This document shows positions 1-64,000 of a stretch of DNA of 64,000 nt, one piece after another; within the stretch, counting starts at the first letter, position 1, and the number at the start of each line of letters is the position of its first letter. The notes under the pieces were generated by a model. That model did no database searches and had not been told where the DNA came from. It saw only the letters and a list, made by a program, of their open reading frames with translations. The stretch spans positions 25,502 to 89,501 of the forward strand of contig CAYFOG010000002.1 in the NCBI GenBank assembly GCA_964344705.1. Direction: 5' to 3'. The translations under genes were made by a program, and so were the position numbers. The DNA comes from Candidatus Woesearchaeota archaeon (GTDB taxonomy: Archaea; Nanobdellota; Nanobdellia; UBA10117; ARS21).

Positions 1-210
1 TCTAACTGCCGTCATTCCGCAACCAATATCATATCCCACCCAAGATGGAACAATGTAATCTTTTGTAAGAAATACTGAACCGATTGGCGCAACATAACCA
101 GAATGTGCATCTGGCATCAGTGCCGCTTTGAGAACAAAGTCTAGATTAGCACATGCTTCAAACTGCTCTTTTGTGTTCTCATCTAAGTGAATTGCGTAGT
201 TGTATTTCAT
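1..210 (-). CDS. rtcB: RtcB-family RNA ligase, N-terminal fragment; the gene runs off the window start
   Basis: Minus-strand translation from ATG at 210 reads MKYNYAIHLDENTKEQFEACANLDFVLKAALMPDAHSGYVAPIGSVFLTKDYIVPSWVGYDIGCGM. The MPDAHxGYG-like and GxDIGCGM motifs are typical of the RtcB N-terminus. No stop codon before position 1. Confidence 0.7.
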   Translation of the reverse strand, partial: MKYNYAIHLDENTKEQFEACANLDFVLKAALMPDAHSGYVAPIGSVFLTKDYIVPSWVGYDIGCGMTAVR

Positions 211-233
211 AATAAAAAGTAATTTGGATTGTT

Positions 234-452
234 TTAACGCTTTCTTTTGGACATTCTCTTCAAAGTTATCGCCATGTTAGCTCTTCGTTTTAGTAGACGA
301 GTTACAGTTATTCCTTTTACTTTTGAACCGCGTTCTGACTTCATTATCCTATTCAAGAGAGCCATTGGTATTTTTTTATCCTCCGGAATTTTGAGTTGTC
401 TATGTAAAGTTCCAGGTTTCCAAATTGCTTTCTGTATCCATCTTCTTACCAT
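234..452 (-). CDS. Small, very basic hypothetical protein (72 aa)
   Basis: ORF co-oriented in a chain with rtcB and the downstream membrane protein. K/R-rich sequence; no recognisable motif. Confidence 0.35.
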   Translation of the reverse strand: MVRRWIQKAIWKPGTLHRQLKIPEDKKIPMALLNRIMKSERGSKVKGITVTRLLKRRANMAITLKRMSKRKR

Positions 453-453
453 T

Positions 454-969
454 TTAGATTGTAAATGCGTTACCGATTAAAAATCCCACTAATGCCGCAA
501 GTCCACCAATTAATGCCACCTCAAGTCCAGATCGAAGAGGACTCTTTTTTACACTTGTTCCTTTGTAAGCTCCCAAGGCAAATAATCCGATTAGAGTTAT
601 ACAGATTGCTGGAATTATTCCTGCCTTGCTTTCCCAGATTAGAAAAGTACTCAGAGGTATTGTTGCTCCGATAATTACTGAGACGCCCATAATTATTGCA
701 GCGTTTATTGGGTGTTTGTGAGAGGGAAGCCTTGATTTCTTTCTTGAGGACAGATATTCGCTTTCACTTTTTACTGATAAATAAGTTCCTGTAGACATTG
801 AGATCATTTGAGCAAACATAGTTGCAATTCCTGCGAGAATAATATATGAATTTGGGGCTGCTGCTTGAGCCATTCCAATAACTACACCAAGATTTCCAAT
901 TGCTCCATCTTCAACTCCGAAGACTATCTGTCTGAGATTGTCTAGAAGAGCATGCTTATGTTTCGGCAT
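454..969 (-). CDS. Small integral membrane protein, possibly VIT1/CCC1-like
   Basis: 171 aa, several hydrophobic helices. The FGVEDGAIGNLGVVIGMAQA segment resembles the E-x-x-DG-x-hydrophobic signature of VIT-family proteins. Assignment is tentative. Confidence 0.45.
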   Translation of the reverse strand: MPKHKHALLDNLRQIVFGVEDGAIGNLGVVIGMAQAAAPNSYIILAGIATMFAQMISMSTGTYLSVKSESEYLSSRKKSRLPSHKHPINAAIIMGVSVIIGATIPLSTFLIWESKAGIIPAICITLIGLFALGAYKGTSVKKSPLRSGLEVALIGGLAALVGFLIGNAFTI

Positions 970-999
970 GAAGTTAATTGTAGTTTGTAGAATATAAAT

Positions 1000-1359
1000 C
1001 TATTGAGTTTGATTGAACATATCTATTAACTCAAGCGCCGCGTAAGCTCGATTAAGCATGCTTTGATATATTTCATTTGATTCACCGAGACCTCCTGAAA
1101 TATTCGTATAGCTTTCAGACATTCTGTCCAAATATTCACCAACATTGTGCGCCGTCCTAACCGACGGATTAAGAAACTTTTCAAGTCCTGAAACATCTTT
1201 CTCAATTGGAGAGTAATCAAAATCATTCATCCAATTGCTAGCATTATATTCTTCTAATCGGGAAAAATTCTCACCAACTAAAACACCGGCGCCAATTAAT
1301 AATCCCGGAATCGTCTCCGGCTTTATTGTAAAAGTATAAGGTCTTTCTTTAATTTCCAT
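1000..1359 (-). CDS. Hypothetical protein (119 aa)
   Basis: Clean ORF, divergent from asnS with a ~80 nt shared intergenic region. No recognisable motifs. Confidence 0.45.
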   Translation of the reverse strand: MEIKERPYTFTIKPETIPGLLIGAGVLVGENFSRLEEYNASNWMNDFDYSPIEKDVSGLEKFLNPSVRTAHNVGEYLDRMSESYTNISGGLGESNEIYQSMLNRAYAALELIDMFNQTQ

Positions 1360-1439
1360 ATGTAGTGGGACTGTGTAGAGTTATTAAATATTATGAAACA
1401 ATTTCTGTGCGCAAAAGACTTATAAAGGAGATTTTGATA

Positions 1440-2765
1440 ATGAAAGTATGGCAACAAAAGGTGATTGTCCCAATCTTTAGTAGAACTTACCTAGCCACAG
1501 CAATTTCTGAAATTTCAAAATTTGAAGGAAAAACTATCAAACTTCGAGGTTGGATTGCTAAGAAGCGAACTTTGAAGGGAAAAATTTTCTTAGTTCTTAG
1601 AGACTCAACTGGAATGGTTCAGACTCTTACTGAGGATAAATCTAAAGCTTACAAAACGGCTGAAAAAATTACAACTGAATCATCTGTATTTATTCGTGGA
1701 AAAGTTGTAAAAGACGCTCGAGCTCCGGGCGGATATGAAGTTAAAGTTTCAGATATTCATATTGTTGGACTAGCTGAAACTTGGCCAATTGCTCGAGACA
1801 CTAGTGCAGAGTTCTTGAGAGATATTCGACATCTGTCTTTGAGAGACAGAAAAACTCAAGCAATGCTGAGAGTTCGTGCTGCTACTTTTGCAGCTTATCA
1901 TGAATGTATGACTGGACTGGGTTATATGGAACATCAAAGTCCTAGTTTTACTCCGACACCTGGAGAAAGCGGAGCAGAAACATTTGAAGTCAAGTATTTT
2001 AAAGATACGGCTTATTTGACTCAAACTTGGCAATTGTATGCTGAGGCAATGCTTCCAATTATGGAAAAGATTTACACTCTTGCACCAAGTTTCAGAGCAG
2101 ACAAGTCTATGACTTCTAGACATCTTACTGAGTACTGGCACGCAGAAGTTGAAACTGCTTGGCAGGAATTCCCAGAATTGCTTGGAATGATGGAATACAT
2201 TGTAAAATATATTTCAGCAAAAGTTGCAAAGACTTGCCGTAAGGAATTAATTTTCTTAGGTCAAGATCCAAAATATTTTGCGACGCTTCCTAAGTTTAAG
2301 CGTTTGAAATATCGAGATGCTATTGCTGAATTGAAGAAAGACGGATTCAAAGTTAAATTCGGAGATGATTTGGGAACTGTTGAGGAAAAACACTTGGTTG
2401 CAAAACGCAAAATTCCGTTGTTTATTACACATTATCCTACTAAATTGAAGGCCTTTTACATGAAGCGAGATCCAAAAGACAAGTCGGTTGTATTTGCATC
2501 TGATTTAATGCTTCCGGGAATTGGTGAGACAATTGGTTCTGCTGAGCGAAGCACAGATTTCAAGGACGTTAAGAAAAGATTGAAGGCTGCAGGTGAAGAT
2601 TCATCAGTTTATGAGTGGTATTTTGATGCAGTAAGCAGATATGGTTCTGTTCCACACTCAGGATTTGGAATGGGAATGGAGAGATTAGTTATGTGGTTTA
2701 CTGGAGCAGACTCAGTAAAAGAAGTAATCGCTTTCCCTAGAACTCCTACAAGATTTGCGCCTTAG
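1440..2765 (+). CDS. asnS: Asparaginyl-tRNA synthetase (class IIb)
   Basis: Start chosen at ATG 1440 (MKVWQQK...) with GGAG 8 nt upstream; the ORF track starts at 1365. Class II motif 2 FRADKSMTSRHLTEYWHAEVE matches AsnRS FRAENSNTSRHLAEFWM. Motif 3 GFGMGMERLVMWFTG and the C-terminal FPRTPTRF resemble the AsnRS FPRTPRN ending rather than archaeal AspRS. Confidence 0.8.
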   Translation: MKVWQQKVIVPIFSRTYLATAISEISKFEGKTIKLRGWIAKKRTLKGKIFLVLRDSTGMVQTLTEDKSKAYKTAEKITTESSVFIRGKVVKDARAPGGYEVKVSDIHIVGLAETWPIARDTSAEFLRDIRHLSLRDRKTQAMLRVRAATFAAYHECMTGLGYMEHQSPSFTPTPGESGAETFEVKYFKDTAYLTQTWQLYAEAMLPIMEKIYTLAPSFRADKSMTSRHLTEYWHAEVETAWQEFPELLGMMEYIVKYISAKVAKTCRKELIFLGQDPKYFATLPKFKRLKYRDAIAELKKDGFKVKFGDDLGTVEEKHLVAKRKIPLFITHYPTKLKAFYMKRDPKDKSVVFASDLMLPGIGETIGSAERSTDFKDVKKRLKAAGEDSSVYEWYFDAVSRYGSVPHSGFGMGMERLVMWFTGADSVKEVIAFPRTPTRFAP

Positions 2766-2784
2766 TTCGTTTTTTAAGTTTTAG

Positions 2785-3141
2785 TTGTACGATTTAACTA
2801 TGAGTTTGGATGAAATTCTTTTCGTTTCGTGGGAGGATACTTCCAGGAATATTTCTGATCGAGGACGCGAACTTAGATTTGCTAGAAAGTTTTGGAAAAA
2901 CATGATGGGTTTAATTAAAATTTCAGGTATTCATTCACATGCGTTTAAAGGAAAGGAAGTTGAAGTGCTTTATGAGCTTATTGAGGATTTATCTGAAGAA
3001 TCAGGATTTACGGTTAAACAGCAAGATGATGTAAATCCAGTTGCAGAAATTTATACTGGAGGAATTTTGCTGGGCAGAATCACTAGCAATCACCGTTCAG
3101 GATACAAACCTTTTGAACGAGTATATCGTCCAGGCTTTTAA
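2785..3141 (+). CDS. Hypothetical protein (118 aa; alternative start at 2800)
   Basis: ORF between asnS and tRNA-Asn. No recognisable motif. Confidence 0.4.
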   Translation: MYDLTMSLDEILFVSWEDTSRNISDRGRELRFARKFWKNMMGLIKISGIHSHAFKGKEVEVLYELIEDLSEESGFTVKQQDDVNPVAEIYTGGILLGRITSNHRSGYKPFERVYRPGF

Positions 3142-3182
3142 TAAGAAACCTTTTAAAACAAAGATTTGACATATTTTCTAGT

Positions 3183-3254
3183 GCCAACGTAGCTTAGTGG
3201 TAGAGCGCATGGCTGTTAACCATGAGGTCGGAGGTTCGACCCCTCCCGTTGGCG
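3183..3254 (+). tRNA. tRNA-Asn (anticodon GTT)
   Basis: Cloverleaf read by eye. Acceptor GCCAACG/CGTTGGC, D arm GCTT-AGTGGTA-GAGC. Anticodon stem CATGG/CCATG with loop CTGTTAA gives GTT. T arm GGAGG-TTCGACC-CCTCC. Discriminator G; CCA not encoded. Confidence 0.85.
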
Positions 3255-3255
3255 C

Positions 3256-3729
3256 TTATATTCTTGTTCTTAAAATTTGTAAAATATGGTCTATGTCTTG
3301 TAATTCTTCAGGAGCACAGACTATCTCATCACCATTAATTACTGAAGAAGAGTAGGCTTCTAAGTCGGCTAATAACGAACCTTCACCCATACTATCAAAG
3401 AATCCGGGCCATTCTCCAAGAAAGGTTTCCAAATGAATGGATTTTGCACTGTAATTTATTCTTTTATTAGTGTGCGTAATTACAAAACTTATTTCTTTAT
3501 CAGAATTTGGCAAATTAAAGAAATATTTTGTTCCTGTTTCTGATTTAATGCGATAAGGCATCTTCTGGAGTTTTGTTGAAGTATAATCAAGATAGTAAGC
3601 CATTTCTTCAAAAAGGATCAAATTATCTAGAGTTTCCAGTTTCTTTTCAGCGATTTTGGGCATATTTACCTTGCGATTTGACATAGTTGAAACTAATAGA
3701 ATTATTATAAAAATATTGTTTTTAGTCAT
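3256..3729 (-). CDS. Hypothetical protein (157 aa; internal alternative starts possible)
   Basis: ORF immediately downstream of tRNA-Asn on the opposite strand. No recognisable motif. Confidence 0.4.
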   Translation of the reverse strand: MTKNNIFIIILLVSTMSNRKVNMPKIAEKKLETLDNLILFEEMAYYLDYTSTKLQKMPYRIKSETGTKYFFNLPNSDKEISFVITHTNKRINYSAKSIHLETFLGEWPGFFDSMGEGSLLADLEAYSSSVINGDEIVCAPEELQDIDHILQILRTRI

Positions 3730-3822
3730 TAAAAAATAGAAAAGACGGCTTTTACACCGTCTCCTGAAACTATTACTTACAGAATAATCTCAATTCCCAA
3801 ACTAATATTCATTTAAGAAGTA

Positions 3823-4017
3823 TTACTCTGCTAATTCTACGTTTTGTGCTTGTTTCCCTCTTTCTGCATCAACTGCATCAAAGGTAACATTGTCACCCTC
3901 TCTCAAGTTCTTTTCATCTTTGATGGCTGTTTGATGTACAAAGTAATCTGTACCATCTTCACCTTCAATGAATCCGAAACCTTTTGTTGGGTTGAACCAC
4001 TTTACTGTTCCTTTCAT
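3823..4017 (-). CDS. csp: Cold-shock protein (CspA family, S1-like OB fold)
   Basis: [32 protein letters not shown] contains the RNP1-like KGFGFI and RNP2-like VHQ motifs of cold-shock domains. Start placed at the internal Met (MKGTVKWFN). Confidence 0.85.
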
Positions 4018-4080
4018 TTTATTTGGTACCAAGAACGAATTCTTGATAGTTTAGCTTGATTAGTTGGTTTAAAAGAGTAT

Positions 4081-4515
4081 CTATTTCCTAAACTCTTTCA
4101 GAACGATTGTTGTATTTGTGTTTTCTACACTAGGCATAGTTCTTAGCTTTGTCATAATTAATGAATGTAATTCTTCAATGTCTTTTACACAAACTTTTGC
4201 GATGATATCATAGTCTCCTGTTATTTGGTAAACTTTGTCGACTGCTTCTACTTTTAGAAGCTCATTACAGATTTTATTTTGATCTGCAAGTCTTCCTGCG
4301 CGAATTGCTAATCGTGCTGAGATGTCCTTTCCAAGCTTTTTCCGATTTACAATTACTGTATATTTTGAGATAATTCCTTCTGATTCTAATTTCTTAATTC
4401 GGTTATGGACTGTCGTAATTGGAATATTCAATTCCCGAGAAATTTGCTGAGTTGTGTTTTTTGCGTTCCTTTTTAGAATGCTTAGAATGTCCATATCTTT
4501 GTCATCTAGCTTCAT
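4081..4515 (-). CDS. lrp: Lrp/AsnC-family transcriptional regulator
   Basis: 144 aa from ATG 4515. N-terminal HTH: DILSILKRNAKNTTQQISRELNIPITTVHNRIKKLESEGII. C-terminal RAM domain region: VKDIEELHSLIMTKLRTMPSV. Confidence 0.85.
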   Translation of the reverse strand: MKLDDKDMDILSILKRNAKNTTQQISRELNIPITTVHNRIKKLESEGIISKYTVIVNRKKLGKDISARLAIRAGRLADQNKICNELLKVEAVDKVYQITGDYDIIAKVCVKDIEELHSLIMTKLRTMPSVENTNTTIVLKEFRK

Positions 4516-4927
4516 AATGGAATAATATTTCAAAAACTTATAAGTCTTTTGAAATAATACAGTCCTTTTTTCCATTTTATTGTAAGTATTTTCTTATACT
4601 AGTTTTGCGTTATAGTCAGTGTGATAACTATGGAAAGACCAGGAATACATAGCTTGGACTGTACGGAATGTGCGCCCATACACACAACCGTAATAGTCTC
4701 AAGTAGAGATGACGAAGTTTACTGTAGAATGTGCGGTTTGGTTCTTGTTTAAATCAAACTAACTGACGTCGTACAACTGCCGGGAAGTGCGGGATTGCCA
4801 CCCGCACTCACATTTTTATAAATTTGAAAAGGATAGTGAGCGGCACCGAAGCGCCGCGTCTTCTCGCTAAAACAAGCCCGCGAGGTGTCACAGAGTAAAC
4901 TCCGTGGACCTCACGATTCGTCTCTGA

Positions 4928-5001
4928 CGAGCCCGCGAGGATTTGAACCCCGACCAACCGGGCCGAAACCGGTTACACTATCCAGATTATGCTACGGGCC
5001 C
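4928..5001 (-). tRNA. tRNA-Arg (provisional anticodon TCG); 3' end possibly at 4873 if the 11-nt repeated 3' segment marks an intron
   Basis: Minus strand GGGCCCG-TA-GCAT..GTGT-ACCGG-TTTCGGC-CCGGT-TGGTC-GGGG(T)-TTCAAAT-CCTCG-CGGGCTC-G. Anticodon stem ACCGG/CCGGT is perfect. T loop is TTCAAAT. Acceptor has one or two G-U pairs. D stem is weak. Confidence 0.55.
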
Positions 5002-5054
5002 GTTAATTATAGGTCTGAAGAGGCGTTTATAAAGTTTACCTACTTTATATTTTT

Positions 5055-5507
5055 ATGAATTCCAGAAAGTTTCTTTCTACACTTATTCTTGCACTCTCAA
5101 TTCTAGGAATCATATTTTCCATATTAACCATTTTCAATCATTATGCGGTTGAAGATAACGCTTTTTGTTTGACTGATAAAGGTACTTGTGATGTTGTGAA
5201 TAAGAGCGTTTACTCTACTTTTTCCGGTATTCCTTTGGGATTTTTCGGGATTTTTTACTTTGTTGCAACTATTTATCTCGCAGGAAATGTTTATTTTGGA
5301 AGGCATTATCGTGAAAGTGTTAGATATTTGTTTATTTGGACTGGAGTGGGATTAATTCCTGTAGCTTACTTAATTTATGTCGAGGCTTTTAAGTTACTTA
5401 CTTTCTGCAGTCTTTGTACAGCGATCCATTTGATTGTAGGATTTAATTTTACTTTGGCGTTCTTATTGAGTAAAAGAATAAAAAAATTAAAGGATAAAAA
5501 TAAGTAG
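5055..5507 (+). CDS. VKOR-family (vitamin K epoxide reductase-like) thiol-oxidoreductase membrane protein
   Basis: 150 aa, 4-5 TM helices. Loop Cys pair CLTDKGTCD and TM CxxC (CSLC) fit the VKOR/DsbB-like arrangement. Confidence 0.55.
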   Translation: MNSRKFLSTLILALSILGIIFSILTIFNHYAVEDNAFCLTDKGTCDVVNKSVYSTFSGIPLGFFGIFYFVATIYLAGNVYFGRHYRESVRYLFIWTGVGLIPVAYLIYVEAFKLLTFCSLCTAIHLIVGFNFTLAFLLSKRIKKLKDKNK

Positions 5508-5514
5508 ATTAAGT

Positions 5515-5909
5515 ATGAAAACAAAACTAAACTTGGCTTGTGGAAGAGATATAAGAAAAGGCTATATTAATTTAGACATAGCAAAACTTGACTGAGTAGA
5601 TATAGTTTATGATATTAATAAAATACCTTTACCTTTCGGGAATGAGCAATTTAAGGAAATACTTGCTTATGCAATACTTGAACACGTACCTGAACAGTCC
5701 AAACTTCTTTTGATTTTTTTGTAAAAAAGAAACATTACTATACTGATTTTAAATTTAGTAAAATAAAGAAGCGTCTAGTGTTTGGTAAGAAGTTTCAGAT
5801 ATGGAATTATATAATAGAGCCCATAGCTAACGCATTCCCGAAGATTTACGAAAACACGCCCTTAAGAATATTCCCGTGTTTGAGTGTTGAGGTAGAATTG
5901 ATAAAGTGA
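5515..5909 (+). pseudogene. Degraded class I SAM-dependent methyltransferase (type 11-like) pseudogene
   Basis: Reads MKTKLNLACGRDIRKGYINLDIAKLD, then an in-frame TGA at 5593-5595, then VDIVYDINKIPLPFGNEQFKEILAYAILEHVPEQSKLLLIFL and a stop. The GxGxG-like motif I and LPF..FD..vLEHv motif II are present. A C-terminal remnant FQIWNYIIEPIANAFPKIYENTPLRIF lies in a different frame at 5790-5909. Confidence 0.55.
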
Positions 5910-5990
5910 TGGGCGATGAATTGGGAATCGTCCGAGTTATTGTTGAGTAAAAGATTAAAGTTTTAAAGTAAAAATTTTGAGCAATTCTAG

Positions 5991-6065
5991 GCCCCTATGG
6001 TGTAGTTCGGTCAATCATTCCAGATTCTCAATCTGGCGACTCGGGTTCAAATCCCGGTAGGGGCG
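5991..6065 (+). tRNA. tRNA-Glu (anticodon CTC)
   Basis: Acceptor GCCCCTA/TAGGGGC. D region TGGTGTAGTTCGGTCAATCAT matches the archaeal tRNA-Glu pattern. Anticodon stem CCAGA/TCTGG with loop TTCTCAA. T arm TCGGG-TTCAAAT-CCCGG. Discriminator G. Confidence 0.85.
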
Positions 6066-6122
6066 TCCTATATTCTGTCTTAAAAAAACCTTTTTATAAC
6101 TTTAGTTGCTCGTTTTTATACC

Positions 6123-7211
6123 ATGTCAGACAAATATGATGGTGAAGTTAGCACTCCAAAGACAGGGAAAAGAGATTTTGAAAGGGATACTGCTCGAGGA
6201 AAGGCACTAAGAGAAGACTTTCTAAATTCAACTCATAGTACCAGATGTCCTGAAATTGATATGATTTTTCAAGATGGTTCACATGTAAATATTCCACAAG
6301 AATATCAAGGAAGAAATTTAGGAACAAGAAGTCTTTATGAAGGAATCCGGCACGACTGGGAAACAAATTCACCAATTAGTCCGGCTCCACACAGCTATAG
6401 CCCTGTTGGAGAAATTGATTCTTCAAAATTATTTGGACTAATGTCTGAAATTACTCGGATTCGAGACAGAGTTGGACGAAGTAAGACTAAAATTGATAGC
6501 GCTAAAATTGCTTCACAAGTATTCAAATCAGTAAGAGCTGAAACTCAAGTTCATCCAAATGATTTGTTTGATGATGATTGGGAAACTTATGAACAAATTC
6601 TTGAAGGTTATCCGTTTGCAAGATATAGATTAAATATTGATATGGAAGACGGTCTTGATCAACACAAGAGATTAATTTCCTTTACTCACGGAGAGGTTAC
6701 AGTCTTTGCAGATGATAATAATTATTTTGCTCAAAACAGCAACATTTTCTGGTATCAAAATGGACTTTTAATGTTGGGTTCAACCTTAGATACTTCAAAA
6801 GGTGAAGCAATCAATGATGATGTTTTGGTTTTTGCTGATGAAAATGAAATCGATAATACAGATTTTCATAGAGTTAACTCTGCATTTTATGATGCGCTTC
6901 ACAAACAAGGGAGACATTTTGAAACAGATATGACTATGATGCATTTGAGACATCTGTATGAGGATAACAATGTTTCTTCGCTAGGTAATCGCTTGAAGGC
7001 ATCGGCGCCAATGACTGAACTTTCTAGCGGTTCATCTGCTGAAAGATTAACAATGAATCTGTTAATTAAAAAGACACTTGATGATTTTGTCAAAACTCAA
7101 AATAAGAGATTAATTACTGATTCTGATTTTGAAGAATATCTTAAAGAAGGAATAACTCAAATTCAAAGGGACTTAGTTCGAGGAAATAAACCACTGTACA
7201 AACTTGAGTGA
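6123..7211 (+). CDS. Hypothetical protein (362 aa)
   Basis: Long clean ORF starting 58 nt after tRNA-Glu. No recognisable catalytic motifs. Confidence 0.5.
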   Translation: MSDKYDGEVSTPKTGKRDFERDTARGKALREDFLNSTHSTRCPEIDMIFQDGSHVNIPQEYQGRNLGTRSLYEGIRHDWETNSPISPAPHSYSPVGEIDSSKLFGLMSEITRIRDRVGRSKTKIDSAKIASQVFKSVRAETQVHPNDLFDDDWETYEQILEGYPFARYRLNIDMEDGLDQHKRLISFTHGEVTVFADDNNYFAQNSNIFWYQNGLLMLGSTLDTSKGEAINDDVLVFADENEIDNTDFHRVNSAFYDALHKQGRHFETDMTMMHLRHLYEDNNVSSLGNRLKASAPMTELSSGSSAERLTMNLLIKKTLDDFVKTQNKRLITDSDFEEYLKEGITQIQRDLVRGNKPLYKLE

Positions 7212-7214
7212 TAA

Positions 7215-7571
7215 TTATTCTTTCAATAATCTTTGAATCTTAAAATTTCTCATTAAGTAATATGATGCGACGGTTGGGTTATTTACCATAAAATGTAATC
7301 CTGTAGATTGAGAATTTCTTTTCAATGCTTCGTCTAATACTTCTTCCATAATTGTTCTGTAGTTTTCATCATCTCTGTTTTCCAAATATGTATTAATCAA
7401 AGTGTCTTCTTCTTCTTTTGAGAACGGTTTACTTATTTGAACTTTATAGATGTCTTTATCATCAATAAGACTATACTTGTGCTTAACATCTTTTTCTAGA
7501 ATTTCAAAAATTGGTTCTAGTGAATTCAATTGTTCATTGCTTAACATTTCTACTCTTTTGTCTAATTCCAT
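7215..7571 (-). CDS. Hypothetical protein (118 aa), acidic
   Basis: ORF convergent with the 6123 gene, 3 nt gap between their stops. No motif recognised. Confidence 0.4.
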   Translation of the reverse strand: MELDKRVEMLSNEQLNSLEPIFEILEKDVKHKYSLIDDKDIYKVQISKPFSKEEEDTLINTYLENRDDENYRTIMEEVLDEALKRNSQSTGLHFMVNNPTVASYYLMRNFKIQRLLKE

Positions 7572-7614
7572 TTTAACAGGGTTGGGATGATTGTTGAGTT
7601 ATTAAAGGTTCCGT

Positions 7615-8040
7615 ATGTGTATAATAGTTAATACTAATATTTATATTACACAGTTGCCTGATTTTGGTATGGATGATGAATTTCTCAAGGAAGCTGAAGA
7701 ATTTTTTGAAAAATATTCTGCAGGAATAATTGAGACAACCGCAATTTATGAAAATGGCGTTCTTGAATGCGGATCAATTTTGTATAACTTTGAAATTTCA
7801 CCAGACTATGTTCGAGCTTTTGATAAGAAACAAGAGGGCAAAGAAGTATTTTACTGCTCAAGACGATATTCAAGACTTTGCCGAGAACAGGCACTATTAG
7901 ACGGTTTGTTGGCTATAAGTCATATGCTTCCTGAAATTGGTGCAAAACCTCTGGAAAAAATTGTTAATCAAGCAACACAAGTAGTTCAGTCTGGACTTTT
8001 TGATGAAAACTCATCTCTTAATACGTCTTTTGATCCGTGA
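7615..8040 (+). CDS. Hypothetical protein (141 aa; alternative start at 7666, MDDEFLKEAEEFF)
   Basis: ORF. Its 3' end overlaps the convergent membrane-protein gene by 30 nt. Confidence 0.4.
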   Translation: MCIIVNTNIYITQLPDFGMDDEFLKEAEEFFEKYSAGIIETTAIYENGVLECGSILYNFEISPDYVRAFDKKQEGKEVFYCSRRYSRLCREQALLDGLLAISHMLPEIGAKPLEKIVNQATQVVQSGLFDENSSLNTSFDP

Positions 8041-8739
8041 TATATATTCTCGACGTTTAATCCCTGCTGTCCAAATTATTTGTCTGATTATTGGATATTC
8101 TAGAATATTATCTAGTACTTTTAATGTTTCCATTAATCCAAAGAATGCTATAGTGAGTAAGAAATAATTTAATGGAATGCTTAGTTTAAATCCTGTGAGA
8201 TATGAATAATTTCCAGTACCGACAATTAATACTTCAACAATATAATCCAAAATTCCTACAAAGAGCGCCACAATTAATACGCTTGCTTTATCAATATCTC
8301 GTTTGATTGTGTGCATTCCCCAAAGCGCTGCTGGCACAGTAAATAGCGCAATTGTTTCTTCAATTCCCAATAAAACTGTCGATCTAAGATACATTATTAC
8401 TCCGAACAAGGTTAGGTTAAAGAATATTATGTTTAACGGTAGATTGTATCTGATTTTCTTTGAAATTCCATGAATCCATTTTCCTAGAACTCCTGCCATG
8501 AAAAACATTAGAGGTAATTCAATTGGAACTGTTCCGAAGAGGAAATAAACTGATTCGTTGTAAGTCCAAAAACCGTTGAAAGTTCCGACTGTTTCAATTA
8601 TAATGTCTAGAATTGCAATCAGACTTCCAATGATGAAATAATCTCGGAGATTTTTGTGTTGTTGTTTCTTTATGTCATTTACAACTATGAAAAATACGAG
8701 AGTTGCTCCGAGTAAAAATAATAATCCGAGTTCATTCAT
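8011..8739 (-). CDS. Polytopic integral membrane protein (242 aa), function unknown
   Basis: About 7 hydrophobic helices and a basic C-terminal tail RREYISRIKRRIKR. Confidence 0.5.
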   Translation of the reverse strand: MNELGLLFLLGATLVFFIVVNDIKKQQHKNLRDYFIIGSLIAILDIIIETVGTFNGFWTYNESVYFLFGTVPIELPLMFFMAGVLGKWIHGISKKIRYNLPLNIIFFNLTLFGVIMYLRSTVLLGIEETIALFTVPAALWGMHTIKRDIDKASVLIVALFVGILDYIVEVLIVGTGNYSYLTGFKLSIPLNYFLLTIAFFGLMETLKVLDNILEYPIIRQIIWTAGIKRREYISRIKRRIKR

Positions 8740-8769
8740 TAGAGAAGTATGCCGTTTTTGTTTATAAAT

Positions 8770-9099
8770 TTATTCCCAGTTAGAGTTTTTTATTTGATAA
8801 GTGTATTTGGTTAATTGTCCAAATTCAATTAAGCTATCAATTTCCATTAATCTGTCTGTCAACAAATACATTGTTCCGTTCATGTCAACAATCGAGGTTT
8901 CGGCAGGAGTTGTAGCACCAATACCTCGCGACAATGAATATTCGGTTCCACTTTTGATTGCGTTATGTATATTCTCAAGCGAACCTTGCTCTTCAATCGC
9001 TCGGTCAACTAAACAGATAATATCTCCTGTTGATTCTCCTCTTAATTTTGATCGCATTTTGCCAAGCAAATTTTGATCCAGTTTTACTCTTATTGACAT
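8770..9099 (-). CDS. Hypothetical protein (109 aa)
   Basis: ORF divergent from guaB. No motif recognised. Confidence 0.4.
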   Translation of the reverse strand: MSIRVKLDQNLLGKMRSKLRGESTGDIICLVDRAIEEQGSLENIHNAIKSGTEYSLSRGIGATTPAETSIVDMNGTMYLLTDRLMEIDSLIEFGQLTKYTYQIKNSNWE

Positions 9100-9154
9100 T
9101 CTATTCTGCTGTTAGTAAAGACTTATAAGATTTAATAAGAAACAGAATTACGGC

Positions 9155-10564
9155 ATGAAAACCGGAATTACTTTTGATGACGTTCTTCTTGTTCCAAAGA
9201 AGTCTTCAGTCACCTCTCGAAAAAATATTTCTGTTAAAACTCAGCTGACTAAAAACATTGAACTAAACAATCCTCTTGTGAGTTCGAACATGGATACCGT
9301 TACTGAGTCTGAAATGGCGATAGCTATGGCTCGAAATGGAGGAATTGGTATAATCCATAGATTCAATTCTGTTGAAGAACAAGTTAAAATGGTTGAAGAA
9401 GTCAAACGAGCCGAGGGTTTGATTATTCCAAATCCATATTGTGTTAATTTGGATGCTTCGTTAGATGAGATTAAATCTTTGATGAAAGCCAAAAAAGTAC
9501 ATAGTCTTTTGGTCTCGAGGATGGGTAAATTGGAAGGAATTATTACTTCAAGAGACATTAGATTTTATAAAAATGGGAATACTGCGCAGGAGATTATGAC
9601 TGCTCGAGAAAAATTGATTGTTGGAAAACCTGGAATTTCTTTTGAAGATGCAAAAGAATTGCTGGATAAAAATAGGATTGAGAAATTGCCTTTGGTTGAT
9701 TCTGAGAATAATATCAAAGGTTTGATTACTTCCAAAGATATTTTGAATCGAATAAATCGTCCGCATGCTTCGCTTGATTCTCATGGAAGATTGTTGGTCG
9801 GTGCAGCAATAGGCGTTAAAGATTATATGGCTCGAGCTGAAGCATTGGTTGCGGCAGATGTTGATGTTTTAGTTATTGATATTGCCCACGGACATTCTGA
9901 TTTGGCTATTGATGCTTTGAGAAGTTTGAAGGAGAAGTTTGAAGTTGATATCATCGCTGGAAATGTTGCAACTGCTGGAGGAACTGAAGCTTTGATTCGG
10001 GCTGGAGCTGACGGAATTAAGGTTGGAGTTGGTCCGGGTTCAATTTGTATAACTCGGGTTGTTACTGGTTCAGGAGTTCCTCAACTGACGGCAGTTATGA
10101 ATTCTGCTTCTGTTGCCAGAAACTGTAATGTTCCAATTATTGCAGACGGAGGTATTCGGACCTCGGGAGATATAACTAAGGCTTTGGCTGCTGGCGCTTC
10201 AACAGTAATGTTGGGAAGCGTTCTAGCTGGAACTGATGAAAGTCCTGGGGATTTGCTGATTAAAGATGGTCGGCAAGTTAAGATTATTCGAGGAATGGCA
10301 GGTTATGGAGCAAATATGAGCAAAAGAGAGCGAGAAAATGTTCGTTCAGATGTATTTGACATTGTTCCGGAAGGCGTTGAGGGATTTGTTCCTTATAGGG
10401 GTTCAGTTCGAGATATAATCAAGCAGTTGGTTGGCGGACTTCAGTCGGGTATTTCTTACTGCGGATCAACCAATATTCCTGAAATGCAGTCGAATGCTGA
10501 GTTTATTCGAATAACTGGTTCTGGAAAAAAGGAATCGGGAAGCCATGACGTTTCCAAGATTTAG
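9155..10564 (+). CDS. guaB: Inosine-5'-monophosphate dehydrogenase with CBS pair
   Basis: [11 protein letters not shown] at the N-terminus, GGIGIIHRF, and a CBS pair insert. Catalytic loop [24 protein letters not shown] with the active-site Cys. C-terminal GYGAN...VPEGVEG. 469 aa. Confidence 0.9.
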
Positions 10565-10598
10565 CAAGGCTTTTAAACCCAAAAAGAAGGGCTGAATT

Positions 10599-11186
10599 AT
10601 GATAAACGTATCTATAAGTTACCAAAAAGCAGGATTTGCAACTCCTAGTGGCGCAGTTATACCTATGCCTGAGAGTTCAAGAGTTTATTCTGCATGTGAT
10701 ATGTTGCCAGATTCTTCAGTTCTTGACGCGGTTGAAAGCTATGCTAATTTGCTTAGACATTCTGATGCTGAAATTCCGTTTTCAGAATTCTTACTGACTC
10801 ACTTGAATAACAATTATTTCTTACATCCTTATCCGCGAGGAATGTTTATTGATGAAAAAGAGCATGTTAAAGAGCTTGTTCGAGAAAATATTCCTGAAGA
10901 TGTTGCGGGACAATATTGGGCAATTAATCGAAATCGAGGAGTTTCTTATGTTCCAGTAAAGGAATTTGAATTATCTAAGGCAAGTAGAATTACTGCTTTG
11001 ATGAGTGAGGCTGAGGATTTGGAAGCTAAATTATCTATTCAAGAAGATTTGGCTGAAATTGAACCAACGCCGCTACATCATCAAGAATATGATGCGATTA
11101 GAGAAGATTTGAAAAATTATTCAGTTGAAGAAGTTATCAGTCGTTGGGGACAAGATTCTGTTGATGAAGTTCTTTATGATGAGTAG
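10599..11186 (+). CDS. Hypothetical protein (195 aa)
   Basis: ORF directly downstream of guaB, same strand. Acidic C-terminal half. Confidence 0.45.
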   Translation: MINVSISYQKAGFATPSGAVIPMPESSRVYSACDMLPDSSVLDAVESYANLLRHSDAEIPFSEFLLTHLNNNYFLHPYPRGMFIDEKEHVKELVRENIPEDVAGQYWAINRNRGVSYVPVKEFELSKASRITALMSEAEDLEAKLSIQEDLAEIEPTPLHHQEYDAIREDLKNYSVEEVISRWGQDSVDEVLYDE

Positions 11187-11220
11187 ATAAATTGAACCTT
11201 TTTATAGTAGTTTCACCAAC

Positions 11221-11258
11221 ATATATATATATATCTGTATGTTACTGTATGTTACTGT
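11221..11258. repeat. (AT)7 microsatellite followed by a 10-nt tandem duplication CTGTATGTTA x2 plus a partial third copy
   Basis: atatatatatatat ctgtatgtta ctgtatgtta ctgtgc is read directly from the sequence. Confidence 0.6.
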
Positions 11259-11431
11259 GCGCAATAGACAACTAATTGAAATTATTTTGATAGTTTTGTT
11301 AATTGCGTCGCTGAAACTCAGAAAAGAACAGTGTGGAATGATTCTTGGAAATAAAGGATACTGTAAGAAACACAAAAAGCATCATTTACTGTTTGGAAAG
11401 CACTAGGTTGGGCAATACTGCTTGATTATAG

Positions 11432-11707
11432 TCATAAATCCAACTCAGTAAGTGCTTTTTGATGATCTTCCAGAGATACTTTTAATAAATCTCTGGCAAG
11501 ACTCATTAAATCACCTTCATCATCAGTTATTCTTTTATCAAGATAAGCTGCCTTTAGAACTGCTAAATAGACATCATAAGCTTCTTCTTTTCCTAAGAAT
11601 TTTACAGCATTGATTATGTTCATTTCATCTTCGCTCAGAGTTTTGTCATTTCTAAGCGCTTGAACTTCCAATATTGTAATAAATGCATCGACATCTATTT
11701 TTGCCAT
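11432..11707 (-). CDS. Hypothetical small protein (91 aa), acidic and helical
   Basis: ORF. No motif recognised. Confidence 0.35.
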   Translation of the reverse strand: MAKIDVDAFITILEVQALRNDKTLSEDEMNIINAVKFLGKEEAYDVYLAVLKAAYLDKRITDDEGDLMSLARDLLKVSLEDHQKALTELDL

Positions 11708-11805
11708 ATTGAAGCAAGTGCTCTAAACCTTAAAAATATGCTTATTTGACGTAATTAGAATCTGATACTAAAATGCTCGTGTCCTGTTCTTGCGCGATTT
11801 ACACT

Positions 11806-12018
11806 TCATCTTCTTCGTCTCCGCTTTGGTTTGAATATATTACTTATCCTGTCAAAGATTGTTAGAGGTATTGCGCGACCGTAATATAGAATAAATGCCA
11901 GAGCGAGTAATACTGCTGCGAAAATTAATATTACGCTGAACAAAGTTAGTCCAAGAATTAGAGCAATAATTCCAAAAATAAATCCACCGATTGCTCCGAG
12001 TCCGATTACTTTTTTCAT
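11806..12018 (-). CDS. Small membrane protein (70 aa) with two TM helices and a C-terminal RRRRR tail
   Basis: GLGAIGGFIFGIIALILGLTLFSVILIFAAVLLALAFILYY. Start overlaps the stop of the upstream zinc-ribbon ORF (ATGA). Confidence 0.4.
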   Translation of the reverse strand: MKKVIGLGAIGGFIFGIIALILGLTLFSVILIFAAVLLALAFILYYGRAIPLTIFDRISNIFKPKRRRRR

Positions 12019-12206
12019 TACGCTTTCTCATTAGTAAATGTATGTTTCTTTAAGTGAGTATTGTAGCATCTCTCGCAAAATGAATGGATTGGTAATCTCT
12101 TTGATTTACAATATTCACAAGTCATAATTGCTTCATGAAAAGTACATTTCTGACATCTTGCCATATTTTTTATAGTTTTTATTAAATAAAACTCTTGCCT
12201 AAACAA
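12018..12206 (-). CDS. Small Cys/His-rich zinc-ribbon-like protein (62 aa)
   Basis: CQKCTFHEAIMTCEYCKSKRLPIHSFCERCYNTH contains paired CxxC motifs. Translationally coupled to the small membrane protein. Confidence 0.45.
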   Translation of the reverse strand: MFRQEFYLIKTIKNMARCQKCTFHEAIMTCEYCKSKRLPIHSFCERCYNTHLKKHTFTNEKA

Positions 12207-12207
12207 A

Positions 12208-12618
12208 ATGTTAAATATAATCCTTTGCTCAATTTATGTGTCGACAGTTATTATTGAAGGTGAAGCTCCCGGAACGATTAGAGCCTTTGTTAGAGAAAGT
12301 GAATCCACTTGGGAATCGGATAAATACTGGTGGAGTAATCCCAAAATTATTGGACTTGAACGTCATTTGAACGGCCGAAGACAAGTTGTTGAACATCCAG
12401 CACGACAGCAAACCGTTACTAACTTTACAAATAAATATATTGGCAATTTAGAACAAAGTTTGTTTGGTGAAGATGTTCAGCTTAAAGTATTTGAAGAATA
12501 TCCAAATACATTTCTGGAAGTTGAATTTGAAGATACGTTTTATCATTCGCAGATATTTGAAGATACCAATTTAGTTGATTTGTATAATGAAATAAAAGAA
12601 TATCACTTCAGTGAATAA
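12208..12618 (+). CDS. Hypothetical protein (136 aa)
   Basis: ORF divergent from the zinc-ribbon gene with only a 1-nt gap. Its 3' end overlaps the convergent 12608 gene by 11 nt. Confidence 0.4.
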   Translation: MLNIILCSIYVSTVIIEGEAPGTIRAFVRESESTWESDKYWWSNPKIIGLERHLNGRRQVVEHPARQQTVTNFTNKYIGNLEQSLFGEDVQLKVFEEYPNTFLEVEFEDTFYHSQIFEDTNLVDLYNEIKEYHFSE

Positions 12619-13282
12619 GTTCTGGAATTATTTTTGGAAAACGTGGATCAATCGCCCGTGCGAGTTTAATTGAATCTGATTGTTGTGCTCTTGCAGTCAT
12701 TCTCGCTAAAGCATATTTTGGCTCTGCTGTTTCCTTGAATACATATGAGAAGAATTCATTTGACAGTTCGCTAATGTTTTGTAAGTCTTTTGCGATTGTA
12801 ACTGTTGGCAAAATTTTATTCAATCCGTTTGCTGCATCCAAAGCCCATTGCTTGTGTCTTTCTTGTCCGCTTGGAAATTCTTCAGTTGCAAAGTAACATA
12901 AAATATTTGCTTGAAGCGCTGAAGAGTATGCTTGAAATCTTATATCATTATTTTCTAATCGTTGAGCTCGATTTCTTATGAAAAAGAAGTCTTGAGACTC
13001 TGCTTCTTTTATGCTGATCTCATCATCTGGTAAATATGCCAATGCTTTGTCAGTAAGAACTGCTGCATCAATAAAATATTCGAGAGCTTGCTCCTCTGAA
13101 ATTGCGACTTCTTGACCGAAAGCAACTTTTGCTCTTGCGAGACTTACAGTTGCGCCAACATTAAATGGATCTTCAAATACGCAATCTTCAAGTTTGTTCA
13201 TAATCAAATCCAGCTCGCTTCCGTCAATTTCTTCTGCTCGGAGAATATTATTTAATGTATAACGCGTTTTATTGAAATCCAT
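12608..13282 (-). CDS. Hypothetical protein (224 aa), alpha-helical
   Basis: Clean ORF. No motif recognised. Confidence 0.5.
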   Translation of the reverse strand: MDFNKTRYTLNNILRAEEIDGSELDLIMNKLEDCVFEDPFNVGATVSLARAKVAFGQEVAISEEQALEYFIDAAVLTDKALAYLPDDEISIKEAESQDFFFIRNRAQRLENNDIRFQAYSSALQANILCYFATEEFPSGQERHKQWALDAANGLNKILPTVTIAKDLQNISELSNEFFSYVFKETAEPKYALARMTARAQQSDSIKLARAIDPRFPKIIPELIH

Positions 13283-13329
13283 CGCAGAAAACTCTACCGA
13301 AACAAACTTTTATTTGTTTCTAAAACGCA

Positions 13330-13458
13330 TTATGGCGTTGGAGCCGTCTTTCCACAGTTATGAGTTCTAGTATGTGTTGCACAGAGCGATTGACCGCATA
13401 GGTTACAAATTTGAACGCAAGGGCCACCACAAGATGAACAAAGACCTTTTACTTTCAT
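13330..13458 (-). CDS. Candidate 42-aa Cys-rich mini-protein (7 Cys); not in the ORF track because it is under 60 aa
   Basis: Minus-strand ATG at 13458 to TAA at 13330 translates to MKVKGLCSSCGGPCVQICNLCGQSLCATHTRTHNCGKTAPTP, a metal-binding-like Cys spacing. Could equally be a chance ORF. Confidence 0.25.
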   Translation of the reverse strand: MKVKGLCSSCGGPCVQICNLCGQSLCATHTRTHNCGKTAPTP

Positions 13459-13489
13459 GTATTTATAGCGCGATTAAAAGATAAAACAC

Positions 13490-13726
13490 TTACTTTCTAC
13501 CTAAATAGAATCCTGCTATGTTTATAGCTATGTCAGCTAATCGATTAATCATATTTTCCACAAAGAATTCTGAACTGAAAAACATGCTGGAAATCCATTC
13601 AAAAACTTCCCAACCGATGGATAATATGAAAAACCATTTCCAAGTTAGTTTTGTTTGCTTTGCAATAATATACCAGATTAGAAAGTGTACTGGACTGTAC
13701 GCTGTAAAGGGACCTAACTCTGCCAT
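13490..13726 (-). CDS. Small hydrophobic protein (about 78 aa from MAELGPF...)
   Basis: The ORF track starts at 13759, which would overlap the tRNA-Tyr 3' end. The internal Met at 13726 avoids the overlap. Trp/Phe-rich TM segments. Confidence 0.3.
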   Translation of the reverse strand: MAELGPFTAYSPVHFLIWYIIAKQTKLTWKWFFILSIGWEVFEWISSMFFSSEFFVENMINRLADIAINIAGFYLGRK

Positions 13727-13732
13727 AGTAAA

Positions 13733-13835
13733 TCCCTCCGGCCGGAATTGAACCAGCAACCTTCCGATATCTGCTGGGACTGAATCCCAGTAACCAACTA
13801 CAGTCGGACGCTCTACCAGATTGAGCTACAGAGGG
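13733..13835 (-). tRNA. tRNA-Tyr (anticodon GTA) with a ~29-nt canonical intron after position 37
   Basis: Minus strand CCCTCTG-TA-GCTC-AATCTGGTA-GAGC-G-TCCGA-CTGTAG[TTGGTTACTGGGATTCAGTCCCAGCAGAT]A-TCGGA-AGGTT-GCTGG-TTCAATT-CCGGC-CGGAGGG-A. The intron holds the hairpin CTGGGATTCAGTCCCAG. Confidence 0.7.
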
Positions 13836-13869
13836 GTAGTGTTATTCATATTGTTTAGTTTAAAAAGTT

Positions 13870-14949
13870 TTACTTCCCGATAATTTTTACATTTCCGGAG
13901 AAGACTTTATTGTTACCTTGAGTTAATTTTGCTTGAGGTAATTGAAGATTTCCAACAACGTGCATTGAGGACTTTACTTGATATGTTAGAATCATTTCTT
14001 CTTTTGGTGCCAGTGTGTCAAATTTCCAAGATAATTTTGTTCCATTCTTTGTGTTAACTAGAGAGTTTGGAATAACTGTTCCAAAATCCCTTACTAGTTT
14101 CAGAGGTTTTGGAATCATATCTTCGACTTTGACGTTCTTCATTTCGGTGTTTGTTCTGTTTTTAATCGAGACATTGACCATAATTGTATCTGCGCCTTGC
14201 CGAAGTTCTTTGACTACCGAAAATCTGTTCAAATAGTTTGTAATGAATAAGAATACTGCAAGAAGCAATAATATTCCTCCAATCAAAACTGGATAATATG
14301 AAACCGAATATGCGATAGTTATAGTTTCGCCAGGTTCTAAATCAATTGGCCAAGAAACTTTGGTTTCATCACCATATGCTTCTGAGGAATATTCTAGATT
14401 TGAATTTAGCAAAGCAATGTCAAATGAGGAGAATATATCTGTCCACTCATCTGAATAAAGTGTATTTCCAGTGTTTGTGATTTCAAAGGAATAGCTCTTT
14501 CCAAATAAACCTTCTTTAACATCTTCAGTTACAGAAATTTCTCGAATCATACGCGTGTCTTCATGAACTTCAGTTATGGTGACATGAACGTAATCATGAT
14601 TTGTCACGTCAGGATTTGTTGTTGAAGCAACTTTGAGATAAACTGCGTATTTTCCTTCATTAATTGTAACTGGTGGAGCAAGTCTTACTGAGATTTCTCT
14701 CTGTCCCTTTGCTGGAACTTCAACAAAGTGATCTGAGAAAGTTACGTCCCACTTTGACTGCGGTGCGCTCAATCTTAAAGTATCTCGATGATTTTGATTG
14801 TTCATCAAAGTTATTTTGAATGTTGCTGCTTCGTTTGATGAAATTTCTGAGTCAATAGATTCTGCATCCATCAAAATTGGTGAAAGAGCAAATGAGCTTG
14901 TAAGTGTTACTAAAAGTAATGTAACTAACAATAATCCCTTACGCGCCAC
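13870..14949 (-). CDS. Predicted secreted/membrane-anchored protein (359 aa) with a beta-rich extracellular domain
   Basis: N-terminal signal peptide MARKGLLLVTLLLVTLTSSFALS. Internal TM LIGGILLLLAVFLFITNYL. Ser/Thr/Asn-rich, strand-like segments on both sides. Confidence 0.55.
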   Translation of the reverse strand: MARKGLLLVTLLLVTLTSSFALSPILMDAESIDSEISSNEAATFKITLMNNQNHRDTLRLSAPQSKWDVTFSDHFVEVPAKGQREISVRLAPPVTINEGKYAVYLKVASTTNPDVTNHDYVHVTITEVHEDTRMIREISVTEDVKEGLFGKSYSFEITNTGNTLYSDEWTDIFSSFDIALLNSNLEYSSEAYGDETKVSWPIDLEPGETITIAYSVSYYPVLIGGILLLLAVFLFITNYLNRFSVVKELRQGADTIMVNVSIKNRTNTEMKNVKVEDMIPKPLKLVRDFGTVIPNSLVNTKNGTKLSWKFDTLAPKEEMILTYQVKSSMHVVGNLQLPQAKLTQGNNKVFSGNVKIIGK

Positions 14950-15040
14950 GCTTTTTTTACGTTGCTATCTAATATAAAGATTTCCCAGAGTAAGCTGAAA
15001 TGTTTTTCAGCAGACTGACGGAATTCTCATTATTATATTA

Positions 15041-15970
15041 GTGATGCGTTGTAATCTCATGGACTTAGTGATACCAAGCTGGCTATCTGCACTCCGAGGA
15101 ATAGGTGTAGTTTGCAACATTTACAATATTGCAAAAGCTAGCGACGATGTTATTGAGGAGCTAGAGGATAAAATGAAATTGAACTGGGGCGATAGACGCA
15201 GAGCAAAGAAATTGATAAAAAGGCACTATAAAGGCCGTAAAGCAGAAGTGAGATCTGAGCGGAAAGACGTTATTGGGATGATGAAGCTCGGAGATTCGAC
15301 TTGGAAAGACTTTATGTACAGAAATGAACCAAGCAGTTTTGCAGTTGGAGATCCTAACTTGAATGAGCCTGTTTATTCTGGACTTGATAGGGTTATCTCC
15401 GATGAACCTGATAGATCTGAATTGATTCATGAAACTGCCAGAGGTATTCAAGAAATGAGAATTCGGATTGAAAGACATAACAAACTTTTGACAAAATGTG
15501 AAAATGAGATTGGAGAATACATCGGATCCAATGAGCGAGTTGTAAAACGATATATTGCAGAGAAAGTTAAAATTGAGAAATCAAGAGAAGACCATGAACT
15601 GCACTTAGTCACTTTAGCTATGTGTCTTGGAAGAATGCAAATTGAAGGACATGACAGAGAAAGATTTGACTTAACTCCAGTATATAACAATGCGACAAAA
15701 GTTTTGAAATCGATGGGAGTATTGCTAGACTACAGCGCACATAGAAATGCGTTGGGTGCATTGAATGAACATGAAGCTAGTTTAGAAATTGAACGAGAAA
15801 TTGACAAAACAACGATGGATGCAAGTATGTATGACTCTGATGTTGAGGATATATATGACCAATATTTGACTGAACATCGTGCAAAAGACACAGCAAAAGC
15901 ATCGGCAATAAAAAAGAACTCAGATTTAGAAAATCTGGTAAGCCAAGCAAAAGCACAAGCAGGAGTATAA
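15041..15970 (+). CDS. Coiled-coil protein, possibly ESCRT-III/Snf7-like (CdvB-like); start uncertain, alternatives at 15059 and 15173
   Basis: Helical heptad pattern IQEMRIRIERHNKLLTKCENEI ... VKRYIAEKVKIEKSREDHELHLVTLAMCLGRMQIEGHDRE ... ATKVLKSMG ... LNEHEASLEIEREIDKT, with an acidic C-terminus. This resembles the Snf7 alpha1-alpha5 layout. Immediately upstream of a Vps4-like AAA ATPase. Confidence 0.4.
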   Translation: MMRCNLMDLVIPSWLSALRGIGVVCNIYNIAKASDDVIEELEDKMKLNWGDRRRAKKLIKRHYKGRKAEVRSERKDVIGMMKLGDSTWKDFMYRNEPSSFAVGDPNLNEPVYSGLDRVISDEPDRSELIHETARGIQEMRIRIERHNKLLTKCENEIGEYIGSNERVVKRYIAEKVKIEKSREDHELHLVTLAMCLGRMQIEGHDRERFDLTPVYNNATKVLKSMGVLLDYSAHRNALGALNEHEASLEIEREIDKTTMDASMYDSDVEDIYDQYLTEHRAKDTAKASAIKKNSDLENLVSQAKAQAGV

Positions 15971-17143
15971 ATGGCTAGTCCCTATTTATCCTCTCTTCAA
16001 TCAGCAAGAAAGCATATGGAATCGGGAGATTCCATTGCTGCTGCTGAATCTTACTTGATTGCATATGAGTTGAAACTTAAATCAGGTGATATTGATGATC
16101 TGGAATTTATTGAAAAACAAATAAGAACATTAGTTCCAGAATTGCCTGTCCCGGCTGTTGAAACTCCTGTGACTCCTTCTAAAAAAACTAGAAGGGGCTC
16201 AGGAATTTCTGATGTCGATTATGCTTCTGAGTTTATTCCTGAAGAACATGACGGTGATTTTTCTCGAGTTGCAGGAATGGATGATTTGAAAGCTAAGTTG
16301 ACTGAAAATGTTATTTGGCCTCTGATTTATCCTGATGTAATGGGAGAGTTGGCAGGGCTTGAGAGTAATAGTGTTTTGCTTTATGGGCCTCCAGGTTGTG
16401 GAAAGACATTCATCGCAAAGAGTTTAGCGGGCGAGGCTCAAAATAAGAGCGGACGGGATGTTAATTTCTACGTCGCAGGTGGAGCAAATCTTGAACACAG
16501 ATATGTTGGAGATAACTCTAGATTAATTAATGCCTTCTTTGAAACTTTGAACCACAATGAACCGAGTATTGGTTTTATTGATGAGATTGAAGGGTTGGCT
16601 GGGAAGAGAACAAATTCTGGACAAATTGCTCGGAAAGTTGTCAATTCTCTTTTAGAGGGTTGGAATGTTCTAGATGGAACTCAAGCAATGGTTATTGCTG
16701 CAAGTAATTTGCCTTGGGAAATTGATGCTGCAATTGTCAGAAGTGGAAGATTAGAGGAAAAGATATTTGTTCCTGCTCCCGACTTTGAATCACGAAAGGC
16801 TACGTTTGATTTGTATTCCAATTTGAAAGATGATGAAATTTCTACTTTGGCTGGAATGACTGAGGGGTATTCTTCAAGCGCAATTCGTAAAATCTGCGTT
16901 CGAGGAGGAAGAAATGCAGCCAGAGAATATTTGAACGGAGACAGAAAACAAAAAGTTGTATTGCTTGATGACGTGATTCGGGCAGTTTCAGAAATACCAA
17001 GTGACTTGAAAGTTTGGGCAGACCAAACTGTTGATGCAATGCTTGCGGGTGTTGGCGAAGGAATTAGACTGAGAAAAAGTGTTAGTGAAGAATATTTGCC
17101 AATGCTTGAAGAGGCTTTAAGAATTCGAGAGGTGTTGTCATGA
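15971..17143 (+). CDS. AAA+ ATPase, probably the Vps4/CdvC-like (meiotic clade) cell-division ATPase
   Basis: Walker A LLYGPPGCGKT. Walker B IGFIDEIE. Second region of homology VIAASNLPWEIDAAIVRSGRLEEKIFVPAPD. About 130-aa helical N-terminal region that could be MIT-like. Start ATG overlaps the upstream stop (TAAATGG). Confidence 0.65.
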   Translation: MASPYLSSLQSARKHMESGDSIAAAESYLIAYELKLKSGDIDDLEFIEKQIRTLVPELPVPAVETPVTPSKKTRRGSGISDVDYASEFIPEEHDGDFSRVAGMDDLKAKLTENVIWPLIYPDVMGELAGLESNSVLLYGPPGCGKTFIAKSLAGEAQNKSGRDVNFYVAGGANLEHRYVGDNSRLINAFFETLNHNEPSIGFIDEIEGLAGKRTNSGQIARKVVNSLLEGWNVLDGTQAMVIAASNLPWEIDAAIVRSGRLEEKIFVPAPDFESRKATFDLYSNLKDDEISTLAGMTEGYSSSAIRKICVRGGRNAAREYLNGDRKQKVVLLDDVIRAVSEIPSDLKVWADQTVDAMLAGVGEGIRLRKSVSEEYLPMLEEALRIREVLS

Positions 17144-17261
17144 AGATATTCTTTAATGGAGATATAAACTTGGATGAAGAAGATTGGAGTAAAATATATA
17201 CTCGAATTCAGGCTTTTTTTGATAAGCAAAAAATTGGTGAGATTTATTTTGAAGTTGAACC

Positions 17262-18083
17262 TTAAATTACTTTTCTAACTTTAAATTTAGCACCAGTAAT
17301 TTCTTCTGGTTCCGAGAAAACTTCAACTACTGAGTATCTCCCGTCTAATATTGCACCGGCATTCAGATTTAATCTATCATGTTTGTAGTTTTGTTCAAGA
17401 AGCGTTTCACCCTTTCTTAGATCAACAGCTCTTCCGCCAGCTTCGTGAATATGACCATTTATACTTACTCGAATATCTTCGTCAAAAATCTTTGATTTTA
17501 TTGATTTGTGTCCGCAATTACTCGGAATTGGAACTAAGCCCTTGCCCTTAATGAAAGTGTAATCTGATTTGTCAATTCCGTGTTCAGTTTCACATTTTGG
17601 AGGGTCGTGAGTAAATAGCACGCGTCTTGAGCCAGGAATTAAATCGTCAAAAGTGTAATTTGTTGGAAAGGATCCAGATAGTTGAGGATTGTTGTTATGA
17701 TTGGATTGGACTCCTGACCCTGCGTATAATTCTAGTTCTATATCTTCTAATTTGTAAATATGTTGTTTGTTTGTTTCAAGTAATGTCTTGAAATTATCAT
17801 ATTTTGATGCCACTGCCTGAGATAATTCATTGAAGAACGGAGGTTCATGGCTTCCCGGAATACATAATGTAGGAATATTAAGTTCAGCAATTTTTACAAG
17901 TGTATGGAAATTTATCTTTAACAAATCTTCCATACTGCCAATATCATATGGTGAATAATCACCAGTCAAAACTATGGTATCAATATTATCTTTCTCATTT
18001 GATAGCTCAGTGATGGCGCTTTCTAGATTAGTAAGATGTCCGTGGATATCACTTAATATTGCAATATTCTTTGCTGTTTCCAT
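17262..18083 (-). CDS. Metallophosphoesterase (calcineurin-like phosphoesterase)
   Basis: Start moved to the internal Met at 18083 (METAKNIAILSDIHGH) to avoid overlap with the L37e gene. Motifs DIHG, GDY, GSHEPP (GNHE-like), HDPP and GHIHE match the MPP family. Confidence 0.7.
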   Translation of the reverse strand: METAKNIAILSDIHGHLTNLESAITELSNEKDNIDTIVLTGDYSPYDIGSMEDLLKINFHTLVKIAELNIPTLCIPGSHEPPFFNELSQAVASKYDNFKTLLETNKQHIYKLEDIELELYAGSGVQSNHNNNPQLSGSFPTNYTFDDLIPGSRRVLFTHDPPKCETEHGIDKSDYTFIKGKGLVPIPSNCGHKSIKSKIFDEDIRVSINGHIHEAGGRAVDLRKGETLLEQNYKHDRLNLNAGAILDGRYSVVEVFSEPEEITGAKFKVRKVI

Positions 18084-18117
18084 AATTTTGACTAATTTAA
18101 GTGTATTAAAAGTGCTT

Positions 18118-18378
18118 CTATTTGTTATGCTTCCGCTTTGCGCTTGAAGCTCTTCCTCGAACTGATTTTGGAGCAAGTTTTGAAAGATTTACTCCTTTCA
18201 TGAAACCGAATCGTCTTTTAGATTGCCATGAAAATCTTCGAATGCCTTTAGTTGCACCGAATCCGCAAGATGCGCATTCTTTGTGTTGTGCATGATAAGT
18301 GTGTTGACCACAACGTCTACAGATTACGTGTGTCTTTTTTCCCGATCGTTTACCTTTGGATGGTGTTCCTTTTGACAT
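18118..18378 (-). CDS. rpl37e: Ribosomal protein L37e (with basic C-terminal extension)
   Basis: [40 protein letters not shown] carries the C4 zinc ribbon and the KTHxxCRRCG signature of L37e. Confidence 0.8.
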
Positions 18379-18411
18379 GGTATGAGTTATTTAGTTTCTT
18401 TAAAAAATTAT

Positions 18412-18609
18412 CTAATTGATGTAAGTTACCATATCTCCTCTTACGAAGATTTGGCCAATCTTATCTGCTCCGGAAGTTGTTTCACTTAATACGATATTTG
18501 TGTGGATATCAAAAGCTTCTAACTTTCCTTTCAATTTTGTTCCATCCTTAAGCAAAACGTTTACTTCTTTTCCCTTAAGGGTGTTTAATGCGTCTAGTGG
18601 TCGTTCCAT
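18412..18609 (-). CDS. Sm-like archaeal protein (SmAP/LSm)
   Basis: PLDALNTLKGKEVNVLLKDGTKLKGKLEAFDIHTNIVLSET...IFVRGDMVTYI matches the Sm1/Sm2 fold pattern. The L37e-LSm pairing is conserved in archaea. Confidence 0.8.
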   Translation of the reverse strand: MERPLDALNTLKGKEVNVLLKDGTKLKGKLEAFDIHTNIVLSETTSGADKIGQIFVRGDMVTYIN

Positions 18610-18659
18610 GGTTGTGTATTAATGGAAACGTATTTAAACCCTTTTCTATAGTTAGGTTT

Positions 18660-19040
18660 ATGGCAAAATCAAGTGTCAGATCACGAAGAAAAGCAACAGG
18701 TGGACGATACAGCAAGATGTATCGTAAAAAGAAAGTTCGTGATATGATGGGTGCGCCAATTCTTACAAAAATCTCTGCTGAACTTAAATCTAAAGTTAGA
18801 CGAGTTCGTGGCGGAAACCAAATTAATTCATTAATTGGAGCAACTCATGCAAATGTTAGTGATGGAAAAAAGACTAAGAAGGTAAAAATAAAGACTGTTT
18901 TGGAGAATCCGGCAAGTCGACACTTTGTTCGACAAAACGTTGTTACTCTTGGTTCAATTATTGATACTGATGCAGGTAAAGCAAAAGTTACTTCAAGACC
19001 TTCAAAAGACAATGTGGTTAATGCTGTTTTGGTTAAATAA
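18660..19040 (+). CDS. rps8e: Ribosomal protein S8e
   Basis: Start at the internal Met 18660 (MAKSSVRSRRKATGGRY...). RRKATGGR and VRRVRGGN match the S8e signatures. The ORF track's upstream start at 18588 would overlap the LSm gene. Confidence 0.8.
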   Translation: MAKSSVRSRRKATGGRYSKMYRKKKVRDMMGAPILTKISAELKSKVRRVRGGNQINSLIGATHANVSDGKKTKKVKIKTVLENPASRHFVRQNVVTLGSIIDTDAGKAKVTSRPSKDNVVNAVLVK

Positions 19041-19057
19041 ATTCTTTTATAGTTTTT

Positions 19058-19633
19058 ATGAACGTTTTAGATATGACTCTATCTGATAGAACGATTAAGG
19101 AATATTTGGATTCTGGAAAAATAGTTATTGATCCTGTTGAGGATAATCAAATTCAACCTGCTTCTGTAGATTTGACTCTGGACTCTAATTTTTTGATTGT
19201 TGATGATTTGTCGAAGGAATTAATCTCAATGACTGATGAGATTAAATATCGCAAACTTGAGTCTGGTTCTATTGTAATTCCTGCCAAATCTTTTATCTTG
19301 GCTACAACGCGTGAGAGGATTAAGCTTCCGAATGATTTGGTTGCTTTTGTTGAGGGACGTAGTTCCATTGGCAGAATGGGCCTATTTGTTCAGAATGCCG
19401 GTTGGATTGACCCAGGATTTGAAGGGCAGATTACTCTTGAATTGTTTAATGCGAATCAAGTTCCTATTAGAGTTGATGCGGGGCGCCGGATTTGTCAGTT
19501 AGTATTTTCCAATCTAGATAAACCTGTAGATAAACCTTATTCAGGTAAATACAAAGGTCAGAAAGGAACAACTGGAAGTCGTGTTTATTTAGATGAGGAA
19601 CTTCAAGCTGAATTGGATGCTGGGACTCTGTAA
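19058..19633 (+). CDS. dcd: dCTP deaminase (dUTPase-superfamily)
   Basis: ASVDLTL, the RxxLP segment RERIKLPNDLVAFVEGRSS, and GWIDPGFEGQITLEL are characteristic of Dcd. Confidence 0.85.
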   Translation: MNVLDMTLSDRTIKEYLDSGKIVIDPVEDNQIQPASVDLTLDSNFLIVDDLSKELISMTDEIKYRKLESGSIVIPAKSFILATTRERIKLPNDLVAFVEGRSSIGRMGLFVQNAGWIDPGFEGQITLELFNANQVPIRVDAGRRICQLVFSNLDKPVDKPYSGKYKGQKGTTGSRVYLDEELQAELDAGTL

Positions 19634-19672
19634 TTTAGGTATTCTTTTAAATTTAGAACTATCGAGAAATGT

Positions 19673-20845
19673 ATGACCAAACCTCAAGATTCAATTGGCG
19701 CAGATGAATTTTATTATGAAATCCGCGTTGTTGGAGATTCAAATATATTTGGGCAGCACGAGAACGGTGGTAGCGAGGGACTCGCAAGCATAAGAAATAT
19801 TCTTTATTCTGAAGTCGGTAAATCTAATGTAAAGTCTCACACACATTCTGAGCCACCTTACTGGAAAATTAAAGTCAGACCCATACATCTTGATGGATTC
19901 AAAACCTTTGTCAGTGGTCAAAATGGCTTAACTCTTGAGGAAGAAATATTTCAATTTAAAGGAATCTCTATCAAAACTCCTGCTTTGAAACAGCATTTGC
20001 TGGCTTCTGAAAATCGTGTTGATTCGCTATCTGAGCGAAATGATGATTTGATTTCTAAACTGGAAAATATAGAGTCTGAATATTCTGAACTCAAAGAAGA
20101 ATATTCTCAATTGGAAAAAGAACATTCAAATGTTGAAAGAAAATTATCTGAGGCTCGTCAAGCAGCTAATATTCCCGCGCATGTTGTTCCGATAGATAAT
20201 TCTGACAAAGAGCGAGTATCAAATTTGTTAAGTAAAGTTAGAGAATTGGAAGGAAGACTTGATAACGCCAAGAAACTGGACAGAAACATTTCAAAATTCT
20301 TTAGATATGATATTAGTCATACTGAAGGAATGATTGAAGCACAGAAATTATATTCTGCTACTGGAACTGACGTTAATCAGAAAGATTTGGAATATTATAC
20401 TCCCAAAGAAATACTGAAAAATAATTTTGGATATTCTTCAATCAAAAAATTAGTTAGAGAAAAGGAGCGACTTGAAATGAGAATCTCACCGATTTGGAAT
20501 TTCACTGCTGATGAGCGAATTAGTATTACTATCAATGATATTCCTTTGGATGAATTCCTTGAAAATTGTGGTCACTTCTTTGATGAGACATCTCCAGAAT
20601 ATATAATCAGTCGCGAACGAACTCAGCTGTTTGGAAAGGATTTTGGGAATCGTCTTAGAGATCATTTCTCAGCAATCCGATCTTTAGAAGAAAGAAGTGA
20701 AGATTATAATGAACTCCGGGAAGAAGTGGTGCGGCTTGAAAGAATTAGATTGGCTTACGAGCAACACTCTGATGCTCAGGCTTCAAAAAAGGATAGAGAT
20801 AGATTTGCTGCAAGAGTGCATAAGAGGTTGAATCGAGATGGATAA
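19673..20845 (+). CDS. Hypothetical coiled-coil protein (390 aa)
   Basis: Long heptad region NRVDSLSERNDDLISKLENIESEYSELKEEYSQLEKEHSNVERKLSEARQ. No enzymatic motif. Confidence 0.5.
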   Translation: MTKPQDSIGADEFYYEIRVVGDSNIFGQHENGGSEGLASIRNILYSEVGKSNVKSHTHSEPPYWKIKVRPIHLDGFKTFVSGQNGLTLEEEIFQFKGISIKTPALKQHLLASENRVDSLSERNDDLISKLENIESEYSELKEEYSQLEKEHSNVERKLSEARQAANIPAHVVPIDNSDKERVSNLLSKVRELEGRLDNAKKLDRNISKFFRYDISHTEGMIEAQKLYSATGTDVNQKDLEYYTPKEILKNNFGYSSIKKLVREKERLEMRISPIWNFTADERISITINDIPLDEFLENCGHFFDETSPEYIISRERTQLFGKDFGNRLRDHFSAIRSLEERSEDYNELREEVVRLERIRLAYEQHSDAQASKKDRDRFAARVHKRLNRDG

Positions 20846-21257
20846 ATTTAAACAGGATTTGGAATACTTCGTATCTGGAGAAGGTAGAACAGATATTGAT
20901 AATCTGATTGAACTAAGAAATAATTTGTTAATTAACCCTGCAGACTTGAGAATTAGTTTGTCTGATCTTGTTGTTTTTGATATCGAAAATATGACGGTTC
21001 ATTATTCTCCAAATCGTGATTTTGACGGGGGAGGAGATATGGCGTACTCTTTGTGTACTGATCACAATGGACGACTTTCTAGGGAAATGGAGGTCTGGCT
21101 GATATTGGATGATTGGATAAATTATGTTGAATCAACGCCAGAAGAAGTCTATACTTTCCTTGAAGACCATGAAGTTCGGCCTGCGGATTTGAGAATGACA
21201 ATCGAGGGGCGTATTGCTGAAATTTATTCAAAACAGCGTGGCGATTCTGAGGAATAA
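20838..21257 (+). CDS. Hypothetical acidic protein (139 aa)
   Basis: Overlaps the upstream gene by 8 nt on the same strand, so probably co-transcribed. Confidence 0.45.
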   Translation: MDKFKQDLEYFVSGEGRTDIDNLIELRNNLLINPADLRISLSDLVVFDIENMTVHYSPNRDFDGGGDMAYSLCTDHNGRLSREMEVWLILDDWINYVESTPEEVYTFLEDHEVRPADLRMTIEGRIAEIYSKQRGDSEE

Positions 21258-21294
21258 ACAACAAGTTTTTAAACCAATCAGATAAACTAATCGT

Positions 21295-21555
21295 ATGAAA
21301 GCAGTTATTTCAAATTACAGAGGATCACACAACACTCAAGTTAATAATCAGATGATTGTTATTCCTGAAGGTGTTTCTACTCGGGAAGATGCTGCAAAGC
21401 TTGAAGGTAAGAAAGCAGTCTGGATGACTCCTTCTGGAAAGAAAATTGAAGGAATTGTTACAAAACCTCACGGAAACAAAGGCGCTGTTAGAGTACGATT
21501 TGATCAAGGCGGACTACCTGGACAAGCACTTGGAACTTCTTTAGAAATTCAATAA
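21295..21555 (+). CDS. rpl35ae: Ribosomal protein L35Ae
   Basis: KKAVWMTPSGKKIEGIVTKPHGNKGAVRVRFDQGGLPGQALGTSLEI aligns with eukaryotic L35A [31 protein letters not shown]. Confidence 0.75.
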   Translation: MKAVISNYRGSHNTQVNNQMIVIPEGVSTREDAAKLEGKKAVWMTPSGKKIEGIVTKPHGNKGAVRVRFDQGGLPGQALGTSLEIQ

Positions 21556-21675
21556 AATCCATAACGCTTTTATGTGAGTATTATGACTTGAAACTGTACC
21601 TATAGAAAATTATAGTATTACTTCTCAGGGATAACACATCGATAAACTTTTAAAGAAAAATAGGATTTAATTAGT

Positions 21676-21981
21676 ATGGTCAAACGAGTTAAATTCGAAG
21701 ACAAGTTAGCAGTAATTCGTGTAAAAAAGACCTATGCTGCGCCGTTTTTGAAGTATAAGTACGTTTATTTGAAGAGAAAGGACATTTCTACAAGAAATAA
21801 GTTCAAAGGATTAATCGATAATGTCTGTCAAAGCTGGCCATCAGATGTTTATATGTTAAAACACCCTACTGGAAAAGTTTTTGCTCGATTTAGAGTTTCT
21901 GAAGGTAAAATGACTTTATTGTACAAAACATCTCCTGCAACTGGAAATTTATACCCAATTTGGGATTATTTTAAAGAGTAA
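21676..21981 (+). CDS. Hypothetical small protein (101 aa)
   Basis: ORF. No motif recognised. Confidence 0.35.
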   Translation: MVKRVKFEDKLAVIRVKKTYAAPFLKYKYVYLKRKDISTRNKFKGLIDNVCQSWPSDVYMLKHPTGKVFARFRVSEGKMTLLYKTSPATGNLYPIWDYFKE

Positions 21982-22012
21982 TTGATTTAAATGCTCTTGA
22001 CAATTTGTTCTC

Positions 22013-23092
22013 ATGGAGTTAATCAAAATTACTGAAGGAAAGAGTAAATTATGGGTTCCTGATGCTGAGAAATACAAGTTAGACTCCAAAATGCCGGTTT
22101 TCTTTAATCCAGTTATGCGTCTTAATCGAGATATTACTGTTGATGTTGTAAAGACTCTTGACAAGCCTAAATCGTTGGATTTATTGGCTGGAACTGGCGC
22201 AAAAGGAATTAGATTGGCTGTTGAAGCTGGATCAAAAGTTGATTTGAATGATGCTAATCCTTCTGCGTTCAAGTTGATTAAAAGGAATGCTAAACTGAAT
22301 AAAGTTGATGTTGAAGTGTTTAATGACAGCGCGAATAAATTTCTGAGAAAATCTAGGCGAACTTATGATTTTATTGATGTTGATCCATTTGGAACACCCG
22401 TTCCTTTCTTACAGGAAAGCATAGCGCATCTGAGAAAAGGTGGAATAATTGGTGTAACTGCAACGGACACTTCTGCTCTTTGCGGAACTTATCCAAAAGC
22501 TTGTATAAGAAAATATGAATCTTTGAACAGGAAAACTCAAATGATGTTTGAAATTGGAACTCGAATTTTGATAAAAAAGGTTGTAGCTGATGGTTTGAAT
22601 ATGAGTGTTGCTTTGGAGCCGGTTTTCGTTCATAGCTCAAATCATTACATGCGAGTTTATCTTCGACGTGTTGAAAACTTGAAAAAAGTCCGAAAGAATT
22701 TGAAATTTTTGTTCCTTTGTCCGAATTGCTTTACTTGGAAATTTGAAAAGTCTATGCCTGAAACAAAAGTAAGATGTGGTTGTGGAACTTACAGCGAAGT
22801 TCTTGGTCCGATTTGGACTGGAAGTTTGTACGACAAGAAATTGTTGAAGCAAATGTCTGATTCAAATAAAACTGTTCAGAAGATTAAGGATGAAATTGAT
22901 GTGTTTGGATATTATGATTATCACTTGATGTCAAAGAAACTTGAGGATGTTGGAGAACTACCTAAGATGGATGTTCTTATTGAAAAAATTCGTAAGAAAG
23001 GTTTCAAAGCCAGCAGGACTCATTTCTCTCCGACTGGAATTAAAACTGATTTACCGGCTAAGAGTTTTCTGAGATTACTTTATTTTCGGTAG
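22013..23092 (+). CDS. trm1: tRNA (guanine26-N2)-dimethyltransferase Trm1
   Basis: Rossmann SAM-binding region DLLAGTGAKGIRLAVEAG ... IDVDPFGTPVPF. C-terminal Cys cluster CPNC...CGCG. Length 359 aa fits archaeal Trm1. Confidence 0.75.
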   Translation: MELIKITEGKSKLWVPDAEKYKLDSKMPVFFNPVMRLNRDITVDVVKTLDKPKSLDLLAGTGAKGIRLAVEAGSKVDLNDANPSAFKLIKRNAKLNKVDVEVFNDSANKFLRKSRRTYDFIDVDPFGTPVPFLQESIAHLRKGGIIGVTATDTSALCGTYPKACIRKYESLNRKTQMMFEIGTRILIKKVVADGLNMSVALEPVFVHSSNHYMRVYLRRVENLKKVRKNLKFLFLCPNCFTWKFEKSMPETKVRCGCGTYSEVLGPIWTGSLYDKKLLKQMSDSNKTVQKIKDEIDVFGYYDYHLMSKKLEDVGELPKMDVLIEKIRKKGFKASRTHFSPTGIKTDLPAKSFLRLLYFR

Positions 23093-23469
23093 ACTGGCCA
23101 AGCATGTTCTGTTACTTCACCTGTTACTAAGTCAAAAGATTTTGAATCTACATGATGAATTGAGTCTATAAGTCTTGATAAATCTGAATCCCTTGGGAAT
23201 CTTGGATCTAAATCGCCAGTGGATTCTGGAAGTTGACGTCTGTCTGTTAAGTCTGCAAAAGCGTAATCTGATTTTCCGTTGCCCCAATCTTCTAAATTAT
23301 TTTGACCTTCTATAATTCTGGCTTGGAAATTATTCTTTGATTCTTTTTCTAAAATTACGGATATACAACTATCTGCTGCAGAATAATTTTCAAATGGTCC
23401 GTAGACTTTAGCATAGAAACCTATGTTTTGAGACCTAAATTCAAATGTTGCGTAAAATTCAGATTCCAT
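23080..23469 (-). CDS. Hypothetical protein (129 aa)
   Basis: ORF immediately downstream of tfb, with ATGA stop/start overlap at 23469. Confidence 0.4.
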   Translation of the reverse strand: MESEFYATFEFRSQNIGFYAKVYGPFENYSAADSCISVILEKESKNNFQARIIEGQNNLEDWGNGKSDYAFADLTDRRQLPESTGDLDPRFPRDSDLSRLIDSIHHVDSKSFDLVTGEVTEHAWPVYRK

Positions 23470-24446
23470 TATTCTTGAATTCTTAATTCTTCTTCAGGTT
23501 CTTCAGTTTGACCCATTGCTAATCTTTCCGCTTCTCGTTTAGCTTTTGCCTCTTCGATAAGACTGTCTAAGTTTAGCTTTTCAATCATTTCTTTGTACCT
23601 GTTTCGAATTGTAACTTCTGTTACTCCAACTACGTCTGCGATTTCTCTCTGAGTTCGTTTTTCTCCAGTAATTAGAGACGCTACATAAAGCGCTGCTGCT
23701 GCTAATCCTGTTGGACCTCGACCTGAAGTCAATTCAGAGCTTTGTGCAATTTCTAAAATCTTTTGAGCTTGTGTTTGTGTTTCTGCTGAGAAACCAAGCT
23801 TGTTTGCGAACTTTGGAATATATTCGCCTGCTCCGCTTGGAGACATCTTAATTCCTAATTCTCTTGCAATAAATCTGTAAGTCTTACCAACATCTCTCTT
23901 GTTGTTATTTGTTAGTTGACAAACTTCGTTCAATGAACGTGGAAGCTTGAATTGTCGTGAAGCGATGTAGATTGCTCCAACAACTACACATTCCATAGAA
24001 CGTCCTCGAACTAATCCTTTTTCTACAGCCATTCTGTAAATTCTAGCTGCTTCTTCCTCGATGGTTGGAGGAATATTTAGCAAGGATGAAATTCTCTTAA
24101 GGTCAGCTAAAGCGTACTTTAGGTTTCTTTCAAGAGATGTTGAAGATCGGTTGTGCCACTTTCTTAGTCGCAAATATTTTCTTCGATCTTTAACTGATAA
24201 TTTATACACTTCAGAACTTGTACCTACTTCCGTACCTGTTCCCATGTCGTGCTTAGCATAACTTGATGGTGCTCCAGACCGTCTTTCATTTTGACCTTCG
24301 CCTGAGAATTCTCTCCATTCTTGACCTTGATCGATCATGTTTTCGTCCATAACGAAACCACAGCTGTTACATACAACTTCACCACGTTTGTTGTCTACAG
24401 AAAGTTTAGCGCTTTTGCACTCCGGGCATGATTTTACAGTTACCAT
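23469..24446 (-). CDS. tfb: Transcription initiation factor TFB (TFIIB homolog) with acidic C-terminal extension
   Basis: N-terminal zinc ribbon CPECKSAKLSVDNKRGEVVCNSCGFV. B-finger/linker region. Two cyclin-fold repeats, including the RSMECVVVGAIYIASRQ segment. 325 aa. Confidence 0.9.
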   Translation of the reverse strand: MVTVKSCPECKSAKLSVDNKRGEVVCNSCGFVMDENMIDQGQEWREFSGEGQNERRSGAPSSYAKHDMGTGTEVGTSSEVYKLSVKDRRKYLRLRKWHNRSSTSLERNLKYALADLKRISSLLNIPPTIEEEAARIYRMAVEKGLVRGRSMECVVVGAIYIASRQFKLPRSLNEVCQLTNNNKRDVGKTYRFIARELGIKMSPSGAGEYIPKFANKLGFSAETQTQAQKILEIAQSSELTSGRGPTGLAAAALYVASLITGEKRTQREIADVVGVTEVTIRNRYKEMIEKLNLDSLIEEAKAKREAERLAMGQTEEPEEELRIQE

Positions 24447-24569
24447 TTTAAGTGTATTAACTCACCGATGGTACGACAAGCTTTATAAGTTTATACTCGG
24501 GCGCTTTTATAAAGGTTATGAAATGCTGTGTTTTGAGTGGGTTTTCGGTGTGCGTAAGCCATTAGCAAC

Positions 24570-24578
24570 TTTTATAAA
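24570..24578 (+). promoter_or_regulatory. TATA-box-like TTTTATAAA about 25-33 nt upstream of the S12 start codon (leaderless-type promoter)
   Basis: The same TTTTATAAA / CTTTATAAG elements recur at 24481-24489 and 24505-24513 in the divergent tfb-S12 intergenic region. Confidence 0.35.
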
Positions 24579-24602
24579 GCCATGCGAAAAAGGGATACGT
24601 AC

Positions 24603-25046
24603 ATGGGAAAGAAGTCTAGAGGACTAAATGCTGGAAAGAAATTAGCCAAGCGTAGACAAAAGTTCAAGTGGGCAGATAAGTGGTATACTCGTAGAGCTCT
24701 GGGACTTAAAGTTAAATCAGATCCTCTTAAGGGAAGCCCACAGGCGCGAGCGATTGTTCTTGAAAAAAGACAAGTAGAAGCTAAGCAACCTAATTCTGCT
24801 TTGCGAAAAGCTGCTCGAGTTCAATTAATTAAGAATGGGAGACAAGTTACAGTTTTCCTTCCAGGAAATCTTGCAAGTAAATTCATCGATGAACACGATG
24901 AAATTATGATTGAAGGAATGGGAGGTCACATGGGTAAATCTAAAGGTGACATTCCAAATATCAGATGGCAAGCATTCAAAGTTAATAGACAATCTCTACC
25001 TCAACTGGTAAAAGGTAAGGTAGAAAAGACAATTGGTAGAAAGTAA
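24603..25046 (+). CDS. rps12: Ribosomal protein S12 (S23e)
   Basis: Start at [37 protein letters not shown] is the conserved S12 core. Confidence 0.9.
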
Positions 25047-25047
25047 G

Positions 25048-25797
25048 ATGGCTGAAAAAACAACTAAGACAACAAAGGAAAAACCTGCTAAGGTTGAAGC
25101 AAAGCCAAAAGCTGAAAAGGTTGAAAAGCCAAAGAAGGAAACTAAGCCAAAGAAAATTATTGCTAAATTAAATCCTTTCCAACAAAATATCAAAGATATG
25201 AAAATGTTTGGAAGATGGACAACTCATGATGTTATTGTTTCAGATCCGGGTTTGAAGGCTTACATGAATCTTGATCCAGTATTGGTCCCAACTTCACTTG
25301 GTAGATTTACAGCAAAACAATTCTGGAAGTCTAAGAGACCAATTGTTGAAAGACTTATGATTAGAATGTTTGTTGCAGGACACAGAGGTAAGAAACACGT
25401 TCGAACTTCTGGACACATGACTGGAATGAAAGTTAATGCTTACAATGTTATAATCAAAACCTTTGAAATTCTTGAAGAGAAGACAAAAGGAAACCCTGTT
25501 CAAGCAGTTGTTGATGCTATTGAAGCAGCAGCACCTCGGGAAGGAATTACAACTATCGAATATGGTGGAGTAAGATATCCTCGTTCAGTTGACTTGAGTC
25601 CTCAAAAGCGAATTGATTTGGCTTTGAGATGGATTACTCAGGGAGCTTACGACAAAATGGTAAAATCAAAAGGTAAGAAGCGAATTGAACAAACTTTGGC
25701 AGAACAAATTCTGGCAACAATTAATTATGATCAACAAGCTTCATTTGCATACTCAAAGAAGTATGACTTAGAGCGACAAGCTAAGGCAGCAAGATAA
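25048..25797 (+). CDS. rps7: Ribosomal protein S7 (S5e) with Lys-rich N-terminal extension
   Basis: Start MAEKTTKT... two nt after the S12 stop. About 45-aa K/E/P-rich extension, then the S7 core FGRWTTHDV ... RMFVAGHRGKK ... AVVDAIEAAAPREG. Confidence 0.85.
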   Translation: MAEKTTKTTKEKPAKVEAKPKAEKVEKPKKETKPKKIIAKLNPFQQNIKDMKMFGRWTTHDVIVSDPGLKAYMNLDPVLVPTSLGRFTAKQFWKSKRPIVERLMIRMFVAGHRGKKHVRTSGHMTGMKVNAYNVIIKTFEILEEKTKGNPVQAVVDAIEAAAPREGITTIEYGGVRYPRSVDLSPQKRIDLALRWITQGAYDKMVKSKGKKRIEQTLAEQILATINYDQQASFAYSKKYDLERQAKAAR

Positions 25798-26330
25798 TGG
25801 CAAAAGAATTTAAGATGACGGTGGCGGTTGGAAATCCTGGAACTAAAAAGACCTATAAGGTTGAATTAGACCAAGCAGGAGCACAACCTTTGTTCGGTAA
25901 GAAAATTGGACAAGAATTCAACGGAGAATCTATCGGACTAGATGGTTACAAGTTGAAAGTTACTGGCGGTTCAGATCTTTCAGGTTTCCCAATGCGAAGA
26001 GATATTGAAGGAACTGGAAAGAGACGCGTTCTTTTGAATGTTGGTTCGCTTGGATTTAGAAGCCGAAGATATCACAGCATTCCTGAAGGAGAGGGTGCTA
26101 AGAAGAAGCTAAAGGAAACTCGAAAAGGTGAACGGAGACGAAAATCAATTCGTGGTAATACTATTTCTGACTCAATTAGACAAGTTAATTGTGTCGTTAC
26201 TAAAGCCGGTAAAGCAACTCCTGAAAAATTGCTTGGTTTAGAAGTTGAAGAAACTAAGCCCGAAGGTGAAGCAACTGAAGAAAAAGCTGAATCAAAGGAA
26301 GAAACTAAGCCTGAAGAAAAAGCTGAGTGA
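25797..26330 (+). CDS. rps6e: Ribosomal protein S6e with acidic C-terminal tail
   Basis: KVTGGSDLSGFPMRRDIEGTGKRRVLL and RKGERRRKSIRG match S6e. Start overlaps the S7 stop (TAATGG). Confidence 0.85.
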   Translation: MAKEFKMTVAVGNPGTKKTYKVELDQAGAQPLFGKKIGQEFNGESIGLDGYKLKVTGGSDLSGFPMRRDIEGTGKRRVLLNVGSLGFRSRRYHSIPEGEGAKKKLKETRKGERRRKSIRGNTISDSIRQVNCVVTKAGKATPEKLLGLEVEETKPEGEATEEKAESKEETKPEEKAE

Positions 26331-26419
26331 GCGCAAATACAATAAGGCGTTAATTCATTATAATAATTTTCGGTGTTTGTGTTGATAATTAATTTAAATC
26401 GGAAGGATAATCTTGTGTT

Positions 26420-26800
26420 ATGAAAACTCAGAGACTTCGTGTTAAAATTAGAGACTACTTAAAAGATAGACCTAGAAATACTGCTGAAATTATGGAGCAT
26501 ATAAATTCTACGTTGAGACATGGAACTACGTCTCAACAATTAGGAAATGTTTTGTCAAAGGATAAATATACTTTCAAACTTGGAGAGATTCGACGATCTG
26601 GACTTGTAGGTGGGGCATATGGAATTTGTGAATGGGGTACAAGTGACTGGATAATTCAATATCAGAATCCTGAAACTCCTTCTGAAATTGTTTATGAATC
26701 TCCGGACGGAGTTTCAATAACTTACTCTTTGAGTGAGAGTGATGTTGATAGAATTAGAAATTTAGAAGAAGAAAAATCCTTGGATGATTTTACAGTTTAA
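26420..26800 (+). CDS. Hypothetical protein (126 aa)
   Basis: ORF convergent with aIF5B, overlapping it by 4 nt. Confidence 0.4.
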   Translation: MKTQRLRVKIRDYLKDRPRNTAEIMEHINSTLRHGTTSQQLGNVLSKDKYTFKLGEIRRSGLVGGAYGICEWGTSDWIIQYQNPETPSEIVYESPDGVSITYSLSESDVDRIRNLEEEKSLDDFTV

Positions 26801-28572
26801 ATTCCCCAAATATCGTTTACTTTTCGTTTGATTTCAGCCAGTTCTTTTAGAACTTCAATCTCGCTTTTTGAGAGCAAAGCTTTCTTGTCTTTTAGTTTTC
26901 TAAAGGCTGTCTCAGACATATTTGTAATCAAGAAATCTCCGCCGTCTGCTCCTCGACCGAGAGTTAGCTTTTCAACTGAAACTGCTGCTTCTTTTCCTTT
27001 TGGCAGTTCATCTAGTTTCTTTCCTTTGTCTTCAATTGTTTTTACTCTTCCGACAACTTTTCCATCTATATTGACCAGTTCAGTTTTTGGAGTTAGTTTC
27101 CCGTCAATAACTTCTGCTCCAAATATTGCTGGACCTGATTGTCTGAAAATATATTGTGGCATAATTCTAATCTTTGCAGGCCATTGTAAATCTGAAATTT
27201 CCTCAAGTTGTAGTCTTTGTTTTCGCTCTGCATGTAGTTCTTCAAACTCTTCAACGATTTTGTATATTACTTGATTAATTATTATCGGAATTTTCTTCTT
27301 CTTAGCCATTGATTCCAATTCTTGATCAATAGTTACATTAAATCCTAAAACAAATGGATATTCACTTCCTTTGTCAAGAGTTCCTTCCGCCTCAACAATA
27401 TCTCGCTTTGTTATATTTCCAATGTCTGCTCGCTTGATTGGAATGTCGTGCTTTTGGAATAATTTTGAAGCTGCTTCCAAACTTCCAAGAGTGTCTGCTT
27501 TCAATACAACTCCGTCCTCTCCAGTTTCTACAAGTACTTCTTCAATTTCTTCTTTGATTTTATTTTGTGCTTCTTCAAGTTTATCTTCGTCTTGAACTGA
27601 AATAATTGGTGCTCCAGAAATTGCTTGACTTAAATCATTTGCAAGAATTTTTACTCCTGACGCTGCTACAACTTCTTTAATCTTATCAAAAGACGATTTC
27701 TTATCTCGAATTTCTGAAAGAGGTTTTGTTTTCAAAAGCGCCTTTACCTTTGTAGTAATTGCGGAATCAAGACCTCCGACAACAATTGTGTCGTCCTGTC
27801 TAAGTGTTCCTTCATAAATAATTATATCTGCGGTTGTTCCCATTCCTTTTTCTTCTTTGATTTCTAGAATTGTTCCTCTTGCTGGTGCATCAGTTTCAAT
27901 TTCTAATTTTCCAGTCAAAAATTTTTGAGACAAACCAGTCAGCACTGCAAGTAATTCTGGAATTCCTTCTCCGGTTTTTGCTGAAACTGGAACAATTGAA
28001 ACGGTTTTTTGGTGGTCTTCAACTTGAGGATATAAGTTTGATTCAAAGCCCATCTCTGATAAGTCTCCAAGTATTTTGTAGAAATTGTTGTCAAAATATT
28101 TCTTGACATTTTCAGGTTGTTTCTTTATATTTTTGATGAAAATCTTATCTTCTGAATTCCAACCAGTGATTAAATCAACTTTGTTTGCTGCAATTACAAA
28201 AGGAACTTTGAAAGATTTTAGAATTTCAATAGATTCTCTTGTTTGGGGTTGAATTCCTTGATTAATATCTATTACAAGAACTGCTAAATCTGCAATTGAA
28301 CCGCCTCTCTTTCTTAGATTGCTGAAAGCTTCGTGACCTGGAGTGTCAACAAACAATAGTCCGGGTATGGTAAATTCAAGTTTGAATAAATCTAAAAGTT
28401 CACCACAAGATTCCTTAATTTTCTTTAATGGAACTTCGGTTGCTCCTATGTGTTGAGTAATTTTTCCTGCTTCTCTGTCAGCAAGAGTCGTTCCTCTGAG
28501 GTAGTCTAGTACTGAAGTCTTCCCGTGGTCGACATGACCTAGGACAGTTATTATCGGTTGTCGGATTGTCAT
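26797..28572 (-). CDS. infB: Translation initiation factor aIF5B (IF2 homolog)
   Basis: G domain: G1 GHVDHGKTS, G3 DTPGHEAF, G4 NKVD. Domains II-IV follow. 591 aa. Confidence 0.9.
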   Translation of the reverse strand: MTIRQPIITVLGHVDHGKTSVLDYLRGTTLADREAGKITQHIGATEVPLKKIKESCGELLDLFKLEFTIPGLLFVDTPGHEAFSNLRKRGGSIADLAVLVIDINQGIQPQTRESIEILKSFKVPFVIAANKVDLITGWNSEDKIFIKNIKKQPENVKKYFDNNFYKILGDLSEMGFESNLYPQVEDHQKTVSIVPVSAKTGEGIPELLAVLTGLSQKFLTGKLEIETDAPARGTILEIKEEKGMGTTADIIIYEGTLRQDDTIVVGGLDSAITTKVKALLKTKPLSEIRDKKSSFDKIKEVVAASGVKILANDLSQAISGAPIISVQDEDKLEEAQNKIKEEIEEVLVETGEDGVVLKADTLGSLEAASKLFQKHDIPIKRADIGNITKRDIVEAEGTLDKGSEYPFVLGFNVTIDQELESMAKKKKIPIIINQVIYKIVEEFEELHAERKQRLQLEEISDLQWPAKIRIMPQYIFRQSGPAIFGAEVIDGKLTPKTELVNIDGKVVGRVKTIEDKGKKLDELPKGKEAAVSVEKLTLGRGADGGDFLITNMSETAFRKLKDKKALLSKSEIEVLKELAEIKRKVNDIWGI

Positions 28573-28623
28573 TTTCCATCATTACCTCTAGAAAAAAGCT
28601 TATTTTTTGGTTTAAAAGCCTTG

Positions 28624-29901
28624 TTATAGCCTTGTTCGCTTGAAGCCTCTTGATAATTCTGGAAAAGAATCTATTATTTGGTCAATTGGCGTGTAAAGTC
28701 TTATTAGATGGTATCTACGTAAATGATTTCCGTATTTCCAAGTTATTTTGCGGTGGAAGGCTATCAAAACTGCGCCAACACCCAGAATAAAGCTAGATAC
28801 GTATGATATAACTTCTTTAATTGAAAATATTTCTGCGAATTCTCCGGCATAGAATAGTGCGATTGCTGCGAGTCCCCAAGTTATGCTTTCAAATATTGCA
28901 ACGGCTTGCCCGTGCTTATTGGTTGGAGTCATTTCTGCGAGCCTTACATAGATTGGTCGATCTATTGCTAAGAATCCGATTGCAACGCCTCCCGCCATGA
29001 GAGTATATGCTAATAGGTGATTAACGGTGAAGAATAATTTCATAAAAGTTCCAACCATTAGGAAACCCGGGATTATCAGCCACTTTGAATGAAATTTGTC
29101 AGAGAATTTTCCCACAGGTAATTGGAACGGCAGTAATACTATTGATGAACCCATTATAACAAGTCCTGCCTGCCAGAAATCATATCCAACTACGCTTCGT
29201 AAGTAAATTAGAATGAACGTTGCCCAAACTAATTGTGCTGATGAACGTATTAATCTAATGAAAGATAGCAAAGCAAACCCTTTTGTGATTAGAATACTTT
29301 TGTAATTCTTGACAACTCTAGATACGTCAGGTAATTTGTTCTTATGTTTTGTATCGGTCAACATAAATAATAATCCGAGTGTTGAAATTCCGATGATGAA
29401 TGATGTGTAGAATAATTCTTTGAATCCGAATAAGTAAATAATTAGACCTCCAACGAGTGGTGCGACAATTAGTCCTACGTGTCTAAATGTTGAACGAATT
29501 GCTCCGTATGTGGAGAGTTTTTTTAGTTCAGATATGTCCCAGACATAACTAATGTATGCTGGATAGAATATTGCTGTTCCGATTCCGTAAATTATTCCTC
29601 GAGTTATGAAGAATGCTTCGCTGACAAAAAATGCTAAGCTTAGATTTGTAAACGCCATTATGAGTCCACCGATTAACATGACTTTTCGGCGATCGTAATA
29701 ATCAATGAATGACCCTGCAATCAATTTTACAAAATTAGTTGTTACTACAGATATTGCCACAATTATTCCGATGTTTACAAGGTTTACTCCGACGTGATAG
29801 AAATAAAGTGGTAAGAATACAAATACTAACGCTGTTGAAAAACTCATTAAGAAAGAGATTACATTAGAAATTTTATTGTTTGATTTGGTCTTAATGTTCA
29901 T
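28624..29901 (-). CDS. MFS-family transporter
   Basis: 425 aa, about 12 TM helices. Loop motif between TM2 and TM3 (GSFIDYYDRRKV, D-R/K-x-G-R-like). Confidence 0.65.
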   Translation of the reverse strand: MNIKTKSNNKISNVISFLMSFSTALVFVFLPLYFYHVGVNLVNIGIIVAISVVTTNFVKLIAGSFIDYYDRRKVMLIGGLIMAFTNLSLAFFVSEAFFITRGIIYGIGTAIFYPAYISYVWDISELKKLSTYGAIRSTFRHVGLIVAPLVGGLIIYLFGFKELFYTSFIIGISTLGLLFMLTDTKHKNKLPDVSRVVKNYKSILITKGFALLSFIRLIRSSAQLVWATFILIYLRSVVGYDFWQAGLVIMGSSIVLLPFQLPVGKFSDKFHSKWLIIPGFLMVGTFMKLFFTVNHLLAYTLMAGGVAIGFLAIDRPIYVRLAEMTPTNKHGQAVAIFESITWGLAAIALFYAGEFAEIFSIKEVISYVSSFILGVGAVLIAFHRKITWKYGNHLRRYHLIRLYTPIDQIIDSFPELSRGFKRTRL

Positions 29902-29931
29902 TAACTAAAAAGTATTGCCAGATATTAAAAC

Positions 29932-30495
29932 TTAACCAAATAATTTGTCCTTTAGTCGTTTCATGTAAGTTGGACCATTCATTATTGCGCTCTCAAGAGA
30001 AATTGATGCATAGGCTTTTTTGGTTTTCATTGCTAGACTCAGTCGAATTAAATTTGCTGCGATTATAAATCCTGATAAACCGTATGCAAGTTCATCAACA
30101 TAATCTGGAATGTGTTCGGTTACAAATCTTCCCGCATATCCCGTTCCTTGGACTGCGACATAATATTGTGGTGAGAATGTAACATCAATTAGCGCATTTT
30201 GCTTTGTTAGAACATGTGCTTCTTTTTCCGCAATTAAAGCAAAGGCTTCTTGGTCTCCGCGAGTCATGCATCCACCAATGTATGCTTGTAGAAATGTTCC
30301 TACTGGACCGATGTTTGCTTTACCTTTCAGTCGCTTTTTGTAAATATTATTTATCCATCGGTTTACAAAGCCTGTTTCTTGTACGTATTCAAAATATGCA
30401 GCTTCTGCAGCTCGTCGGTCTGTAATTTGTCGGTTTCCTTGATTATCAAGACAGAATAAGCCACGTTCCTCTAGTATTGATTCCAATGTCGCCAT
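29932..30495 (-). CDS. Hypothetical protein (187 aa)
   Basis: ORF between the MFS transporter and ndk. No motif recognised. Confidence 0.45.
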   Translation of the reverse strand: MATLESILEERGLFCLDNQGNRQITDRRAAEAAYFEYVQETGFVNRWINNIYKKRLKGKANIGPVGTFLQAYIGGCMTRGDQEAFALIAEKEAHVLTKQNALIDVTFSPQYYVAVQGTGYAGRFVTEHIPDYVDELAYGLSGFIIAANLIRLSLAMKTKKAYASISLESAIMNGPTYMKRLKDKLFG

Positions 30496-30501
30496 TTTTA
30501 A

Positions 30502-30981
30502 TTAAAAAACAATATGTTCGTCGGCTCGCTTGTAAGAATGTAATTCCTTTTTGTCGAACCAAAGCGCCACTTCTTTCTTTGCGTCTTTTGCGTCTCCAGA
30601 TGCGTGGATAATATTTGCAATTGATTTTCCTGCTCTATCTGCATATGCGTAAGAGTGATGTGCGTAATCGCCTCTTATTGTTCCGGGTGTTGCTTCTGCT
30701 GGTGCTGTTGAACCAACAATTCTTCTTACGTTCTTTATTGCCTCAACGCCTTCAAGAACTATTGCTACGACTGGTCCAGAACGAATAAATTTATCAAGCC
30801 CTGCAAAAAATGGTTTCCCGATGTGGTCAGAATAATGTTTTTTTGATAAAGCTGTATTAACCCAAACCATCTTCATTCCGATGATTTTCAACCCTGCGTT
30901 TTCAAATTTTGAAATAACGGTTCCAGTTAGAGATCTTTGGACTCCGTCGGGTTTTATTAATACTAATGTACGCTCTATCAT
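30502..30981 (-). CDS. ndk: Nucleoside diphosphate kinase
   Basis: ERTLVLIKPDGVQR at the N-terminus. Active-site NIIHASGD (NxxHGSD-like). Confidence 0.9.
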   Translation of the reverse strand: MIERTLVLIKPDGVQRSLTGTVISKFENAGLKIIGMKMVWVNTALSKKHYSDHIGKPFFAGLDKFIRSGPVVAIVLEGVEAIKNVRRIVGSTAPAEATPGTIRGDYAHHSYAYADRAGKSIANIIHASGDAKDAKKEVALWFDKKELHSYKRADEHIVF

Positions 30982-31011
30982 GCCTTTTTGGTACCGAGCA
31001 AATTTAAAACC

Positions 31012-31290
31012 TTAACGCTTTCTCTTTATCTGTCTAGATAATCTTCTAGTCAACTCTTTCAGTGCAAGTCCGAATTTCCAATCTACACCTTCGGCCCTAA
31101 TAACTTTTCCTTCTGGAGTTTCCGCTTCCCCCGTTATTGCGTATTTTGTTCGCTTGCCTTGTTTTTCATAACGTTTCATTCTTAATCTTAGTCGTTTAAA
31201 TTGTCTAGAAAATAATTTCTTTCCTAAAATCTCTCGAAGTCTTCTTCGCTCTTTGAGATCTAATTTTTTATCTGAAAACTCAACTTTCAT
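31012..31290 (-). CDS. Small highly basic protein (92 aa), probably nucleic-acid-binding; family not recognised
   Basis: About 40% K/R. Sits in a conserved archaeal translation neighbourhood (aIF5B, NDK and ribosomal proteins) where L24e or S28e are often found, but it lacks their signatures. Confidence 0.45.
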   Translation of the reverse strand: MKVEFSDKKLDLKERRRLREILGKKLFSRQFKRLRLRMKRYEKQGKRTKYAITGEAETPEGKVIRAEGVDWKFGLALKELTRRLSRQIKRKR

Positions 31291-31309
31291 AATAAGATTA
31301 GTCTTGAAT

Positions 31310-33058
31310 TTATTTAACAGTTACGCTCTTTGCGAGGTTTCTTGGTTTGTCCGGATCTAATCCTTTCATGACTGCTAAATAATATGAGAGTGCTTGAATC
31401 GGAATTATTCTTAATATTGGCGAAAACTTGTCTGGACCTAAAACTTTAATCCAATAATCAAATACTTCGTGCTTCTTTTCTGAGATTCCAATTATGAATG
31501 CTCCTCGGCTTTTTAGCTCCTGAGCATTTGATAAAATATCGTGATTGTCTTCGTTAGGGACAAAAACTATACAGGGCGTTCCATGCTCAATCATTGCTAT
31601 TGGTCCGTGCTTAATTTCTCCACCCGCAAAACCTTCTGCGTGTATATATGAAACTTCTTTTATTTTTAGCGCAGCTTCCATTGCTGTTGCGTAATCTCGT
31701 CCTCGACCAATTGTGAATAGATGGTTCGAATATCTAAGAATTTGTGAAAGTTCCTTTGTGTATTTTCTTGCAGATTCGCTAGTTAGATAGTAAATATTTC
31801 GTATTATTTCCTCGAGTTCTTCCTTGGCTTTATTTGGTTTTGTAATCAATGCTGAAGCAAGAAGCATTAGAATTGCGACTTGAGCCGTGTAGGATTTTGT
31901 TGAGAGCACGCAAATTTCCGGGCCGACATTCATGAAAATATTTTGATCCGCAAGTCTGGACAGTGATGAACCTTGAACGTTTACAATTGAAATTATTCGT
32001 GCTCCGCGAGTTTTTGCAGTCTTTACTGCTTTAATTAAATCAAGAGTTTCTCCAGATTGAGATATTGCTAGAACTGTTGAATCTTCACTAAGGAATTTTT
32101 CATACTGTTCAAATTCATGTGCGTGGACAATCCTTGGCATGAGTCCGTTCTTCAAGAATTCTGTTTCTGCTGCCTTTGCTGCGTTGTAAGATGAACCACA
32201 AGCAACGATGTAAGCTTTTGAAGATTTCATTCTGTTAGCTACATTTGTAATTAATTTTGAGTCTTGTATCAGAGATTGTTTTACTGTGTCAACTTGCTCT
32301 GAGATTTCCTTGAGCATGAAATGTTTGAAGTCGCCTTTCTTGGCTTTGTTTACGTCCCAATCAATTTTAGAAATTTCCCGATGAACTTCTTTTTCACCGT
32401 TTAGAATTTTTAATTCTGAATTTACATATCCGTAATCGCCATCTTCCAAATAAATTACATTTTTTGTTCTGTCAATAAATGAAGTTACGTCTGATGAAAC
32501 AATTAAGGCATCTTTGTCAACTCCCACAACCAAAGGGGAATCTCTTCGAGCAAAAAATATTTTGTCACTTGAGTTGTGGAGAAAAGTTATTGCGAATGTT
32601 CCTTTTAGTTCATCAAGAGTTTTTTTGAACGCTTCTAAAACATCTTTTGAATTTTTAAGATGGAATTCAATTAAATTTGGTATGACTTCTGTATCTGTTT
32701 CACCGTAAAAAGAAAATCCTTCTTCTTTTAGTTTGTTTTTTAGTTCTTCATAATTTTCAATAATCCCATTATGAACGAGTGAAATATTCTTTGAATTTGA
32801 AATGTGCGGGTGTGTATTATTTTCTGTTACTTTCCCATGTGTTGCCCAGCGAGTGTGGCCAATTACAAATGTTGCATTTCCTTCTTGGTTTGGTGTTGGA
32901 ATTTTTCCAATCTGTCTTTCAGTTTTCAGCTGGTCTTCTTCCTTGAAAGTAAATCCCCAAGAATCATATCCGCGGTAATCCAGACTTTTAATCATTGATA
33001 CAAACTCTGATAATTGAATAGAATTTGATACACTGGAATAGCCTACAATACCGCACAT
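31310..33058 (-). CDS. glmS: Glutamine--fructose-6-phosphate aminotransferase (isomerizing)
   Basis: N-terminal MCGIVGY with nucleophile Cys2. Two SIS domains (SQSGET). C-terminal KSVTVK. Confidence 0.9.
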   Translation of the reverse strand: MCGIVGYSSVSNSIQLSEFVSMIKSLDYRGYDSWGFTFKEEDQLKTERQIGKIPTPNQEGNATFVIGHTRWATHGKVTENNTHPHISNSKNISLVHNGIIENYEELKNKLKEEGFSFYGETDTEVIPNLIEFHLKNSKDVLEAFKKTLDELKGTFAITFLHNSSDKIFFARRDSPLVVGVDKDALIVSSDVTSFIDRTKNVIYLEDGDYGYVNSELKILNGEKEVHREISKIDWDVNKAKKGDFKHFMLKEISEQVDTVKQSLIQDSKLITNVANRMKSSKAYIVACGSSYNAAKAAETEFLKNGLMPRIVHAHEFEQYEKFLSEDSTVLAISQSGETLDLIKAVKTAKTRGARIISIVNVQGSSLSRLADQNIFMNVGPEICVLSTKSYTAQVAILMLLASALITKPNKAKEELEEIIRNIYYLTSESARKYTKELSQILRYSNHLFTIGRGRDYATAMEAALKIKEVSYIHAEGFAGGEIKHGPIAMIEHGTPCIVFVPNEDNHDILSNAQELKSRGAFIIGISEKKHEVFDYWIKVLGPDKFSPILRIIPIQALSYYLAVMKGLDPDKPRNLAKSVTVK

Positions 33059-33108
33059 ATAGCGAAAAGTGAAAATTTGTATTAAAAGTTTGTGAAACAG
33101 AAAGTTGA

Positions 33109-33618
33109 TTATTCTGAAGTTTCTGATTCCAGACTTGTTTGCTCGGTTTCAGTTTGTACTTCAACTTTTGATTCAGCAACTGTTTCTTCAGCCGGAGTTT
33201 CCAGTTCAGCAACCGGTTCTTCAGTAACTGGCTTAACTGGAGTTTCTTCAATAGTCGGTTCTTCTACTTTTTCCTCAACCTTTGTTTCTTTCTTAGGCTT
33301 AATTTCAAAATTTGTTGGAGTTGGTTTCACTCCGTTTAATTTGTTTAGATGAATGTCAATTGTTGAAACTCGGATTGGTCGTCCGTCTTTGTTCTTGAAA
33401 TCTTCTGCAGCAATATCTACTTTTCCAATTTCAATGCTATCAGTTAAGAATTTGCTTCGAACCATCTCTGCTACGTCGACAGCTCGACTGATGAATTTGC
33501 CTCGAGATCGAATTATTACGCTTTCAGCATTGTTAGTCGTGAATTGCATGACTACTGCTGTGACATAGTTCATAAATGGCTTTCCGCCCACAAATACTAT
33601 TCTTTCCTCAGGTATCAT
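33109..33618 (-). CDS. albA: Alba (Sso10b-like) chromatin/RNA-binding protein with long acidic Pro/Thr/Glu-rich C-terminal tail
   Basis: IVFVGGKPFMNYVTAVVMQF ... IIRSRGKFISRAVDVAEMV ... GRPIRVSTIDIHL matches the Alba core of about 90 aa. It is followed by about 70 aa of EETPVKPVTEEPVAELETPAEE low complexity. Confidence 0.8.
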   Translation of the reverse strand: MIPEERIVFVGGKPFMNYVTAVVMQFTTNNAESVIIRSRGKFISRAVDVAEMVRSKFLTDSIEIGKVDIAAEDFKNKDGRPIRVSTIDIHLNKLNGVKPTPTNFEIKPKKETKVEEKVEEPTIEETPVKPVTEEPVAELETPAEETVAESKVEVQTETEQTSLESETSE

Positions 33619-33626
33619 TGTGATAT

Positions 33627-33818
33627 TTAGTCTGTCGATAGCTTGACTCGTTTTGTTGCGTATCCAGCAAGCTGATTTCTAATTTTCTTTGTCTTAACGT
33701 CGGATAATTCCTGAACCACTAGCTTATTCTTGTTAAAATCATCAGTAAACTTCTCTCTATGTTTAGTCAAAAGTTCTTCTACTAGTCTTTTTGTAAATTT
33801 GGTTCGGATTCGTCCCAT
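33627..33818 (-). CDS. rps17e: Ribosomal protein S17e
   Basis: MGRIRTKFTKRLVEELLTKHREKFTDDFNKNKLVVQELSDVKTKKIRNQLAGY matches S17e MGxIRxxxIKR...NK..V.E......KK.RN.IAGY. Confidence 0.8.
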   Translation of the reverse strand: MGRIRTKFTKRLVEELLTKHREKFTDDFNKNKLVVQELSDVKTKKIRNQLAGYATKRVKLSTD

Positions 33819-33871
33819 ACTATTTGCGTCAGATGCGACTTTAAAAAGCTTGTTGTTGGCTAGAGTGATAA

Positions 33872-35056
33872 TTACTTTCCTGCCACGATTTCAATTATAT
33901 CCAGATGTTTGAGATTGTGGTCCTTTCCCACTGTTTGTTTTGTTCTAACATCAACTGCTCTAATGAATTTATCACCAAACTCAGTATGTAGTCTATATGC
34001 GAAGTCAAGCGTTGTGCTATCTTTTGGCATTAAGAAGCAGTCTGGCAAAACATTTCCTTTTGAATCTTCCAGTTTGCTTACGCCTCCTGGGTGGATTGCA
34101 ATGTAATTGAGAATGTTAAAAACTGTAAAGTTTAAGATGTCCTGAACGCCTGTTGATTTGTTAGTTTCTAGGAATTTTTTGACTTTTGCGAGTGCTTCTT
34201 TCTGTTTGTCAGTAAGCTTTCCAATAATCTCAAAATGATTTTCACCAGGAATATAATCAATTAGTTTTGCTTTGTTGGCTTCTCTAAGTGCAAGTTCAAA
34301 TTCTGCTGAACTTGAAATTATTTTGCTATCTGTTTGAGTTCTTACTCTTTCAAGATTTGCTTTAGAAGTAGAAACATCCATTTTATTTGCTGCAATTATA
34401 ATTGGTTTAGCTTGCTTTCTTAATTCTGATGAGAAGTTCTTCATATCTTCTTCCGACCACTCAGTTAATTTGGTTGAAAGTCCTGACGTATTGAATGCTT
34501 TCTTTACCATTCCTAAATTTATTTTAATTCCTGAAAAATGTTCTGCGATTGCTCTGTCAGCAGGAGTTCCAGAAAGCTGTGCTTGTCTTGCAAACTTTGA
34601 CCAGCCTCTTTCCATAATTTGGTAAAGCCAAGTATCTAATTCTTCTTCTAGGAATTTTATATCATTGCTTGGATTGTATGAGCCCTTCTCAACGGCTTCT
34701 CCTTTTTCATTTGTTGAACCTGAAATGTCAATAACATGAATTAGTGCATCAGCTGAACTCAAGTCATCCAAGAATTTATTCCCCATGCCTTTCCCTTCTG
34801 ATGCTCCTGGAACAAGACCTGCGACGTCAATTAATTCTATTGGTACAAATCTAAAATCTCCGTGAACGTATCCTTCTCTTGGATCTGCGGTTTTTTCAAA
34901 ATCTTTTGCTGCGTCTTTAATTTTTACAAAAGCCGTTCCATGATTTGGTTCAATTGTTGCAAAAGGATAATTTCCAATAAGCGCTTCAGCTAAAGTTGCT
35001 GCTCTGAAAAATGTTGATTTTCCAACATTGGGTTTTCCCACAACTCCGATTAACAT
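33872..35056 (-). CDS. ychF: YchF/OLA1-family GTPase (Obg-like ATPase with C-terminal TGS domain)
   Basis: N-terminal G1 GVVGKPNVGKSTFF directly at the start. 394 aa. Confidence 0.75.
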   Translation of the reverse strand: MLIGVVGKPNVGKSTFFRAATLAEALIGNYPFATIEPNHGTAFVKIKDAAKDFEKTADPREGYVHGDFRFVPIELIDVAGLVPGASEGKGMGNKFLDDLSSADALIHVIDISGSTNEKGEAVEKGSYNPSNDIKFLEEELDTWLYQIMERGWSKFARQAQLSGTPADRAIAEHFSGIKINLGMVKKAFNTSGLSTKLTEWSEEDMKNFSSELRKQAKPIIIAANKMDVSTSKANLERVRTQTDSKIISSSAEFELALREANKAKLIDYIPGENHFEIIGKLTDKQKEALAKVKKFLETNKSTGVQDILNFTVFNILNYIAIHPGGVSKLEDSKGNVLPDCFLMPKDSTTLDFAYRLHTEFGDKFIRAVDVRTKQTVGKDHNLKHLDIIEIVAGK

Positions 35057-35089
35057 AGTTTGATTTCGAGTTTGAGTTTTTAAGAGTTC

Positions 35090-35848
35090 TTATTCAATCA
35101 AAAGAAGTGCATACATTATAGCAATTCCAAGAAGGAACCAAAGAACTTGAAGTGCTGATTTTTCCAGGTTGTCTTCTTTATGTAGTTCTGGAATTAGATC
35201 TGCTGTTGCAATGTAAATAAAGTGTCCTGCTGCGAAAGGGATTAAGAAATGAGTTAGTCCTACTACTTGTCCTGAAAGATATATAGCTAAAACTGCTCCA
35301 ATTACTGCAGTTAATGCCGTGAGGAAATTGAGTCCAAGTGCTTTGTGTCTTGAAAATCCTCCGTGCGTCAAAACTGCGAAGTCCCCGATTTCTTGAGGGA
35401 TTTCATGAAGCGCCACCGCAATTGTTGTTGCAATTCCTACTGGGATGCTTAGAAGATAACTTGCTCCGATTAGCAAACCATCAATGAAATTATGTATGCC
35501 GTCTCCAATTAAGCTAGTCATTGCAAATGGTTTGATTCTTGCGTGATTGTGTCTGTGTGGGCTGTGGTGACAATGTCTCCATCTGATTAATTTCTCAACA
35601 ATAAACATTGAAAGCAGTCCGAGAATTACATATAATGCTGTAATTGTTTCAAATCCAATTTCTTCAATTAATTCTGGTAAGAGATGTAGAAATGAATCTC
35701 CAATCAAAGTTCCTGCCGAGAGAGCAACTAAATAAAGAAGTATTTTGTCAAGAGTTATTTTCCTGATTGACAGTGTGAAGACTCCTATGAATGAAATTAA
35801 ACTGACCCCGATAACGCTCAGAATAATATATTGTTCCAGTGTGGCCAT
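35090..35848 (-). CDS. zupT: ZIP-family zinc/iron transporter (ZupT-like)
   Basis: HNFIDGL and HEIPQEIGDF motifs, His-rich loop HCHHSPHRHNH, and 8 TM helices. Confidence 0.75.
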   Translation of the reverse strand: MATLEQYIILSVIGVSLISFIGVFTLSIRKITLDKILLYLVALSAGTLIGDSFLHLLPELIEEIGFETITALYVILGLLSMFIVEKLIRWRHCHHSPHRHNHARIKPFAMTSLIGDGIHNFIDGLLIGASYLLSIPVGIATTIAVALHEIPQEIGDFAVLTHGGFSRHKALGLNFLTALTAVIGAVLAIYLSGQVVGLTHFLIPFAAGHFIYIATADLIPELHKEDNLEKSALQVLWFLLGIAIMYALLLIE

Positions 35849-35928
35849 GGTGCTATTTGTAGAACTGAATATATAATTGTTTCGTGTAGAATAAATAGAT
35901 TTAAAATTAAGTGGTAAGTTAAAACATT

Positions 35929-36462
35929 ATGAAATCTGGAATCAGAGCAATTGATTTTATGAACCACAAAGTGGTTACTGTTACTCCAGATATGACTATA
36001 AGAGAGGCAGCGAAACTTATGAATGTCCATCGAGTTGGTGGCGTTCCTGTCTGTGACGGTGGAGACTTGGTTGGTTTACTAACTGAGAGAGATATTATGA
36101 TGAGAGTTACTGCGCTTGACAAACTTCCGAGTTCTTTGACAGTTAGTCAAATTATGCAGAGTCCTTTGAAAGCTACTGGAACTAAGTTTGAAGATTTGTC
36201 AAGTCTTGCTCGAAAGATGAGAGAACATAGTATTTCAAAAATTCCAATTGTTGACAGTGGAAAGTTGATTGGTATTGTTACAAACAAAGATGTTGTAGCT
36301 CATGCGCCGGATTTGCTAGATACATTTATTGAAAGATTGGCGGCCAGTGGCAAAGGTATGGCAGGTCATCCTGCGGCGTTTGGACAGTGTGAGGATTGTG
36401 GTTCTCACGGACATTTACATTTTCAAATGGATCAATTCCTCTGTGACGATTGTACTACTTAA
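35929..36462 (+). CDS. CBS-domain pair protein with C-terminal Cys4 zinc ribbon
   Basis: Two CBS motifs (VVTVTPDMTIREAAKLM... and ISKIPIVDSGKLIGIVT). C-terminal CEDCGSHGHLHFQMDQFLCDDC. Confidence 0.7.
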   Translation: MKSGIRAIDFMNHKVVTVTPDMTIREAAKLMNVHRVGGVPVCDGGDLVGLLTERDIMMRVTALDKLPSSLTVSQIMQSPLKATGTKFEDLSSLARKMREHSISKIPIVDSGKLIGIVTNKDVVAHAPDLLDTFIERLAASGKGMAGHPAAFGQCEDCGSHGHLHFQMDQFLCDDCTT

Positions 36463-37214
36463 ATCAAAACTCCAATAAGATTTCTTAATCCTTGCGCAAA
36501 TCCTAAAACAAATATTGCGATTAGAATTAAATTTGAGAATTCTTTTTCCTCACTCTTATTTAGTAAATAAAGAATTGGTACTATTATTGCTAATTTTAAT
36601 GGAATAAATGAAAAGGGTGAGCCTGTTTGTTCGATTACAAATCTTGGTAGGATGTGCTTCTCAAATCCTCCGAATATTGATAGAATTAATGCTGTATTGA
36701 CTGCGTCAAAGAGTTGTCCAGTGTACGCGAAAAGTGTTAGATTATTGGTAAACCATTCCTGTTTGAGATTCTTTGCGATAAGTATGCTAATCCAAGTTCC
36801 TGCGATTAGACTAAATATTATGCTCGGTAAGTAGTTCAAATTGTGGAAAGTTGGCATTCCATAATTTAGTGGAATAAATATCAGCGCAAGGACTCCAATT
36901 AATCTTGGTCTGCTTAAAAGCAATCCTGCCAAAAAGATTGCAGTCATTGTTAGATATATTCCTGGACTAACACTTAGGAAATTTTTGGGAATTAAATTTA
37001 CATCAACATATGCTCTGACTAATGCACCGAGAAAAATGTACGGAATTAAATCTATAGCTAAAGCGGAATTAATTTTTATGTTCTTTTTCTGAAAAATTTT
37101 ATGAATTAGATACAATCCTCCGAAAGCTAGAAGTGCATAAGTTAGTGTGTTTACTATATTATATTCATAAGTTGCACTGAATGGCTCAATAAAATATTTC
37201 TCTAGAAGTGCCAT
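36459..37214 (-). CDS. Polytopic integral membrane protein (251 aa), function unknown
   Basis: About 7-8 TM helices. Its start overlaps the 3' end of the P/Q-rich protein gene by 13 nt on the same strand. Confidence 0.5.
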   Translation of the reverse strand: MALLEKYFIEPFSATYEYNIVNTLTYALLAFGGLYLIHKIFQKKNIKINSALAIDLIPYIFLGALVRAYVDVNLIPKNFLSVSPGIYLTMTAIFLAGLLLSRPRLIGVLALIFIPLNYGMPTFHNLNYLPSIIFSLIAGTWISILIAKNLKQEWFTNNLTLFAYTGQLFDAVNTALILSIFGGFEKHILPRFVIEQTGSPFSFIPLKLAIIVPILYLLNKSEEKEFSNLILIAIFVLGFAQGLRNLIGVLI

Positions 37215-37702
37215 CCGCTATCTTCTTCCTCTTCCTCTTCTTGAGGTTGTCTTCTTAGCTGTTCTGGTTGCTGTAAAGATTGTGGTTGTTCATAACTTGG
37301 TTGAGGTTGAGGTTGAGGTTGCGCTGGTTGGATTGGCTGTTGAGGATTGAACGGATTTACTTGCGGTCTTGCTGGTTGGGGTTGTACTGGTTGCGGTCTT
37401 GGTTGAGCATTTGATCTGCTCTCGAGTGCAGACATACGCTGAGAAATTGATTCAACATTTCTTCGTAATTGCTCAAGAGTTGAATTGAGCATTTGAACAC
37501 TCCTTTGGATTGAATCAAGTTTTCCGTTGCTCGGTGCTACAGAAGGTATTTGTTTAAATCCCGATGATTCAGAACTTGAGTGCTCCATGTCTGCAGACGG
37601 TCCTGGAACGGCCGTTCCGCTTGGTTTTCCAAATTTTTCATCAAAATGGGGAAAATCTTCTTTCTTTTTCTTCAAAGGATTGATTTTATCCAGAAGTGCC
37701 AT
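37202..37702 (-). CDS. P/Q-rich low-complexity protein with N-terminal coiled coil and C-terminal EEEEEEDSGWHF
   Basis: IQRSVQMLNSTLEQLRRNVESISQRMSALE heptads, then the AQPRPQPVQPQPARPQVNPFNPQQPIQPAQPQPQPQP repeats. Confidence 0.5.
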   Translation of the reverse strand: MALLDKINPLKKKKEDFPHFDEKFGKPSGTAVPGPSADMEHSSSESSGFKQIPSVAPSNGKLDSIQRSVQMLNSTLEQLRRNVESISQRMSALESRSNAQPRPQPVQPQPARPQVNPFNPQQPIQPAQPQPQPQPSYEQPQSLQQPEQLRRQPQEEEEEEDSGWHF

Positions 37703-37786
37703 GCTATTTGGTGCTTTGGAAGCTTAAATAATTTGCGTAGATAGAACATTGGTAAAGTATTAATATAATCAGAGCAATTTGCTAAT

Positions 37787-39184
37787 ATGTCCAGAAAAAA
37801 GTCTAAAGGTTCTTCCAAGCATGAAGAAGCGATTTGGGATAAGCAAGGCTCCAAGGAAATTCATTATGAGAATTTTGCTGAAGGTATTGAAAAATTCTAT
37901 TTCTGGGTGACTGATTTTCTTGAAAGCAATCTTCACTATAAGCTTAGCAAAATTGAAGATACTTCATTTGCAAGTGTTGGTTCTTCTCAATGGGGTTTGA
38001 TTGAACAGCGAAAGTCAATTCAGCAAGATAAGGCTGCTCAATATATGGGTACAATTGGTGGAATGATTAAGAGCATGATGCAGATTTACAAGGAATTGAA
38101 AATTATTGATGAACGTCTCAATTATTACAAAGAGGCAGATTCTGGAAGCGTTGCGGCGGAAATTGCTCTGAAATCTCTTTGGATTGATCTGGTGGAAGGC
38201 GGAGCAAAGCAACCTACTTCCGTTCTTGGATTGGCATCACAAGTTGGTTTTGTTACTTTACCTGATTTATTCTTTAATATAAATCCAAAAGATGAAAAGT
38301 CTGTTGACAAAACGGTTGATGCTGCTAAACTAGAAACGAATGTTCAAGTTAAGAATATCTTGAAACGAAAGTTAAAGCAATATATGACTTGGAGAACTCG
38401 AACTAAATCAGAACTGGCGACTCGGCGTTATTTCAATATCAAATATTTGGCTCAGCACTTTAATGTAATTAAGATGTATGCGGATTGGGCAAAACCATAC
38501 TTACAAAATATTGGTAGATTGAATCAAAATGTTCAAGAAGAATACTCTTACCAATTGCTTGAGGGAAGTGAAAGTACTGTTGCAGATATTGAATTAATGG
38601 GTCAACGATTGATTAAAGAGCGGGACTCAGAATTTGAACATGTTTTTCCAGTCATGGTCGTGAGCTTTCATCATAGAACTCGACCTGTTAGCGCCTATCA
38701 ACAAGAGCAACATCGTGGAAGTTTACACATTGGCAGAGTTGAAATAACTTTTACAAGTTATCTTGCAAACAAAAAAGGAATTGAGGAGTATAAAAACAAA
38801 AAGAAAACTGAAACTTTTAAACTTCTTAAGACGGTTGATGCTTCTATGAGTGCTTTGTTAGACAGTCCAGACTCGAAGGCTGAGTTTGAAGGTTATCTGA
38901 AGGAGGCTGAAGGAATTGAGGAGAAGCAAGCAGAAGATGGGAAAAAGGTTAAAGGGCGATCTGGCTTTGGAGGTTTTGAGATTTTTATTCCGGAATATTT
39001 TAAGAAATCACGACGAGAGGCTCGTTCAAAGGCGAAAAGTGGGAAGGCGGCTCTGCTAGCTGCAAGAAAAAAGGCTGAAGAAACAACTACTGAAAAGGCA
39101 CTTGCTAAAATTATTGCAAAAGAAGATGTTGATACTATTTTCAAGACCTTTAAGATTGTCCACGGAATGTTGGTAAGAAATTAA
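37787..39184 (+). CDS. Hypothetical protein (465 aa), first gene of a co-directional four-gene block
   Basis: Long ORF with a Lys-rich C-terminal tail. No enzymatic motif recognised. Confidence 0.5.
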   Translation: MSRKKSKGSSKHEEAIWDKQGSKEIHYENFAEGIEKFYFWVTDFLESNLHYKLSKIEDTSFASVGSSQWGLIEQRKSIQQDKAAQYMGTIGGMIKSMMQIYKELKIIDERLNYYKEADSGSVAAEIALKSLWIDLVEGGAKQPTSVLGLASQVGFVTLPDLFFNINPKDEKSVDKTVDAAKLETNVQVKNILKRKLKQYMTWRTRTKSELATRRYFNIKYLAQHFNVIKMYADWAKPYLQNIGRLNQNVQEEYSYQLLEGSESTVADIELMGQRLIKERDSEFEHVFPVMVVSFHHRTRPVSAYQQEQHRGSLHIGRVEITFTSYLANKKGIEEYKNKKKTETFKLLKTVDASMSALLDSPDSKAEFEGYLKEAEGIEEKQAEDGKKVKGRSGFGGFEIFIPEYFKKSRREARSKAKSGKAALLAARKKAEETTTEKALAKIIAKEDVDTIFKTFKIVHGMLVRN

Positions 39185-39185
39185 A

Positions 39186-39686
39186 ATGATTGGTCCAAAA
39201 GAATGGGAAGAATTGAAAAAAGAAATTGCTAAGCTTGATCCAATCTTGAGAATAAAGCGTTTGAAGCAAGCTCTAATTCGTACAGCAGATTCTAAGATTA
39301 AACGTGAAATTGATGAGTTGATTCTGAAAGCTGAGTCTGATTCTATTGAATTTTTTGATTCTCGAAAAGTGAAGCCTGTGTTGCCTCAACACTCACTTGA
39401 AAAATTAGTTAGTGATCGAAAATTTGAAGAGGGGCGACAAGATAGAAAGATTGAAGATATTGCAAGTGAAGAAAGCGGTTTGACTGATTCTGAAGTTAAA
39501 CAAAAAGCTGCTGATTATGATCCAAATAAGAAAAATGAGTTTTATGAATCTGATACGAGTGAAAGTATAACTTACAAGCCGGTCGAGCACGATGCTTTCG
39601 GTGTTAAGTTTGAAGACAACAGCTTAAATAGAAGAAAGGACTATGTAAATAAGGAGGAAGTTGATTTTAATGGCGCACGATCATAA
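39186..39686 (+). CDS. Hypothetical charged/helical protein (166 aa)
   Basis: Starts 2 nt after the upstream stop and overlaps the downstream gene by 26 nt, indicating operon organisation. Confidence 0.45.
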   Translation: MIGPKEWEELKKEIAKLDPILRIKRLKQALIRTADSKIKREIDELILKAESDSIEFFDSRKVKPVLPQHSLEKLVSDRKFEEGRQDRKIEDIASEESGLTDSEVKQKAADYDPNKKNEFYESDTSESITYKPVEHDAFGVKFEDNSLNRRKDYVNKEEVDFNGARS

Positions 39687-41616
39687 TCATGGACACAATC
39701 ATCACCATCCTGAGACTCCGGAAGTTCCAAAATATTGGCATTCTATGGATTCAAAACAGTGGAGTTCTGAGGCAGACCGAGTGAAATTGGGTATTAGTAC
39801 TCCTCCGATGCAAGACCAACTTCAAAGTATTCAAGCGCGGATTCGTCAGGGTGCTACGGCAGTAGAATTGGGTTTTTTGGGTACAGGAAAGGGTTCAGCA
39901 GGACAAGGTGCTTTTACTCCCGGAACGGTTGGTATTCCTGAACGTGAAGCTATTCGAGACATTGCCAAAGTTAATGATGTTAAGGTTTCATCGGTTCATT
40001 CTTCTATGAAGATTCAAGGTTTGGCAGGTTTTGATGGTCGGCAAGGATTTAGTGAGGCTAAGCGAGCGCAAGATATGGAAGAAGTCCGACGAACAATTGA
40101 TTTTGCCGGAGATGTTACAGATGGCGGTGCGGTTGTCGTTCATACTGGAGAGTTTCCATATAGTATTCAAGGAAAGCATGGAGAGACTCCATTCAAGACA
40201 AAGAGTGGAAAACCAATTAAATTTACTGAAGGATATGTTACATCTCAACGCGCGCCGAACTATTTAATTGATATTCAAACAGGTAAGCTTGCTTCAGATA
40301 TTGGTCCAAACTTCAGAGTTAAATATTTGGAAAAGAAGCCGGGCACAGAATTGAAGTTTGAAGAAAGGACTAAAGTTTATGACGATTTTGTTAAAGATGC
40401 TAGTTTTAACTTAAAAAGTGAGGAAAGGAAACTCGCAAACATGGAAGAATTCAAAAAGTACAATCAAGGAAAAACATTAAGTGATTCTGAATATAAGAAT
40501 ACTTATGGTGATCCGGGATGGGTCGCGTTACACTTTCAAATTAAAGAAGGTATTACGCAAAGCAAATCCGATGAACTTTGGCACAAGGCAAGATATCAAG
40601 AATATAAAAATGATTTTGATCAGTCTAAGATTCAGTTAAAATTAGCAGAAGCGTTACATTCACGTTCAGGTGTTTCTGTTCCTGCTGCGGAAGGCCAGAG
40701 GCGTATTGATGATTTACGACGTAAAGTTGAGCTCTCTAGACATCATGTCAAAGCTGAAGAAGAGTATATAAAAAGATATGACCTTCAGAGAAAAAATGCA
40801 TATGAACAGCTGTATAATATTCGTCCAATCGAGGCTTATGGTATTCAAAAAACTTCTGAGTCAATTGCCGAACTAGCGCTTGATGCGGCTAAAGTTACTC
40901 GCGATAAGAAATTGAAAAATCCTTTGTTTGTTGCTCCCGAAAACTTGTGGGGTGATCAGTATGGTGCGCATCCCAAAGATTTACGAAAGATTATTGTTGA
41001 TTCTCGAGCGAAAGCTGTTGAATTTATGACTGCTGATAAAATTAAAATACATGGTGAGGAAGTTAATAATCCATTCAAAGGCAGAGTTAAGAAAGCGCTT
41101 GGACATATTCCTTCTAAATCTGAAGCAAAAAAGATTGCTGAAAATCATATCAAAGCAACGTTTGATATTGGACATGCGAATATTTGGAGAAAGTATTTTG
41201 ACGGAGATGAAAAAGAATTCAAATCTTGGATGGGTCACGAAGTTGATAAGTTGACTAAAGATGGAATAATTGGTCATGTTCATGTTTCAGATAATTTTGG
41301 ATATAATGATGAACATCTCCCTCCCGGTTATGGAAACGCTCCGATTAAAGAATTTTTGACTCATATGCAGAAATCTGGTTTTGAGAAGGAATACATTGTT
41401 GAGCCCGCTCATCATGATGTTGGGGCACTCCATGCAGGAATGGAATTTTTACAAACTCCAATTTACAGAATTGATACTCAAACTCATCGATGGACTTCTC
41501 CTGAACGATCTTATTTCGGTCAAACTCATGTTCCAGGTTTTGTTACTCCCGGATATTTACCTCACGCAGGTGGAGAAAGAAAACCAATGGTTTGGTCTGA
41601 ATTGCCGCTAGAATAA
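39661..41616 (+). CDS. His-rich xylose-isomerase-like TIM-barrel protein (sugar-phosphate isomerase / endonuclease-IV-like fold) with a ~300-aa helical insertion
   Basis: N-terminal HDHNHGHNHHHPE. Barrel motifs ATAVELGF, GGAVVVHTGEF, FDIGHANIW and IGHVHVSDNFGYNDEHLPPGYGNAPIKEF match the hxHxhD....D.H...PG.G.i signature. The motifs are separated by a long charged insertion. Confidence 0.45.
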   Translation: MILMAHDHNHGHNHHHPETPEVPKYWHSMDSKQWSSEADRVKLGISTPPMQDQLQSIQARIRQGATAVELGFLGTGKGSAGQGAFTPGTVGIPEREAIRDIAKVNDVKVSSVHSSMKIQGLAGFDGRQGFSEAKRAQDMEEVRRTIDFAGDVTDGGAVVVHTGEFPYSIQGKHGETPFKTKSGKPIKFTEGYVTSQRAPNYLIDIQTGKLASDIGPNFRVKYLEKKPGTELKFEERTKVYDDFVKDASFNLKSEERKLANMEEFKKYNQGKTLSDSEYKNTYGDPGWVALHFQIKEGITQSKSDELWHKARYQEYKNDFDQSKIQLKLAEALHSRSGVSVPAAEGQRRIDDLRRKVELSRHHVKAEEEYIKRYDLQRKNAYEQLYNIRPIEAYGIQKTSESIAELALDAAKVTRDKKLKNPLFVAPENLWGDQYGAHPKDLRKIIVDSRAKAVEFMTADKIKIHGEEVNNPFKGRVKKALGHIPSKSEAKKIAENHIKATFDIGHANIWRKYFDGDEKEFKSWMGHEVDKLTKDGIIGHVHVSDNFGYNDEHLPPGYGNAPIKEFLTHMQKSGFEKEYIVEPAHHDVGALHAGMEFLQTPIYRIDTQTHRWTSPERSYFGQTHVPGFVTPGYLPHAGGERKPMVWSELPLE

Positions 41617-41653
41617 ACCCTACCAAAATTATTTATAGTCTGAAGCATACTAT

Positions 41654-42466
41654 TTGATTATGAAGTTTAAGTACCAACGACGTGAAAATACTCTTGAATC
41701 CAAATATCCTAAACTTGATAGAGATATTGCTCGGAAGTTTGCTAAACTTGTTAGTGCTGAGCTAGGCGATTTAGTTTCAGCGCTTGTGTTGTTTGGTTCT
41801 GCTGCTCGAGGAAAATCTAAAAAGAATAGCGATATTGATATTTTACTTGTTGTAGATGATGTTCACATTAATATGAACAAAGAATTAGTTGAAACTTATC
41901 GCATTCTTGTACAGAAAGCTGTTGCAAAAGTTAATCCAGACCGACTTCACGTTCAAACGTTGCCACTAACTACTTTTTGGGAATATGTTCGTGCTGGAGA
42001 TCCTGTCGCAGTAAACATTTTACGTGATGGAATAGCATTGATTGACCGGGGTTTCTTTGACCCTCTTCAAATTCTTTTATTGAATGGTAGAATCCGCCCT
42101 TCTGGAGAATCAGTTCATACCTATTTGAATATGGCGTATTCCAGTTTGAACCGTTCAAAATCTGGATTGGATAATGCTGTTGTTGACTTGTATTGGGCGA
42201 CCATTGATGCGGCTCATGCAGCGCTTATGAGTATTGGTGAAGTTCCAACCAGTCCAAGCACAGTTGCGGATATGATTGATGAAAAGCTTGTCAAGCAGAG
42301 ATATGTGGGTAAAAAATACTCAGATATAATGCGCCATATGTATGAAGTCTCAAAGCGAATAATGAAGCGAGAGATTAGCAATCTTGATGGCAAAACATAT
42401 GACAGATATCTAAAACATGCAGAAGATTTTGTTGAAGCAATGAAGAAAGTGGTTAATCATAAGTGA
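41654..42466 (+). CDS. Pol-beta-superfamily nucleotidyltransferase-domain protein (270 aa)
   Basis: LVLFGSAARGKSKKNSDIDILLVVDD is a GS...DxD nucleotidyltransferase motif. C-terminal helical domain about 150 aa. Confidence 0.6.
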   Translation: MIMKFKYQRRENTLESKYPKLDRDIARKFAKLVSAELGDLVSALVLFGSAARGKSKKNSDIDILLVVDDVHINMNKELVETYRILVQKAVAKVNPDRLHVQTLPLTTFWEYVRAGDPVAVNILRDGIALIDRGFFDPLQILLLNGRIRPSGESVHTYLNMAYSSLNRSKSGLDNAVVDLYWATIDAAHAALMSIGEVPTSPSTVADMIDEKLVKQRYVGKKYSDIMRHMYEVSKRIMKREISNLDGKTYDRYLKHAEDFVEAMKKVVNHK

Positions 42467-43126
42467 TTAGTTTAGATATTCAATTAATTCTTCTAGAGTG
42501 TTAATGCCCATTCTTGCGCCCATTTCTGGAAGTGCGTTATTTACTAAATCAATAATTCCTGCCCTTTCAAGTTTGTTCGAAACTTGTTCAATTATTTCTT
42601 GATTTTCAGATAAATAAGCAAGATGATTTGGTTTGGTGATTATATTATTCATTAGACTGACAATTACATTCCCAACTACTGATTTCTCTTCGCCCTCTAC
42701 TTCTGTAAGATAGTCAATAGAATTTCTTAGATAATTAAGGATATTTTCAGAGCTTTCATTCATAACAAATCTTATTGGAGATAGTCCTTCACATAGATTA
42801 TTTAATAAGCTATTTAAGTTGTCAATATTTGTTGGATCTGATTGATAATTATTCATCAATTCTTTTGGAATTATTTCAGAAGAATGCATCATTAGTCCAG
42901 CTTTCAAAGGAATATTATTATTTATTTCTTCAATTGTATGATTATGACCGTAAGCTCGAGCAGTAGTTTCTAGTAGAAATTCATTAACTTTATTGTATGC
43001 GACCGGATTGTTTTCTCCTCTTACATCAATAAGTTTTTGCATTAAGTCGTAGTGTGCGCTTGTTTTGAAGTCTTCTTGCTCTTTACCAACTGCTCTGATT
43101 TGTTGTGCATATAACCATTCTGTCAT
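42467..43126 (-). CDS. Hypothetical protein (219 aa), Asn-rich
   Basis: ORF placed between the two nucleotidyltransferase paralogs on the opposite strand. Confidence 0.45.
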   Translation of the reverse strand: MTEWLYAQQIRAVGKEQEDFKTSAHYDLMQKLIDVRGENNPVAYNKVNEFLLETTARAYGHNHTIEEINNNIPLKAGLMMHSSEIIPKELMNNYQSDPTNIDNLNSLLNNLCEGLSPIRFVMNESSENILNYLRNSIDYLTEVEGEEKSVVGNVIVSLMNNIITKPNHLAYLSENQEIIEQVSNKLERAGIIDLVNNALPEMGARMGINTLEELIEYLN

Positions 43127-43218
43127 TTAATTTGTCTTAAGTTTTGATTTAAAACTATTTTGTTCTGACCTTGAAAATGTTAGAAAACATTTAAAACCAT
43201 GTGTTTCGTTTGTAGTTT

Positions 43219-45066
43219 ATGGTCAATAGTCCAAATCCTTCTCAAGATTTAACAAGTAATGAGAAATTAAAAGAGATGTTTGGTAAATTTAACGAATCTC
43301 AGCAAAGTTCTAAGCAAAAAGCTATGGATGAATTGAACAAAGTTCTTGATAAAGTTCAACCGACTGCTGAAAAGATTAAAGATTCTTTGTTAAAGCGGCA
43401 TAAGAAGGAAATACTCGGTGCAGTTTTGACTATGCGACCTTCTGCTCCAAAACCTGGTGGAAAACCTAAACTGAATCCTAATTTGATTATTGTTTCTGAA
43501 TTGAGAAATAAATCTCCAAAGGAAAAAATGACTCATATTGCAGATATTGAGAAAGATGGAAACAGTATGACTAAAACAAGCGGTCTTAGAGTAACTTCTG
43601 TTTTGCTTGAAGAGATTTGGGATTTTGCAACGCGAGGTCAATATGATATTATGCGTAGTATTGTTTCTGGAAGATTGATTCATGACGAAGGTGATTGGAT
43701 AAAATCTCTGAAAGCTGTTGAGATTCATAAAATTAAGATGCTCAAGAAATTTGAGAAATATGTTGTGTCTTATGTTATGGCTGGTTCTCTAATTCGTGGA
43801 GAGGCGACTCCCGATTCAGATATTGATGTTTCCATTGTGATTGATGATACTGATGTAACTCGAACCACTTCTAATGAATTGGTTTTACGGCTACGCGATA
43901 TTTCTGCTCGATTTGCACGTGATGCAGAGCAAGAAGTTGGTATTCGAGGGAAGCTTAATGTTCAAGTTTGGATTTTGACTCGTTTGTGGGCGGGTTTGCG
44001 AAGAGCTGAGCCAGTGTTTTATACTACAATTCGAGATGGAGTCCCTCTTTATGATCGAGGAATGTTTGCTCCGTGGAAATTAATGCTGAAACGAGGTTTG
44101 CTGACTCCAACACCGGAATCTATTCAAAAATATGTTAAGGATGGTAAAAATTATTTGAATCGAATTAAGATAAAATTCCGAGATATTGCTATTGAAGATT
44201 TATTTTGGTCAACAATCTTTCCGGCACAGGGAGTGTTAATGCTTCTGGGCGTTCCTCCAGGCAGTCCGAATCATATTTCTGGTCAGCTTCGAGAACATAT
44301 GGTCAAGAAAGGATATCTTGAGGAGAAGTATGTCAAAATTTGGGATAGATTGCATAAACTTCGGAAGGATGTTGAGTATGGAAAAGTCAAAGAAGTTAAG
44401 CTTGAAGTTATGACTAAGAATTATAAGGAGGGTGTTGAATTTGTTGAAAGACTTGAGAAGGCATACAAAGATATTGAAAAGAAACTAGTTAATTCAAAGA
44501 TTAAATCTGTTAAGGCAAAATCAATTGAAGATGTTCAGTTGGTGCTAAAGGTTGCTGGAGTCAAGGCAAGCAAGAGTGGTGTAAAGAATGCATTGAAATC
44601 TGAATTGATTTCAAAGGGTCTTGCTAGTTCAAAGTATCTTGAGTTGATTAATTCTGCTGAGAAGTTGGATAGCAACCGATCGAGTTTAACTGAAGTTGAG
44701 AGTTTGGAATTTGGTTTGGATAAAGTTAGGGATGAAACTATTGATATTATTAATGCTGAAAAAGGTTTGAATAAAGATAGGTTTAGATTAATGTTGAGAT
44801 ATGGTTCAGGTGAAAGTCAAAGAACTGCACATTTGTGGCTGTTTAATACTGAAGTGTTTATTGTAAAGATGGGTGCTGGTCAAGCTGAAATTACTAAGTA
44901 TGAAGTTGGTAAGAAAGGTGTGTTGAAAAATGGTAAACCAAGTACTTTGAAAGTTCTTGAAAAGAAATTAGCAACTTTTGATGGTGCGCCAACACAAGTA
45001 TCCACAAAAATGATTACTTCCTTGAAAGAATTGTTGGATGATAATTTAAGAATGTTTGTCGGTTAA
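43219..45066 (+). CDS. Large nucleotidyltransferase-domain protein (615 aa), paralogous to the 41654 gene
   Basis: YVMAGSLIRGEATPDSDIDVSIVIDD NTase motif. The downstream segment TIRDGVPLYDRGMFAPWKLMLKRGLL parallels ILRDGIALIDRGFFDPLQILLLNGRI of the 270-aa protein. N- and C-terminal extensions. Confidence 0.55.
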   Translation: MVNSPNPSQDLTSNEKLKEMFGKFNESQQSSKQKAMDELNKVLDKVQPTAEKIKDSLLKRHKKEILGAVLTMRPSAPKPGGKPKLNPNLIIVSELRNKSPKEKMTHIADIEKDGNSMTKTSGLRVTSVLLEEIWDFATRGQYDIMRSIVSGRLIHDEGDWIKSLKAVEIHKIKMLKKFEKYVVSYVMAGSLIRGEATPDSDIDVSIVIDDTDVTRTTSNELVLRLRDISARFARDAEQEVGIRGKLNVQVWILTRLWAGLRRAEPVFYTTIRDGVPLYDRGMFAPWKLMLKRGLLTPTPESIQKYVKDGKNYLNRIKIKFRDIAIEDLFWSTIFPAQGVLMLLGVPPGSPNHISGQLREHMVKKGYLEEKYVKIWDRLHKLRKDVEYGKVKEVKLEVMTKNYKEGVEFVERLEKAYKDIEKKLVNSKIKSVKAKSIEDVQLVLKVAGVKASKSGVKNALKSELISKGLASSKYLELINSAEKLDSNRSSLTEVESLEFGLDKVRDETIDIINAEKGLNKDRFRLMLRYGSGESQRTAHLWLFNTEVFIVKMGAGQAEITKYEVGKKGVLKNGKPSTLKVLEKKLATFDGAPTQVSTKMITSLKELLDDNLRMFVG

Positions 45067-45482
45067 AGCAATTGAACGTTTCTTACGTTTTGATGATACA
45101 TTTTTACTATTTCTTTAAGTTGTCTCAAAGTCTTTTTTCCGTTGCTATTTAGTTTTTTTCTATCTTCGGGATTTTTTAATAAGATTGCTAGCGTTCCTCG
45201 AACAACTTTTGAAGAATTGAAAGGGATTGGATAAATAAATTTTTCAATTGTCTCGTCAAGAGTTTGACCTCGTTCAATAATCTTAATATCTTTCTTCAGT
45301 GCAGAACTTATTGCTTTGGCTTTTGCTCCATTTTGTCCAACTGCTTTTTTTGCATCTCCGCTTTCAACTACAAAAATTATTGTTTCATTGACTCCGATGC
45401 AATTTATTGGTGAAACGCCAGTTTTATCTTTAAAGAAGGCCATCGTTCTGAGAGTATGATTATCTAAACTAATCGTTGGCAT
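45063..45482 (-). CDS. nusA: Archaeal NusA homolog (two KH domains)
   Basis: 139 aa. GxxG-like KH loops (VGQNGAKAKAI; VVRGTLAILLK). Conserved position after L30e at the end of the RNAP operon. Confidence 0.7.
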   Translation of the reverse strand: MPTISLDNHTLRTMAFFKDKTGVSPINCIGVNETIIFVVESGDAKKAVGQNGAKAKAISSALKKDIKIIERGQTLDETIEKFIYPIPFNSSKVVRGTLAILLKNPEDRKKLNSNGKKTLRQLKEIVKMYHQNVRNVQLL

Positions 45483-45487
45483 GATAA

Positions 45488-49437
<3,950 letters not shown>

Positions 49438-49441
<4 letters not shown>

Positions 49442-51249
49442 TGTACTCTCTTTTGCTTGAATTTGTCTTTCAGGTTTAGGTGTGGTCTGATTCCCATGGA
49501 TTTTAGTTGTTCAAGTAGCAACTTAAATCCGTAAGCCATTTCAACCTTGGAAACTGTTTCCTTTGGATCGACTACGCTTACAAATCTGTCTGTAAATTGA
49601 TCATATTCTGCAATATCTCCAGAACGGTCTCCGATATTAACTATGTCTTTGTCTGAACTGAATCGTTCTTTCAATAGCAATGAGGATCCGTGAGCAATTA
49701 ATGTGTCTTTTTCCATGTCTCCAAATCGAAGTCCTCCCTCCATTGCTTTACCTGCTGTAGGTTGTCGTGTTAGCAATGCAACTCTTCCTCTTGCTCTAGA
49801 TTGAATCTTGTCTGAAACTTGGTGCTTCAATCTTAGATAATAAATGTTACCTACGAAAATCTTTGCTTCGTAAGCTCTTCCTGTTCTTCCGTCGTACAAA
49901 GTTTCAGTTCCGTTTTCTCTGAAACCCAGTTCTTCCAATTCTTTTCTTAAATCTTCTGAAGGTTCTCCGCTAAATGGAGTTCCGTCAACATATCTGCCGC
50001 TCAAAGCTCCAACTTTTGCTCCGAGAGATTCAATTAAATGAGATACGGTCATACGACGCATACCAAATGGATTAAATAGAATATCTGGTACTGTTCCGGA
50101 AGAACTGAATGGCATGTCTTCAGGATTTGCAATGTGTCCAATAACTCCTTTTTGTCCGTGTCGAGAAGATACTTTGTCTCCAACACCGATTGGTCTTGTA
50201 TCTCGAACTTCAATGTTTACAAGAGGATTACCGTCTTTGGATTCAGTCAATAGAACTTTGGAAACTGTTCCGTGTTCTCCGAACTTGACTTTTACAGATG
50301 TGTCTTTTCTAATGTTTGCTGCTGTACTGAAAGTTTCAAGTCTTGAAAGGAATCTTGGAGGTGAAGTCTTACCCACAAGAACTTCTCCACCAGTTACGTG
50401 AGTTTCTGGACTGATTAATCCATCTGTATCTAGATGTCTGTAATGTCCTTCAGTTGAATATCCTTGAACATCTTTGTCTGGAACTCTGATATCATCAATT
50501 TGACCACCAGGATATCGCCGTCTTTCTGCTGCGTATGGTCGGTAGTGAGAAACTCTTGCAATACCTCTGTCGATGGATGCTCGATTAACTACAACTCCGT
50601 CAGACATGTTGTAACCTTCATAATTTAAGATTGCAATTACAACGTTTTGTCCGCCAGTGATGTGCTCACCGTACATATCTTGAGTGAATGATTTTACGAT
50701 TGGTTTTTGTGTGTAATGAAGAACGTTAACATTTGTGTCCAATCGGTTTAAATAATTTAGAGAATATAGAGAAGTTCCTTGTTGCTGATTCTTTTGTCCT
50801 CGAAGAAGACGTGTTGATGGATTGAAGTTTGCGTATGGAACCATAGATACGTTCATACCAAAAATTACAATTGGATCAATCTCTAAGTGAGTGTGCTTCT
50901 TTGTCAAATCCTTTTCGTTCATAGCAACCAGTGTTGATTCTTCTTCAAGTGCATCAATTTCTTCAACAATTCCTTTTTCAATCAAATCTGTCCAGGTCAT
51001 CTTCCCTGAGCTTAATTCTTCAATGTGTTTATTTGTTAAAAGAGATTTTCCATCTTGAATAATAATTAGTGGTCTTCGAAGTCGGTTTTTGTCAAGTTGA
51101 ATTTGAACTATGTCTTCTTCCGCATTGTAATAAATGTTTAAGTTCTTTGAAAGTTTTCCTGCTCGTCTTTCTTGGATAGTATTTTTTACAAACTTTTCTG
51201 CATCTTTTACAGTTCCGTTTAATACTCCATCAATAAATACGTAACTCAT
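49438..51249 (-). CDS. rpoB1: DNA-directed RNA polymerase subunit B' (C-terminal part of split Rpo2)
   Basis: SRHGQKGVIG, GEMERD-like GDMEKD, and a C-terminal zinc region. 603 aa. ATGA overlaps with both neighbours. Confidence 0.9.
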
Positions 51250-52739
51250 GCTTTAATTTCCTCCAAACCAAGTTTTTGTAGTCCTTTTAGATTTTTGTTA
51301 TATTCAACTTCTTTCAATTCTGTTGTAATTGTTCCAGTTAGTGCAAGAGCTTTTCTCAAACCAATATTCTTACCTTCTGGAGATTCAATTGCGCAAAGTC
51401 TTCCCCAGTGTGTTGGGTGTAGTGCTCGTGCTTCAAAAGATTCTCTGTTTGAATCAAGCAAAGATGTAACTCTTCGAAGTTGGGAAATTGCTGCAATTGG
51501 ATTGTCTCTTTCAAGTCTTTGGGAAACTCCTTGTCTGTTTCCAGTCCAATTTCCAGTTCCCATTGCTGACCGAATCTTTTCAGTCATGAACTTTGATCTT
51601 ACTAGCGATGCAATTGGAATTATTTTTCCTCGTCTAACACCTCGAGTGAAAATGTAAATTATATCGTTCTTCAAACCTTTGAAGTTTGTTCGGAACAAGT
51701 CTTCAAGAAGATCTCCAGACATTCGAATTCTTTTATTCATGTAATGGTCCTTATCATCTGGTTGAATTGTTTCTTCTCTAAGAAGTATAATTTTACGAAT
51801 CATTTGTGCAAGGAAATATGCTTTGTTCATTCTTGCTTTCTTGTCTGTTCCTAAGTGAGGTAAAAAGATTGTGTCAAGAATGGATTCAACTTTCTGAAGC
51901 TTTCTGTCTTTTGGAAGCGCAATTTGTAAACTCTTTGAAATAAATTCTTTAGCTTCTTCTTGAGTTGTTACGCTCATGAATTCAACCAAGTTAATATAGA
52001 GGTCTTCAGGGATTTCTTTGAATCCGACTGCTTCCGCGATATCTTTGTCTTTGGTCATTCCCAAAGCTTTCAAAATTACTGTGAATGGAACTTTCTTTAC
52101 ATTACTGAAACTTGTTTGAAATATTCCTTCCTTTGTTCGTTCAACTGTGTGTGAGATTTTGTAAGTGTCAATTGCTGAGAAAACTTTTGCAATGTGTGTA
52201 ACCGGTCCTGTCTTTTCTTTGTTAACTGTGATTTGATTTGGAGCCAAGTCTTCAAGCAAAACTAATGCTCGCTCAGTTCCGTTTACAATGAAATATCCTC
52301 CAGGATCCATTGGATCTTCTCCAGCTTCAATCATTTCATCTTGAGTTAATGTTGATAAGTAACAAAGTTTTGATTGGATCATTACTGGAATTTCTGCGAT
52401 TTGAACTTCTGCTCTATCTCTTTCTTTTCCGTCAACAATCAATGCAATCTCCAAGAATACTGGTGCAGAATAAGTAAGATTTCTCATTCGTGCTTCAGCA
52501 GGATAAAGCGGTCTCTCGGAACCGTCTGCTTCAATTATAACTGGCTTTCTTAAAGATAATTCAGAAAATTCAAACTTAACTTCTTCATGTTCGGCAGGCA
52601 TAACTGCCGGCATAAGTTCTTTTTGAGAATCGACAATTTTTTGCATTCTCCAGTCGACAAAGGAGTTGTAAGAATCGATATTACTTTTTACGAATCGGTG
52701 TTCTTCAAAGAATTTTTTGATGAGAATTTGTTTGTTCAT
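51246..52739 (-). CDS. rpoB2: DNA-directed RNA polymerase subunit B'' (N-terminal part of split Rpo2)
   Basis: 497 aa N-terminal Rpb2 homology (protrusion/lobe/fork). ATG at 52739 overlaps the rpoH stop. Confidence 0.9.
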   Translation of the reverse strand: MNKQILIKKFFEEHRFVKSNIDSYNSFVDWRMQKIVDSQKELMPAVMPAEHEEVKFEFSELSLRKPVIIEADGSERPLYPAEARMRNLTYSAPVFLEIALIVDGKERDRAEVQIAEIPVMIQSKLCYLSTLTQDEMIEAGEDPMDPGGYFIVNGTERALVLLEDLAPNQITVNKEKTGPVTHIAKVFSAIDTYKISHTVERTKEGIFQTSFSNVKKVPFTVILKALGMTKDKDIAEAVGFKEIPEDLYINLVEFMSVTTQEEAKEFISKSLQIALPKDRKLQKVESILDTIFLPHLGTDKKARMNKAYFLAQMIRKIILLREETIQPDDKDHYMNKRIRMSGDLLEDLFRTNFKGLKNDIIYIFTRGVRRGKIIPIASLVRSKFMTEKIRSAMGTGNWTGNRQGVSQRLERDNPIAAISQLRRVTSLLDSNRESFEARALHPTHWGRLCAIESPEGKNIGLRKALALTGTITTELKEVEYNKNLKGLQKLGLEEIKA

Positions 52740-52987
52740 GCTGATACAATCCTCCGATAATATTTGTGCTTTCCAGTAACTTCAGAAAATCTTTCAATTT
52801 CAATAATATTGCCAACCTCGGCGTTTAGCTGTTTGGCCATTGGATCCTTAACGGACATTGAAGGTAATTGGTAAGGAGAAATTTTGTATTGTTCTAGAAG
52901 AGCCTTAGCAGACTTTTCGTCTAGAAGCTTGTGCTTTGGAATTAGCACATGTTTAGAAATATCTAGTTGAACCGGTTTTTTAGCCAA
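52736..52987 (-). CDS. rpoH: DNA-directed RNA polymerase subunit H (Rpo5)
   Basis: 83 aa. HVLIPKHKLLDEKSAKALLEQYKISPYQLPSMSVKDPMAKQ matches RpoH. The apparent start codon at 52985-52987 is TTG, not ATG. Confidence 0.75.
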   Translation of the reverse strand: MAKKPVQLDISKHVLIPKHKLLDEKSAKALLEQYKISPYQLPSMSVKDPMAKQLNAEVGNIIEIERFSEVTGKHKYYRRIVSA

Positions 52988-53321
52988 ATTATTACCTCAC
53001 GATGACTTAGTTTCTTGAAAAGTTATTTTTATTAACCTTTCTGTTGCGAATAAATTAAGCCCTCGTAATTTATTTTTGAACAGTTTTGTTTATAAAAGTA
53101 TCGATTAGAACAGAGAAGAGATTAAATATAAGTGTCACGAACTTTGAGAGGTTCATCCGAACACTTTTACTAATATTACTGCGACTATAAAATATTTTAT
53201 TGGTTTTGATAGTATTACAAATGCCCAAAACTTCTTGCTCTTTAGAAGGCGTCTATTAAATTCTTCAATTTTTTCTAAAGTTAGCATAAGTTTGTTTGTG
53301 TTTTAATGGTTAAAAGCTTGT

Positions 53322-54290
53322 CTAAATGATTCCAACTGAATATGTTTTGTAAAGTGCATAGACAATATATGATCCAATCATTGTAGCTGCTCCAAGCTTG
53401 TTGAGCTTCTTGTCTTTTTGGAACAATAGGAGAAGCCCTGCTGAGACTATAAACCAAAATGGAATATCAAAGTTTACCAAACTTCTTGAAATTGGGTTAT
53501 CAACAATCATTGCTCCAATTCCCAAAGCCATCATTGGATTAGTTATATTGGATCCAATGAGCACTCCGAGTGAAAGATCTCTGGATTTTTTCAATATTCC
53601 CATTACTGCAGTTGTAAACTCTGGAAGTGCAGTTGCAAATCCGATTATTAGGAGTCCGAAAAAGGACTGCTCTATTCCTAGAGAATTTGAAAATCTTAGC
53701 GTTGTGTCAACCACTGCGTTTGCGGAGAATTGAAGTATTGCTAATCCAAATAAAATTATTATAAAGTGGAGTGTGAAATTCTTGAAATGTTTGTGAGTCC
53801 ATTTTGTTTTCCTCGAAATAATTTCTTCGAGTTTTTCCTCTCGAGTGTATAAATAGAAAAGGTAGCCTAGATATGCAAAGAATAATATTGCGCCTTCGAT
53901 TTGAGAAATTACTCCGTTGAGTCCCATTAGAAATAACATTGCGATTGATGCGAGCATAACTAGTCCGTCTCGATGTTGTACTGATTTCGAGGATTTGATT
54001 TTTGTTATTAATCCAAGTATTCCCAAAATTAGAGTTATCTGAACGATGTTGGAACCTATGTTTGTTCCAATTGCTATGTTTGATGCGGCTTCTCCAGCAA
54101 GCTCTTTGATGCTGGCGTTTATGTGTGTAAATATTTCTGGAAGTGAGGTTCCAATTGATAGGATTGTTAGTCCGACGAAGAGTTTAGAAATTTTGAGTTG
54201 CTTGGCTATGACTAATGCGTGATCAACTACCGTATGTGCTCCATACCAAATTCCAATCAATCCTGCCAGAAAGATTAGTAATTCTGCCAT
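53322..54290 (-). CDS. Na+/Ca2+ exchanger (CaCA family, YrbG-like)
   Basis: Two alpha-repeat signatures, GTSLPEIFT and ATALPEFTT. 322 aa, about 10 TM helices. Confidence 0.75.
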   Translation of the reverse strand: MAELLIFLAGLIGIWYGAHTVVDHALVIAKQLKISKLFVGLTILSIGTSLPEIFTHINASIKELAGEAASNIAIGTNIGSNIVQITLILGILGLITKIKSSKSVQHRDGLVMLASIAMLFLMGLNGVISQIEGAILFFAYLGYLFYLYTREEKLEEIISRKTKWTHKHFKNFTLHFIIILFGLAILQFSANAVVDTTLRFSNSLGIEQSFFGLLIIGFATALPEFTTAVMGILKKSRDLSLGVLIGSNITNPMMALGIGAMIVDNPISRSLVNFDIPFWFIVSAGLLLLFQKDKKLNKLGAATMIGSYIVYALYKTYSVGII

Positions 54291-54349
54291 AAGTAGTTAT
54301 GTTACTCTAGAATAAAAAGATTAATATTTGAAGAGTTGATTTTTTACAC

Positions 54350-54553
54350 ATGAAAGAGGTTGAGGTTATAAAACGTATAAAGTCAATTGAGGAAACTGGA
54401 GGATATCGTGCCGCATATCATATGGCTGCGAATGATCCTGAGCAGCATCTTGTAGATCAATTGAATTCTTACGTTCAACAGTTGGCTGAAGATGAGAGTG
54501 TTAGTATTTCTGAGGCAAGTGAGATTCTAGTGAGCTGGACTGCGCGTCATTAA
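54350..54553 (+). CDS. Hypothetical small acidic protein (67 aa)
   Basis: ORF upstream of tRNA-Asp. Confidence 0.3.
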   Translation: MKEVEVIKRIKSIEETGGYRAAYHMAANDPEQHLVDQLNSYVQQLAEDESVSISEASEILVSWTARH

Positions 54554-54601
54554 GTCTGTCAACGTAAAGCTTATAAATGAAATAATTTACCATGGATTTA
54601 T

Positions 54602-54676
54602 GCCCGTGTGGTGTAGTTTGGTCTATCATACAAGCTTGTCACGCTTGTGACTCGTGTTCAAATCACGGCGCGGGCG
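54602..54676 (+). tRNA. tRNA-Asp (anticodon GTC)
   Basis: Acceptor GCCCGTG/CGCGGGC. D region TGGTGTAGTTTGGTCTATCAT. Anticodon stem CAAGC/GCTTG with loop TTGTCAC. T arm TCGTG-TTCAAAT-CACGG. Discriminator G. Confidence 0.85.
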
Positions 54677-54945
54677 CTTATATTTCCACTAAAGAAATTG
54701 TTATAAACTATCTTTCGCTATCATTTTTATGGTAGAATTATCATTTTATGACGTCAAGTCAAAATCAAAATTTACAACCAGTGATTTTGAAGTCAGAGAA
54801 AAGAACGGAAGATACTTTGCTGTTTGTAAGTCTCCTGCAAAAGGTGCAACTCACGAATGCTGGAGAATTCTTTCCAAGAAACAAGCTGAAGAATTGAAAT
54901 AGTCTTCTCTCCTTTTTGTCCAAGCATAAGCATTTTATATAGCTC

Positions 54946-55236
54946 TTGGTGGGTGAAAATATGGTAAAGCCGCGCAAAGCTCACGAGGACGCGTTTAATG
55001 CGCGAGTTTCTGAATATTTTATTAACTTAATTGATAATTTTGGTGTGAGTGATCCAGAAGCCAGTGCAGCAGATATTGTTCATTATCTTGGACACAACAA
55101 TTATGCTTATACTCCAACAATCCCGGAGATGAAAACCAAACTGAAAAGACATCCAGATTTACAACACATTAAAGGAACTAAACGACCTAAGAAATATGTC
55201 TATCGGCCAAAGGACGCCCTTGAGGAAAGATTGTAA
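54946..55236 (+). CDS. Hypothetical small basic protein (96 aa; alternative start at 54961)
   Basis: ORF. Possible helix-turn-helix character, but no firm motif. Confidence 0.4.
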   Translation: MVGENMVKPRKAHEDAFNARVSEYFINLIDNFGVSDPEASAADIVHYLGHNNYAYTPTIPEMKTKLKRHPDLQHIKGTKRPKKYVYRPKDALEERL

Positions 55237-55278
55237 TTTCGATAGCTTAATATACTCTTATTTTTAAGAAATTTTGCG

Positions 55279-55749
55279 ATGGATGATTACGAAAAATTGA
55301 GAAATGAAGTTAAAGAAGTTTTAAGTGAATCAGAAGAAGTTATTGCTGGAATCAAGGCATTTCATTGTGGAGATATTGTAAATATTATTTATTCCTGTTC
55401 TGAACAACTTGGACGTGTATATACAAGTCCGGGTAACCTCGAAATGTCTCATGATGAGAAGAGAATTATGGCTGAGAATATGATTAACGAGTCTATGGAA
55501 GCTATTCTTGATGTGTCTCGGCTTGGTTTGACTTATACTGTAGATAGCACTGCGATGTTAATGTTACGTGAACGTGCTGATGAATTACGCACTTCTAAAG
55601 TATCTGGTCCAGGTCTTGAAACTGTTTTGAAGCATTATTCAAGAGATATTAGAAACTTGGCAGATTATGTTAATAAATCTAGAGATTTGAATATTAATGG
55701 TGATTCAGATCTTGGAGATACTCCGAGTTATGAGTATGAAGAAGAATAA
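55279..55749 (+). CDS. Hypothetical acidic protein (156 aa)
   Basis: ORF with a very acidic C-terminus. Confidence 0.45.
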   Translation: MDDYEKLRNEVKEVLSESEEVIAGIKAFHCGDIVNIIYSCSEQLGRVYTSPGNLEMSHDEKRIMAENMINESMEAILDVSRLGLTYTVDSTAMLMLRERADELRTSKVSGPGLETVLKHYSRDIRNLADYVNKSRDLNINGDSDLGDTPSYEYEEE

Positions 55750-55799
55750 TCGCTATACTCAACAAAGTTTTTTAATGAGTACTGTGTATAATTGAATTT

Positions 55800-56186
55800 G
55801 TGAGAGATACAGACTATAAAGAGCAGATTAGAATCAAACGTGAAAATATGCTTCCAAAGGAGGATGTTGTTTTTAATTTGGTTGCAAGCGAGCCTAGAAC
55901 TCTTGGTCAAATAAAAAATGCATTAGTTACTCACGGTCATACTGGTTCGGATAGCTCGCGAAAAGTTAGAACTTTGCTTGATCGCCTTGGAATTGTTAAA
56001 TTTCCGTTTATGTGTTCTCCAGATAAGGAAGGAAACAAGGAAACTTGGGGCTGGAAATATGGTTTGTTGGATAGAATTTTAGAAGATTTTAACAACGCTC
56101 CAGATGACTGTAGTTATATTAATCGAACTTCTTGGTATCTCCGACAAACTCTTGGAGATATTTTTTATCGCGCCTTGGAACAATGA
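55800..56186 (+). CDS. Putative winged-helix DNA-binding protein (128 aa)
   Basis: VFNLVASEPRTLGQIKNALVTHGHTGSDSSRKVRTLLDRLGIV looks like an H2-H3-wing pattern. Stop overlaps the start of the EEP gene (ATGA). Confidence 0.4.
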   Translation: MRDTDYKEQIRIKRENMLPKEDVVFNLVASEPRTLGQIKNALVTHGHTGSDSSRKVRTLLDRLGIVKFPFMCSPDKEGNKETWGWKYGLLDRILEDFNNAPDDCSYINRTSWYLRQTLGDIFYRALEQ

Positions 56187-56842
56187 AAGTATTAAACTGG
56201 AATACTCACCCGAATAATAATCGAACTTCTCAGGCGTTAGATATGTTTGATGATTTATCTCCGGACGTTATAACTTTGCAAGAAGTTTCTCCAGGATTTT
56301 TTGATGAACTTGAATTATATGCGCACGATAATTCCTTGCATATTGACAGAACTTTGGATTGGATACGTAAAGAGACACCTTATTATTTAGTGACTATGCT
56401 GGGATCCTCTGCAATTTCTCAGAGTGTTCCTTATGAAATTAGAAGGAATGGTCTGGTCGCTAGATCAATTGGGTGGCAGGAAACTTTGAATTTTTCAGTT
56501 TCAACCTCGGAACATCAGACGGTTCTTAATGGTCATTTGGAACATCATGCTGGTCCAATAACGCGGAGGAAGCAATTGAATGAAATGCTATCTTATTTGA
56601 GTGGGGGAACAAATGTTATGGGTGTTGACTTGAATCAATGGTTTCCTTTTGAGAAAGGAAGAAATGCAAGATTGTTGAAGAAATATAATTTGACGGACAT
56701 TGTTAAGGGAGGAACGATTGGAAATGGATTATGCCTTGATGGAATCATCGTTAGTGAAGATCTAGCTCAAAGAGATTATGATTTTGAGAAGCAAGGGCGC
56801 TGTGGTTCTGATCATTATCCTCTTTTTGTTGAATTTTATTAG
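56183..56842 (+). CDS. Endonuclease/exonuclease/phosphatase (EEP) family protein
   Basis: Start at MKVLNWN (typical EEP N-terminus). TLQEV, and the terminal GSDHYPLFVEF (SDHxP catalytic His motif). Confidence 0.7.
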   Translation: MKVLNWNTHPNNNRTSQALDMFDDLSPDVITLQEVSPGFFDELELYAHDNSLHIDRTLDWIRKETPYYLVTMLGSSAISQSVPYEIRRNGLVARSIGWQETLNFSVSTSEHQTVLNGHLEHHAGPITRRKQLNEMLSYLSGGTNVMGVDLNQWFPFEKGRNARLLKKYNLTDIVKGGTIGNGLCLDGIIVSEDLAQRDYDFEKQGRCGSDHYPLFVEFY

Positions 56843-56883
56843 CTAGAATTATTGCTAAGTGAAACCCTTATAACCGTTGAATA

Positions 56884-57324
56884 TTGGGAATTTATATGGT
56901 TACAGATAGACTCGAGCCTCCAGTAACTCGTAAATCCCTTACTAATGCAATTGTTAAGGCTGTTGGCATGTCTGAAGAAGAATATGTTTCAGCGGAAGCT
57001 ATGGCTGACCATTTATTGGGTTTCTTTGGATATCAGGATCGAGTTATTGATAATCTACTAGAACCTACAGACAGAAATGTTTTTTACCAATTTCAAGATT
57101 TGGGGATTCTTGCTTCTGAGAGTGAGGAAACCGAGTTATGGGATGGTCGAGAATGGCGAATTCATTACTGGAAAATTAAAACTGACCGAGTGTTGAATTC
57201 TGACTTCTTTGATAAAGGAGAAGTGCTTGATGAGGTTGTTGATATTTATTCTCAATTATCCGATGAATGTTGGGGAATTGAGACTTACAATGATGATGAT
57301 TCTTGGCTTCCGCCTGAGGAATAA
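56884..57324 (+). CDS. Hypothetical acidic protein (146 aa)
   Basis: ORF between the EEP and helicase genes, same strand. Confidence 0.45.
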   Translation: MGIYMVTDRLEPPVTRKSLTNAIVKAVGMSEEEYVSAEAMADHLLGFFGYQDRVIDNLLEPTDRNVFYQFQDLGILASESEETELWDGREWRIHYWKIKTDRVLNSDFFDKGEVLDEVVDIYSQLSDECWGIETYNDDDSWLPPEE

Positions 57325-57391
57325 TTTGATTAATACTAGACATCCGACAAATCAAATAAACCATTATAAATTAAGTCAGTAGTTTATTTTT

Positions 57392-59476
57392 GTGGAATTG
57401 TTTGTATTATTCAAATCATATTTAGAAGTTCTTCGTGAACATCACGCTTCAATTAATTCAGGTCGTAGAAGTTATGGTGAAGTTAGTTCTGTTGAAGATT
57501 TTGGGAACTATTTGATTGTTGGAATTAAGTTGATTGACCGCAAGGTTAAATTTCAGTCATCGGAACGAGTTTTGGTTGACGAAGGTGATGCGATTGTTGA
57601 ACACTATCGAAAGGGAAAATATTATTTCAGAGTTCGCCCAGATGTTGATTTTTCTCAAGGTTCAAAAGTATTAGTTAGTTCAACTTCGGATTTGGTTTTC
57701 TTGGTTGACAATATGTTGAAGAATCTTGATGATGTTGAAAAATCTAAAGAATACTCTGATTTTGTTGAGAATCTTTATTCTGAAGAAAATAATGAAGCTT
57801 GGCAAATTGAAAGTATTGGGACTCTTGTTGGAAATGGTTTTACTGAAAGTCAGAGTGCAGTTATTTCAACTGCATTGAGTTTGTTGAATTTGGAGAAGGG
57901 TCTTGTTCCAGTTGAAGGTCCGGGAGGTTCTGGAAAGACAGAATGTATTGCGGAGATTTGTAAGCAGTGTATTAAATTGAAGAAACGCGTTTTGGTTTGT
58001 TCTGCTACAAATCTGGCTATTGATAATGTTTTGAGTAAGCTTCTTGATGAGGATGGTGTTTTGAGAATCGGTTCTGACACTTCTATTGAACGTCCTGAGG
58101 TGAAAAAATTTTCATTGAAAAATAAATTGGGAAAGAAATTTGATTATGATGAAATTGTTAGCGAGTCTTTTGTAATTGGTTCTACAATTGATTCCGCAGG
58201 AATTCATTTGAAACAGGAAGAGTTTGATTTGGTTATTATTGATGAAGCTTCCACGGTTGAGCTTCCTAAACTTTTGATTGCATTGATGAAAAGTAAACGA
58301 GTTTTGGTTTGTGGAGATACTCAACAATTAAGTCAGTTTATTGAACAGCGAGTTTTGGAGAAACTTGGTGCCGAAATTCCTGAAGAGGAATTAATTACTT
58401 TGCAGCGTTCTCCGTTTGATCTGATTTCCAAAAAATGGGCTTCGGTTGAAAAGACTCTGTACTTGCGAGATAATTTCAGAAATTCTAAACAGGTCTTTGA
58501 ATTCATTAATGAAAATTTTTATGAGGGCCGGATGCTCTTTAAGTCGGGCCGTGAGTTTGATGGACGGAAAGCAAAGTCGCTTCCTGAAGTTTCAAAGGCA
58601 GATGAAATAACTTGGATTGTTCCACACAATTCTGATTTAGAGTTAGAGAATCGTGGAATATTTAATCCGGTTAAATTCTCAAACGGATTTAGAAATTCAT
58701 ATTTTAATTATGGAAATTTAATATTGGTTGTGACAATGCTTAAGGAATTGTTGAAGACTTATTCTCCAAAAGAGATTGGAATTATTTCTCCGTTCAATGC
58801 TCAAGTTTCTTTGATGCGTGAGTTCATTATTCGATTTCCAGAATATATTTTGGATAGAAAATACAAAGACGAATTAGAAAAGACTAAGCTTGGATTTTAT
58901 TTATTAAACAGTTTGAACATTAATACAATTAACAAGTTTCAGGGTCAGGAAAGAGATGCAGTAATTTTTGACTTTACAAGTAATGCAGATTTTCTTTTTA
59001 GAGATTATAAGAAGCTAAATGTTGTCCTTGGTCGTTCAAAAAAGCAAATCATTTTGGTTGGTCTTCCTCCGCGGAGCCCAGTTTATCAGAATTTGTTTGA
59101 AGCATCTACAACTTATGGAGATGTTGATTTGGCCGAGTATTCTCTGGCGTTTACTATGAATGATGAAGATGTTGCTGAATTCAAGCGTGTTCGTGATTTG
59201 GTTTTATCAATAAAGGATTCAGATTTTTCACCGCGAGATATTGAGGAACACCTAAAGAAAGAACTTGTAAATACTGTTGTTGAAAAATATAAGAAGGATG
59301 TTGCTGTTTTTGGATTAGGTAAGGCAATTAATGACGTAGTTTCTGACACGTTGCGGGAGTTTTTTTCCATGGAAGTTGTTGATGACAAAACTTATGATAC
59401 ATTAGATAATGAAATTGATTTGAAAGTTAAAGAACTTATTCATCAGAAAAAACAAGGACCTTTGTTTGGATTTTAA
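57392..59476 (+). CDS. Superfamily-1 (Upf1/DNA2-like) helicase with N-terminal beta-rich domain
   Basis: Motif I GPGGSGKT. Motif II IIDEAS. Motif III VLVCGDTQQLSQF. Motif V NKFQGQERDAVIFDF. Motif VI VVLGRSKKQIILVG. 694 aa. Confidence 0.75.
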   Translation: MELFVLFKSYLEVLREHHASINSGRRSYGEVSSVEDFGNYLIVGIKLIDRKVKFQSSERVLVDEGDAIVEHYRKGKYYFRVRPDVDFSQGSKVLVSSTSDLVFLVDNMLKNLDDVEKSKEYSDFVENLYSEENNEAWQIESIGTLVGNGFTESQSAVISTALSLLNLEKGLVPVEGPGGSGKTECIAEICKQCIKLKKRVLVCSATNLAIDNVLSKLLDEDGVLRIGSDTSIERPEVKKFSLKNKLGKKFDYDEIVSESFVIGSTIDSAGIHLKQEEFDLVIIDEASTVELPKLLIALMKSKRVLVCGDTQQLSQFIEQRVLEKLGAEIPEEELITLQRSPFDLISKKWASVEKTLYLRDNFRNSKQVFEFINENFYEGRMLFKSGREFDGRKAKSLPEVSKADEITWIVPHNSDLELENRGIFNPVKFSNGFRNSYFNYGNLILVVTMLKELLKTYSPKEIGIISPFNAQVSLMREFIIRFPEYILDRKYKDELEKTKLGFYLLNSLNINTINKFQGQERDAVIFDFTSNADFLFRDYKKLNVVLGRSKKQIILVGLPPRSPVYQNLFEASTTYGDVDLAEYSLAFTMNDEDVAEFKRVRDLVLSIKDSDFSPRDIEEHLKKELVNTVVEKYKKDVAVFGLGKAINDVVSDTLREFFSMEVVDDKTYDTLDNEIDLKVKELIHQKKQGPLFGF

Positions 59477-59484
59477 AAAATATA

Positions 59485-59512
59485 ATGCCCCGGCAAGGGG
59501 CATACGTTTTTA
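59485..59512. terminator. Hairpin ATGCCCC-GGCAA-GGGGCAT followed by a T-tract, between convergent genes
   Basis: Perfect 7-bp GC-rich stem immediately after the helicase stop, then ACGTTTTTA. Archaeal terminators are oligo-T based. Confidence 0.4.
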
Positions 59513-59518
59513 TCGAGA

Positions 59519-59692
59519 TTATAAATCTCGTGACTGAACTGTCTTTCTACCGTTTGCTTGTGCGCGTGTTACTGCATCTTTTACAAGAGCAGATACTCTT
59601 TCGCTAAGTGCGTCAGAGAAATCTCCAGCACAGTTGCATCCGGAATCTCGGACAGCCTGTCTAACTGCGTTTTGTACAACTAATCTTGCCAT
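59519..59692 (-). CDS. Candidate 57-aa histone-fold protein; not in the ORF track because it is under 60 aa
   Basis: Minus-strand ATG at 59692 to TAA at 59519 gives MARLVVQNAVRQAVRDSGCNCAGDFSDALSERVSALVKDAVTRAQANGRKTVQSRDL. The ...ANGRKTVQSRDL segment matches the histone-fold L2/alpha3 signature (archaeal HMf ...ARHAGRKTIKAEDIELA). Confidence 0.4.
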   Translation of the reverse strand: MARLVVQNAVRQAVRDSGCNCAGDFSDALSERVSALVKDAVTRAQANGRKTVQSRDL

Positions 59693-59774
59693 AAACCATG
59701 GTATAGGCGCTGATTTAAAAGCTTTTTGAGTACAGAGCTCAGAAAGGTATTTTATAAGGGTTTCAAGAGCGTTT

Positions 59775-60143
59775 TTATTTGACTTTCTTAACCCAATATA
59801 TTTGTGTCACTGCAAGAAGTTCTGCGAATCCCAATAACAATTGAGGTTGGAGAAAATACTCTTGTAAAGGAACCTTGATGAACAGAGGTACGCTTATTAT
59901 TGCATCAAGAAAAATTCCTGTGCCTAAAAATATCAGTCCCACTTTCCATCCAGAAGTTTTGTCTTTCTTTGTGTAATATAATGACGAACCAAACCATACA
60001 ATTAATGCTAATAAAATATAATGGATAGACCACTGTAGTGTTACTAAATCTTTCAAGGTCGGAGTAAAAACCATCACTGACCAGATTACAAAGATTAGCG
60101 CCCATATTAATGTACCAACACCGATTGCTCTAAGTGGTTTCAT
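59775..60143 (-). CDS. Small membrane protein (122 aa, 4 TM helices)
   Basis: Hydrophobic Trp-rich helices. No family assigned. Confidence 0.45.
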   Translation of the reverse strand: MKPLRAIGVGTLIWALIFVIWSVMVFTPTLKDLVTLQWSIHYILLALIVWFGSSLYYTKKDKTSGWKVGLIFLGTGIFLDAIISVPLFIKVPLQEYFLQPQLLLGFAELLAVTQIYWVKKVK

Positions 60144-60222
60144 AGACTTAATTCTATGTTGTATTATTTAATTGTTTCGTGAACGGCAAGCTTTAAAAGA
60201 GACATAAGGAATGATATTTTAT

Positions 60223-60305
60223 GCTGGAGTTCCAGAGCGGTCAAATGGGCTGGACTTAAGATCCAGTGGCTTAGTGCCTTCGCAGGTTCGAATCCTGCCT
60301 CCAGC
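60223..60305 (+). tRNA. tRNA-Leu (anticodon TAA)
   Basis: Acceptor GCTGGAG/CTCCAGC (perfect). Anticodon stem CTGGA/TCCAG with loop CTTAAGA. Long variable arm TGGCTTAGTGCC. T arm GCAGG-TTCGAAT-CCTGC. Discriminator A. Confidence 0.8.
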
Positions 60306-60368
60306 ATTTATTACTTTTTCAGGCTCATTGATTATTGGCTGGATTTCAGTAACATAAATAAAGTCTGA

Positions 60369-60785
60369 TTGATTTGTAATTCTATGAGTTTCATGGTTGT
60401 TACTTTAGTAGTTATAGGAATTCTTACTCTGGCAGTTTCAATGGCGAGCGTTGGAATTATTTCAAAGCAGCCTGACCGCCGTCTTTGGAGATATATGGAT
60501 TCTAAAGGTTTGATTAAATTTGAGAACTATAACATTATGACGACTGTTGAATATGTTCGGTTGAGAGAGGATGCTATGAAAAAGGGTAAAAATTGGAGTA
60601 ATATAGTTGAAGGTGTTGCAGTTATTGGTACAGCCGAATCAGCAAGAAACAAGGTGAAATATTTGAGTAAGAATTCGAGACTTCTTTGGAGAGGTTTGCA
60701 TACTCGAAAATTCGATGGTCGGAGAATCTTGCTTGCTGAAGCTGAGAGTATTATTGCTGAGGAAAGGAACAAAAGGAATAATTAG
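60369..60785 (+). CDS. Hypothetical protein with N-terminal TM anchor (138 aa)
   Basis: N-terminal hydrophobic helix FMVVTLVVIGILTLAVSMASVGII followed by a soluble domain. Confidence 0.4.
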   Translation: MICNSMSFMVVTLVVIGILTLAVSMASVGIISKQPDRRLWRYMDSKGLIKFENYNIMTTVEYVRLREDAMKKGKNWSNIVEGVAVIGTAESARNKVKYLSKNSRLLWRGLHTRKFDGRRILLAEAESIIAEERNKRNN

Positions 60786-60828
60786 GTATTTCGGCACCTT
60801 TTTAAAACAAAATTAAGAGTTTGGAGAT

Positions 60829-60996
60829 ATGGTAAAACAAGAGAATGGATACCATGTATGTGATGTCTGTAAATACAGATACGCAGATAATGAACATGCT
60901 TTGACATGTGAAGATAACTGTAGAGCGGGTACTTTTGACCCTGAATTGGAATCTTACGGAATTCCTCCCGGTGGAGAAGCAGTTGCACAGGAATAG
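60829..60996 (+). CDS. Candidate 55-aa zinc-ribbon mini-protein; not in the ORF track
   Basis: ATG 60829 to TAG 60996 gives MVKQENGYHVCDVCKYRYADNEHALTCEDNCRAGTFDPELESYGIPPGGEAVAQE, with CxxC...CxxxC spacing. Confidence 0.35.
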   Translation: MVKQENGYHVCDVCKYRYADNEHALTCEDNCRAGTFDPELESYGIPPGGEAVAQE

Positions 60997-61019
60997 TTTT
61001 TTAAATTCTCGCACCTAGA

Positions 61020-61376
61020 GTGGTTATGGCTAAACCACAGAAAAAGACACAGTTGCGCATTAGGTATAACTCTTTAATTTTGGTTTTAGTACTCCTTCTG
61101 GGATTTTTTTTGTTTGAGGCAAATTCTTACAACTCAGACGTTACTGGATTTTACGTAATAAATCCTCTTGCAAACCCTACTGAAGTTTTCATATTTGAGA
61201 AGGCTCCAGAGTTTATTAAGCTAGGAAATGCTTGGTACGCCGATCAAAAATACACAGTGGATGAGCATCGCTATTGTATAGCTGATTGTCAAGCTTTTGC
61301 AAATGAGAACAATTATGAAGTTATTCGGTCTCACTCAAGAAAATGGGGAGAATGTCTTTGTGAGGTTGCACTTTAA
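61020..61376 (+). CDS. Membrane-anchored Cys-containing protein (118 aa)
   Basis: N-terminal TM LILVLVLLLGFFLF. C-terminal YCIADCQ...GECLCEV Cys pairs. Confidence 0.4.
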   Translation: MVMAKPQKKTQLRIRYNSLILVLVLLLGFFLFEANSYNSDVTGFYVINPLANPTEVFIFEKAPEFIKLGNAWYADQKYTVDEHRYCIADCQAFANENNYEVIRSHSRKWGECLCEVAL

Positions 61377-61786
61377 TGACTTTAAGAAAACCTAAATCAA
61401 TGAGTGAACTTGTTTATTTTACTCGGCGGAATGATGAGTTTGGCAAAATTCAAGTTTGGGTTTTCAAAGAGAAATGTACTGAATGTGGAAAGGCAGAAAT
61501 GGGTAAGCCATTAAATCCTAAGACGGGTAAAGTTAAATCTCGAGCAAAAGAATATGTTTGTTCTGAATGTGATCATACTGTTGAGAAAGAAGCGTATGAA
61601 GATACTTTGACCGCTAATATTTCTTACACTTGTCCCGACGGACACTCTGGAGAAACTCAAATTCCGTTTAAGCGAAAAAAGATTTCTATTAAAGATCCTA
61701 AGACTGGGAAGACAAAAAGAAAAGATGGTATTTGCTTCCATTGTGGTGAATGTGATTTTGAGATTAAAGTTGTTAAATTAAAGTAG
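61376..61786 (+). CDS. Multi-zinc-ribbon protein (136 aa, four CxxC pairs)
   Basis: CTECGK..., CSECDH..., CPDGH..., CFHCGECDF. Start overlaps the upstream stop. Confidence 0.45.
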   Translation: MTLRKPKSMSELVYFTRRNDEFGKIQVWVFKEKCTECGKAEMGKPLNPKTGKVKSRAKEYVCSECDHTVEKEAYEDTLTANISYTCPDGHSGETQIPFKRKKISIKDPKTGKTKRKDGICFHCGECDFEIKVVKLK

Positions 61787-61805
61787 AAGTTGACGAAAGG
61801 GGAAA

Positions 61806-61915
61806 TGCCCGAGAAGAGATTTGAACTCTTGACCTCTGCATTATTGGCGCAAGTCAATCCGCGAAGATTCTTTGCGATACCAATGCAGCGCTCTACCATA
61901 CTGAGCTACCCAGGC
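61806..61915 (-). tRNA. Intron-containing tRNA, provisionally tRNA-Thr (anticodon GGT) with a ~36-nt intron
   Basis: Minus strand GCCTGGG-TA-GCTC-AGTATGGTA-GAGC-G-CTGCA-TTGGTA[TCGCAAAGAATCTTCGCGGATTGACTTGCGCCAATA]A-TGCAG-AGGTC-AAGAG-TTCAAAT-CTCTT-CTCGGGC-A. The anticodon call depends on the exact intron boundaries. Confidence 0.55.
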
Positions 61916-61941
61916 ATGAGTTCTGGTGTTGTGTTTTGTTT

Positions 61942-62787
61942 TTAAGAATTGTTATTTTTCTTTTTGCTGTCTAACTTTATATTTGCAGTTCCGCCCTTTC
62001 CGACTTGTATTATCTTGCCGTCTTTGCCCATCTTTTCAATAAATTTATTTGCTAGAACATTGTTGAAAAATTCATTGGCTTCCTTCATATCTCGTTCACT
62101 TTCAAGCTCTGCTTGTATATATTCAGGACTTGCTCTTATTTGAGCTTCTATCATTCTGGCTTTATCTTCGTAGACTTTTACGAGTGCTTCAAGAACTCCT
62201 CTTTGACTATCAATCTGTTCAACTTTAAGCTTGTTTTTTCTTACTAATTTTTGTGTCTCTAAATCTGGCCTGTCAATTGTTACAGTAGTATTTAGTTTTA
62301 ATCCGTATGCAGTTAGAGATTTGTTTATTTCAGACTCCATATACTCTGAAAAAATTCCGCTATTCTCTGGACAGATTTCTATCAATTCTTGTAGTCCTTC
62401 GGCAACCTGTCTGTGTACGACTGTTTCTATATTTAATTTCTCCTCTAGACGCGTCTGACTTAAGTCTTGCTTGTTAATCAGTTCAGTCATAAATTCATAT
62501 ATGTGTGTTGGATCTAATTCTACATGTACTTTTGTACCAACTTCAACTAACTTATCATCACTAGTATTATACAATCTTTTTTCCAATTGAAGTTCTGCCA
62601 GCGTTCCACTGCGGAATAATGCAATATTTGAATTTTTGGGAATTGTTTCTCCTTGACGTAAAAGAACATAATCTGACTCGCTCGATAAGGGATCTTGCCG
62701 ATCCAATATTGCCAAGAAATCTTGTTTTACAATTTTTTTCTTTGATGCTCTTCCATATTTTACTAAATCCATCTTATTTACACGCAA
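61942..62787 (-). CDS. Hypothetical protein (281 aa)
   Basis: Clean ORF. C-terminal Lys/Asn-rich tail. No motif recognised. Confidence 0.5.
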   Translation of the reverse strand: MRVNKMDLVKYGRASKKKIVKQDFLAILDRQDPLSSESDYVLLRQGETIPKNSNIALFRSGTLAELQLEKRLYNTSDDKLVEVGTKVHVELDPTHIYEFMTELINKQDLSQTRLEEKLNIETVVHRQVAEGLQELIEICPENSGIFSEYMESEINKSLTAYGLKLNTTVTIDRPDLETQKLVRKNKLKVEQIDSQRGVLEALVKVYEDKARMIEAQIRASPEYIQAELESERDMKEANEFFNNVLANKFIEKMGKDGKIIQVGKGGTANIKLDSKKKNNNS

Positions 62788-64000
62788 CTAAATTATAAAA
62801 AGTCTGTTTTGTGGCATTATTGAAGTTGATATTTGGTAATTTTTGGTTTCCAATCTCTGAATAATTCTTTATGGATGCCATAATGTTTCTTGTAGTTTTG
62901 TAAATTTTTGTTCGTTTTGATCTTCCAACAGTCATTGATTGCTCGACAATTGCTTTACACGTTTGTTGGAGTTCGTCATTAAAGGATTCTTTTGTGTTCA
63001 TTGTCTCAAATAAATTATCTATTTGATTAGCGAGTGGTTTTGAATCTGGAATGTGTTGTAAATATCTCATTAAATCTTGTTCAATCTCTGTTGGAATGTT
63101 TGGGAATTTGTTTGCGAGTCGGAATTGTGACTGAATCATTCCTGTAATCGCAGCAAGTCTGTTTTTTGCCGGCCCATAATCTTTCTTTTGTATACACGCC
63201 AAATAATTAGATAGTGCTCCAATTAAATTTCCGTTTTCTTCGTCACGAATTCCCCAGTCATATAGTTCATTAAACGGTCCGTCAATTAGCTTTGCATTAT
63301 CTTTGCCCAAAGATATTGCTCTTGATATTGCGTAGTCTGTTTGAAACTCTTCACTTGAAATAAGTTCATCGAGTGATCTTGATTTTAATGTTGTTGTTAT
63401 TGTTGGTGAAGCTCTTATTGATGTTAAATCTCCTAAAACAAATTCTCTGTTTGACATTTTATGAATGAAATTGTAAACTTCTAAGGCATCTCCAACTAAG
63501 TTGTCGGGAATTGTGTTTAAATCATTTAGGAATCTGTTTTGATAAGGTTCTAATTGTCCTCTTATTGTTTTTCGTATTCTTTCTTTTTCAGTTAATTCAA
63601 TTTCAGGTACATCTTGAAGTTCGTGTATTAGTTTTGTTGAACCTTTTCCAAATCCCGCTTCAAGATTTTCCAAATATTCTCTGGCTTGCTCAGAATATTC
63701 TCTATCTTCGAATTCTTCTTTGTAGAGTTTTACTGTTTCATGGAAGTGTTTTTCTAGGCTCCACAATCCGTTTGGATCTCCTAGAAGCATTCCGACAATT
63801 TCTTCAGACTTGTTTAACACTCTGTTTCTGAGTCTTGTAACTCTTTGTTCATCTAAGAAATATCCTTTTCGTTCAGCAGACTCAGCTGCCGAAGCAATTA
63901 GGAAATCCAAAGTATCACATATTTTCTGCATTCGCATATTATTATGTTCAGGATAATCTTTGTTCCAATCCCATTCATAGTTGGATGCTCCTTTCTTGAT
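62774..64000 (-). CDS. Hypothetical protein, probably partial (frame stays open to the window end)
   Basis: The ORF track starts at Met 63937. The same frame is uninterrupted from 63938 to 64000, so the true start may lie beyond the window. Overlaps the downstream gene by 14 nt. Confidence 0.45.
   Translation of the reverse strand: MKKGASNYEWDWNKDYPEHNNMRMQKICDTLDFLIASAAESAERKGYFLDEQRVTRLRNRVLNKSEEIVGMLLGDPNGLWSLEKHFHETVKLYKEEFEDREYSEQAREYLENLEAGFGKGSTKLIHELQDVPEIELTEKERIRKTIRGQLEPYQNRFLNDLNTIPDNLVGDALEVYNFIHKMSNREFVLGDLTSIRASPTITTTLKSRSLDELISSEEFQTDYAISRAISLGKDNAKLIDGPFNELYDWGIRDEENGNLIGALSNYLACIQKKDYGPAKNRLAAITGMIQSQFRLANKFPNIPTEIEQDLMRYLQHIPDSKPLANQIDNLFETMNTKESFNDELQQTCKAIVEQSMTVGRSKRTKIYKTTRNIMASIKNYSEIGNQKLPNINFNNATKQTFYNLVACK

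Follow-up and report, generated by a model that had tools for sequence, protein, structure and literature searches.

A 55-bp insertion with a duplicated tRNA 3' end behind a tRNA-Arg(UCG) gene, and similar insertions at seven further tRNA genes, in a Woesearchaeota genome

The locus lies in a window of 64,000 nucleotides (the whole stretch of DNA that was analysed, contig C2, positions 25502-89501) from a Candidatus Woesearchaeota genome of 540 kb in 31 contigs (G000; 91% complete, 37.2% GC), in which intron-bearing archaeal tRNAs are present. A tRNA-Arg(UCG) gene is situated between the gene of an Lrp/AsnC regulator (4575..4081, minus strand) and that of a VKOR-family protein (5055-5507, plus strand), with tRNA-Asn and tRNA-Glu genes also near the locus. 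The GC content over positions 4700-5000 is 0.45-0.59 compared with ~0.30 in the flanks and 0.372 in the whole genome, confirming the GC-rich segment in an AT-rich genome that an earlier note on this DNA had described. Rather than one element, the segment is a composite of four unrelated features (Table 1).

The proposed tRNA-Arg cloverleaf at 5001..4928 on the minus strand was confirmed by Rfam and ARAGORN. Both found a canonical, intron-less tRNA of 74 nt ending at 4928. The acceptor 3' strand and the discriminator of this tRNA come from repeat copy 1, and the tRNA is 100% identical in three genomes of the same genus and in 9 of 10 metagenome contigs. The TATA-like box in front of the gene probably serves as its archaeal promoter, in which case the leader would be short or absent.

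Downstream of the tRNA, the 11-nt direct repeat AGCCCGCGAGG was found at plus-strand positions 4930-4940 and 4875-4885 with a period of 55, as reported, and all other coordinates of the note hold as well. Read on the tRNA strand as CCTCGCGGGCT(C/T)GT, the repeat is longer, covering 14 nt with a single mismatch. The two copies enclose an insert of 41 nt which is single copy in the genome. This spacer folds, and does so with greater stability than in the pairing that had been proposed for it: the insert holds an inner hairpin CACGGAG-UUUA-CUCUGUG (4906..4889), around which its CGUGAGG (4915..4909) pairs with CCUCGCG of repeat copy 2. An inspection of the insert for terminal inverted repeats revealed GTCAGAG / CTCTGTGAC only, which is imperfect and of 7-9 nt. 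A tandem duplication was rejected, the insert being without similarity to the 41 nt preceding the repeat.

Table 1. Features of the tRNA-Arg(UCG) locus (window coordinates) and the eight tRNA genes with a repeated 3' end (contig coordinates).
Feature	Position	Strand	Remark
TATA-like box TTTATAAA	5026..5033	-	24 nt upstream of tRNA-Arg position 1; read from the sequence; kept in relatives
tRNA-Arg(UCG), complete, intron-less	4928..5001	-	Rfam RF00005, 54 bits, model positions 1-71; ARAGORN anticodon TCG
Repeat copy 1, CCTCGCGGGCTCGT	4927..4940	-	T-stem 3' strand, acceptor 3' strand, discriminator G, 1 nt of trailer
Unique insert, CAGAGACGAATCGTGAGGTCCACGGAGTTTACTCTGTGACA	4886..4926	-	41 nt, missing from all relatives; alignment gap
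Repeat copy 2, CCTCGCGGGCTTGT	4872..4885	-	one C-to-T difference; abuts ancestral trailer
Ancestral trailer block: TTTAGCGAGAAGAC, hairpin 1, UCACUAUCC, U-run	4827..4871	-	45 nt, nearly invariant in the genus
Hairpin 1, GCGGCGC-UUCG-GUGCCGC	4857..4840	-	conserved tRNA trailer hairpin
Hairpin 2 (stem 4787-4807), then CACATTTTTA	4786..4818	+	minus-strand reading GUGCGGG-UGGCAAU-CCCGCAC, 4807..4787
Micro-ORF, 40 aa, CxxC...CxxC zinc ribbon (MERPGIHSLDCTEC...VYCRMCGLVLV*)	4630..4752	+	ORF list; convergent with tRNA-Arg
tRNA-Arg-UCG			11-nt repeat, period 55
tRNA-Lys-CUU	G000:C2:7048-7172		12-nt repeat, period 48
tRNA-Met-CAU	G000:C2:93521-93660		10-nt repeat, period 66
tRNA-Ala-GGC	G000:C2:95418-95549		11-nt repeat, period 55
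tRNA-Val-UAC	G000:C7:6401-6558		19-nt repeat, period 81
tRNA-Leu-AAG	G000:C1:4526-4660		17-nt repeat with one mismatch, period 51
tRNA-Leu-UAG	G000:C4:27194-27330		7-nt repeat, period 53
tRNA-Ser-GCU	G000:C1:53738-53886		8-9-nt repeat, period 64

Both stable hairpins described downstream of the repeat are present with the sequences reported; they belong to different strands. In 10 distinct sequences, the helix of hairpin 1 is fully (100%) paired when read on the tRNA strand, and its one-sided changes (GC/GU, GU/AU and CG/UG) become A.C mismatches if read on the other strand. Within the trailer block, CACUAUCC occupies 4838..4831 inside UCACUAUCC and is followed by the U-run at 4830..4827. For hairpin 2, one pair that is A.C in the minus sense in 9 of 10 sequences is G.U in the plus sense, and the hairpin was therefore placed on the plus strand. 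There, positions 4786-4808 give a terminator-like match with the tail CACATTTTTA, and the loop in relatives is GAAA with a T-run after the hairpin. Judged by these features, hairpin 2 is the terminator-like 3' end of the convergent micro-ORF, its use in archaeal termination being putative. The micro-ORF stops at the same codon in two relatives (TAA/TGA; G001 and G002), its substitutions are biased to third positions, and weak Pfam matches to S27e and TFIIB zinc ribbons were obtained; it accounts for part of the raised GC. The suggestion that a separate structured non-coding RNA lies here is correct in part: hairpin 1 sits in a trailer block of 45 nt that is strongly conserved and read with the tRNA, and hairpin 2 marks the end of the micro-ORF on the opposite strand. 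Both hairpins are older than, and independent of, the 55-bp insertion described below.

A search with Rfam covariance models over 4400-4927, at E values up to 10, returned nothing besides the tRNA. RNase P RNA on the plus strand, as the motif GGAAAGACC at 4632-4640 might suggest, was rejected; the real one is located at C1:22492-22749 and the motif is the start of the micro-ORF. SRP RNA was likewise dismissed, with the true gene at C1:53009-53274. The idea that the Lrp/AsnC gene (4575..4081) possesses a long 5' UTR or a riboswitch was dropped as well, since a TATA box of its own stands ~25 nt before the ATG.

The trailer motif CACUAUCC in front of the U-run (4831-4838, minus strand) corresponds exactly to the reverse complement of GGAUAGUG, the D-arm of the same tRNA. 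This motif is kept after tRNA-Arg(UCG) in two genera (L005-L009): in G007-G009 it immediately follows the tRNA, and in G005, G010 and the genus of the window it comes after unrelated hairpins.

In a search of 40 relatives, the whole 4576-5054 region was matched only within the same genus, and the matches were ~60 nt shorter than the query. In G001, G002 and both contigs of G004, the sequence ...CGCGGGCTC runs straight into GTTTAAGCGAG, where the window has 55 additional bases, corresponding to one repeat period. Ten metagenome contigs were recovered via the neighbouring VKOR gene (73-85% protein identity), and the 55 nt are missing from all ten. Thus, 13 of 13 relatives (three same-genus genomes and ten metagenome contigs) have an empty site, with the sequence in single copy and the tRNA followed by the trailer GTTT(A/T)AGCGAG, which identifies the segment as a derived 55-bp insertion composed of 41 unique nt and a duplicated 14-nt target. 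One of the empty-site contigs (L033) represents a diverged lineage with a tRNA of 94.6% identity; repeated deletion is, therefore, the less parsimonious account. Built with repeat copy 1, the tRNA of the window equals that of the relatives. Of the three options put forward earlier, a tRNA 3'-end duplication left by an integration-type event is the one supported by these data, with 13 empty sites set against a window filled by copy, 41 nt and copy. A direct repeat of the tRNA 3' part flanking DNA that is missing from the empty site of relatives is the arrangement of att-type integration.

Archaeal non-canonical BHB tRNA introns occur at position 59/60 and at others, and intron transposition is known from Thermoproteales. 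An intron of this kind had been the first option of the earlier note; by this account, the splicing endonuclease would cut out the 55 nt at a relaxed 59/60 motif, with the T-stem (formed with copy 2) as the outer helix and UUCA/UGUG as the central helix. The geometry for the scan, with the central helix followed by the bulge, was validated on the genuine 59/60 intron of the tRNA-Arg(UCG) of G006, UUCA|AAA...UGAA|AAU-CCUCC (L013), and on the anticodon nucleotides of exon 1 being part of the central helix (PMC4090602). With this validated geometry, no full 3-4-3 BHB with 55-nt spacing was found at tRNA-Arg. The sole candidate was the relaxed 59/60-like motif, where the T-stem provides an outer helix of 5 bp, the central helix has 3 of its 4 pairs and an inner helix is missing, and its spliced product would have A60 and a G1.U72 pair. 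The same arrangement is seen at Leu-AAG, relaxed hBH/HBh' sites are known in archaea (PMC4090602), and 59/60 T-loop introns exist in relatives of the same order, including that of G006; the six other insertion sites of the genome described below are without such a motif. Removal of the insert is not needed, as the full 74-nt cloverleaf is formed with copy 1 and is identical to the tRNA of the relatives. The insert shares with BHB introns its shortness, its structure and its position in the T-arm/acceptor region of a tRNA gene, and introns of this type are frequent in the clade. It differs from them in that the tRNA it adjoins is complete without it, in the lack of a BHB and in the exon duplication on its flanks, which introns do not make. 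Since the unspliced gene already encodes the ancestral tRNA, we regard an intron as very improbable.

As to introns in other genomes of the order, the tRNA-Arg(UCG) of G006 (L013, G006:C4) carries a clean 59/60 T-loop BHB intron, and neighbouring tRNA-Glu genes in other families (L014, L015) carry several non-canonical introns.

Taken alone, the 11-nt repeat at tRNA-Arg is not beyond chance, as direct repeats of this kind (11 nt or longer, GC content of 0.4 or higher, spacing of 30-110 nt) number 30 in the genome. It was judged to be real because the alignment gap to the relatives equals exactly one 55-nt period and because such repeats are ~35-fold enriched at tRNA 3' ends. The enrichment was determined with ARAGORN on the whole genome, comparing the last 24 nt of each tRNA with the 120 nt downstream. 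Among 38 tRNAs, five had the 3' end repeated over 10 nt or more in these 120 nt and three more over 7-9 nt; in controls, a repeat of at least 10 nt occurred once in 114 comparisons. Each of the seven further sites is empty, with a single copy, in at least one genome of the same genus. The same scan on the two relatives scanned in full, G003 (33 tRNAs) and G005 (37 tRNAs), revealed no tRNA 3'-end duplication, implying that the insertion burst is specific to the genome of the window. Accordingly, about one-fifth of the tRNA genes in a 540-kb DPANN genome gained a short hairpin-forming insert together with a duplicated 3' end.

The inserts start 1-5 nt past the discriminator and are 34-62 nt long, with duplications of 7-19 nt. 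In sequence, the eight are mostly unrelated; those of Met, Ala and Ser share the hairpin core CTCG(C/T)TTT..AAA..CGAG, which is found nowhere else in the genome. Exact-pattern scans of viral, genome and metagenome collections with the Lys, Leu and Met/Ala inserts gave no source element, and the exact patterns tried for the Arg insert with its junctions had 0 matches in these collections. Templating from the own tRNA by snap-back or partial copying was rejected, since alignment scores with the cognate tRNA were no better than those with the other 37 tRNAs.

Staggered-cut or att-type integration yields a target duplication of this type. The Arg repeat marks a target that was duplicated when DNA was recently inserted behind the gene. 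We favour the reading, and consider it probable, that this insertion and the seven others were of the integration type and are scars at the tRNA 3' boundary, a classic hot spot. In the ancestor, as in the 13 relatives, tRNA-Arg(UCG) stood directly before the trailer GUUU(A/U)AGCGAG, the UUCG-capped hairpin, CACUAUCC and the U-run. In the lineage of the window, 41 bp of unrelated, hairpin-forming DNA then entered 1 nt past the discriminator, and the final 14 bp of the target, which comprise the T-stem 3' strand, the acceptor 3' strand, the discriminator and the following nucleotide, were copied to the far side of the insert. The agent may have been a mobile-element-type integration at the tRNA 3' boundary, either of a miniature or deleted element or by an integrase acting on short DNA. 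The present sequence would be a scar without a role in tRNA splicing and with little or no function beyond a longer trailer. The primary transcript is probably extended by 55 nt, comprising a stable hairpin and a pseudo 3' end, before the old U-run is reached, and RNase Z would probably still cleave after G73 of copy 1. For annotation, the gene should be given as a canonical 74-nt tRNA-Arg; by itself, the locus amounts to a small indel scar next to a normal tRNA gene.

Several findings speak against integration. Between the Arg repeats there are just 41 nt, holding no integrase gene, no cargo and no recognisable element ends, and no element was found at the locus. The eight inserts are mostly unlike each other, and their eight targets would need eight att specificities or a structure-directed enzyme. 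The duplication lengths vary between 7 and 19 nt, unlike those of a fixed-stagger transposase. With its 41 bp, the Arg insert is also far shorter than the integrative elements and MITEs that are known.

In archaea, mobile elements are well documented to integrate into tRNA genes at their 3' part and to leave duplicated fragments of the tRNA behind (PMC3293823, PMC9897764, PMC4090602), and attL/attR duplications at the tRNA 3' part have been described for SSV-, pNOB8- and pTN3-type integrases and for archaeal and bacterial tRNA genes (PMC9897764, PMC3293823). The locus resembles these in that foreign DNA lies between two identical copies of the tRNA 3' portion, the tRNA is restored by the proximal copy and the site is empty in relatives. 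It differs from them in that only 41 bp lie between the repeats without integrase or cargo, the repeat is short (11-14 bp) and eight different tRNAs were struck in one small genome with a single Xer-like recombinase (C1:36221-36703), which is its only tyrosine recombinase. Target-site duplications of MITEs and transposons are similar with regard to short, non-coding, hairpin-forming inserts, duplicated target flanks and a common core in three inserts; the inserts of 34-62 bp, however, are below known MITE sizes, their duplications differ in length, insertion is strictly confined to the tRNA 3' boundary, and an autonomous partner was not seen. Moreover, the Arg insert is single copy, terminal inverted repeats are absent in the other inserts, and the core is confined to Met, Ala and Ser. 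The sole rve transposase was found on contig C23 (1561 bp), which is likely bin contamination as its GC content of 59% is very unlike the 37% of the genome. A reverse transcriptase was searched for in the genome and none was detected.

Casposons make 14-15-bp duplications at tRNA 3' ends. Casposase or Cas1-Cas2 activity would agree with the tRNA 3'-end target, duplications in the 11-19-bp range and short inserts, and a complete type V-A CRISPR-Cas locus encoding Cas12a (1344 aa), Cas4, Cas1 and Cas2 is present on contig C10 (1-6834, L086). Its array has ten repeats of 36 nt, and the spacers, of 25-28 nt, have a higher GC content. In contrast to a casposon, of which none was found, Cas1 is here part of a CRISPR operon, and duplications of 7-19 nt with inserts of 34-62 nt depart from the 36-bp or 14-15-bp duplications and spacer-length inserts of these systems. 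With the spacers also lacking a match to the inserts, a CRISPR link was rejected.

The same variability of duplication and insert lengths, with most inserts outside a common sequence family, would be accounted for by DNA repair or replication, where breaks or stalled forks at highly transcribed tRNA 3' ends receive filler DNA and staggered ends are filled in, without an integrase. All events are positioned 1-5 nt past the discriminator, where RNA polymerase terminates, and no element-encoded enzyme was found in the genome, both of which fit such a by-product. If this origin applied, the burst would reflect a lineage-specific defect or enzyme. It is at odds with inserts that are not locally templated, their similarity to the own tRNA being no higher than to the other 37, with the specific hairpin core common to three inserts, and with the lack of events in two close relatives whose tRNA genes and terminators are the same. 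We consider a repair or replication by-product rather unlikely, yet with a real chance of being correct.

Inserts taken as RNA tend to complement the duplicated 3' end. Among 37 tRNA ends, the Arg (-14.8 kcal/mol) and Lys (-10.4 kcal/mol) inserts are the best duplex partners of their own 3' end, each ranking 1/37, and a rank-sum over the eight sites gave P ~0.01. This would suit a selected RNA element, in which the new trailer hairpin with its pseudo tRNA 3' end acts as a minihelix-like decoy, terminator or processing signal; on this view, function would explain why eight tRNAs have such a unit. The folding energy of the trailer (-31.6 kcal/mol) and the strong conservation of the older hairpin within it point in the same direction. 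The new unit, however, is present in no relative and so has no support from conservation or covariation, the Met and Ala inserts rank 25/37, and selection alone leaves exact duplications of 11-19 nt unexplained. Selection for an RNA function is accordingly judged improbable as the origin of the repeats.

Going beyond an integration-type scar at tRNA-Arg, the eight micro-insertions (34-62 bp with 7-19-bp duplications) might be footprints of an undescribed activity that reads the tRNA 3' boundary by structure rather than by sequence, a speculative idea to which we give a small chance. Its source might be ultra-small mobile elements of a new class that target tRNA genes, or else an integrase, Cas1/casposase-like or other, that inserts short DNA. 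If it exists, the genome would provide a natural snapshot of archaeal tRNA genes gaining segments, the raw material for disrupted or intron-bearing tRNA genes. Models of how non-canonical introns and split or fragmented tRNA genes arose build on the addition of DNA at tRNA genes (PMC3293823, PMC4090602), and the sites offer clean, dated pairs of empty and filled loci for the study of this process in archaea. They also show that tRNA 3'-end duplications can arise without a recognisable integrated element.

Further observations were made at the boundaries of tRNA genes. In the window's genome, the promoter and 5' acceptor strand of tRNA-Ala(GGC) (G000:C2:95474-95611) are replaced by tRNA-Met-like sequence (GGCGAGG vs GGGCGG in G003), and the contig ends 62 nt upstream. 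As 4 of 7 acceptor pairs are left and G3.U70 is missing, this gene is probably a chimeric pseudogene.

Whole genes come and go right behind tRNA-Leu-AAG and tRNA-Ser-GCU, as evident from the 3' flanks in G001-G004 (L070-L074). A HAD-type hydrolase is encoded behind tRNA-Ser in G001, G002 and G004, not in G003 or the window's genome, and a nucleoside-phosphorylase-like gene behind tRNA-Leu in G004 only; no tRNA-end repeats flank these gained or lost genes. Two contigs of G004, C20 (L022) and C46 (L025), have the tRNA-Arg 3' end and the trailer block in common and diverge right after the T-run of the trailer, which is a rearrangement or strain difference at the same boundary. Finally, 11 nt of the T-loop region of tRNA-Asn in G003, GGTTCGACCCC, recur 32 nt behind this tRNA (L087, G003:C11:175234-175340), a partial duplication of a different kind.

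Follow-up and report, generated by a model that had tools for sequence, protein, structure and literature searches.

The 64,000-nucleotide stretch of DNA analysed here (the window), from a DPANN archaeon, contains three consecutive genes, A, B and C, which in our judgement probably constitute a reduced, fast-evolving membrane-remodelling operon of the ESCRT-III/Vps4 type, of the euryarchaeal 'Main' kind, retained in one marine DPANN genus. Protein A is most likely a very divergent ESCRT-III-type filament protein, because a collinear profile match to ESCRT-III, a hairpin in its structural model and the ESCRT-III slot that its gene takes in the operon all tie it to that family. The first-pass annotation of the window had proposed an ESCRT-III-like protein paired with a Vps4-like ATPase; profile matches and phylogeny uphold the pairing, but B is not CdvC/Vps4 proper.

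Gene order and host genome

The three open reading frames, their motifs and the two junctions described in the first-pass annotation are all present in the sequence (Table 1). The TAA stop codon of A (15968-15970) is directly followed by the ATG of B, and the ATG of C overlaps the TGA of B (ATGA). Protein A had been given as 309 aa long, from a GTG at 15041 (15041-15970, plus strand); however, its start is most likely the ATG at 15059, which gives 303 aa, because all homologues (13 of 13) begin with MDLV and a TATA-like box lies ~25 nt upstream. The position of this box suggests that the operon transcript is leaderless. Independent metagenome contigs and three further species of the genus have the same trio, with gene order and junctions unchanged, which shows that the arrangement is not due to chance.

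Table 1. Features of the A-B-C operon, in coordinates of the window.
Feature	Coordinates	Strand	Remarks
TATA-like box TTATTATATTA	15030..15040	+	~25 nt 5' of ATG 15059; read from sequence, role presumed
Gene A	15059..15970	+	303 aa; candidate very divergent ESCRT-III-like orphan
A, N-terminal hydrophobic/amphipathic segment, residues 1-27	15059..15139	+	near-invariant in family, columns W8...K26
A, basic patch, residues 41-60	15179..15238	+	net charge +8; also in the 275-aa homologue of L029
A, ESCRT-III-like core, residues ~117-297	15407..15949	+	hairpin and three more helices; AF2, hhalign
A, C-terminal helix, KK.SDLENLVS.A.A.GV	15914..15967	+	invariant D289, L290, E291, L293, V294, A297
Gene B	15971..17143	+	390 aa; single-module classical AAA ATPase, Pfam AAA 3e-29
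B, N-terminal three-helix unit, residues 1-55	15971..16135	+	AF2 helices 4-18, 21-38, 44-54, pLDDT 83-91
B, AAA module and lid	16256..17005	+	invariant alignment columns; Pfam AAA
B, C-terminal helical extension	17006..17140	+	invariant W349; in place of canonical Vps4_C
Gene C	17140..17265	+	41 aa; ATGA-coupled to B

Gene C, noted earlier as an ORF starting inside the stop codon of B, has kept its reading frame in three diverged lineages and also in three further species of the genus. Its dN/dS of 0.12-0.15 and its changes per codon position (7/2/15, 6/1/11 and 3/1/11) reveal purifying selection and mark it, as far as sequence comparison goes, as a real protein-coding gene; no family match for its product was found in Pfam or NCBIfam.

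The genome, of 0.54 Mb, belongs to a DPANN archaeon of the Woesearchaeota/Nanoarchaeia type. It encodes two FtsZ proteins, CDC48 and the alpha and beta subunits of the 20S proteasome; PAN is absent from it, and hence CDC48 and B are its sole classical AAA ATPases.

Proteins A and B

Protein A belongs to a very small family, with 13-14 homologues among 5.8 billion proteins; a profile search of 1.8 billion protein representatives returned nothing outside this family, and A is recognised neither by Pfam and NCBIfam nor by a phmmer search of PDB. Snf7 in A and MIT in B, the Pfam domains by which the pair was to be checked, were both missing. The Snf7 model (PF03357) had no match to A at E<=0.1 and none in the whole genome; it is, however, insensitive here, detecting none of the order's six ESCRT-III-like proteins and giving only 17 bits to a euryarchaeal one.

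The similarity between A and ESCRT-III is seen at the profile level. In hhalign comparisons, the A family matched 37 Asgard ESCRT-III sequences at 78% (P 2e-5) and a broader ESCRT-III profile at 83-92% (P 9e-6 to 6e-7), the latter over 158-180 collinear columns, with A 113-297 aligned to ESCRT-III positions 15-216; no control, whether reversed, column-shuffled or one of six decoy coiled coils, reached 1%. The genus-level family alone reached just 51-76%, and A as a lone sequence scored only 3.8% with the ESCRT-III profile, which placed it third among 397 ORFs of the genome, though its alignment was by far the longest. Compared directly with the six ESCRT-III-like proteins from the same order, the A family gave no match (2%).

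The AF2 model of A is poor as a whole (pLDDT 60.6); its hairpin (H119-154 and H159-195) has pLDDT 75-89 and is followed by helices H206-218, H225-252 and H260-301. Approximately 30 of the top 50 PDB matches of this model in Foldseek were ESCRT-III, CdvB2 or Vipp1 structures, with weak E-values (0.08-0.4). The core is preceded by an N-terminal extension of 116 residues, comprising a hydrophobic helix and a basic patch. The first 27 residues, with a mean hydrophobicity of 0.45 and a KD value of 1.0-1.5, stay under the transmembrane threshold and are a candidate membrane anchor. Of the basic-N/acidic-C pattern reported earlier, the acidic C-terminal third is confirmed, but the strong basic patch lies ahead of the hairpin core. 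The conserved C-terminal helix is a possible MIM1-like docking site for the ATPase; similar acidic, leucine-containing C-termini occur in L029, L027 and L031 and in the ESCRT-III-like proteins of the order.

In the AF2 model of B (pLDDT 85), the helical N-terminus, previously estimated at ~130 aa, is actually a three-helix unit of ~55 residues with a short third helix, separated from the AAA module by a disordered linker (residues 63-80). Neither MIT nor Vps4_C of Pfam matched B. In hhalign, the N-domain family alone matched MIT weakly (10%, P 0.003), in the correct register; when relatives were added, the match rose to 95%, and the Pfam MIT model itself weakly matches two relatives, P0022 (8.5e-6) and P0086. 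The N-terminal unit may be described as a shortened MIT-like domain, as judged from profiles and the model.

The AAA module contains Walker A (GPPGCGKT, 139-146), Walker B (FIDEIE), the pore loop RYVG (177-180), sensor-1 N246, arginine fingers R257 and R260 and the SRH SNLPWEIDAAIVRSGR; G139-T146, D204/E205, Y178-V179-G180, N246 and R257/R260 are invariant across the alignment of the B family. Walker B had been called unusual because of its DEIE, which was overstated: D204 and E205 are intact and the motif is normal. By its motifs, B is predicted to be a functional classical AAA unfoldase. The tryptophan-containing C-terminal extension is shared with euryarchaeal Vps4-like ATPases and with TPR-AAA relatives. 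The SRH of B (AIVRSGRLEEKIF) keeps the classic R-x-G-R pattern, as RSGR, and is not of the Vps4 type with RRF (..RRF.KR..) that the Asgard and TACK references show; this region reads RRRFEKRIY or IRRFQKRI in the references for Asgard and CdvC and RRPGRF in euryarchaeal Vps4-like proteins, the last being B-like, R(P/S)GR.

In maximum-likelihood trees built without katanin, spastin, FtsH, Msp1 or the complete Vps4 collection of Makarova et al., the B family, P0022 and the euryarchaeal Vps4-like ATPases form one clade (96.4/92), which is joined at 94/97 as sister to a clade of CdvC and Asgard Vps4 (99.4/100) that excludes B; PAN and the D1 and D2 domains of CDC48 fall outside, B being apart from PAN with full support. 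B thus falls with neither PAN nor CDC48, in agreement with the first-pass annotation, but its place is beside the CdvC and Asgard Vps4 clade, not inside it. Under the broad definition used by Makarova et al. (2024), which asks for a MIT domain or for neighbouring ESCRT genes, B is a Vps4, having a single AAA module, an ESCRT-III-type neighbour and a grouping with ESCRT-associated ATPases, in a clade that also takes in many bacterial TPR-AAA ATPases. An orthologue of CdvC/Vps4 it is not: it lies outside their clade, has the RSGR-type SRH and scores 114.5 bits against the NCBIfam CdvC model (NF041006), for which the cut-off is 650.

Related operons and alternative readings

In L027/G123, L029 and L031, the outgroups nearest to B, the ATPase gene is preceded by genes for an arCOG09748-like protein of ~400 aa and a coiled-coil protein of 190-300 aa, in this order, and the same arrangement was found in five more genomes of the order. 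The profile of the ~400-aa protein matches the protein of ~400-430 aa encoded next to euryarchaeal Vps4 (E 1e-9 to 1e-6), and six proteins of the order from the coiled-coil slot match canonical ESCRT-III at 97% (hhalign, P 8e-11); each of the euryarchaeal Vps4-like ATPases has an ESCRT-III gene directly 5' of it. A is likewise immediately 5' of the Vps4-type B, and orthologous operons hold clear ESCRT-III homologues in its slot. The L029 slot protein (275 aa) is a homologue of A residues 43-303, and the L029 ATPase is 41% identical to B. The L031 cluster also holds an SPFH-like gene, as do some PspA loci. The arCOG09748-like partner is found in L027/G123, L029, L031 and L234-L237; the window's genome has no homologue of it, and the gene appears to have been lost there, to judge from gene content. 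The distribution of the module is patchy: A was found in just one of 21 genera, and roughly 10 of 39 genomes have a B-like gene, most of the order being without the module.

The first-pass annotation had assigned the pair to the Cdv system with which Thaumarchaeota and Crenarchaeota divide, with a meiotic-clade ATPase. That A and B act as CdvB and CdvC in cytokinesis would agree with the order of the genes, in which a coiled-coil protein comes before a single-module AAA ATPase that has a helical N-domain, and with the fact that the CdvC/Vps4 lineage is the closest to B among archaeal AAA families. It is nevertheless very unlikely and largely refuted, given the score, SRH and phylogenetic position of B described above, the missing wH domain in A, the neighbouring genes, which are not CdvA-like, the two FtsZ genes, and the absence of the module from most genomes of the order, including its deletion in G124, a sister species of the same genus. 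An improbable, though less remote, reading takes A for an unrelated lineage-specific coiled-coil substrate, adaptor or scaffold with a convergent likeness to ESCRT-III, and B for a quality-control AAA unfoldase that possibly feeds the 20S proteasome. Curated libraries indeed do not know A, its single-sequence HH signal is weak, the genome has the 20S subunits without PAN and only CDC48 beside B, and NCBIfam scores of B place PAN (137) and CDC48 (135) slightly over CdvC (114). Convergence is, however, hard to reconcile with a similarity that is collinear over ~160-180 columns and disappears in the reversed, shuffled and decoy controls, or with the homology of the operon to loci with clear ESCRT-III and arCOG09748-like genes; and against a proteasomal partner stand the separation from PAN in the tree, the C-terminus (...EVLS), which is without the HbYX tyrosine, and the absence of an OB or coiled-coil PAN N-domain from the AF2 model.

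The wider clade of B is rich in bacterial TPR-, kinase- and ankyrin-fused AAA proteins, and many of the bacterial TPR-AAA ATPases are suspected of belonging to conflict, defence or mobile-element cassettes. That the module is such a cassette would fit its patchy spread over the order and a weak match of B to the anti-phage ATPase IteA (79 bits against a cut-off of 510), yet we regard this as scarcely credible: from the genus out to L029 the module keeps a stable syntenic site among ribosomal-protein, LSm and dCTP-deaminase genes, its GC content equals that of its surroundings, no integrase, repeats or nuclease were found near it, and euryarchaeal ESCRT loci have the same partner genes.

Proposed role and known systems

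As an ESCRT-III/Vps4-type operon, the locus could work as follows. The invariant hydrophobic N-terminus and the basic patch would bring A, the ESCRT-III-like subunit, to the membrane, where its helical-hairpin core would polymerise. B would act as a Vps4-like hexameric unfoldase, whose shortened MIT-like head would bind the conserved C-terminal helix of A, and whose intact pore loop and ATPase site would draw A subunits from the polymer, so that it is remodelled or recycled. The 41-aa protein, the synthesis of which is presumably coupled to that of B at translation, probably serves as a small cofactor. An accessory membrane task, e.g., vesicle formation, contact-site formation or membrane repair, probably suits the module better than cytokinesis, because the cell encodes two FtsZ proteins and the distribution of the module is patchy, with frequent loss in relatives. 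A bolder proposal, which we put forward as doubtful, is that the genus has the smallest ESCRT machine so far, consisting of a self-anchoring A, a Vps4-like ATPase with a cut-down MIT and a 41-residue cofactor: the N-terminal helix and basic patch of A might substitute for the lost arCOG09748-like targeting partner, and membrane contacts or vesicles might be built or severed in a 0.54-Mb, probably host-dependent cell. If so, DPANN archaea both possess ESCRT and have reshaped it.

Two reviews list DPANN as being without ESCRT-III (PMC7619361, PMC8970359), and in these and a third paper (PMC7617429) the absence of ESCRT-III/Cdv from DPANN is stated or implied; the 2024 ESCRT survey (PMC10936438) nowhere mentions DPANN. 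Here, clear ESCRT-III homologues (97% in hhalign), invisible to Pfam, were found next to Vps4-like ATPases in several genomes from a single DPANN order, and the module of the window would be an extreme, reduced derivative of them. If confirmed, this would place ESCRT in all major archaeal lineages, with a bearing on its presence in the last archaeal common ancestor, would provide a minimal version of two or three proteins that invites reconstitution, and would suggest that membranes are remodelled in tiny symbiotic archaea, the cell biology of which is nearly unexplored.

With CdvB/CdvC of Thermoproteota and the Asgard and eukaryotic ESCRT-III/Vps4 the operon shares, as far as sequence and models indicate, the principle of a helical-hairpin polymer served by an AAA unfoldase with a three-helix head. 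It differs from them in that B has no RRF-type SRH, Pfam MIT or Vps4_C and A has no Snf7 or wH, and from CdvABC in that the locus has no CdvA-like gene and FtsZ is present. PspA/Vipp1, the bacterial ESCRT-III branch, resembles A in the layout of an N-terminal membrane-binding helix followed by a hairpin (predicted in A), and the best Foldseek matches to the model of A include Vipp1 structures; A, however, has no PspA_IM30 Pfam match, and its partner is a Vps4-like ATPase, not PspF. The euryarchaeal 'Main'-clade ESCRT consists of Vps4, ESCRT-III, arCOG09748 and arCOG08177 (Makarova et al., 2024, mBio, PMC10936438). Unlike it, the operon of the window lies in a DPANN genome that is without an arCOG09748-like gene, has a shortened MIT-like head and an extra 41-aa gene, and encodes in A an orphan with a 116-residue N-terminal extension. 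Common to both are an ESCRT-III-type gene directly 5' of a single-module Vps4-like ATPase, the R(P/S)GR SRH and tryptophan-containing C-terminal extension of that ATPase and, in the relatives L027/G123, L029, L031 and L234-L237, a homologue of the ~400-aa helical/wH partner.

The locus and its smallest gene

The genome behind the window comprises 0.54 Mb in 31 contigs and is about 91% complete; homologues of the window proteins carry the labels Candidatus Nanoarchaeia or Woesearchaeota, which places the organism among the DPANN archaea. All three ORFs listed in the first-pass annotation are present as described: the ATG of the AAA ATPase gene (B) immediately follows the TAA of the gene for the ESCRT-III-like protein (A), and the stop codon of B overlaps the start of the 41-aa ORF in the sequence ATGA. 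The start of A probably lies at ATG 15059, giving a protein of 303 aa, since all homologues begin with MDLV and a TATA-like TTATTATATTA is located ~25 nt upstream. The trio was found again in independent contigs with its flanking genes unchanged: on one side lies a divergently transcribed gene for a 359-aa membrane protein, and on the other lie those for a metallophosphoesterase, L37e, LSm, S8e and dCTP deaminase.

The second Ig-like domain of the membrane protein corresponds to a Pfam Top6b_C/DUF11 match at residues 240-328. Its gene adjoins A in all loci of the genus-level clade, and a functional tie to the module is possible. The metallophosphoesterase gene occupies the same place in loci L020-L026 and L029 and is absent in L015, L016 and L018.

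The 41-aa ORF, which had been proposed as a coupled ORF, is evidently a real gene, judged from its conservation. In three diverged versions, both the length of 41 codons and the ATGA overlap are retained. Pairwise dN/dS values are 0.12-0.15, with the differences mostly at third codon positions. The three other species of the genus with a B gene also have the ORF; no homologue was found beyond the genus, and Pfam and NCBIfam gave no matches. The protein pattern suggests a strand-helix-strand arrangement. In L018, a distant relative, TTG stands where the ATG would be and 1 nt is missing from a T-run, while the codons downstream still read KDEKLGEFYFEIE in the old frame; this state reflects either recent decay or an assembly error.

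Features of the ESCRT-like module, its neighbors and related loci
Feature	Location	Strand	Description
359-aa protein	13870-14949	-	Signal peptide, Ig-like (CARDB/DUF11-type) domain, central transmembrane helix, second Ig-like domain
A	15059-15970	+	ESCRT-III-like protein, 303 aa
B	15971-17143	+	AAA ATPase, 390 aa
41-aa ORF	17140-17265	+	Starts in the stop codon of B
Metallophosphoesterase	17262-18176	-	Calcineurin-like; convergent with the 41-aa ORF, 4-nt overlap
41-aa ORF, distant relative	L018 3617-3740		TTG in place of ATG
Second AAA gene, genome G123	L027 5363-6289; matching gene of G123, L233 2126-3052		308 aa, without N-terminal domain
Second AAA gene, genome G143	L236 6009-7298
First gene of the wider cluster	L031 2407-3180; L029 2028-2810		~260 aa
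Module deletion remnant, genome G124	L218 (G124:C22) 98-335		54-aa remnant of A, MMRCNLMDLVTPTW...GWRQRRKLE (stop), abutting the final ~29 codons of the 41-aa ORF

Affiliation of the ATPase

In curated libraries, B is recognized only as a generic AAA module (Pfam, 3e-29), and its NCBIfam scores (PAN 137 bits, CDC48 135, CdvC 114.5) are all far under the cut-offs. PDB searches with phmmer and Foldseek did not separate p97, Rix7, Vps4 and spastin, all at E~1e-16. The catalytic elements are intact and invariant across the family: Walker A (139-146), Walker B (D204/E205), the pore loop Y178-V179-G180, N246 and R257/R260. Walker B, previously described as unusual, is normal. In the AF2 model (pLDDT 85), N-terminal helices 4-18, 21-38 and 44-54 are followed by a disordered linker, the AAA module with its lid, and finally an additional helical region at the C-terminus, which carries the invariant W349.

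An AAA tree of 97 cores was built with IQ-TREE (LG+F+G4), with references taken from four Asgard genomes and named genome contigs; representative references were verified by NCBIfam or by diagnostic motifs and genomic context. PAN, CDC48-D1 and CDC48-D2 branch off first, and a derivation of B from PAN or CDC48 was rejected. CdvC and Asgard Vps4 form a clade (support 99.4/100), whose sister, joined at 94/97, is a clade (96.4/92) in which the family of B is grouped with protein P0022, four Vps4-like ATPases of euryarchaea, further DPANN ATPases and a large number of bacterial TPR-AAA proteins. When ATPases from the order to which the window genome belongs were added, FastTree grouped the family of B with those of genomes G128, G129 and G140 and with P0022 (support 0.95). 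An R(P/S)GR motif and a W-containing C-terminal extension are common to B and the euryarchaeal Vps4-like proteins, whereas CdvC and the Asgard references have RRF in place of the motif. The earlier assignment to CdvC thus held in that B is nearer to CdvC/Vps4 than to PAN/CDC48; however, an orthologous relationship to CdvC was rejected, as B falls outside the CdvC and Asgard Vps4 clade, lacks RRF and scores 114.5 bits with the CdvC model.

For the suggested MIT domain at the N-terminus of B, Pfam MIT gave no match (nor did Vps4_C), but a weak MIT-like profile match was found for the N-domain of the B family alone (10%, P 0.003, with the correct register), rising to 95% when relatives were included. 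Weak Pfam MIT matches were found in two relatives of B, P0022 and P0086. A Pfam MIT search of 81 Methanobacteriota genomes yielded none at 1e-4, a result that is uninformative; at least 4 of the 81 hold full-length Vps4-like genes adjoining ESCRT-III. Euryarchaeal and DPANN versions go unseen by the curated MIT and Snf7 models. Given the tree placement, the shared motif and extension, and the MIT profile matches, B is a euryarchaeal-type Vps4-like ATPase whose head is shortened and putatively MIT-like.

Protein A and the operon in related genomes

Only 13-14 homologues of A were found among 5.8 billion proteins, the last of them when the word-index search was rerun with a wider alignment. A family-profile search of 1.84 billion representatives recovered the family itself and two weak coiled-coil matches only; among 39 genomes of the order, A is restricted to the genus of the window. 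Pfam, NCBIfam and PDB phmmer searches gave nothing. In the family alignment, residues 1-31 at the N-terminus hardly vary, residues 41-60 form a basic patch (net +8), and a C-terminal helix, SDLENLV...A, is invariant. The AF2 model is poor overall (pLDDT 60.6) and confident for the hairpin 119-154/159-195 and the last helix; in a Foldseek search of PDB, ~30 of the top 50 matches were Vipp1, CdvB2, CHMP, Snf7 or IST1, but with E of 0.08-0.4.

The claim that A is an ESCRT-III protein found no support from Pfam Snf7, but was supported by profile comparison in hhalign (78-92%, with controls below 1%). The ESCRT-III reference alignments were derived from Pfam-positive Asgard genes, and euryarchaeal and DPANN sequences were added later. 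The A family matched Asgard ESCRT-III alone at 78-79% (P 2e-5) and the broad profile at 92% (P 6e-7), in a collinear alignment of ESCRT-III 15-216 with A 113-297. Because two DPANN sequences in the broad profile had been chosen partly by their match to the A profile, which could introduce circularity, they were removed; the A family then still gave 83%, and a distant A-like subfamily (L029, L027, L031) gave 87%. Alone, this subfamily matched ESCRT-III at 87-94%, and the genus-level family at 51-76%. Reversed profiles gave at most 0.7%, values under 1% were obtained for all six coiled-coil decoys and for the ~410-aa family described below, and the top score of 30 column shuffles was 15.9, compared to 50.8 for the real alignment. 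The A family gave no signal against four euryarchaeal ESCRT-III sequences alone (0.3%) and no direct match to six DPANN ESCRT-III-like proteins of its own order (2%). As a single sequence, A ranked third of 397 ORFs genome-wide (3.8%, P 0.011), which is suggestive only.

The nearest outgroups of B are P0018 (the same sequence as the G123 protein; 57% identical to B), P0019 (41%) and P0022. Upstream of the ATPase, their loci encode a ~260-aa protein (L029, L031), then a ~410-aa protein, then a 189-299-aa coiled-coil protein. These loci are positionally orthologous to that of the window, since L029 retains the metallophosphoesterase-L37e-LSm-S8e flank. The L029 coiled-coil protein is homologous to A over residues 43-303 (31 bits), and that of G123 matched with E 8.5e-66. 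The ~260-aa gene of L031 has a weak SPFH/Band_7 match (E 7e-4); SPFH proteins occur alongside PspA and certain ESCRT loci of archaea. The ~410-aa proteins have a helical N-terminal part and a wH-like C-terminus; their profile matched (E 1e-9 to 1e-6) ~400-430-aa proteins encoded next to Vps4-like genes in euryarchaea, and it also matched the corresponding genes in five more genomes of the order. A derivation of the N-terminal 42 residues of A from the N-terminus of this partner was unsupported (hmmsearch E 0.17).

Loci L234-L238 (genomes G129, G140, G143, G145 and G128 of the same order) have the gene order arCOG09748-like, one or two ESCRT-III-like genes (~200 aa), and Vps4-like AAA. A second AAA gene lies directly downstream of the Vps4-like gene in G123 and G143, and was lost in the genus of the window. 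Pfam Snf7 missed all six small proteins encoded upstream of the ATPase in these five genomes, which matched canonical ESCRT-III in hhalign at 97% (P 8e-11). Operon order, homology of the ~410-aa partner and ESCRT-III matches in the same position place A at the ESCRT-III position of an operon that shares homology with known ESCRT loci. In the genome of the window, the ~410-aa partner is lost and no other ESCRT-III-like gene was found.

Cellular role and relation to known ESCRT systems

The initial attribution of the A/B pair to Cdv-type cytokinesis is one from which the evidence points away. The genome contains two FtsZ genes; B-like genes occur in ~10 of 39 genomes of the order and in none of the sister genus; and in G124, a genome of the same genus (91% complete), the module is deleted, with about the first 50 codons of A and the end of the 41-aa ORF left before L37e, LSm, S8e and dCTP deaminase, and no B gene was found elsewhere in that genome. 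The module is thus dispensable and probably not the divisome. The phylogenetic position of B and its lack of an HbYX C-terminus speak against B as a partner of the 20S proteasome, a role that has some basis in the presence of 20S alpha and beta subunits and the absence of PAN; the whole genome holds no classical AAA ATPase besides CDC48 and B. An accessory function in membrane remodelling fits the module best.

We regard the module as derived from an ESCRT-like operon of DPANN archaea, in a reduced form specific to this genus. We have good confidence that A and B stem from a pair of the ESCRT-III/Vps4 type; the fuller explanation, a reduced ESCRT-III/Vps4-type operon for accessory membrane remodelling, is reasonably probable. 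The ~410-aa proteins fit arCOG09748 as it is described for 'Main' ESCRT systems in a survey (Makarova et al., 2024, PMC10936438) in which DPANN taxa go unmentioned. A 2025 review places ESCRT-III in all major archaeal lineages but DPANN, a 2022 paper finds Cdv proteins in three of four archaeal superphyla, and a 2024 review assigns FtsZ-based division to DPANN (PMC7619361, PMC8970359, PMC7617429). The ESCRT-III-like proteins of L234-L238 stand against the reviews' statement that DPANN archaea are devoid of ESCRT-III.

Follow-up and report, generated by a model that had tools for sequence, protein, structure and literature searches.

Endonuclease IV (EndoIV; Nfo/Apn1) is an AP endonuclease and 3'-diesterase that takes part in base excision repair. 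It hydrolyses phosphodiesters with three zinc ions, which are bound by nine of its residues, and the metal site of PHP closely resembles that of EndoIV (PMC5636811). MJ1311 is the EndoIV homolog predicted for Methanocaldococcus jannaschii (PMC2770678). Its 293 residues form a single-domain barrel, and its structure was deposited in the PDB (3WQO) as a 'D-tagatose 3-epimerase-like protein'. In the paper on that structure, MJ1311 is reportedly described as having no DNA-binding groove. In bacterial and archaeal PolX, a Pol-beta nucleotidyltransferase (NTase) core is fused to a trinuclear-metal PHP phosphoesterase domain. Here we describe a four-gene operon of DPANN archaea, without previous characterisation, that brings together a barrel related to MJ1311 and an NTase of the Pol-beta superfamily.

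The window, the whole stretch of 64,000 nucleotides that was analysed, comes from a DPANN archaeon (Woesearchaeota/Pacearchaeota, "DHVE6"); its assignment to Nitrososphaeria in the preliminary description was wrong. The six open reading frames listed there were all found at the same coordinates (Table 1). The gap between A465 and B166 is 1 nt rather than 2 nt, and the 26-nt overlap of B166 and TIM651 is correct with a TTG start at 39661 but becomes 17 nt if translation begins with ATG at 39670. The latter is the probable start of TIM651 and the one chosen by public gene callers, giving 648 aa; NT270 probably starts at ATG 41660, as it is called, giving 268 aa.

Table 1. Features of the module and its neighbours, in window coordinates.
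Feature	Position	Strand	Description
CBS protein	35929-36462	+	upstream neighbour; Pfam
DUF63/AliA_AliB membrane protein	36459-37214	-	upstream neighbour; Pfam
P/Q-rich coiled-coil protein	37202-37702	-	upstream neighbour
A465	37787-39184	+	first gene of module
B166	39186-39686	+	second gene of module
TIM651	39661-41616	+	xylose-isomerase-like TIM barrel, PF01261
TIM651 insertion	40189-40815	+	residues 177-385, following strand beta4 and preceding helix alpha4
TIM651 C-terminal tail	41461-41616	+	residues 601-651, then stop codon
NT270	41654-42466	+	fourth gene of module; Pol-beta-superfamily nucleotidyltransferase
X219	42467-43126	-	acidic, 219 aa; outside conserved module
NT615	43219-45066	+	long NT270 paralog

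The order A465, small acidic B, TIM barrel and 268-aa NTase is conserved across species and is kept among the DPANN relatives, where the TIM proteins of species sharing it are only about 35% identical. Of 71 loci, 54 have a gene of the A465 family directly upstream of the TIM gene and 47 have one of the NT270 family directly downstream, the median distance from TIM to NTase being 44 nt. A, B and TIM follow one another in 40 loci, and in another 14 A abuts TIM without B. The genes of the module are separated by tiny gaps or overlap across the loci, and a relative of the TIM protein is carried by 487 species genomes. Broad recurrence is limited to these four families. The flanks differ among loci and hold housekeeping genes such as those for RNA polymerase, NusA, EF-1alpha, S10, PEP synthase and TYW3. 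The best explanation is that A465, B166, TIM651 and NT270 form a vertically inherited core-genome operon of Woesearchaeota/Pacearchaeota-type DPANN archaea, and they probably constitute a conserved phosphoesterase-plus-NTase module. This supports the core idea of the preliminary description, a conserved, non-textbook operon linking a metal barrel of the AP-endonuclease-2 fold to NTase proteins. Its suggestion that the upstream P/Q-rich and DUF63 genes belong to the same island fared less well. The module is accompanied by the CBS protein in 13 loci, by the DUF63 protein in 12 and by the P/Q-rich protein in 11, and in other lineages the positions of these three are taken by unrelated genes, for example a Na+/H+ exchanger or signal peptidase II. 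Since the synteny of the P/Q-rich and DUF63 genes extends to just 11-13 loci, they are sub-lineage neighbours and not members of the module.

The TIM-barrel motifs and fold claimed for the 651-aa protein are real, as seen with PF01261, Foldseek and an AF2 model (pLDDT 85, pTM 0.83). PF01261 is the sole significant Pfam match, and it covers only residues 413-597 (profile positions 75-246, E = 3e-16), which fits a barrel split by an insertion. The nearest solved relative is MJ1311 (hmmsearch E = 1.2e-9; Foldseek TM 0.74). The two proteins have in common the motifs VVVH(P/T)G, TFDIGHAN and HVH..DN.GY.DEH..G.GN and a Glu on beta8, and eight of the nine EndoIV-type ligands of MJ1311 are visible in alignments with TIM651, but only in the C-terminal half of the barrel does the similarity reach significance. 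MJ1311 lacks the beta4-alpha4 insertion, a Gly-rich GxGKGS loop and the conserved Glu-terminated tail of about 50 residues. Because MJ1311 has no assigned function, the match transfers no activity to TIM651.

EndoIV has the superfamily fold of TIM651 (TM 0.64-0.65), with the nine ligands of the trinuclear site at equivalent strand positions. The TIM651 ligands H113, H161, E427, D502, H505, H541, D550, H552 and E581 show no variation in 54 sequences and share alignment columns with the ligands of nine canonical EndoIV sequences. TIM651 is a xylose-isomerase-like TIM-barrel enzyme with the full EndoIV trinuclear ligand set. Membership of the EndoIV family itself was considered and rejected by profile comparison, which was not significant (E = 0.13-0.5); TIM651 does not match the NCBIfam nfo model, and the position of the DNA-intercalating Tyr72 of EndoIV is not conserved in the alignment with EndoIV. 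TIM651 is more than twice as long as EndoIV because of its insertion and tail. The Gly-rich GxGKGS loop lies on the catalytic face and could hold a nucleotide or sugar phosphate. A His-rich N-terminus, also pointed out earlier, is present but confined to close relatives.

The insertion that splits the barrel is not an alignment artefact, since it is modelled and family-wide, but its length is about 210 aa and not about 300 as previously estimated. It was found in all 54 aligned members, with lengths of 162-252 aa (median 215), and most of it is predicted with pLDDT >90. The charged coiled coil proposed for it is present as a hairpin of antiparallel helices (285-334 and 342-384, 43-50 residues each), but the insertion also contains a four-stranded beta subdomain (residues 200-239). 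Its sequence is weakly conserved except for D204 and G208 in this subdomain. The insertion emerges after strand beta4, on the catalytic face of the barrel. The C-terminal tail, by comparison, is predicted to be disordered (pLDDT <50), with conserved residues Y602, W611, Y618, G620, P634 and W645, and the C-terminal end is [L/M/I/F]-E in 54 of 54 members.

NT270 matches NTP_transf_2 (E = 2.7e-9) with invariant GS and DxD residues. It has 1312 homologs, and the orthologs across Woese/Pacearchaeota are 52-62% identical. The GS...DxD catalytic core is common to KNTase, ANT(3'')(9)/AadA and MntA, and KNTase and AadA, like NT270, have 250-270 aa in which the NTase is N-terminal and a helical domain follows at the C-terminus. 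NT270 is an intact Pol-beta-type nucleotidyltransferase with this KNTase/AadA-like two-domain layout; it differs from KNTase, AadA and MntA in a highly conserved segment of its own, FWEYVRAGDPVAINILRDG...GFFDPLQ...GRIRPS. The family is named 'predicted nucleotidyltransferase/UPF0332 family' at JGI, and a UPF0332/HEPN-like character of the C-terminal helical domain is weakly supported, with a HEPN Pfam match in just 2 of 41 members. The conserved Rx4-6H toxin/nuclease motif of HEPN proteins was looked for in the NT270 family and is absent, and there is no separate HEPN toxin partner, unlike in the MntA-type systems compared. Poly(A)-polymerase and Pol-beta palm models give weak matches to many members. 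In the NCBIfam search, the NTases proved to be neither CCA-adding enzymes nor members of any curated family.

A465 is not an ORFan, as had been thought, since it has 104 homologs in a word-indexed search and 753 clusters at 50% identity in an exhaustive search. It has no match in Pfam, NCBIfam, PHROG or PADLOC. It is a coiled-coil protein, and its predicted structure combines a head of beta-sheet, C-terminal helices and a hairpin of two helices (52 and 60 residues) whose conserved tip is also helical. B166 is small, acidic (family median pI 5.4) and fast-evolving. Jackhmmer finds its family in 47 related loci, adjoining the TIM gene upstream in 46, and it is missing from some lineages.

What might the module do? 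We tentatively suggest, by analogy with PolX, that a phosphoesterase and an NTase work here as a complex on the ends of nucleic acids. TIM651 would hydrolyse phosphoester bonds by three-metal-ion catalysis and would not isomerise sugars. The four products may assemble into a single cytoplasmic complex, with pairing between the coiled-coil arms of A465 and TIM651, and the targets of this complex would be lesions or ends of nucleic acids. A phosphodiester or 3'-blocked end would first be cleaved or cleaned by TIM651, leaving a 3'-OH to which NT270 would add nucleotides, so that the two together would be a functionally split PolX. PolX likewise pairs a Pol-beta-superfamily NTase with a nine-ligand trinuclear phosphoesterase, but the analogy is functional only and no homology is claimed. 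PolX is one polypeptide, its PHP domain is a seven-stranded barrel and not xylose-isomerase-like, and it has 8-kDa, fingers and thumb domains that NT270 lacks. Furthermore, the nearest solved relatives of NT270 (AadA, KNTase, MntA and HalB) transfer AMP to small molecules or proteins, not to nucleic acids.

These relatives bear on an alternative that we regard as unlikely, namely reversible nucleotidylylation, in which NT270 would be a writer that puts AMP or another NMP on a hydroxyl of a protein or small molecule and TIM651 would be the eraser. The closest curated or solved relatives include MntA, which AMPylates proteins, HalB, and the ANT/KNTase O-adenylyltransferases, and KNTase and AadA match NT270 in layout and size as well. 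A phosphodiesterase beside an NTase would make a logical eraser/writer pair, and the nucleotide phosphate could sit in the Gly-rich, Lys-containing loop at the catalytic face of TIM651. A possible target of NT270 is a conserved tyrosine in the disordered tail of TIM651, where Tyr602, Tyr618 and the C-terminal Glu are invariant; A465 and B166 would then be scaffold or substrate. However, the matches of NT270 to MntA, ANT(9) and HalB are confined to the catalytic core of about 35-70 residues and lie far under the NCBIfam cut-offs (30 vs 60, 26 vs 340 and 35 vs 190 bits, respectively), and the HEPN motif is absent. We know of no de-AMPylase with the TIM651 fold, and the two long coiled-coil arms would be left without explanation.

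Sugar-phosphate or nucleotide-sugar metabolism, with TIM651 as a D-tagatose-3-epimerase/UlaE-type isomerase or epimerase and NT270 activating the sugar, is less probable still. The JGI name of the TIM651 family, 'sugar phosphate isomerase/epimerase', and the single Pfam match to PF01261 point this way. D-tagatose/D-psicose 3-epimerases and UlaE, also of PF01261, have the TIM651 fold (TM 0.67-0.70); UlaE and D-tagatose 3-epimerase are the best structural matches after MJ1311, and among its top structural matches the barrel resembles sugar epimerases as much as EndoIV (TM 0.70-0.74 vs 0.64-0.65). They share with TIM651 a four-residue E/D/H/E metal site that corresponds to Zn2 of EndoIV. To our knowledge, they lack the two His ligands on beta3 and beta4; D-tagatose epimerase also lacks the D-x-H pair of TIM651 in the alignment, and the sugar epimerases have no insertion. 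The extra Zn1/Zn3 ligands of TIM651 (H113, H161, H505, D550 and H552) are invariant and typical of EndoIV and MJ1311, not of epimerases. The full trinuclear set and a Pol-beta-type NTase, which is not of the PF00483 sugar-1-phosphate type, thus argue against the sugar-nucleotide option raised in the preliminary description. TIM651 falls outside the characterised isomerase families, its best NCBIfam match, a curated epimerase model, scoring 20.7 bits against a cut-off of 305. A coiled-coil arm of 215 aa and a coiled-coil partner would be unexpected in a small-molecule pathway, and DPANN lineages of the Woesearchaeota/Pacearchaeota type are generally poor in biosynthetic metabolism.

A toxin-antitoxin or anti-virus defence island of MNT/HEPN-like or Hailong-like NTases with accessory effectors, the other option raised earlier, is very improbable: NT270 and NT615 do match the PADLOC candidate models PDC-S09 (E = 8e-13) and PDC-M05A and the NCBIfam HalB and MntA models, and the two paralogs adjoin the local ORFan X219, but all these matches are domain-level, with curated scores far under cut-offs and no conserved HEPN nuclease motif, A465, B166 and TIM651 are unmatched in PADLOC and PHROG, the GC content of the cluster is unremarkable and without compositional anomaly, mobile-element genes were looked for near the module and none was found, the synteny is stable among housekeeping genes over hundreds of species genomes, and the conservation of NT270 across the class is the opposite of what is seen in fast-evolving defence genes.

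NT615 is indeed a paralog of NT270, with 31% identity over 233 aa (BLASTP, E = 7e-35) in an alignment that spans the NTase together with the helical segment that follows. These two parts lie at residues 175-415 of NT615 (NTP_transf_2, E = 2.7e-6), flanked by unassigned extensions of about 170 aa on the N-terminal and about 200 aa on the C-terminal side, neither of which is similar to A465 or TIM651. Full-length homologs of NT615 lie downstream of the module in only nine other loci. X219, previously called an ORFan, has no match in the family databases but is more exactly a near-ORFan, found in three loci in all, with homologs in the two closest related loci. A TATA-like box is located upstream of NT270 and may permit its separate transcription.

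The module consists of four genes in the order A465, B166, TIM651 and NT270, which code for two partner proteins (A465 and B166), a xylose-isomerase-like barrel with a long insertion (TIM651), and a Pol-beta-type nucleotidyltransferase, or NTase (NT270). These four ORFs, together with those of X219, a 219-aa protein on the opposite strand, and NT615, a 615-aa paralog of NT270 lying downstream, were all found where the preliminary description had placed them. A gap of 1 nt separates A465 from B166, and B166 overlaps TIM651 by 26 nt if the latter begins at its TTG codon, or by 17 nt if it begins at the ATG at 39670. The ATG start is the one adopted in public gene calls, which give a protein of 648 aa and, with a start at 41660, an NTase of 268 aa. 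The GC content of the block, 0.37–0.38, is inside the window's own range. TATA-like boxes, ttaatata at 37760–37767 and ttatttata at about 41624–41636, are located roughly 20–35 nt 5' of the start codons of A465 and NT270. These boxes point, weakly so in a genome of 63% A+T, to transcripts with short leaders or none, and the second box might be an internal promoter for the NTase.

Coordinates of the module genes, of the parts of TIM651, and of other features of the window
Feature	Window position	Strand	TIM651 residues	Size	Source
A465	37787–39184	+		465 aa	
B166	39186–39686	+		166 aa	
TIM651	39661–41616	+		651 aa	
NT270	41654–42466	+		270 aa	
His-rich run of TIM651	39670–39720				
Gly-rich loop of TIM651	39865–39921		69–87		
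Barrel			43–175 and 387–597		AF2 model
Insertion, four-stranded beta subdomain, then short helices			200–239		AF2 model
Insertion, antiparallel hairpin			285–334 and 342–384	50 and 43 residues	AF2 model
Disordered N-terminal end			1–39		AF2 model
Disordered C-terminal end (tail)	41461–41613		601–651		AF2 model
DUF63 membrane protein gene	36459–37214	-			
tRNA gene	13733–13835	-		103 nt	Rfam
tRNA gene	61806–61915	-		110 nt	Rfam
S7 gene	25033–25797				
NusA gene	45063–45482				

For 79 related, non-redundant loci, ORFs were called and then identified by tblastn, and gene order was counted where the flank was long enough, at least 2.3 kb upstream for A465 (71 loci) and at least 1.1 kb downstream for NT270 (71 loci). 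A465 is co-directional with the barrel gene and directly upstream of it in 54 of 71 loci, with B between them in 40 and no B in 14; it lies elsewhere in the flank in 8 and is absent from 9. NT270 is the next gene downstream in 47 of 71 loci, with a median gap of 44 nt, and is elsewhere in the flank in 9 and absent from 15. The spacing from B to the barrel gene is mostly −17 to +10 nt. The barrel proteins of these loci are typically only 32–37% identical to TIM651. When all flanking ORFs were clustered, the only broadly recurrent families were the barrel (81 loci), A (66), NT (57), and B. The next commonest neighbors were a Na+/H+ exchanger, PEP synthase, signal peptidase II, NAD(P)HX dehydratase, TYW3, and a metallophosphoesterase, and no functional theme common to these families was found.

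The preliminary description had named other genes nearby and had suggested that the P/Q-rich protein and the membrane protein upstream may belong to the same island. These genes proved to be neighbors within a sub-lineage. Upstream, the genes for the CBS, DUF63, and P/Q-rich proteins accompany the module in only 11–13 loci, and full-length homologs of NT615 adjoin it in 9 other loci. Thus, the conserved unit is the four-gene block, and it belongs to the core genome. In related loci, the precomputed Pfam annotation gives the DUF63 protein (PF01889) the name 'AliA_AliB'. At its 3' end, the gene for this protein overlaps by 13 nt the start of the CBS gene, which is on the opposite strand, and at its 5' end it overlaps the terminal part of the P/Q-rich gene.

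Among genomes scanned at one per GTDB species, 487 have a relative of TIM651. The homologs of every gene are labelled Pacearchaeota, 'DHVE6 group', Woesearchaeota, or Nanoarchaeota, which contradicts the earlier assumption that the DNA is from Nitrososphaeria. Ten of the 80 best loci (L030, L043, L046, L047, L051, L056, L059, L071, L072, and L081) carry the title 'uncultured Methanosarcinales'. This label is probably an assignment error, since the barrel proteins of five of them, L043, L059, L072, L081, and, less closely, L030, are 51–76% identical to those of loci labelled Woesearchaeota. A Woesearchaeota contig, L032, has two genes of the barrel family, at 2464–4263 and 5969–7807 (599 and 620 aa), about 1.7 kb apart, a rare duplication.

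The Pfam model PF01261 (AP_endonuc_2) matches TIM651 only over residues 413–597, at profile positions 75–246 (E 3e-16), and such a partial match is what would be expected of a barrel broken by an insertion. The AF2 model (pLDDT 85, pTM 0.83) has eight beta/alpha units, and the insertion is predicted to be on the catalytic face, after beta4 and before alpha4. All 54 aligned family members have this insertion, at 162–252 aa (median 215), with a sequence poorly conserved except for D204 and G208. The insertion seen in the first reading of the sequence is therefore a genuine structural feature of the whole family, and an alignment artefact is ruled out. That reading had also called the protein His-rich; the run HDHNHGHNHHH is indeed shared by close relatives, but distant members do not have it. 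The His-rich N-terminus is thus lineage-specific rather than a conserved design, and perhaps serves in metal capture.

Two other parts of the barrel protein are conserved. The Gly-rich loop after beta2, ELGFxGxGKGS...TP, is on the catalytic face and is nearly invariant in the family, while it is absent from EndoIV. Its sequence resembles a phosphate-binding loop, although the Walker A pattern is not matched. Members of the family are 557–720 aa long and end in a conserved tail of 44–57 aa. In TIM651 this tail has conserved Y602, W611, Y618, G620, P634, and W645, with Tyr602, Trp611, Tyr618, and Trp645 found in 90–100% of the sequences. The C-terminus is a hydrophobic residue followed by Glu in 54 of 54 members (LPLE, VPLE, TRLE, etc.). 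The tail could be a docking peptide, an active-site cap, or a site of modification.

Nine residues, H113, H161, E427, D502, H505, H541, D550, H552, and E581, are invariant in 54 sequences and are located at the C-terminal ends of the predicted strands beta3–beta8 and in the beta7–alpha7 loop. In EndoIV, nine residues hold three zinc ions for phosphodiester hydrolysis, and five of these ligands of Nfo are named in the same paper (PMC5636811). The barrels of 11 family members were aligned by MAFFT E-INS-i with E. coli nfo and eight diverse annotated EndoIV genes. In this alignment, the nine EndoIV ligands (H69, H109, E145, D179, H182, H216, D229, H231, and E261) share columns with the nine invariant residues of TIM651, a correspondence recovered only by the joint alignment. 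The four Nfo ligands other than the five already cited were reportedly identified by Hosfield and coworkers in 1999. The column of Tyr72, a DNA-recognition residue of EndoIV, is occupied in the DPANN proteins by M, K, or other amino acids, in a region where the alignment, being outside the ligand motifs, is uncertain. Profiles of the family, full length or barrel only, gave insignificant scores (E 0.13–0.5) in global and local hhalign comparisons with Nfo or the nine-sequence EndoIV profile, and TIM651 was rejected as a member of the EndoIV family; there is also no NCBIfam EndoIV match. Because the nine ligands match but the profile similarity is insignificant and Tyr72 seems not to be conserved, TIM651 appears to have a three-metal, phosphoesterase-like ligand set while standing outside the EndoIV family.

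The best solved relative of TIM651 is MJ1311 (3WQO), with a phmmer E of 7.5e-6, a profile E of 1.2e-9, and a Foldseek TM of 0.74, and it shares the ligand motifs. The structure paper of MJ1311 is said to describe nine conserved ligands and no DNA groove. MJ1311-like barrels are single domains of about 290 aa, whereas the TIM651 family has the insertion and the conserved tail. One published list (PMC2770678) gives MJ1311 as the EndoIV homolog predicted for that organism's genome. The structural matches that follow are UlaE (TM 0.70), D-tagatose 3-epimerase (0.67), and EndoIV itself (3aal and 8edd, 0.64–0.65), which has the same superfamily fold.

The NTase of the module is an intact Pol-beta-type enzyme and is strongly constrained. 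The GS and DxD motifs are kept, and the 1312 homologs of NT270 include orthologs 52–62% identical across the class, a conservation far above that of TIM651 (about 35%) and A465 (about 38%). NTP_transf_2 of Pfam matches both NT270 and NT615, and the two are paralogs, as they had been taken to be, with 31% identity over 233 aa (E 7e-35), spanning the NTase and the helical segment that follows. The extensions of NT615 have no similarity to A465 or TIM651. The possibility that these are CCA-adding enzymes is not supported, as neither NT270 nor NT615 matches Pfam tRNA_NucTransf2 or an NCBIfam CCA model. The nearest solved or curated relatives of NT270 are AadA/ANT, KNTase, MntA, and HalB, for the catalytic core only and far below the cut-offs. 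The JGI name of NT270 is 'nucleotidyltransferase/UPF0332 family'. A HEPN domain was rejected, as HEPN models of Pfam match only 2 of 41 family members (best E 0.005) and the Rx4-6H motif is not conserved. Similarly, NT270 is not a type VII MntA/HepT system (its MntA score is 30.4 bits, the cut-off being 60, and the 268-aa protein is a fusion without conserved Rx4-6H), nor an aminoglycoside nucleotidyltransferase (ANT(9) scores 25.8 bits against 340, and other ANT models score lower).

A465 had been described as an ORFan. This label cannot be kept. A word-indexed search gives 104 homologs, and when 1.84 billion representatives were searched exhaustively with the profile, the number of clusters was 753 at E ≤ 1e-3, 563 at 1e-10, and 326 at 1e-30. 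Among these matches, the best 150, which were listed, are full-length proteins of 440–560 aa or shorter fragments, aligned along essentially the whole profile. The same label is close to correct for X219, which was found in only 3 loci. B166 evolves rapidly; jackhmmer recovers its family in 47 related loci, and in 46 of these it is the ORF immediately 5' of the barrel gene. None of A465, B166, and X219 has a match in Pfam, NCBIfam, PADLOC, or PHROGs. The model of A465 (pLDDT 79) has a beta-sheet head and a hairpin whose two helices are 52 and 60 residues long and whose helical tip is conserved; no informative structural neighbor was found, nor any similarity to the insertion of TIM651. The A and NT families are basic, with median pI of 8.8 and 9.2, and the B family is acidic (5.4).

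The module thus pairs this NTase with a barrel in which the EndoIV-type ligand set is complete and a coiled-coil insertion lies on the catalytic face. We suggest that TIM651 may be a phosphoesterase, that the products of the module would join in one complex via two coiled-coil arms, and that they would work on nucleic-acid ends one after the other, first by cleavage or by cleaning of the 3' end and then by adding nucleotides. The analogy is PolX, whose Pol-beta NTase and trinuclear PHP phosphoesterase are joined. End processing or repair of nucleic acids is our best guess, held tentatively, because the DNA-binding features of EndoIV seem to be missing and the nearest relatives of the NTase act on small molecules or proteins. 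A more specific and rather unlikely version is an undescribed, lineage-specific machine in which the phosphoesterase, with its arm of 43–50-residue helices, would be docked to the NTase through A465 and the acidic adaptor B166, and which would substitute for PolX, or for Nfo and a polymerase, in genome-reduced DPANN.

A cycle in which one protein writes a nucleotidylyl modification and another erases it would suit both the nearest relatives of the NTase and the Tyr-bearing tail of TIM651, and we regard it as unlikely. Sugar-phosphate chemistry, to which the epimerase-like structural matches might point, is more doubtful. Of the ligand set of TIM651, the epimerases, whose site is mononuclear, have only the central E/D/H/E part; the TIM651 family has five further invariant ligands (those of EndoIV Zn1 and Zn3), and the D-tagatose epimerase is without the D-x-H pair in a HMMER alignment. 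The best NCBIfam match of TIM651, fructoselysine 3-epimerase, scores 20.7 bits against a cut-off of 305, and no curated enzyme model passed; the type of NTase also argues against such chemistry. A toxin–antitoxin or defence role is very improbable given the distribution, synteny, composition, and conservation of the module. Among known anti-phage systems (PADLOC; Hailong HalAB), only the NTase core is matched (PDC-S09 and PDC-M05A; HalB 34.6 bits against 190), and A465, B166, and TIM651 have no PADLOC matches.

In the literature searched, no description was found of the operon, the barrel with its insertion, or the family of A465. To our knowledge, no other member of the xylose-isomerase-like superfamily has a catalytic-face coiled-coil arm or a dedicated coiled-coil partner. 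The module brings together an EndoIV/MJ1311-type barrel, a minimal NTase, and new partners; this architecture is new, no new principle is evident so far, and the module broadens the known repertoire of the barrel. The symbionts Woesearchaeota and Pacearchaeota are abundant and uncultivated, and their genomes are small, with no function assigned to a large share of the conserved genes. Since at least 487 species genomes carry the module and the NTase is more conserved than most neighbors, it probably does something that these cells require. If the substrate is nucleic acid, the module would fill a gap in DPANN DNA or RNA maintenance and supply a function for MJ1311-type barrels, which have been without one since the 2014 structure. 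The module is a tractable target in archaeal 'dark matter', as its four products are soluble proteins of ordinary size, which makes direct in vitro study feasible.

The remainder of the window is ordinary housekeeping chromosome, with genes for an AspRS/AsnRS-type synthetase, IMPDH, Trm1, TFB, S7, aIF5B, GlmS, a YchF-like GTPase, NusA, L30e, RpoA'/A''/B, and tRNAs. Two tRNA genes detected with Rfam are missed by ARAGORN, and both probably contain introns; tRNA introns are common in archaea. The module and NT615 adjoin NusA in the window, and in other lineages the module is near EF-1alpha/S10 or NAC/Sec61beta. Archaea usually hold NusA, S12, and S7 together; here, S7 is about 20 kb from NusA, and an unannotated ORF of 154 aa lies just 5' of S7, the two together being within 24582–25797.

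What the first reader, a model, noticed from the sequence alone, without database searches (positions are those of the whole stretch)
54602..59700. tRNA-Asp-proximal cluster: winged-helix proteins, EEP nuclease, acidic ORFans and an Upf1-like SF1 helicase, a candidate nuclease-helicase module
Immediately 3' of tRNA-Asp lies a same-strand run of genes: two small possibly DNA-binding proteins, an acidic ORFan, a winged-helix protein whose stop overlaps the start of an EEP-family nuclease (MKVLNWN...GSDHYPLFVEF), another acidic ORFan, and a 694-aa SF1B helicase with all Upf1/DNA2-type motifs (GPGGSGKT, DEAS, GDTQQL, QGQERD). Nuclease plus Upf1-like helicase pairings are the architecture of several anti-phage systems (for example Nhi-type nuclease-helicase immunity) and of RNA-surveillance or repair machines. 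The position next to a tRNA gene and ahead of a convergent terminator hairpin fits an accessory islet. I found no integrase and no tRNA 3'-end direct repeat, so it is not a classical integrated element.
Basis: partly seen in the sequence, partly recalled or inferred. Interest (0 to 1): 0.65.

Follow-up and report, generated by a model that had tools for sequence, protein, structure and literature searches.

The report
Archaeal helicase beside small nuclease operon
This stretch of a marine DPANN (Woesearchaeota-type) archaeal chromosome carries a real Upf1-like helicase and a real, intact EEP-type nuclease, but they look like separately transcribed, vertically inherited neighbours of different ages and not a mobile or known anti-virus nuclease-helicase system.

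Summary
The 694-aa protein is a complete Upf1/IGHMBP2/Dna2-like SF1B helicase. The 219-aa protein is a divergent EEP enzyme with every catalytic residue conserved, and its start overlaps the stop of the upstream 128-aa gene.

The second "acidic ORFan" is Pfam DUF6015, an extended winged-helix protein shared with Marine Group II archaea. The winged-helix call for the 128-aa protein could not be confirmed.

The helicase is an old gene of this lineage: orthologues down to 41% identity exist in six GTDB species. The clades at 67%, 55% and 41% identity carry it without the EEP. The 128-aa/EEP pair is a younger two-gene operon, found in two clades only.

Within the window's clade the order g57, g156, g128, EEP, DUF6015, helicase, histone-fold gene is the same in every contig recovered. 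Each unit has its own TATA-like box. I found no integrase, att repeat or viral relative. The only PADLOC matches are to the generic helicase core.

Best reading: conserved synteny of independent housekeeping-type nucleic-acid enzymes. A true nuclease-helicase module is possible but unproven. Interest is low to moderate.

The parts
54602..54677 (+). tRNA-Asp(GTC). It lies next to the Na+/Ca2+ exchanger gene and the RNA polymerase operon. This adjacency is conserved in relatives, including the clade with the 67% identical helicase.
   Evidence: ARAGORN; Rfam (53.3 bits); relatives.
54729..54902 (+). g57: 57-aa basic protein (pI 9.3), very strongly conserved. It is 91-98% identical in relatives, with dN/dS 0.015-0.03. 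No family match; function unknown, and DNA binding is only a guess.
54961..55236 (+). g96: 91 aa from the ATG, a basic protein. It sits on an insertion of about 316 nt that four close relatives lack. It has its own TATA-like box and is seen only in strain-level copies.
   Evidence: (no tblastn hit in any locus).
55279..55749 (+). g156: 156-aa acidic protein (pI 4.55). It is confined to the window's clade and is the fastest-evolving gene of the cluster, at 38-79% identity and dN/dS 0.27-0.58. No family match.
55800..56186 (+). g128: 128-aa protein that always lies immediately upstream of the EEP gene, abutting or overlapping it in most loci (6-78 nt apart in three). Invariant residues include H47, C72-S-P-D, P101-D, C104 and the YINRT motif. 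A winged-helix fold is not confirmed. Predicted partner subunit of the EEP enzyme.
   Evidence: g128 lies directly upstream of the EEP in 13 of 13 metagenome loci and in L027.
56183..56842 (+). EEP-superfamily enzyme, 219 aa. The catalytic set is fully conserved: N7, E34, H118, D149, N151, D186, D210, H211. The family is small and divergent, and its nearest distant relatives are YafD/ExoIII-like proteins.
56896..57324 (+). DUF6015 (PF19479) protein: an extended winged-helix core plus an acidic C-terminal tail (pI 4.2). It has its own promoter-like element, TGAAACCCTTATAA. It is about 50% identical to Marine Group II archaeal DUF6015.
57392..59476 (+). Upf1-like SF1B helicase, 694 aa. Motifs I, Ia, II, III, IV, V and VI are intact. 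The N-terminal 150 aa and the C-terminal 135 aa are conserved across the whole family. The family is narrow: 26 protein clusters and 6 GTDB species.
59485..59503 (.). GC-rich palindromic hairpin (ATGCCCCGGCAAGGGGCAT) between the convergent helicase and histone-fold genes. It is flanked by T-runs on both strands.
59519..59692 (-). his57: 57-aa histone-fold-like protein, convergent with the helicase. It is 89-98% identical in the clade and 75% identical in L027. JGI names it 'histone H3/H4'.
   Evidence: (CBFD_NFYB_HMF E = 0.009, below cutoff).

Best explanation
This region is a vertically inherited chromosomal neighbourhood of a marine Woesearchaeota/Nanoarchaeota-type DPANN archaeon. It is built from independent transcription units of different evolutionary ages. 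It is not one system.

**Unit 1: the helicase.** It is an old, lineage-wide Upf1/IGHMBP2/Dna2-like SF1B helicase with its own promoter. It is paired convergently with a histone-fold gene. Inferred: an ATP-driven 5'-to-3' translocase on single-stranded RNA or DNA that serves the host's own nucleic-acid metabolism.

**Unit 2: g128 plus EEP.** This is a younger two-gene operon whose two genes overlap or abut in most loci. The EEP keeps the full catalytic set. Inferred: a Mg2+-dependent phosphodiesterase that processes nucleic-acid ends or lesions, in the manner of ExoIII, TDP2 or YafD. Inferred: g128 is its obligate targeting or regulatory partner.

**Unit 3: DUF6015.** An extended winged-helix protein with an acidic tail, shared with Marine Group II archaea.

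**Other genes.** g57, g156 and the strain-specific g96 are additional small genes.

**Shown:** the gene families, the catalytic residues, the operon structure, the synteny and its phylogenetic limits, and purifying selection.

**Inferred:** substrates, polarity, and the absence of a physical link between the EEP and the helicase.
For: **Organism**
- Archaeal: split RpoB, RpoH, and tRNAs longer than usual that only Rfam detects.
- Relatives are named Woesearchaeota or Nanoarchaeota MAGs.

**Helicase**
- AAA_11 scores 91 bits and AAA_12 scores 87 bits, both against a gathering threshold of 27.
- The closest solved relatives are DNA2, IGHMBP2, Upf1 and Sen1.
- The full length is conserved down to 41% identity.
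- dN/dS is 0.08-0.12, similar to the neighbouring Na/Ca exchanger at 0.05-0.07.
- Orthologues at 67%, 55% and 41% identity have no EEP, g128 or DUF6015 at their locus.
- The neighbour-joining tree is ((window clade, 67% clade), L027), L001, L002.

**EEP**
- All catalytic residues are invariant in 15 sequences.
- A profile search reaches 143 proteins. All ten top hits tested pass the Pfam Exo_endo_phos threshold.
- The predicted fold matches TDP2, ExoIII, APE1 and Mth0212.
- g128 lies directly upstream in every locus found, and their coding regions overlap or abut in most.

**Promoters**
- Separate TATA-like boxes lie upstream of g57, g96, g156, g128, DUF6015, the helicase and his57.

**Synteny**
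- Gene order is fixed in all contigs of the window's clade: L007-L013, L021-L023, L030-L032 and L034-L043.

**Absence of mobility or defence signals**
- No defence-family hits apart from the generic helicase core.
- No viral relatives.
- No att repeats.
Against: - The g128-EEP pair lies within 1.3-2 kb upstream of the helicase in two separate clades, those with >=80% and 61% helicase identity. This family's EEP was never found away from this neighbourhood. That could reflect a functional link and not mere synteny.
- The EEP-side genes evolve markedly faster than the flanking core genes. g156 dN/dS reaches 0.58 and g128 reaches 0.39. One population variant has a broken EEP gene (L011). These are traits often seen in accessory or conflict genes.
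- No substrate evidence exists for either enzyme.
- The second half of the EEP model is of low confidence: mean pLDDT 68, and below 50 for residues 151-211.
- Complete genomes of the clades without the EEP were not available, so loss could not be told apart from relocation.
Confidence: 0.55

Rival explanations
1. The genes form a true but non-defensive nuclease-helicase module. The helicase would unwind or strip a nucleic-acid substrate, and the g128-EEP enzyme would process it. Candidate roles are DNA repair (AP-site or blocked-end processing) or RNA turnover. The winged-helix DUF6015 would act as an adaptor. This would be a lineage-specific housekeeping pathway of a reduced DPANN genome.
For: - The EEP pair and the helicase are neighbours in two clades separated by about 39% helicase divergence.
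- All members are under purifying selection.
- The EEP fold class includes repair enzymes and RNA-end enzymes: ExoIII, APE1, TDP2 and ANGEL2.
- RNA-metabolism genes recur in the same interval in relatives. These are a DEAD-box helicase in L010, L021-L024 and L030, and a cold-shock-domain protein between the EEP and the helicase in L027.
Against: - The helicase persists without the EEP in three clades.
- The units have separate promoters.
- Unrelated membrane and cold-shock genes sit between the EEP and the helicase in L027.
- DUF6015 is absent from L027. In Marine Group II archaea it lies next to a surface protein, not a helicase.
- Synteny among related small genomes is expected even without a functional link.
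Confidence: 0.25
2. The block is a new anti-virus defence system of DPANN archaea. A Upf1-like helicase would sense foreign nucleic acid and an EEP nuclease would act as effector. It would be analogous to Mokosh, Nhi, Gabija or Hachiman.
For: - A nuclease plus an SF1 helicase is the general logic of several defence systems (bioRxiv 10.1101/2022.05.11.491447, read).
- The best PADLOC and NCBIfam side hits of the helicase are to MkoA, MkoC, PLuB and Hhe helicase cores.
- g156, g128 and the EEP evolve fast.
- The tRNA-flanked interval differs in content between clades.
- One variant carries a broken EEP.
Against: - No defence model matches the EEP, g128, g156 or DUF6015.
- The helicase hits cover only the generic core.
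- The block is present in every member of the clade with identical order. It is not patchy.
- The helicase has core-gene-like constraint and deep orthology.
- No neighbouring known defence genes, no mobility genes and no viral homologues were found.
Confidence: 0.1
3. The block is the decayed remnant of a mobile element that integrated at tRNA-Asp, with its integrase and att sites now lost.
For: - It lies next to a tRNA gene.
- g96 is a strain-specific insertion of about 316 nt.
- DUF6015 appears to be shared with Marine Group II archaea at about 50% identity, which hints at horizontal acquisition.
Against: - There is no integrase, no repeat of the tRNA 3' end, and no GC or skew break relative to the flanks.
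- There are no viral or plasmid-type genes.
- The tRNA-Asp/Na-Ca exchanger adjacency and the helicase both predate the block.
Confidence: 0.05

Closest known systems
Upf1-like SF1B helicases (Upf1/NAM7, IGHMBP2/SMUBP-2, Sen1, and the Dna2 helicase domain)
   Same: - Pfam AAA_11 plus AAA_12 architecture above threshold.
- All seven helicase motifs are present.
- The best solved relatives by profile are DNA2 (2e-24), IGHMBP2 (8e-24), Upf1/NAM7 (1e-20) and Sen1.
- The N-terminal 150 aa occupies the position of the stalk and 1B-barrel region of IGHMBP2. Query residue 152 aligns to chain residue 192.
   Different: - Only 25-31% identical over 40-60% of its length to any helicase outside its own 26-cluster family.
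- Below the TIGR00376 (IGHMBP2 family) cutoff, at 161 against 349 bits.
- No CH domain, no R3H domain and no Dna2 nuclease domain.
- It has a conserved, acidic, helical C-terminal extension of 135 aa with no match anywhere.
EEP superfamily enzymes: ExoIII/Xth, APE1, Mth0212, TDP2 and the uncharacterised YafD-like family (PRK05421)
   Same: - N- and C-terminal signature motifs align to ExoIII.
- All catalytic residues are conserved.
- Foldseek top hits are TDP2, ExoIII, APE1, Mth0212 and NExo, with probability 1.00.
- Distant sequence relatives score as YafD-like or Xth-like.
   Different: - Short, at 219 aa against about 250-270.
- Below the Pfam gathering score on its own, at 16.6 against 24.5 bits.
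- Far below the Xth equivalog cutoffs.
- Always paired with a private 128-aa partner gene.
- Restricted to two small DPANN clades.
Mokosh anti-phage system (MkoA/MkoB, MkoC)
   Same: It contains a COG1112/Upf1-like helicase. PADLOC MkoA is the best defence-library hit of the helicase at 1.8e-45. A nuclease gene lies nearby.
   Different: - Mokosh is defined by a PLD-family nuclease, and in type I by a Ser/Thr kinase domain on the helicase protein (10.1101/2022.05.11.491447). Here the nuclease is an EEP, and neither a PLD nor a kinase domain exists.
- The hit covers only positions 771-1074 of the 1112-position profile.
Nhi / Nhi-like nuclease-helicase immunity
   Same: The general idea of nuclease plus SF1 helicase.
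   Different: - Nhi is a single protein with an N-terminal nuclease fused to a DUF2075 (PF09848) helicase.
- Here the nuclease is a separate gene two genes upstream.
- PF09848 scores only 16.9 bits against a threshold of 24.
DUF6015 (PF19479) of Marine Group II / Poseidoniales archaea
   Same: Scores 113 bits against a threshold of 27. The core of about 60 residues is near-invariant (GFFGY..R.IDN.LEP.DRN.FYQ.QD...L..ESEET.LWDGREWRIHYW).
   Different: - In Marine Group II it is a fixed-synteny gene beside arginase, AdoMetDC and deoxyhypusine synthase genes and a ~1000-aa surface protein.
- Here it sits between an EEP gene and a helicase.
- It has a different C-terminal tail, WLPP instead of EEPLF.

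Membership tests
Upf1-like SF1B helicase (Pfam AAA_11 + AAA_12) | Both Pfam domains score above their gathering thresholds | tested here: met
   AAA_11 scores 91.3 bits and AAA_12 scores 87.5 bits, against a gathering threshold of 27 for each.
Upf1-like SF1B helicase (Pfam AAA_11 + AAA_12) | Conserved motifs I (GxGKT), II (DEAS/DExx), III (GDxxQL), IV, V (QGxE) and VI (arginine finger) | tested here: met
   GPGGSGKT at residue 176, DEAS 284, GDTQQL 308, NFRN 361, QGQERD 517 and VLGRSKK 545. All are invariant or nearly so in 14 orthologues.
Upf1-like SF1B helicase (Pfam AAA_11 + AAA_12) | 5'-to-3' ATP-dependent unwinding of RNA or DNA | not testable with these tools
   Needs biochemistry.
IGHMBP2-family helicase (NCBIfam TIGR00376) | Whole-protein score above the curated cutoff | tested here: not met
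   161.4 bits against a cutoff of 348.9. The match covers only residues 253-557.
Dna2 nuclease-helicase | N-terminal PD-(D/E)XK nuclease domain (PF08696/PF12705) fused to the helicase | tested here: not met
   No such domain was found in the Pfam scan of the 694-aa protein. Only the helicase part (query residues 165-481) aligns to DNA2 structures.
EEP superfamily (Pfam PF03372 Exo_endo_phos) | Pfam gathering score | tested here: not met
   16.6 bits against 24.5, from the N-terminal 50 residues only. Membership therefore rests on the next three rows.
EEP superfamily (Pfam PF03372 Exo_endo_phos) | Catalytic residues: Asn and Glu for metal binding, the DxN motif, Asp, and the SDH motif with its Asp-His pair | tested here: met
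   N7, E34, H118, D149, N151 and D186 are invariant, and D210 and H211 nearly so, in 15 sequences. Both termini align to ExoIII motifs.
EEP superfamily (Pfam PF03372 Exo_endo_phos) | Transitive homology to bona fide members | tested here: met
   The profile finds 143 proteins at E <= 1e-3. Ten of ten top hits tested pass the PF03372 threshold.
EEP superfamily (Pfam PF03372 Exo_endo_phos) | Four-layer alpha/beta sandwich fold | tested here: inconclusive
   The AF2 model has pLDDT 68 and pTM 0.74. Foldseek top 50 hits are all EEP enzymes with probability 1.00, but TM-scores are only 0.4-0.55 and the C-terminal third is poorly modelled.
Mokosh defence system | PLD-family nuclease partner or domain | tested here: not met
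   No PLD domain in any of the 10 proteins scanned. There is no MkoB hit in PADLOC. The definition comes from 10.1101/2022.05.11.491447.
Mokosh defence system | Full-length match to MkoA or MkoC, including the kinase domain in type I | tested here: not met
   The MkoA hit covers only profile positions 771-1074 of 1112. There is no kinase domain.
Nhi / Nhi-like | A single polypeptide with an N-terminal nuclease and a DUF2075 (PF09848) helicase | tested here: not met
   PF09848 scores 16.9 bits against a threshold of 24. The nuclease is a separate gene.
DUF6015 (PF19479) | Pfam gathering score | tested here: met
   113.1 bits against 27, E = 1.8e-32. There are 755 homologues.
tRNA-integrated mobile element / genomic island | Integrase or recombinase gene | tested here: not met
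   None among the ORFs at 54350-60143.
tRNA-integrated mobile element / genomic island | Direct repeat of the tRNA 3' end (attL/attR) | tested here: not met
   No repeat family includes the tRNA-Asp region.
tRNA-integrated mobile element / genomic island | Variable presence among close relatives | tested here: not met
   The g57 to helicase block is present, in the same order, in all contigs of the clade. Only g96 and the slot between tRNA-Asp and g57 vary.
Winged-helix DNA-binding protein (claimed for the 128-aa protein) | Detectable winged-helix domain by profile or fold | tested here: inconclusive
   No Pfam, PHROGs or PDB profile hit. By contrast, DUF6015 does model as an extended winged helix.

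The most novel reading that the evidence does not exclude
The g128-EEP operon, the winged-helix DUF6015 protein and the private Upf1-like helicase together form a previously undescribed, chromosomally fixed nucleic-acid surveillance system specific to DPANN archaea. In this reading the helicase recognises and unwinds foreign or aberrant RNA or DNA, and the EEP enzyme cleaves it or processes its ends. The system would be inherited vertically, because these episymbionts have few other defences.
Probability: 0.15. Interest if true: 0.55.

Novelty: new member of a known kind. Interest (0 to 1): 0.3.

Why it matters
If the ordinary reading is right, the result is mainly a useful correction. A nuclease next to a Upf1-like helicase beside a tRNA is not enough to call a defence islet. 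Comparative synteny can separate an old core helicase from a younger neighbouring operon.

The analysis still defines three uncharacterised items that are cheap to test:
- A narrow, full-length-conserved SF1B helicase family confined to marine Woesearchaeota/Nanoarchaeota.
- A minimal 219-aa EEP enzyme that always travels with a private 128-aa partner.
- DUF6015, shown here to model as an extended winged helix and to be shared between DPANN and Marine Group II archaea.

The last item could bear on gene exchange, or on a host-symbiont relationship, between those two groups.

Tried and rejected
- **PADLOC, NCBIfam, Pfam and PHROGs scans of all cluster proteins**. No defence or viral family was found beyond generic helicase-core hits.
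- **Viral-contig scans with the helicase and EEP alignments**. Nothing was found.
- **Search for att-like repeats**. Only short chance-level repeats appeared. One 14-nt inverted match turned out to be a shared promoter-like element.
- **Sigma-70 promoter scan**. It is not informative for an archaeon, with 22 sites found against 19.9 expected. I used manual inspection of TATA-like boxes instead.
- **Test of whether the large gene next to DUF6015 in Marine Group II is a cryptic helicase**. It is not. It is a surface protein with a signal peptide and a C-terminal membrane anchor.
- **Profile-against-PDB searches for g128, g57, g96 and DUF6015**. No meaningful hits. The augmin and rusticyanin matches are chance-level.
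- **Literature search for DUF6015**. Zero papers.
- **Search for archaeal Upf1-like helicase studies**. Nothing specific.
- **tblastn of relatives' DEAD-box, HD, DUF7672, 208-aa and second EEP genes against the window**. All are absent from these 64 kb. The only match was a cold-shock gene at 3838-4017.

Full report
**1. What is in the sequence**

The window is archaeal. It carries a split RpoB (497 + 603 aa) and an RpoH, and two of its tRNAs are longer than usual (103 and 110 nt) and detected only by Rfam. GC content is an even 34-39% across the region, with no compositional break.

tRNA-Asp(GTC) lies at 54602-54677. Downstream, all on the + strand, lie:

| Gene | Coordinates | Notes |
|---|---|---|
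| g57 | 54729-54902 | basic |
| g96 | 54961-55236 | basic |
| g156 | 55279-55749 | pI 4.55 |
| g128 | 55800-56186 | |
| EEP | 56183-56842 | 219 aa; its ATG overlaps the g128 stop (ATGA) |
| DUF6015 | 56896-57324 | acidic |
| helicase | 57392-59476 | 694 aa |

A GC-rich hairpin (59485-59503) separates the helicase from a convergent 57-aa histone-fold-like gene at 59519-59692.

**2. Protein identities**

*Helicase.*
- It passes Pfam AAA_11 and AAA_12 at 91 and 87 bits.
- Its profile hits DNA2, IGHMBP2, Upf1/NAM7 and Sen1 structures.
- All SF1B motifs are invariant in 14 orthologues.
- It falls below the IGHMBP2-family cutoff, at 161 against 349 bits.
- It has no nuclease, CH or kinase domain.

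*EEP.*
- Alone, it is sub-threshold in Pfam, at 16.6 against 24.5 bits.
- Its 15-sequence alignment keeps N7, E34, H118, D149, N151, D186, D210 and H211.
- Its profile reaches 143 distant proteins. All ten top hits tested are above-threshold Exo_endo_phos members, of the YafD or Xth type, some from Patescibacteria.
- Its AF2 model (pLDDT 68) hits only EEP enzymes: TDP2, ExoIII, APE1 and Mth0212.
- It therefore looks catalytically competent. The subfamily, and hence the substrate, cannot be assigned.

*The 'second acidic ORFan'.*
- It is Pfam DUF6015, at 113 bits, with 755 homologues.
- Most homologues come from Marine Group II/Poseidoniales archaea and are about 50% identical.
- Its model (pLDDT 77.5; about 90 in the core) is an extended winged helix. 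The best structural matches are the TFIIE-alpha and Pol III C82 winged-helix domains and PadR-type regulators. These matches are borderline, at E ~1e-3 and TM ~0.4.

*The remaining small proteins.* g128, g156, g57 and g96 match nothing in Pfam, NCBIfam, PADLOC, PHROGs or PDB. The 'winged-helix' label for g128 is unverified.

**3. Comparative genomics**

This is the decisive part of the analysis.

*The helicase family is small.* It comprises 26 protein clusters and 6 GTDB species, all Woesearchaeota or Nanoarchaeota MAGs. Conservation spans the full length from 100% down to 41% identity.

*The window's clade.* In every contig with >=80% helicase identity (L007-L013, L021-L023, L030-L032, L034-L043) the gene order is g57, g156, g128, EEP, DUF6015, helicase, his57(-). 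The block lies next to tRNA-Asp, a Na/Ca exchanger gene and the RNA polymerase operon.

*The other clades.*
- At 67% identity (L004-L006, L024, L025), 55% (L001) and 41% (L002, L026), the helicase is present but none of the upstream genes is.
- In the 67% clade the helicase is inverted. It sits between the same tRNA-Asp and tRNA-Leu genes, next to a DEAD-box helicase.
- A further clade (L027, L028; helicase 61%) keeps g128-EEP, still abutting. There the EEP is 67% and g128 40% identical to the window's copies. Here a cold-shock gene and two membrane-protein genes replace DUF6015 between the EEP and the helicase.

*Tree.* The helicase tree is ((window clade, 67% clade), L027), L001, L002. The simplest history is as follows:
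1. The helicase is the oldest component.
2. The g128-EEP pair became its neighbour before L027 split off.
3. The pair was lost or displaced in the 67% clade.
4. DUF6015, g156 and g57 were added in the window's clade.

*EEP context.* A metagenome scan for the EEP found 13 family members. In every one, g128 lies directly upstream, and none sits in a different context.

**4. Selection and transcription**

| Gene | dN/dS against relatives |
|---|---|
| g57 | 0.015-0.03 |
| Na/Ca exchanger | 0.05-0.07 |
| helicase | 0.08-0.12 |
| EEP | 0.14-0.22 |
| DUF6015 | 0.06-0.29 |
| g128 | 0.19-0.39 |
| g156 | 0.27-0.58 |

All are real genes. The EEP-side genes are less constrained than the helicase.

Each gene except the EEP has an A/T-rich TATA-like box, roughly 20-45 nt upstream of its start codon. 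DUF6015 and his57 share an identical 14-mer, TGAAACCCTTATAA. Only g128-EEP is an obvious operon.

**5. Tests of the defence or islet idea**

- PADLOC hits exist only for the helicase, and they are partial. MkoA matches at profile positions 771-1074 of 1112, along with MkoC, PDC-S37 and Hhe.
- Mokosh requires a PLD nuclease, and type I also a kinase domain. Nhi is a single protein with a nuclease fused to a DUF2075 helicase (paper 10.1101/2022.05.11.491447). None of these features is met here.
- No integrase and no att repeat were found, nor any relatives on viral contigs or in PHROGs.
- What does vary lies around the cluster. The slot between tRNA-Asp and g57 holds a DEAD-box helicase in most relatives, DUF7672 plus a 208-aa gene in L007, and nothing in the window. 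g96 is an insertion of about 316 nt unique to this strain.
- The interval is therefore plastic over longer time, but the EEP and helicase core behave as fixed chromosomal genes.

**6. Conclusion**

*Best explanation, confidence 0.55.* The region is a conserved neighbourhood of independent units:
- an old Upf1-like helicase serving host nucleic-acid metabolism;
- a younger g128-EEP phosphodiesterase operon;
- a winged-helix DUF6015 gene, possibly acquired from or shared with Marine Group II archaea.

*Rivals.*
- A real but non-defensive nuclease-helicase pathway: 0.25.
- A new vertically inherited defence system: 0.10.
- A decayed integrated element: 0.05.

The families themselves are known, so this is a new member of known kinds. 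The private helicase clade, the minimal EEP with its obligate partner, and the fold and distribution of DUF6015 are modest new facts. Interest is 0.3.

Noticed in passing
window 54904-55236 (g96, 54961-55236): A 91-aa basic protein gene with its own TATA-like box sits on an insertion of about 316 nt, between the g57 stop and the g156 promoter. Four close relatives lack the insertion. No target-site duplication is visible, and only strain-level copies exist in the protein collection.
   Followed up: partly
window 56896-57324; loci L014-L020: DUF6015 of this DPANN clade is about 50% identical to the Marine Group II (Poseidoniales) DUF6015. In that group it is a fixed-synteny gene beside arginase, AdoMetDC and deoxyhypusine synthase genes and a ~1000-aa surface protein. 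This suggests gene exchange between the two phyla or unusually strong constraint. The fold models as an extended winged helix resembling that of TFIIE-alpha.
   Followed up: partly
window 54678-54728; L010 6157-7593, L007 6645-7477, L030 4595-6031: The slot between tRNA-Asp and g57 is variable. It holds a 478-aa DEAD-box RNA helicase in most relatives and a DUF7672 gene plus a 208-aa gene in L007. In the window it is only 51 nt. The DEAD-box gene is absent from the whole 64-kb window.
   Followed up: partly
window 56860-56873 and 59752-59765: The identical 14-mer TGAAACCCTTATAA lies upstream of DUF6015 (+ strand) and further upstream of the histone-fold gene his57 (- strand). It is probably a shared BRE/TATA promoter element.
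   Followed up: no
window 59519-59692 (-): A 57-aa histone-fold-like protein, which JGI names 'histone H3/H4'. Its Pfam CBFD_NFYB_HMF match is sub-threshold. It is 89-98% conserved in the clade and always convergent with the helicase. It is shorter than a canonical archaeal histone.
   Followed up: no
window 61806-61915 (-) and 13733-13835 (-): Two tRNA matches of 110 and 103 nt were found by Rfam but missed by ARAGORN. They probably carry introns.
   Followed up: no
window 49438-52739 (-); L001 15798-19121: RpoB is split into two genes (497 + 603 aa) in the window's clade and in the 67% clade. In the 55% clade (L001) it is a single 1107-aa gene.
   Followed up: no
L011 8781-9450 compared with L010 8785-9450: In one population variant the EEP gene is broken into 81-aa and 139-aa ORFs, while a near-identical contig is intact. 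This is either a sequencing error or evidence that the EEP is dispensable.
   Followed up: no
L027 3547-5148: The peptide IDLSEYDGSVGSFW occurs in both a 145-aa gene and the C-terminal extension of the g128 homologue two genes downstream. This is a trace of local duplication or recombination. A second, 298-aa Exo_endo_phos gene lies about 2.7 kb downstream of that helicase.
   Followed up: no
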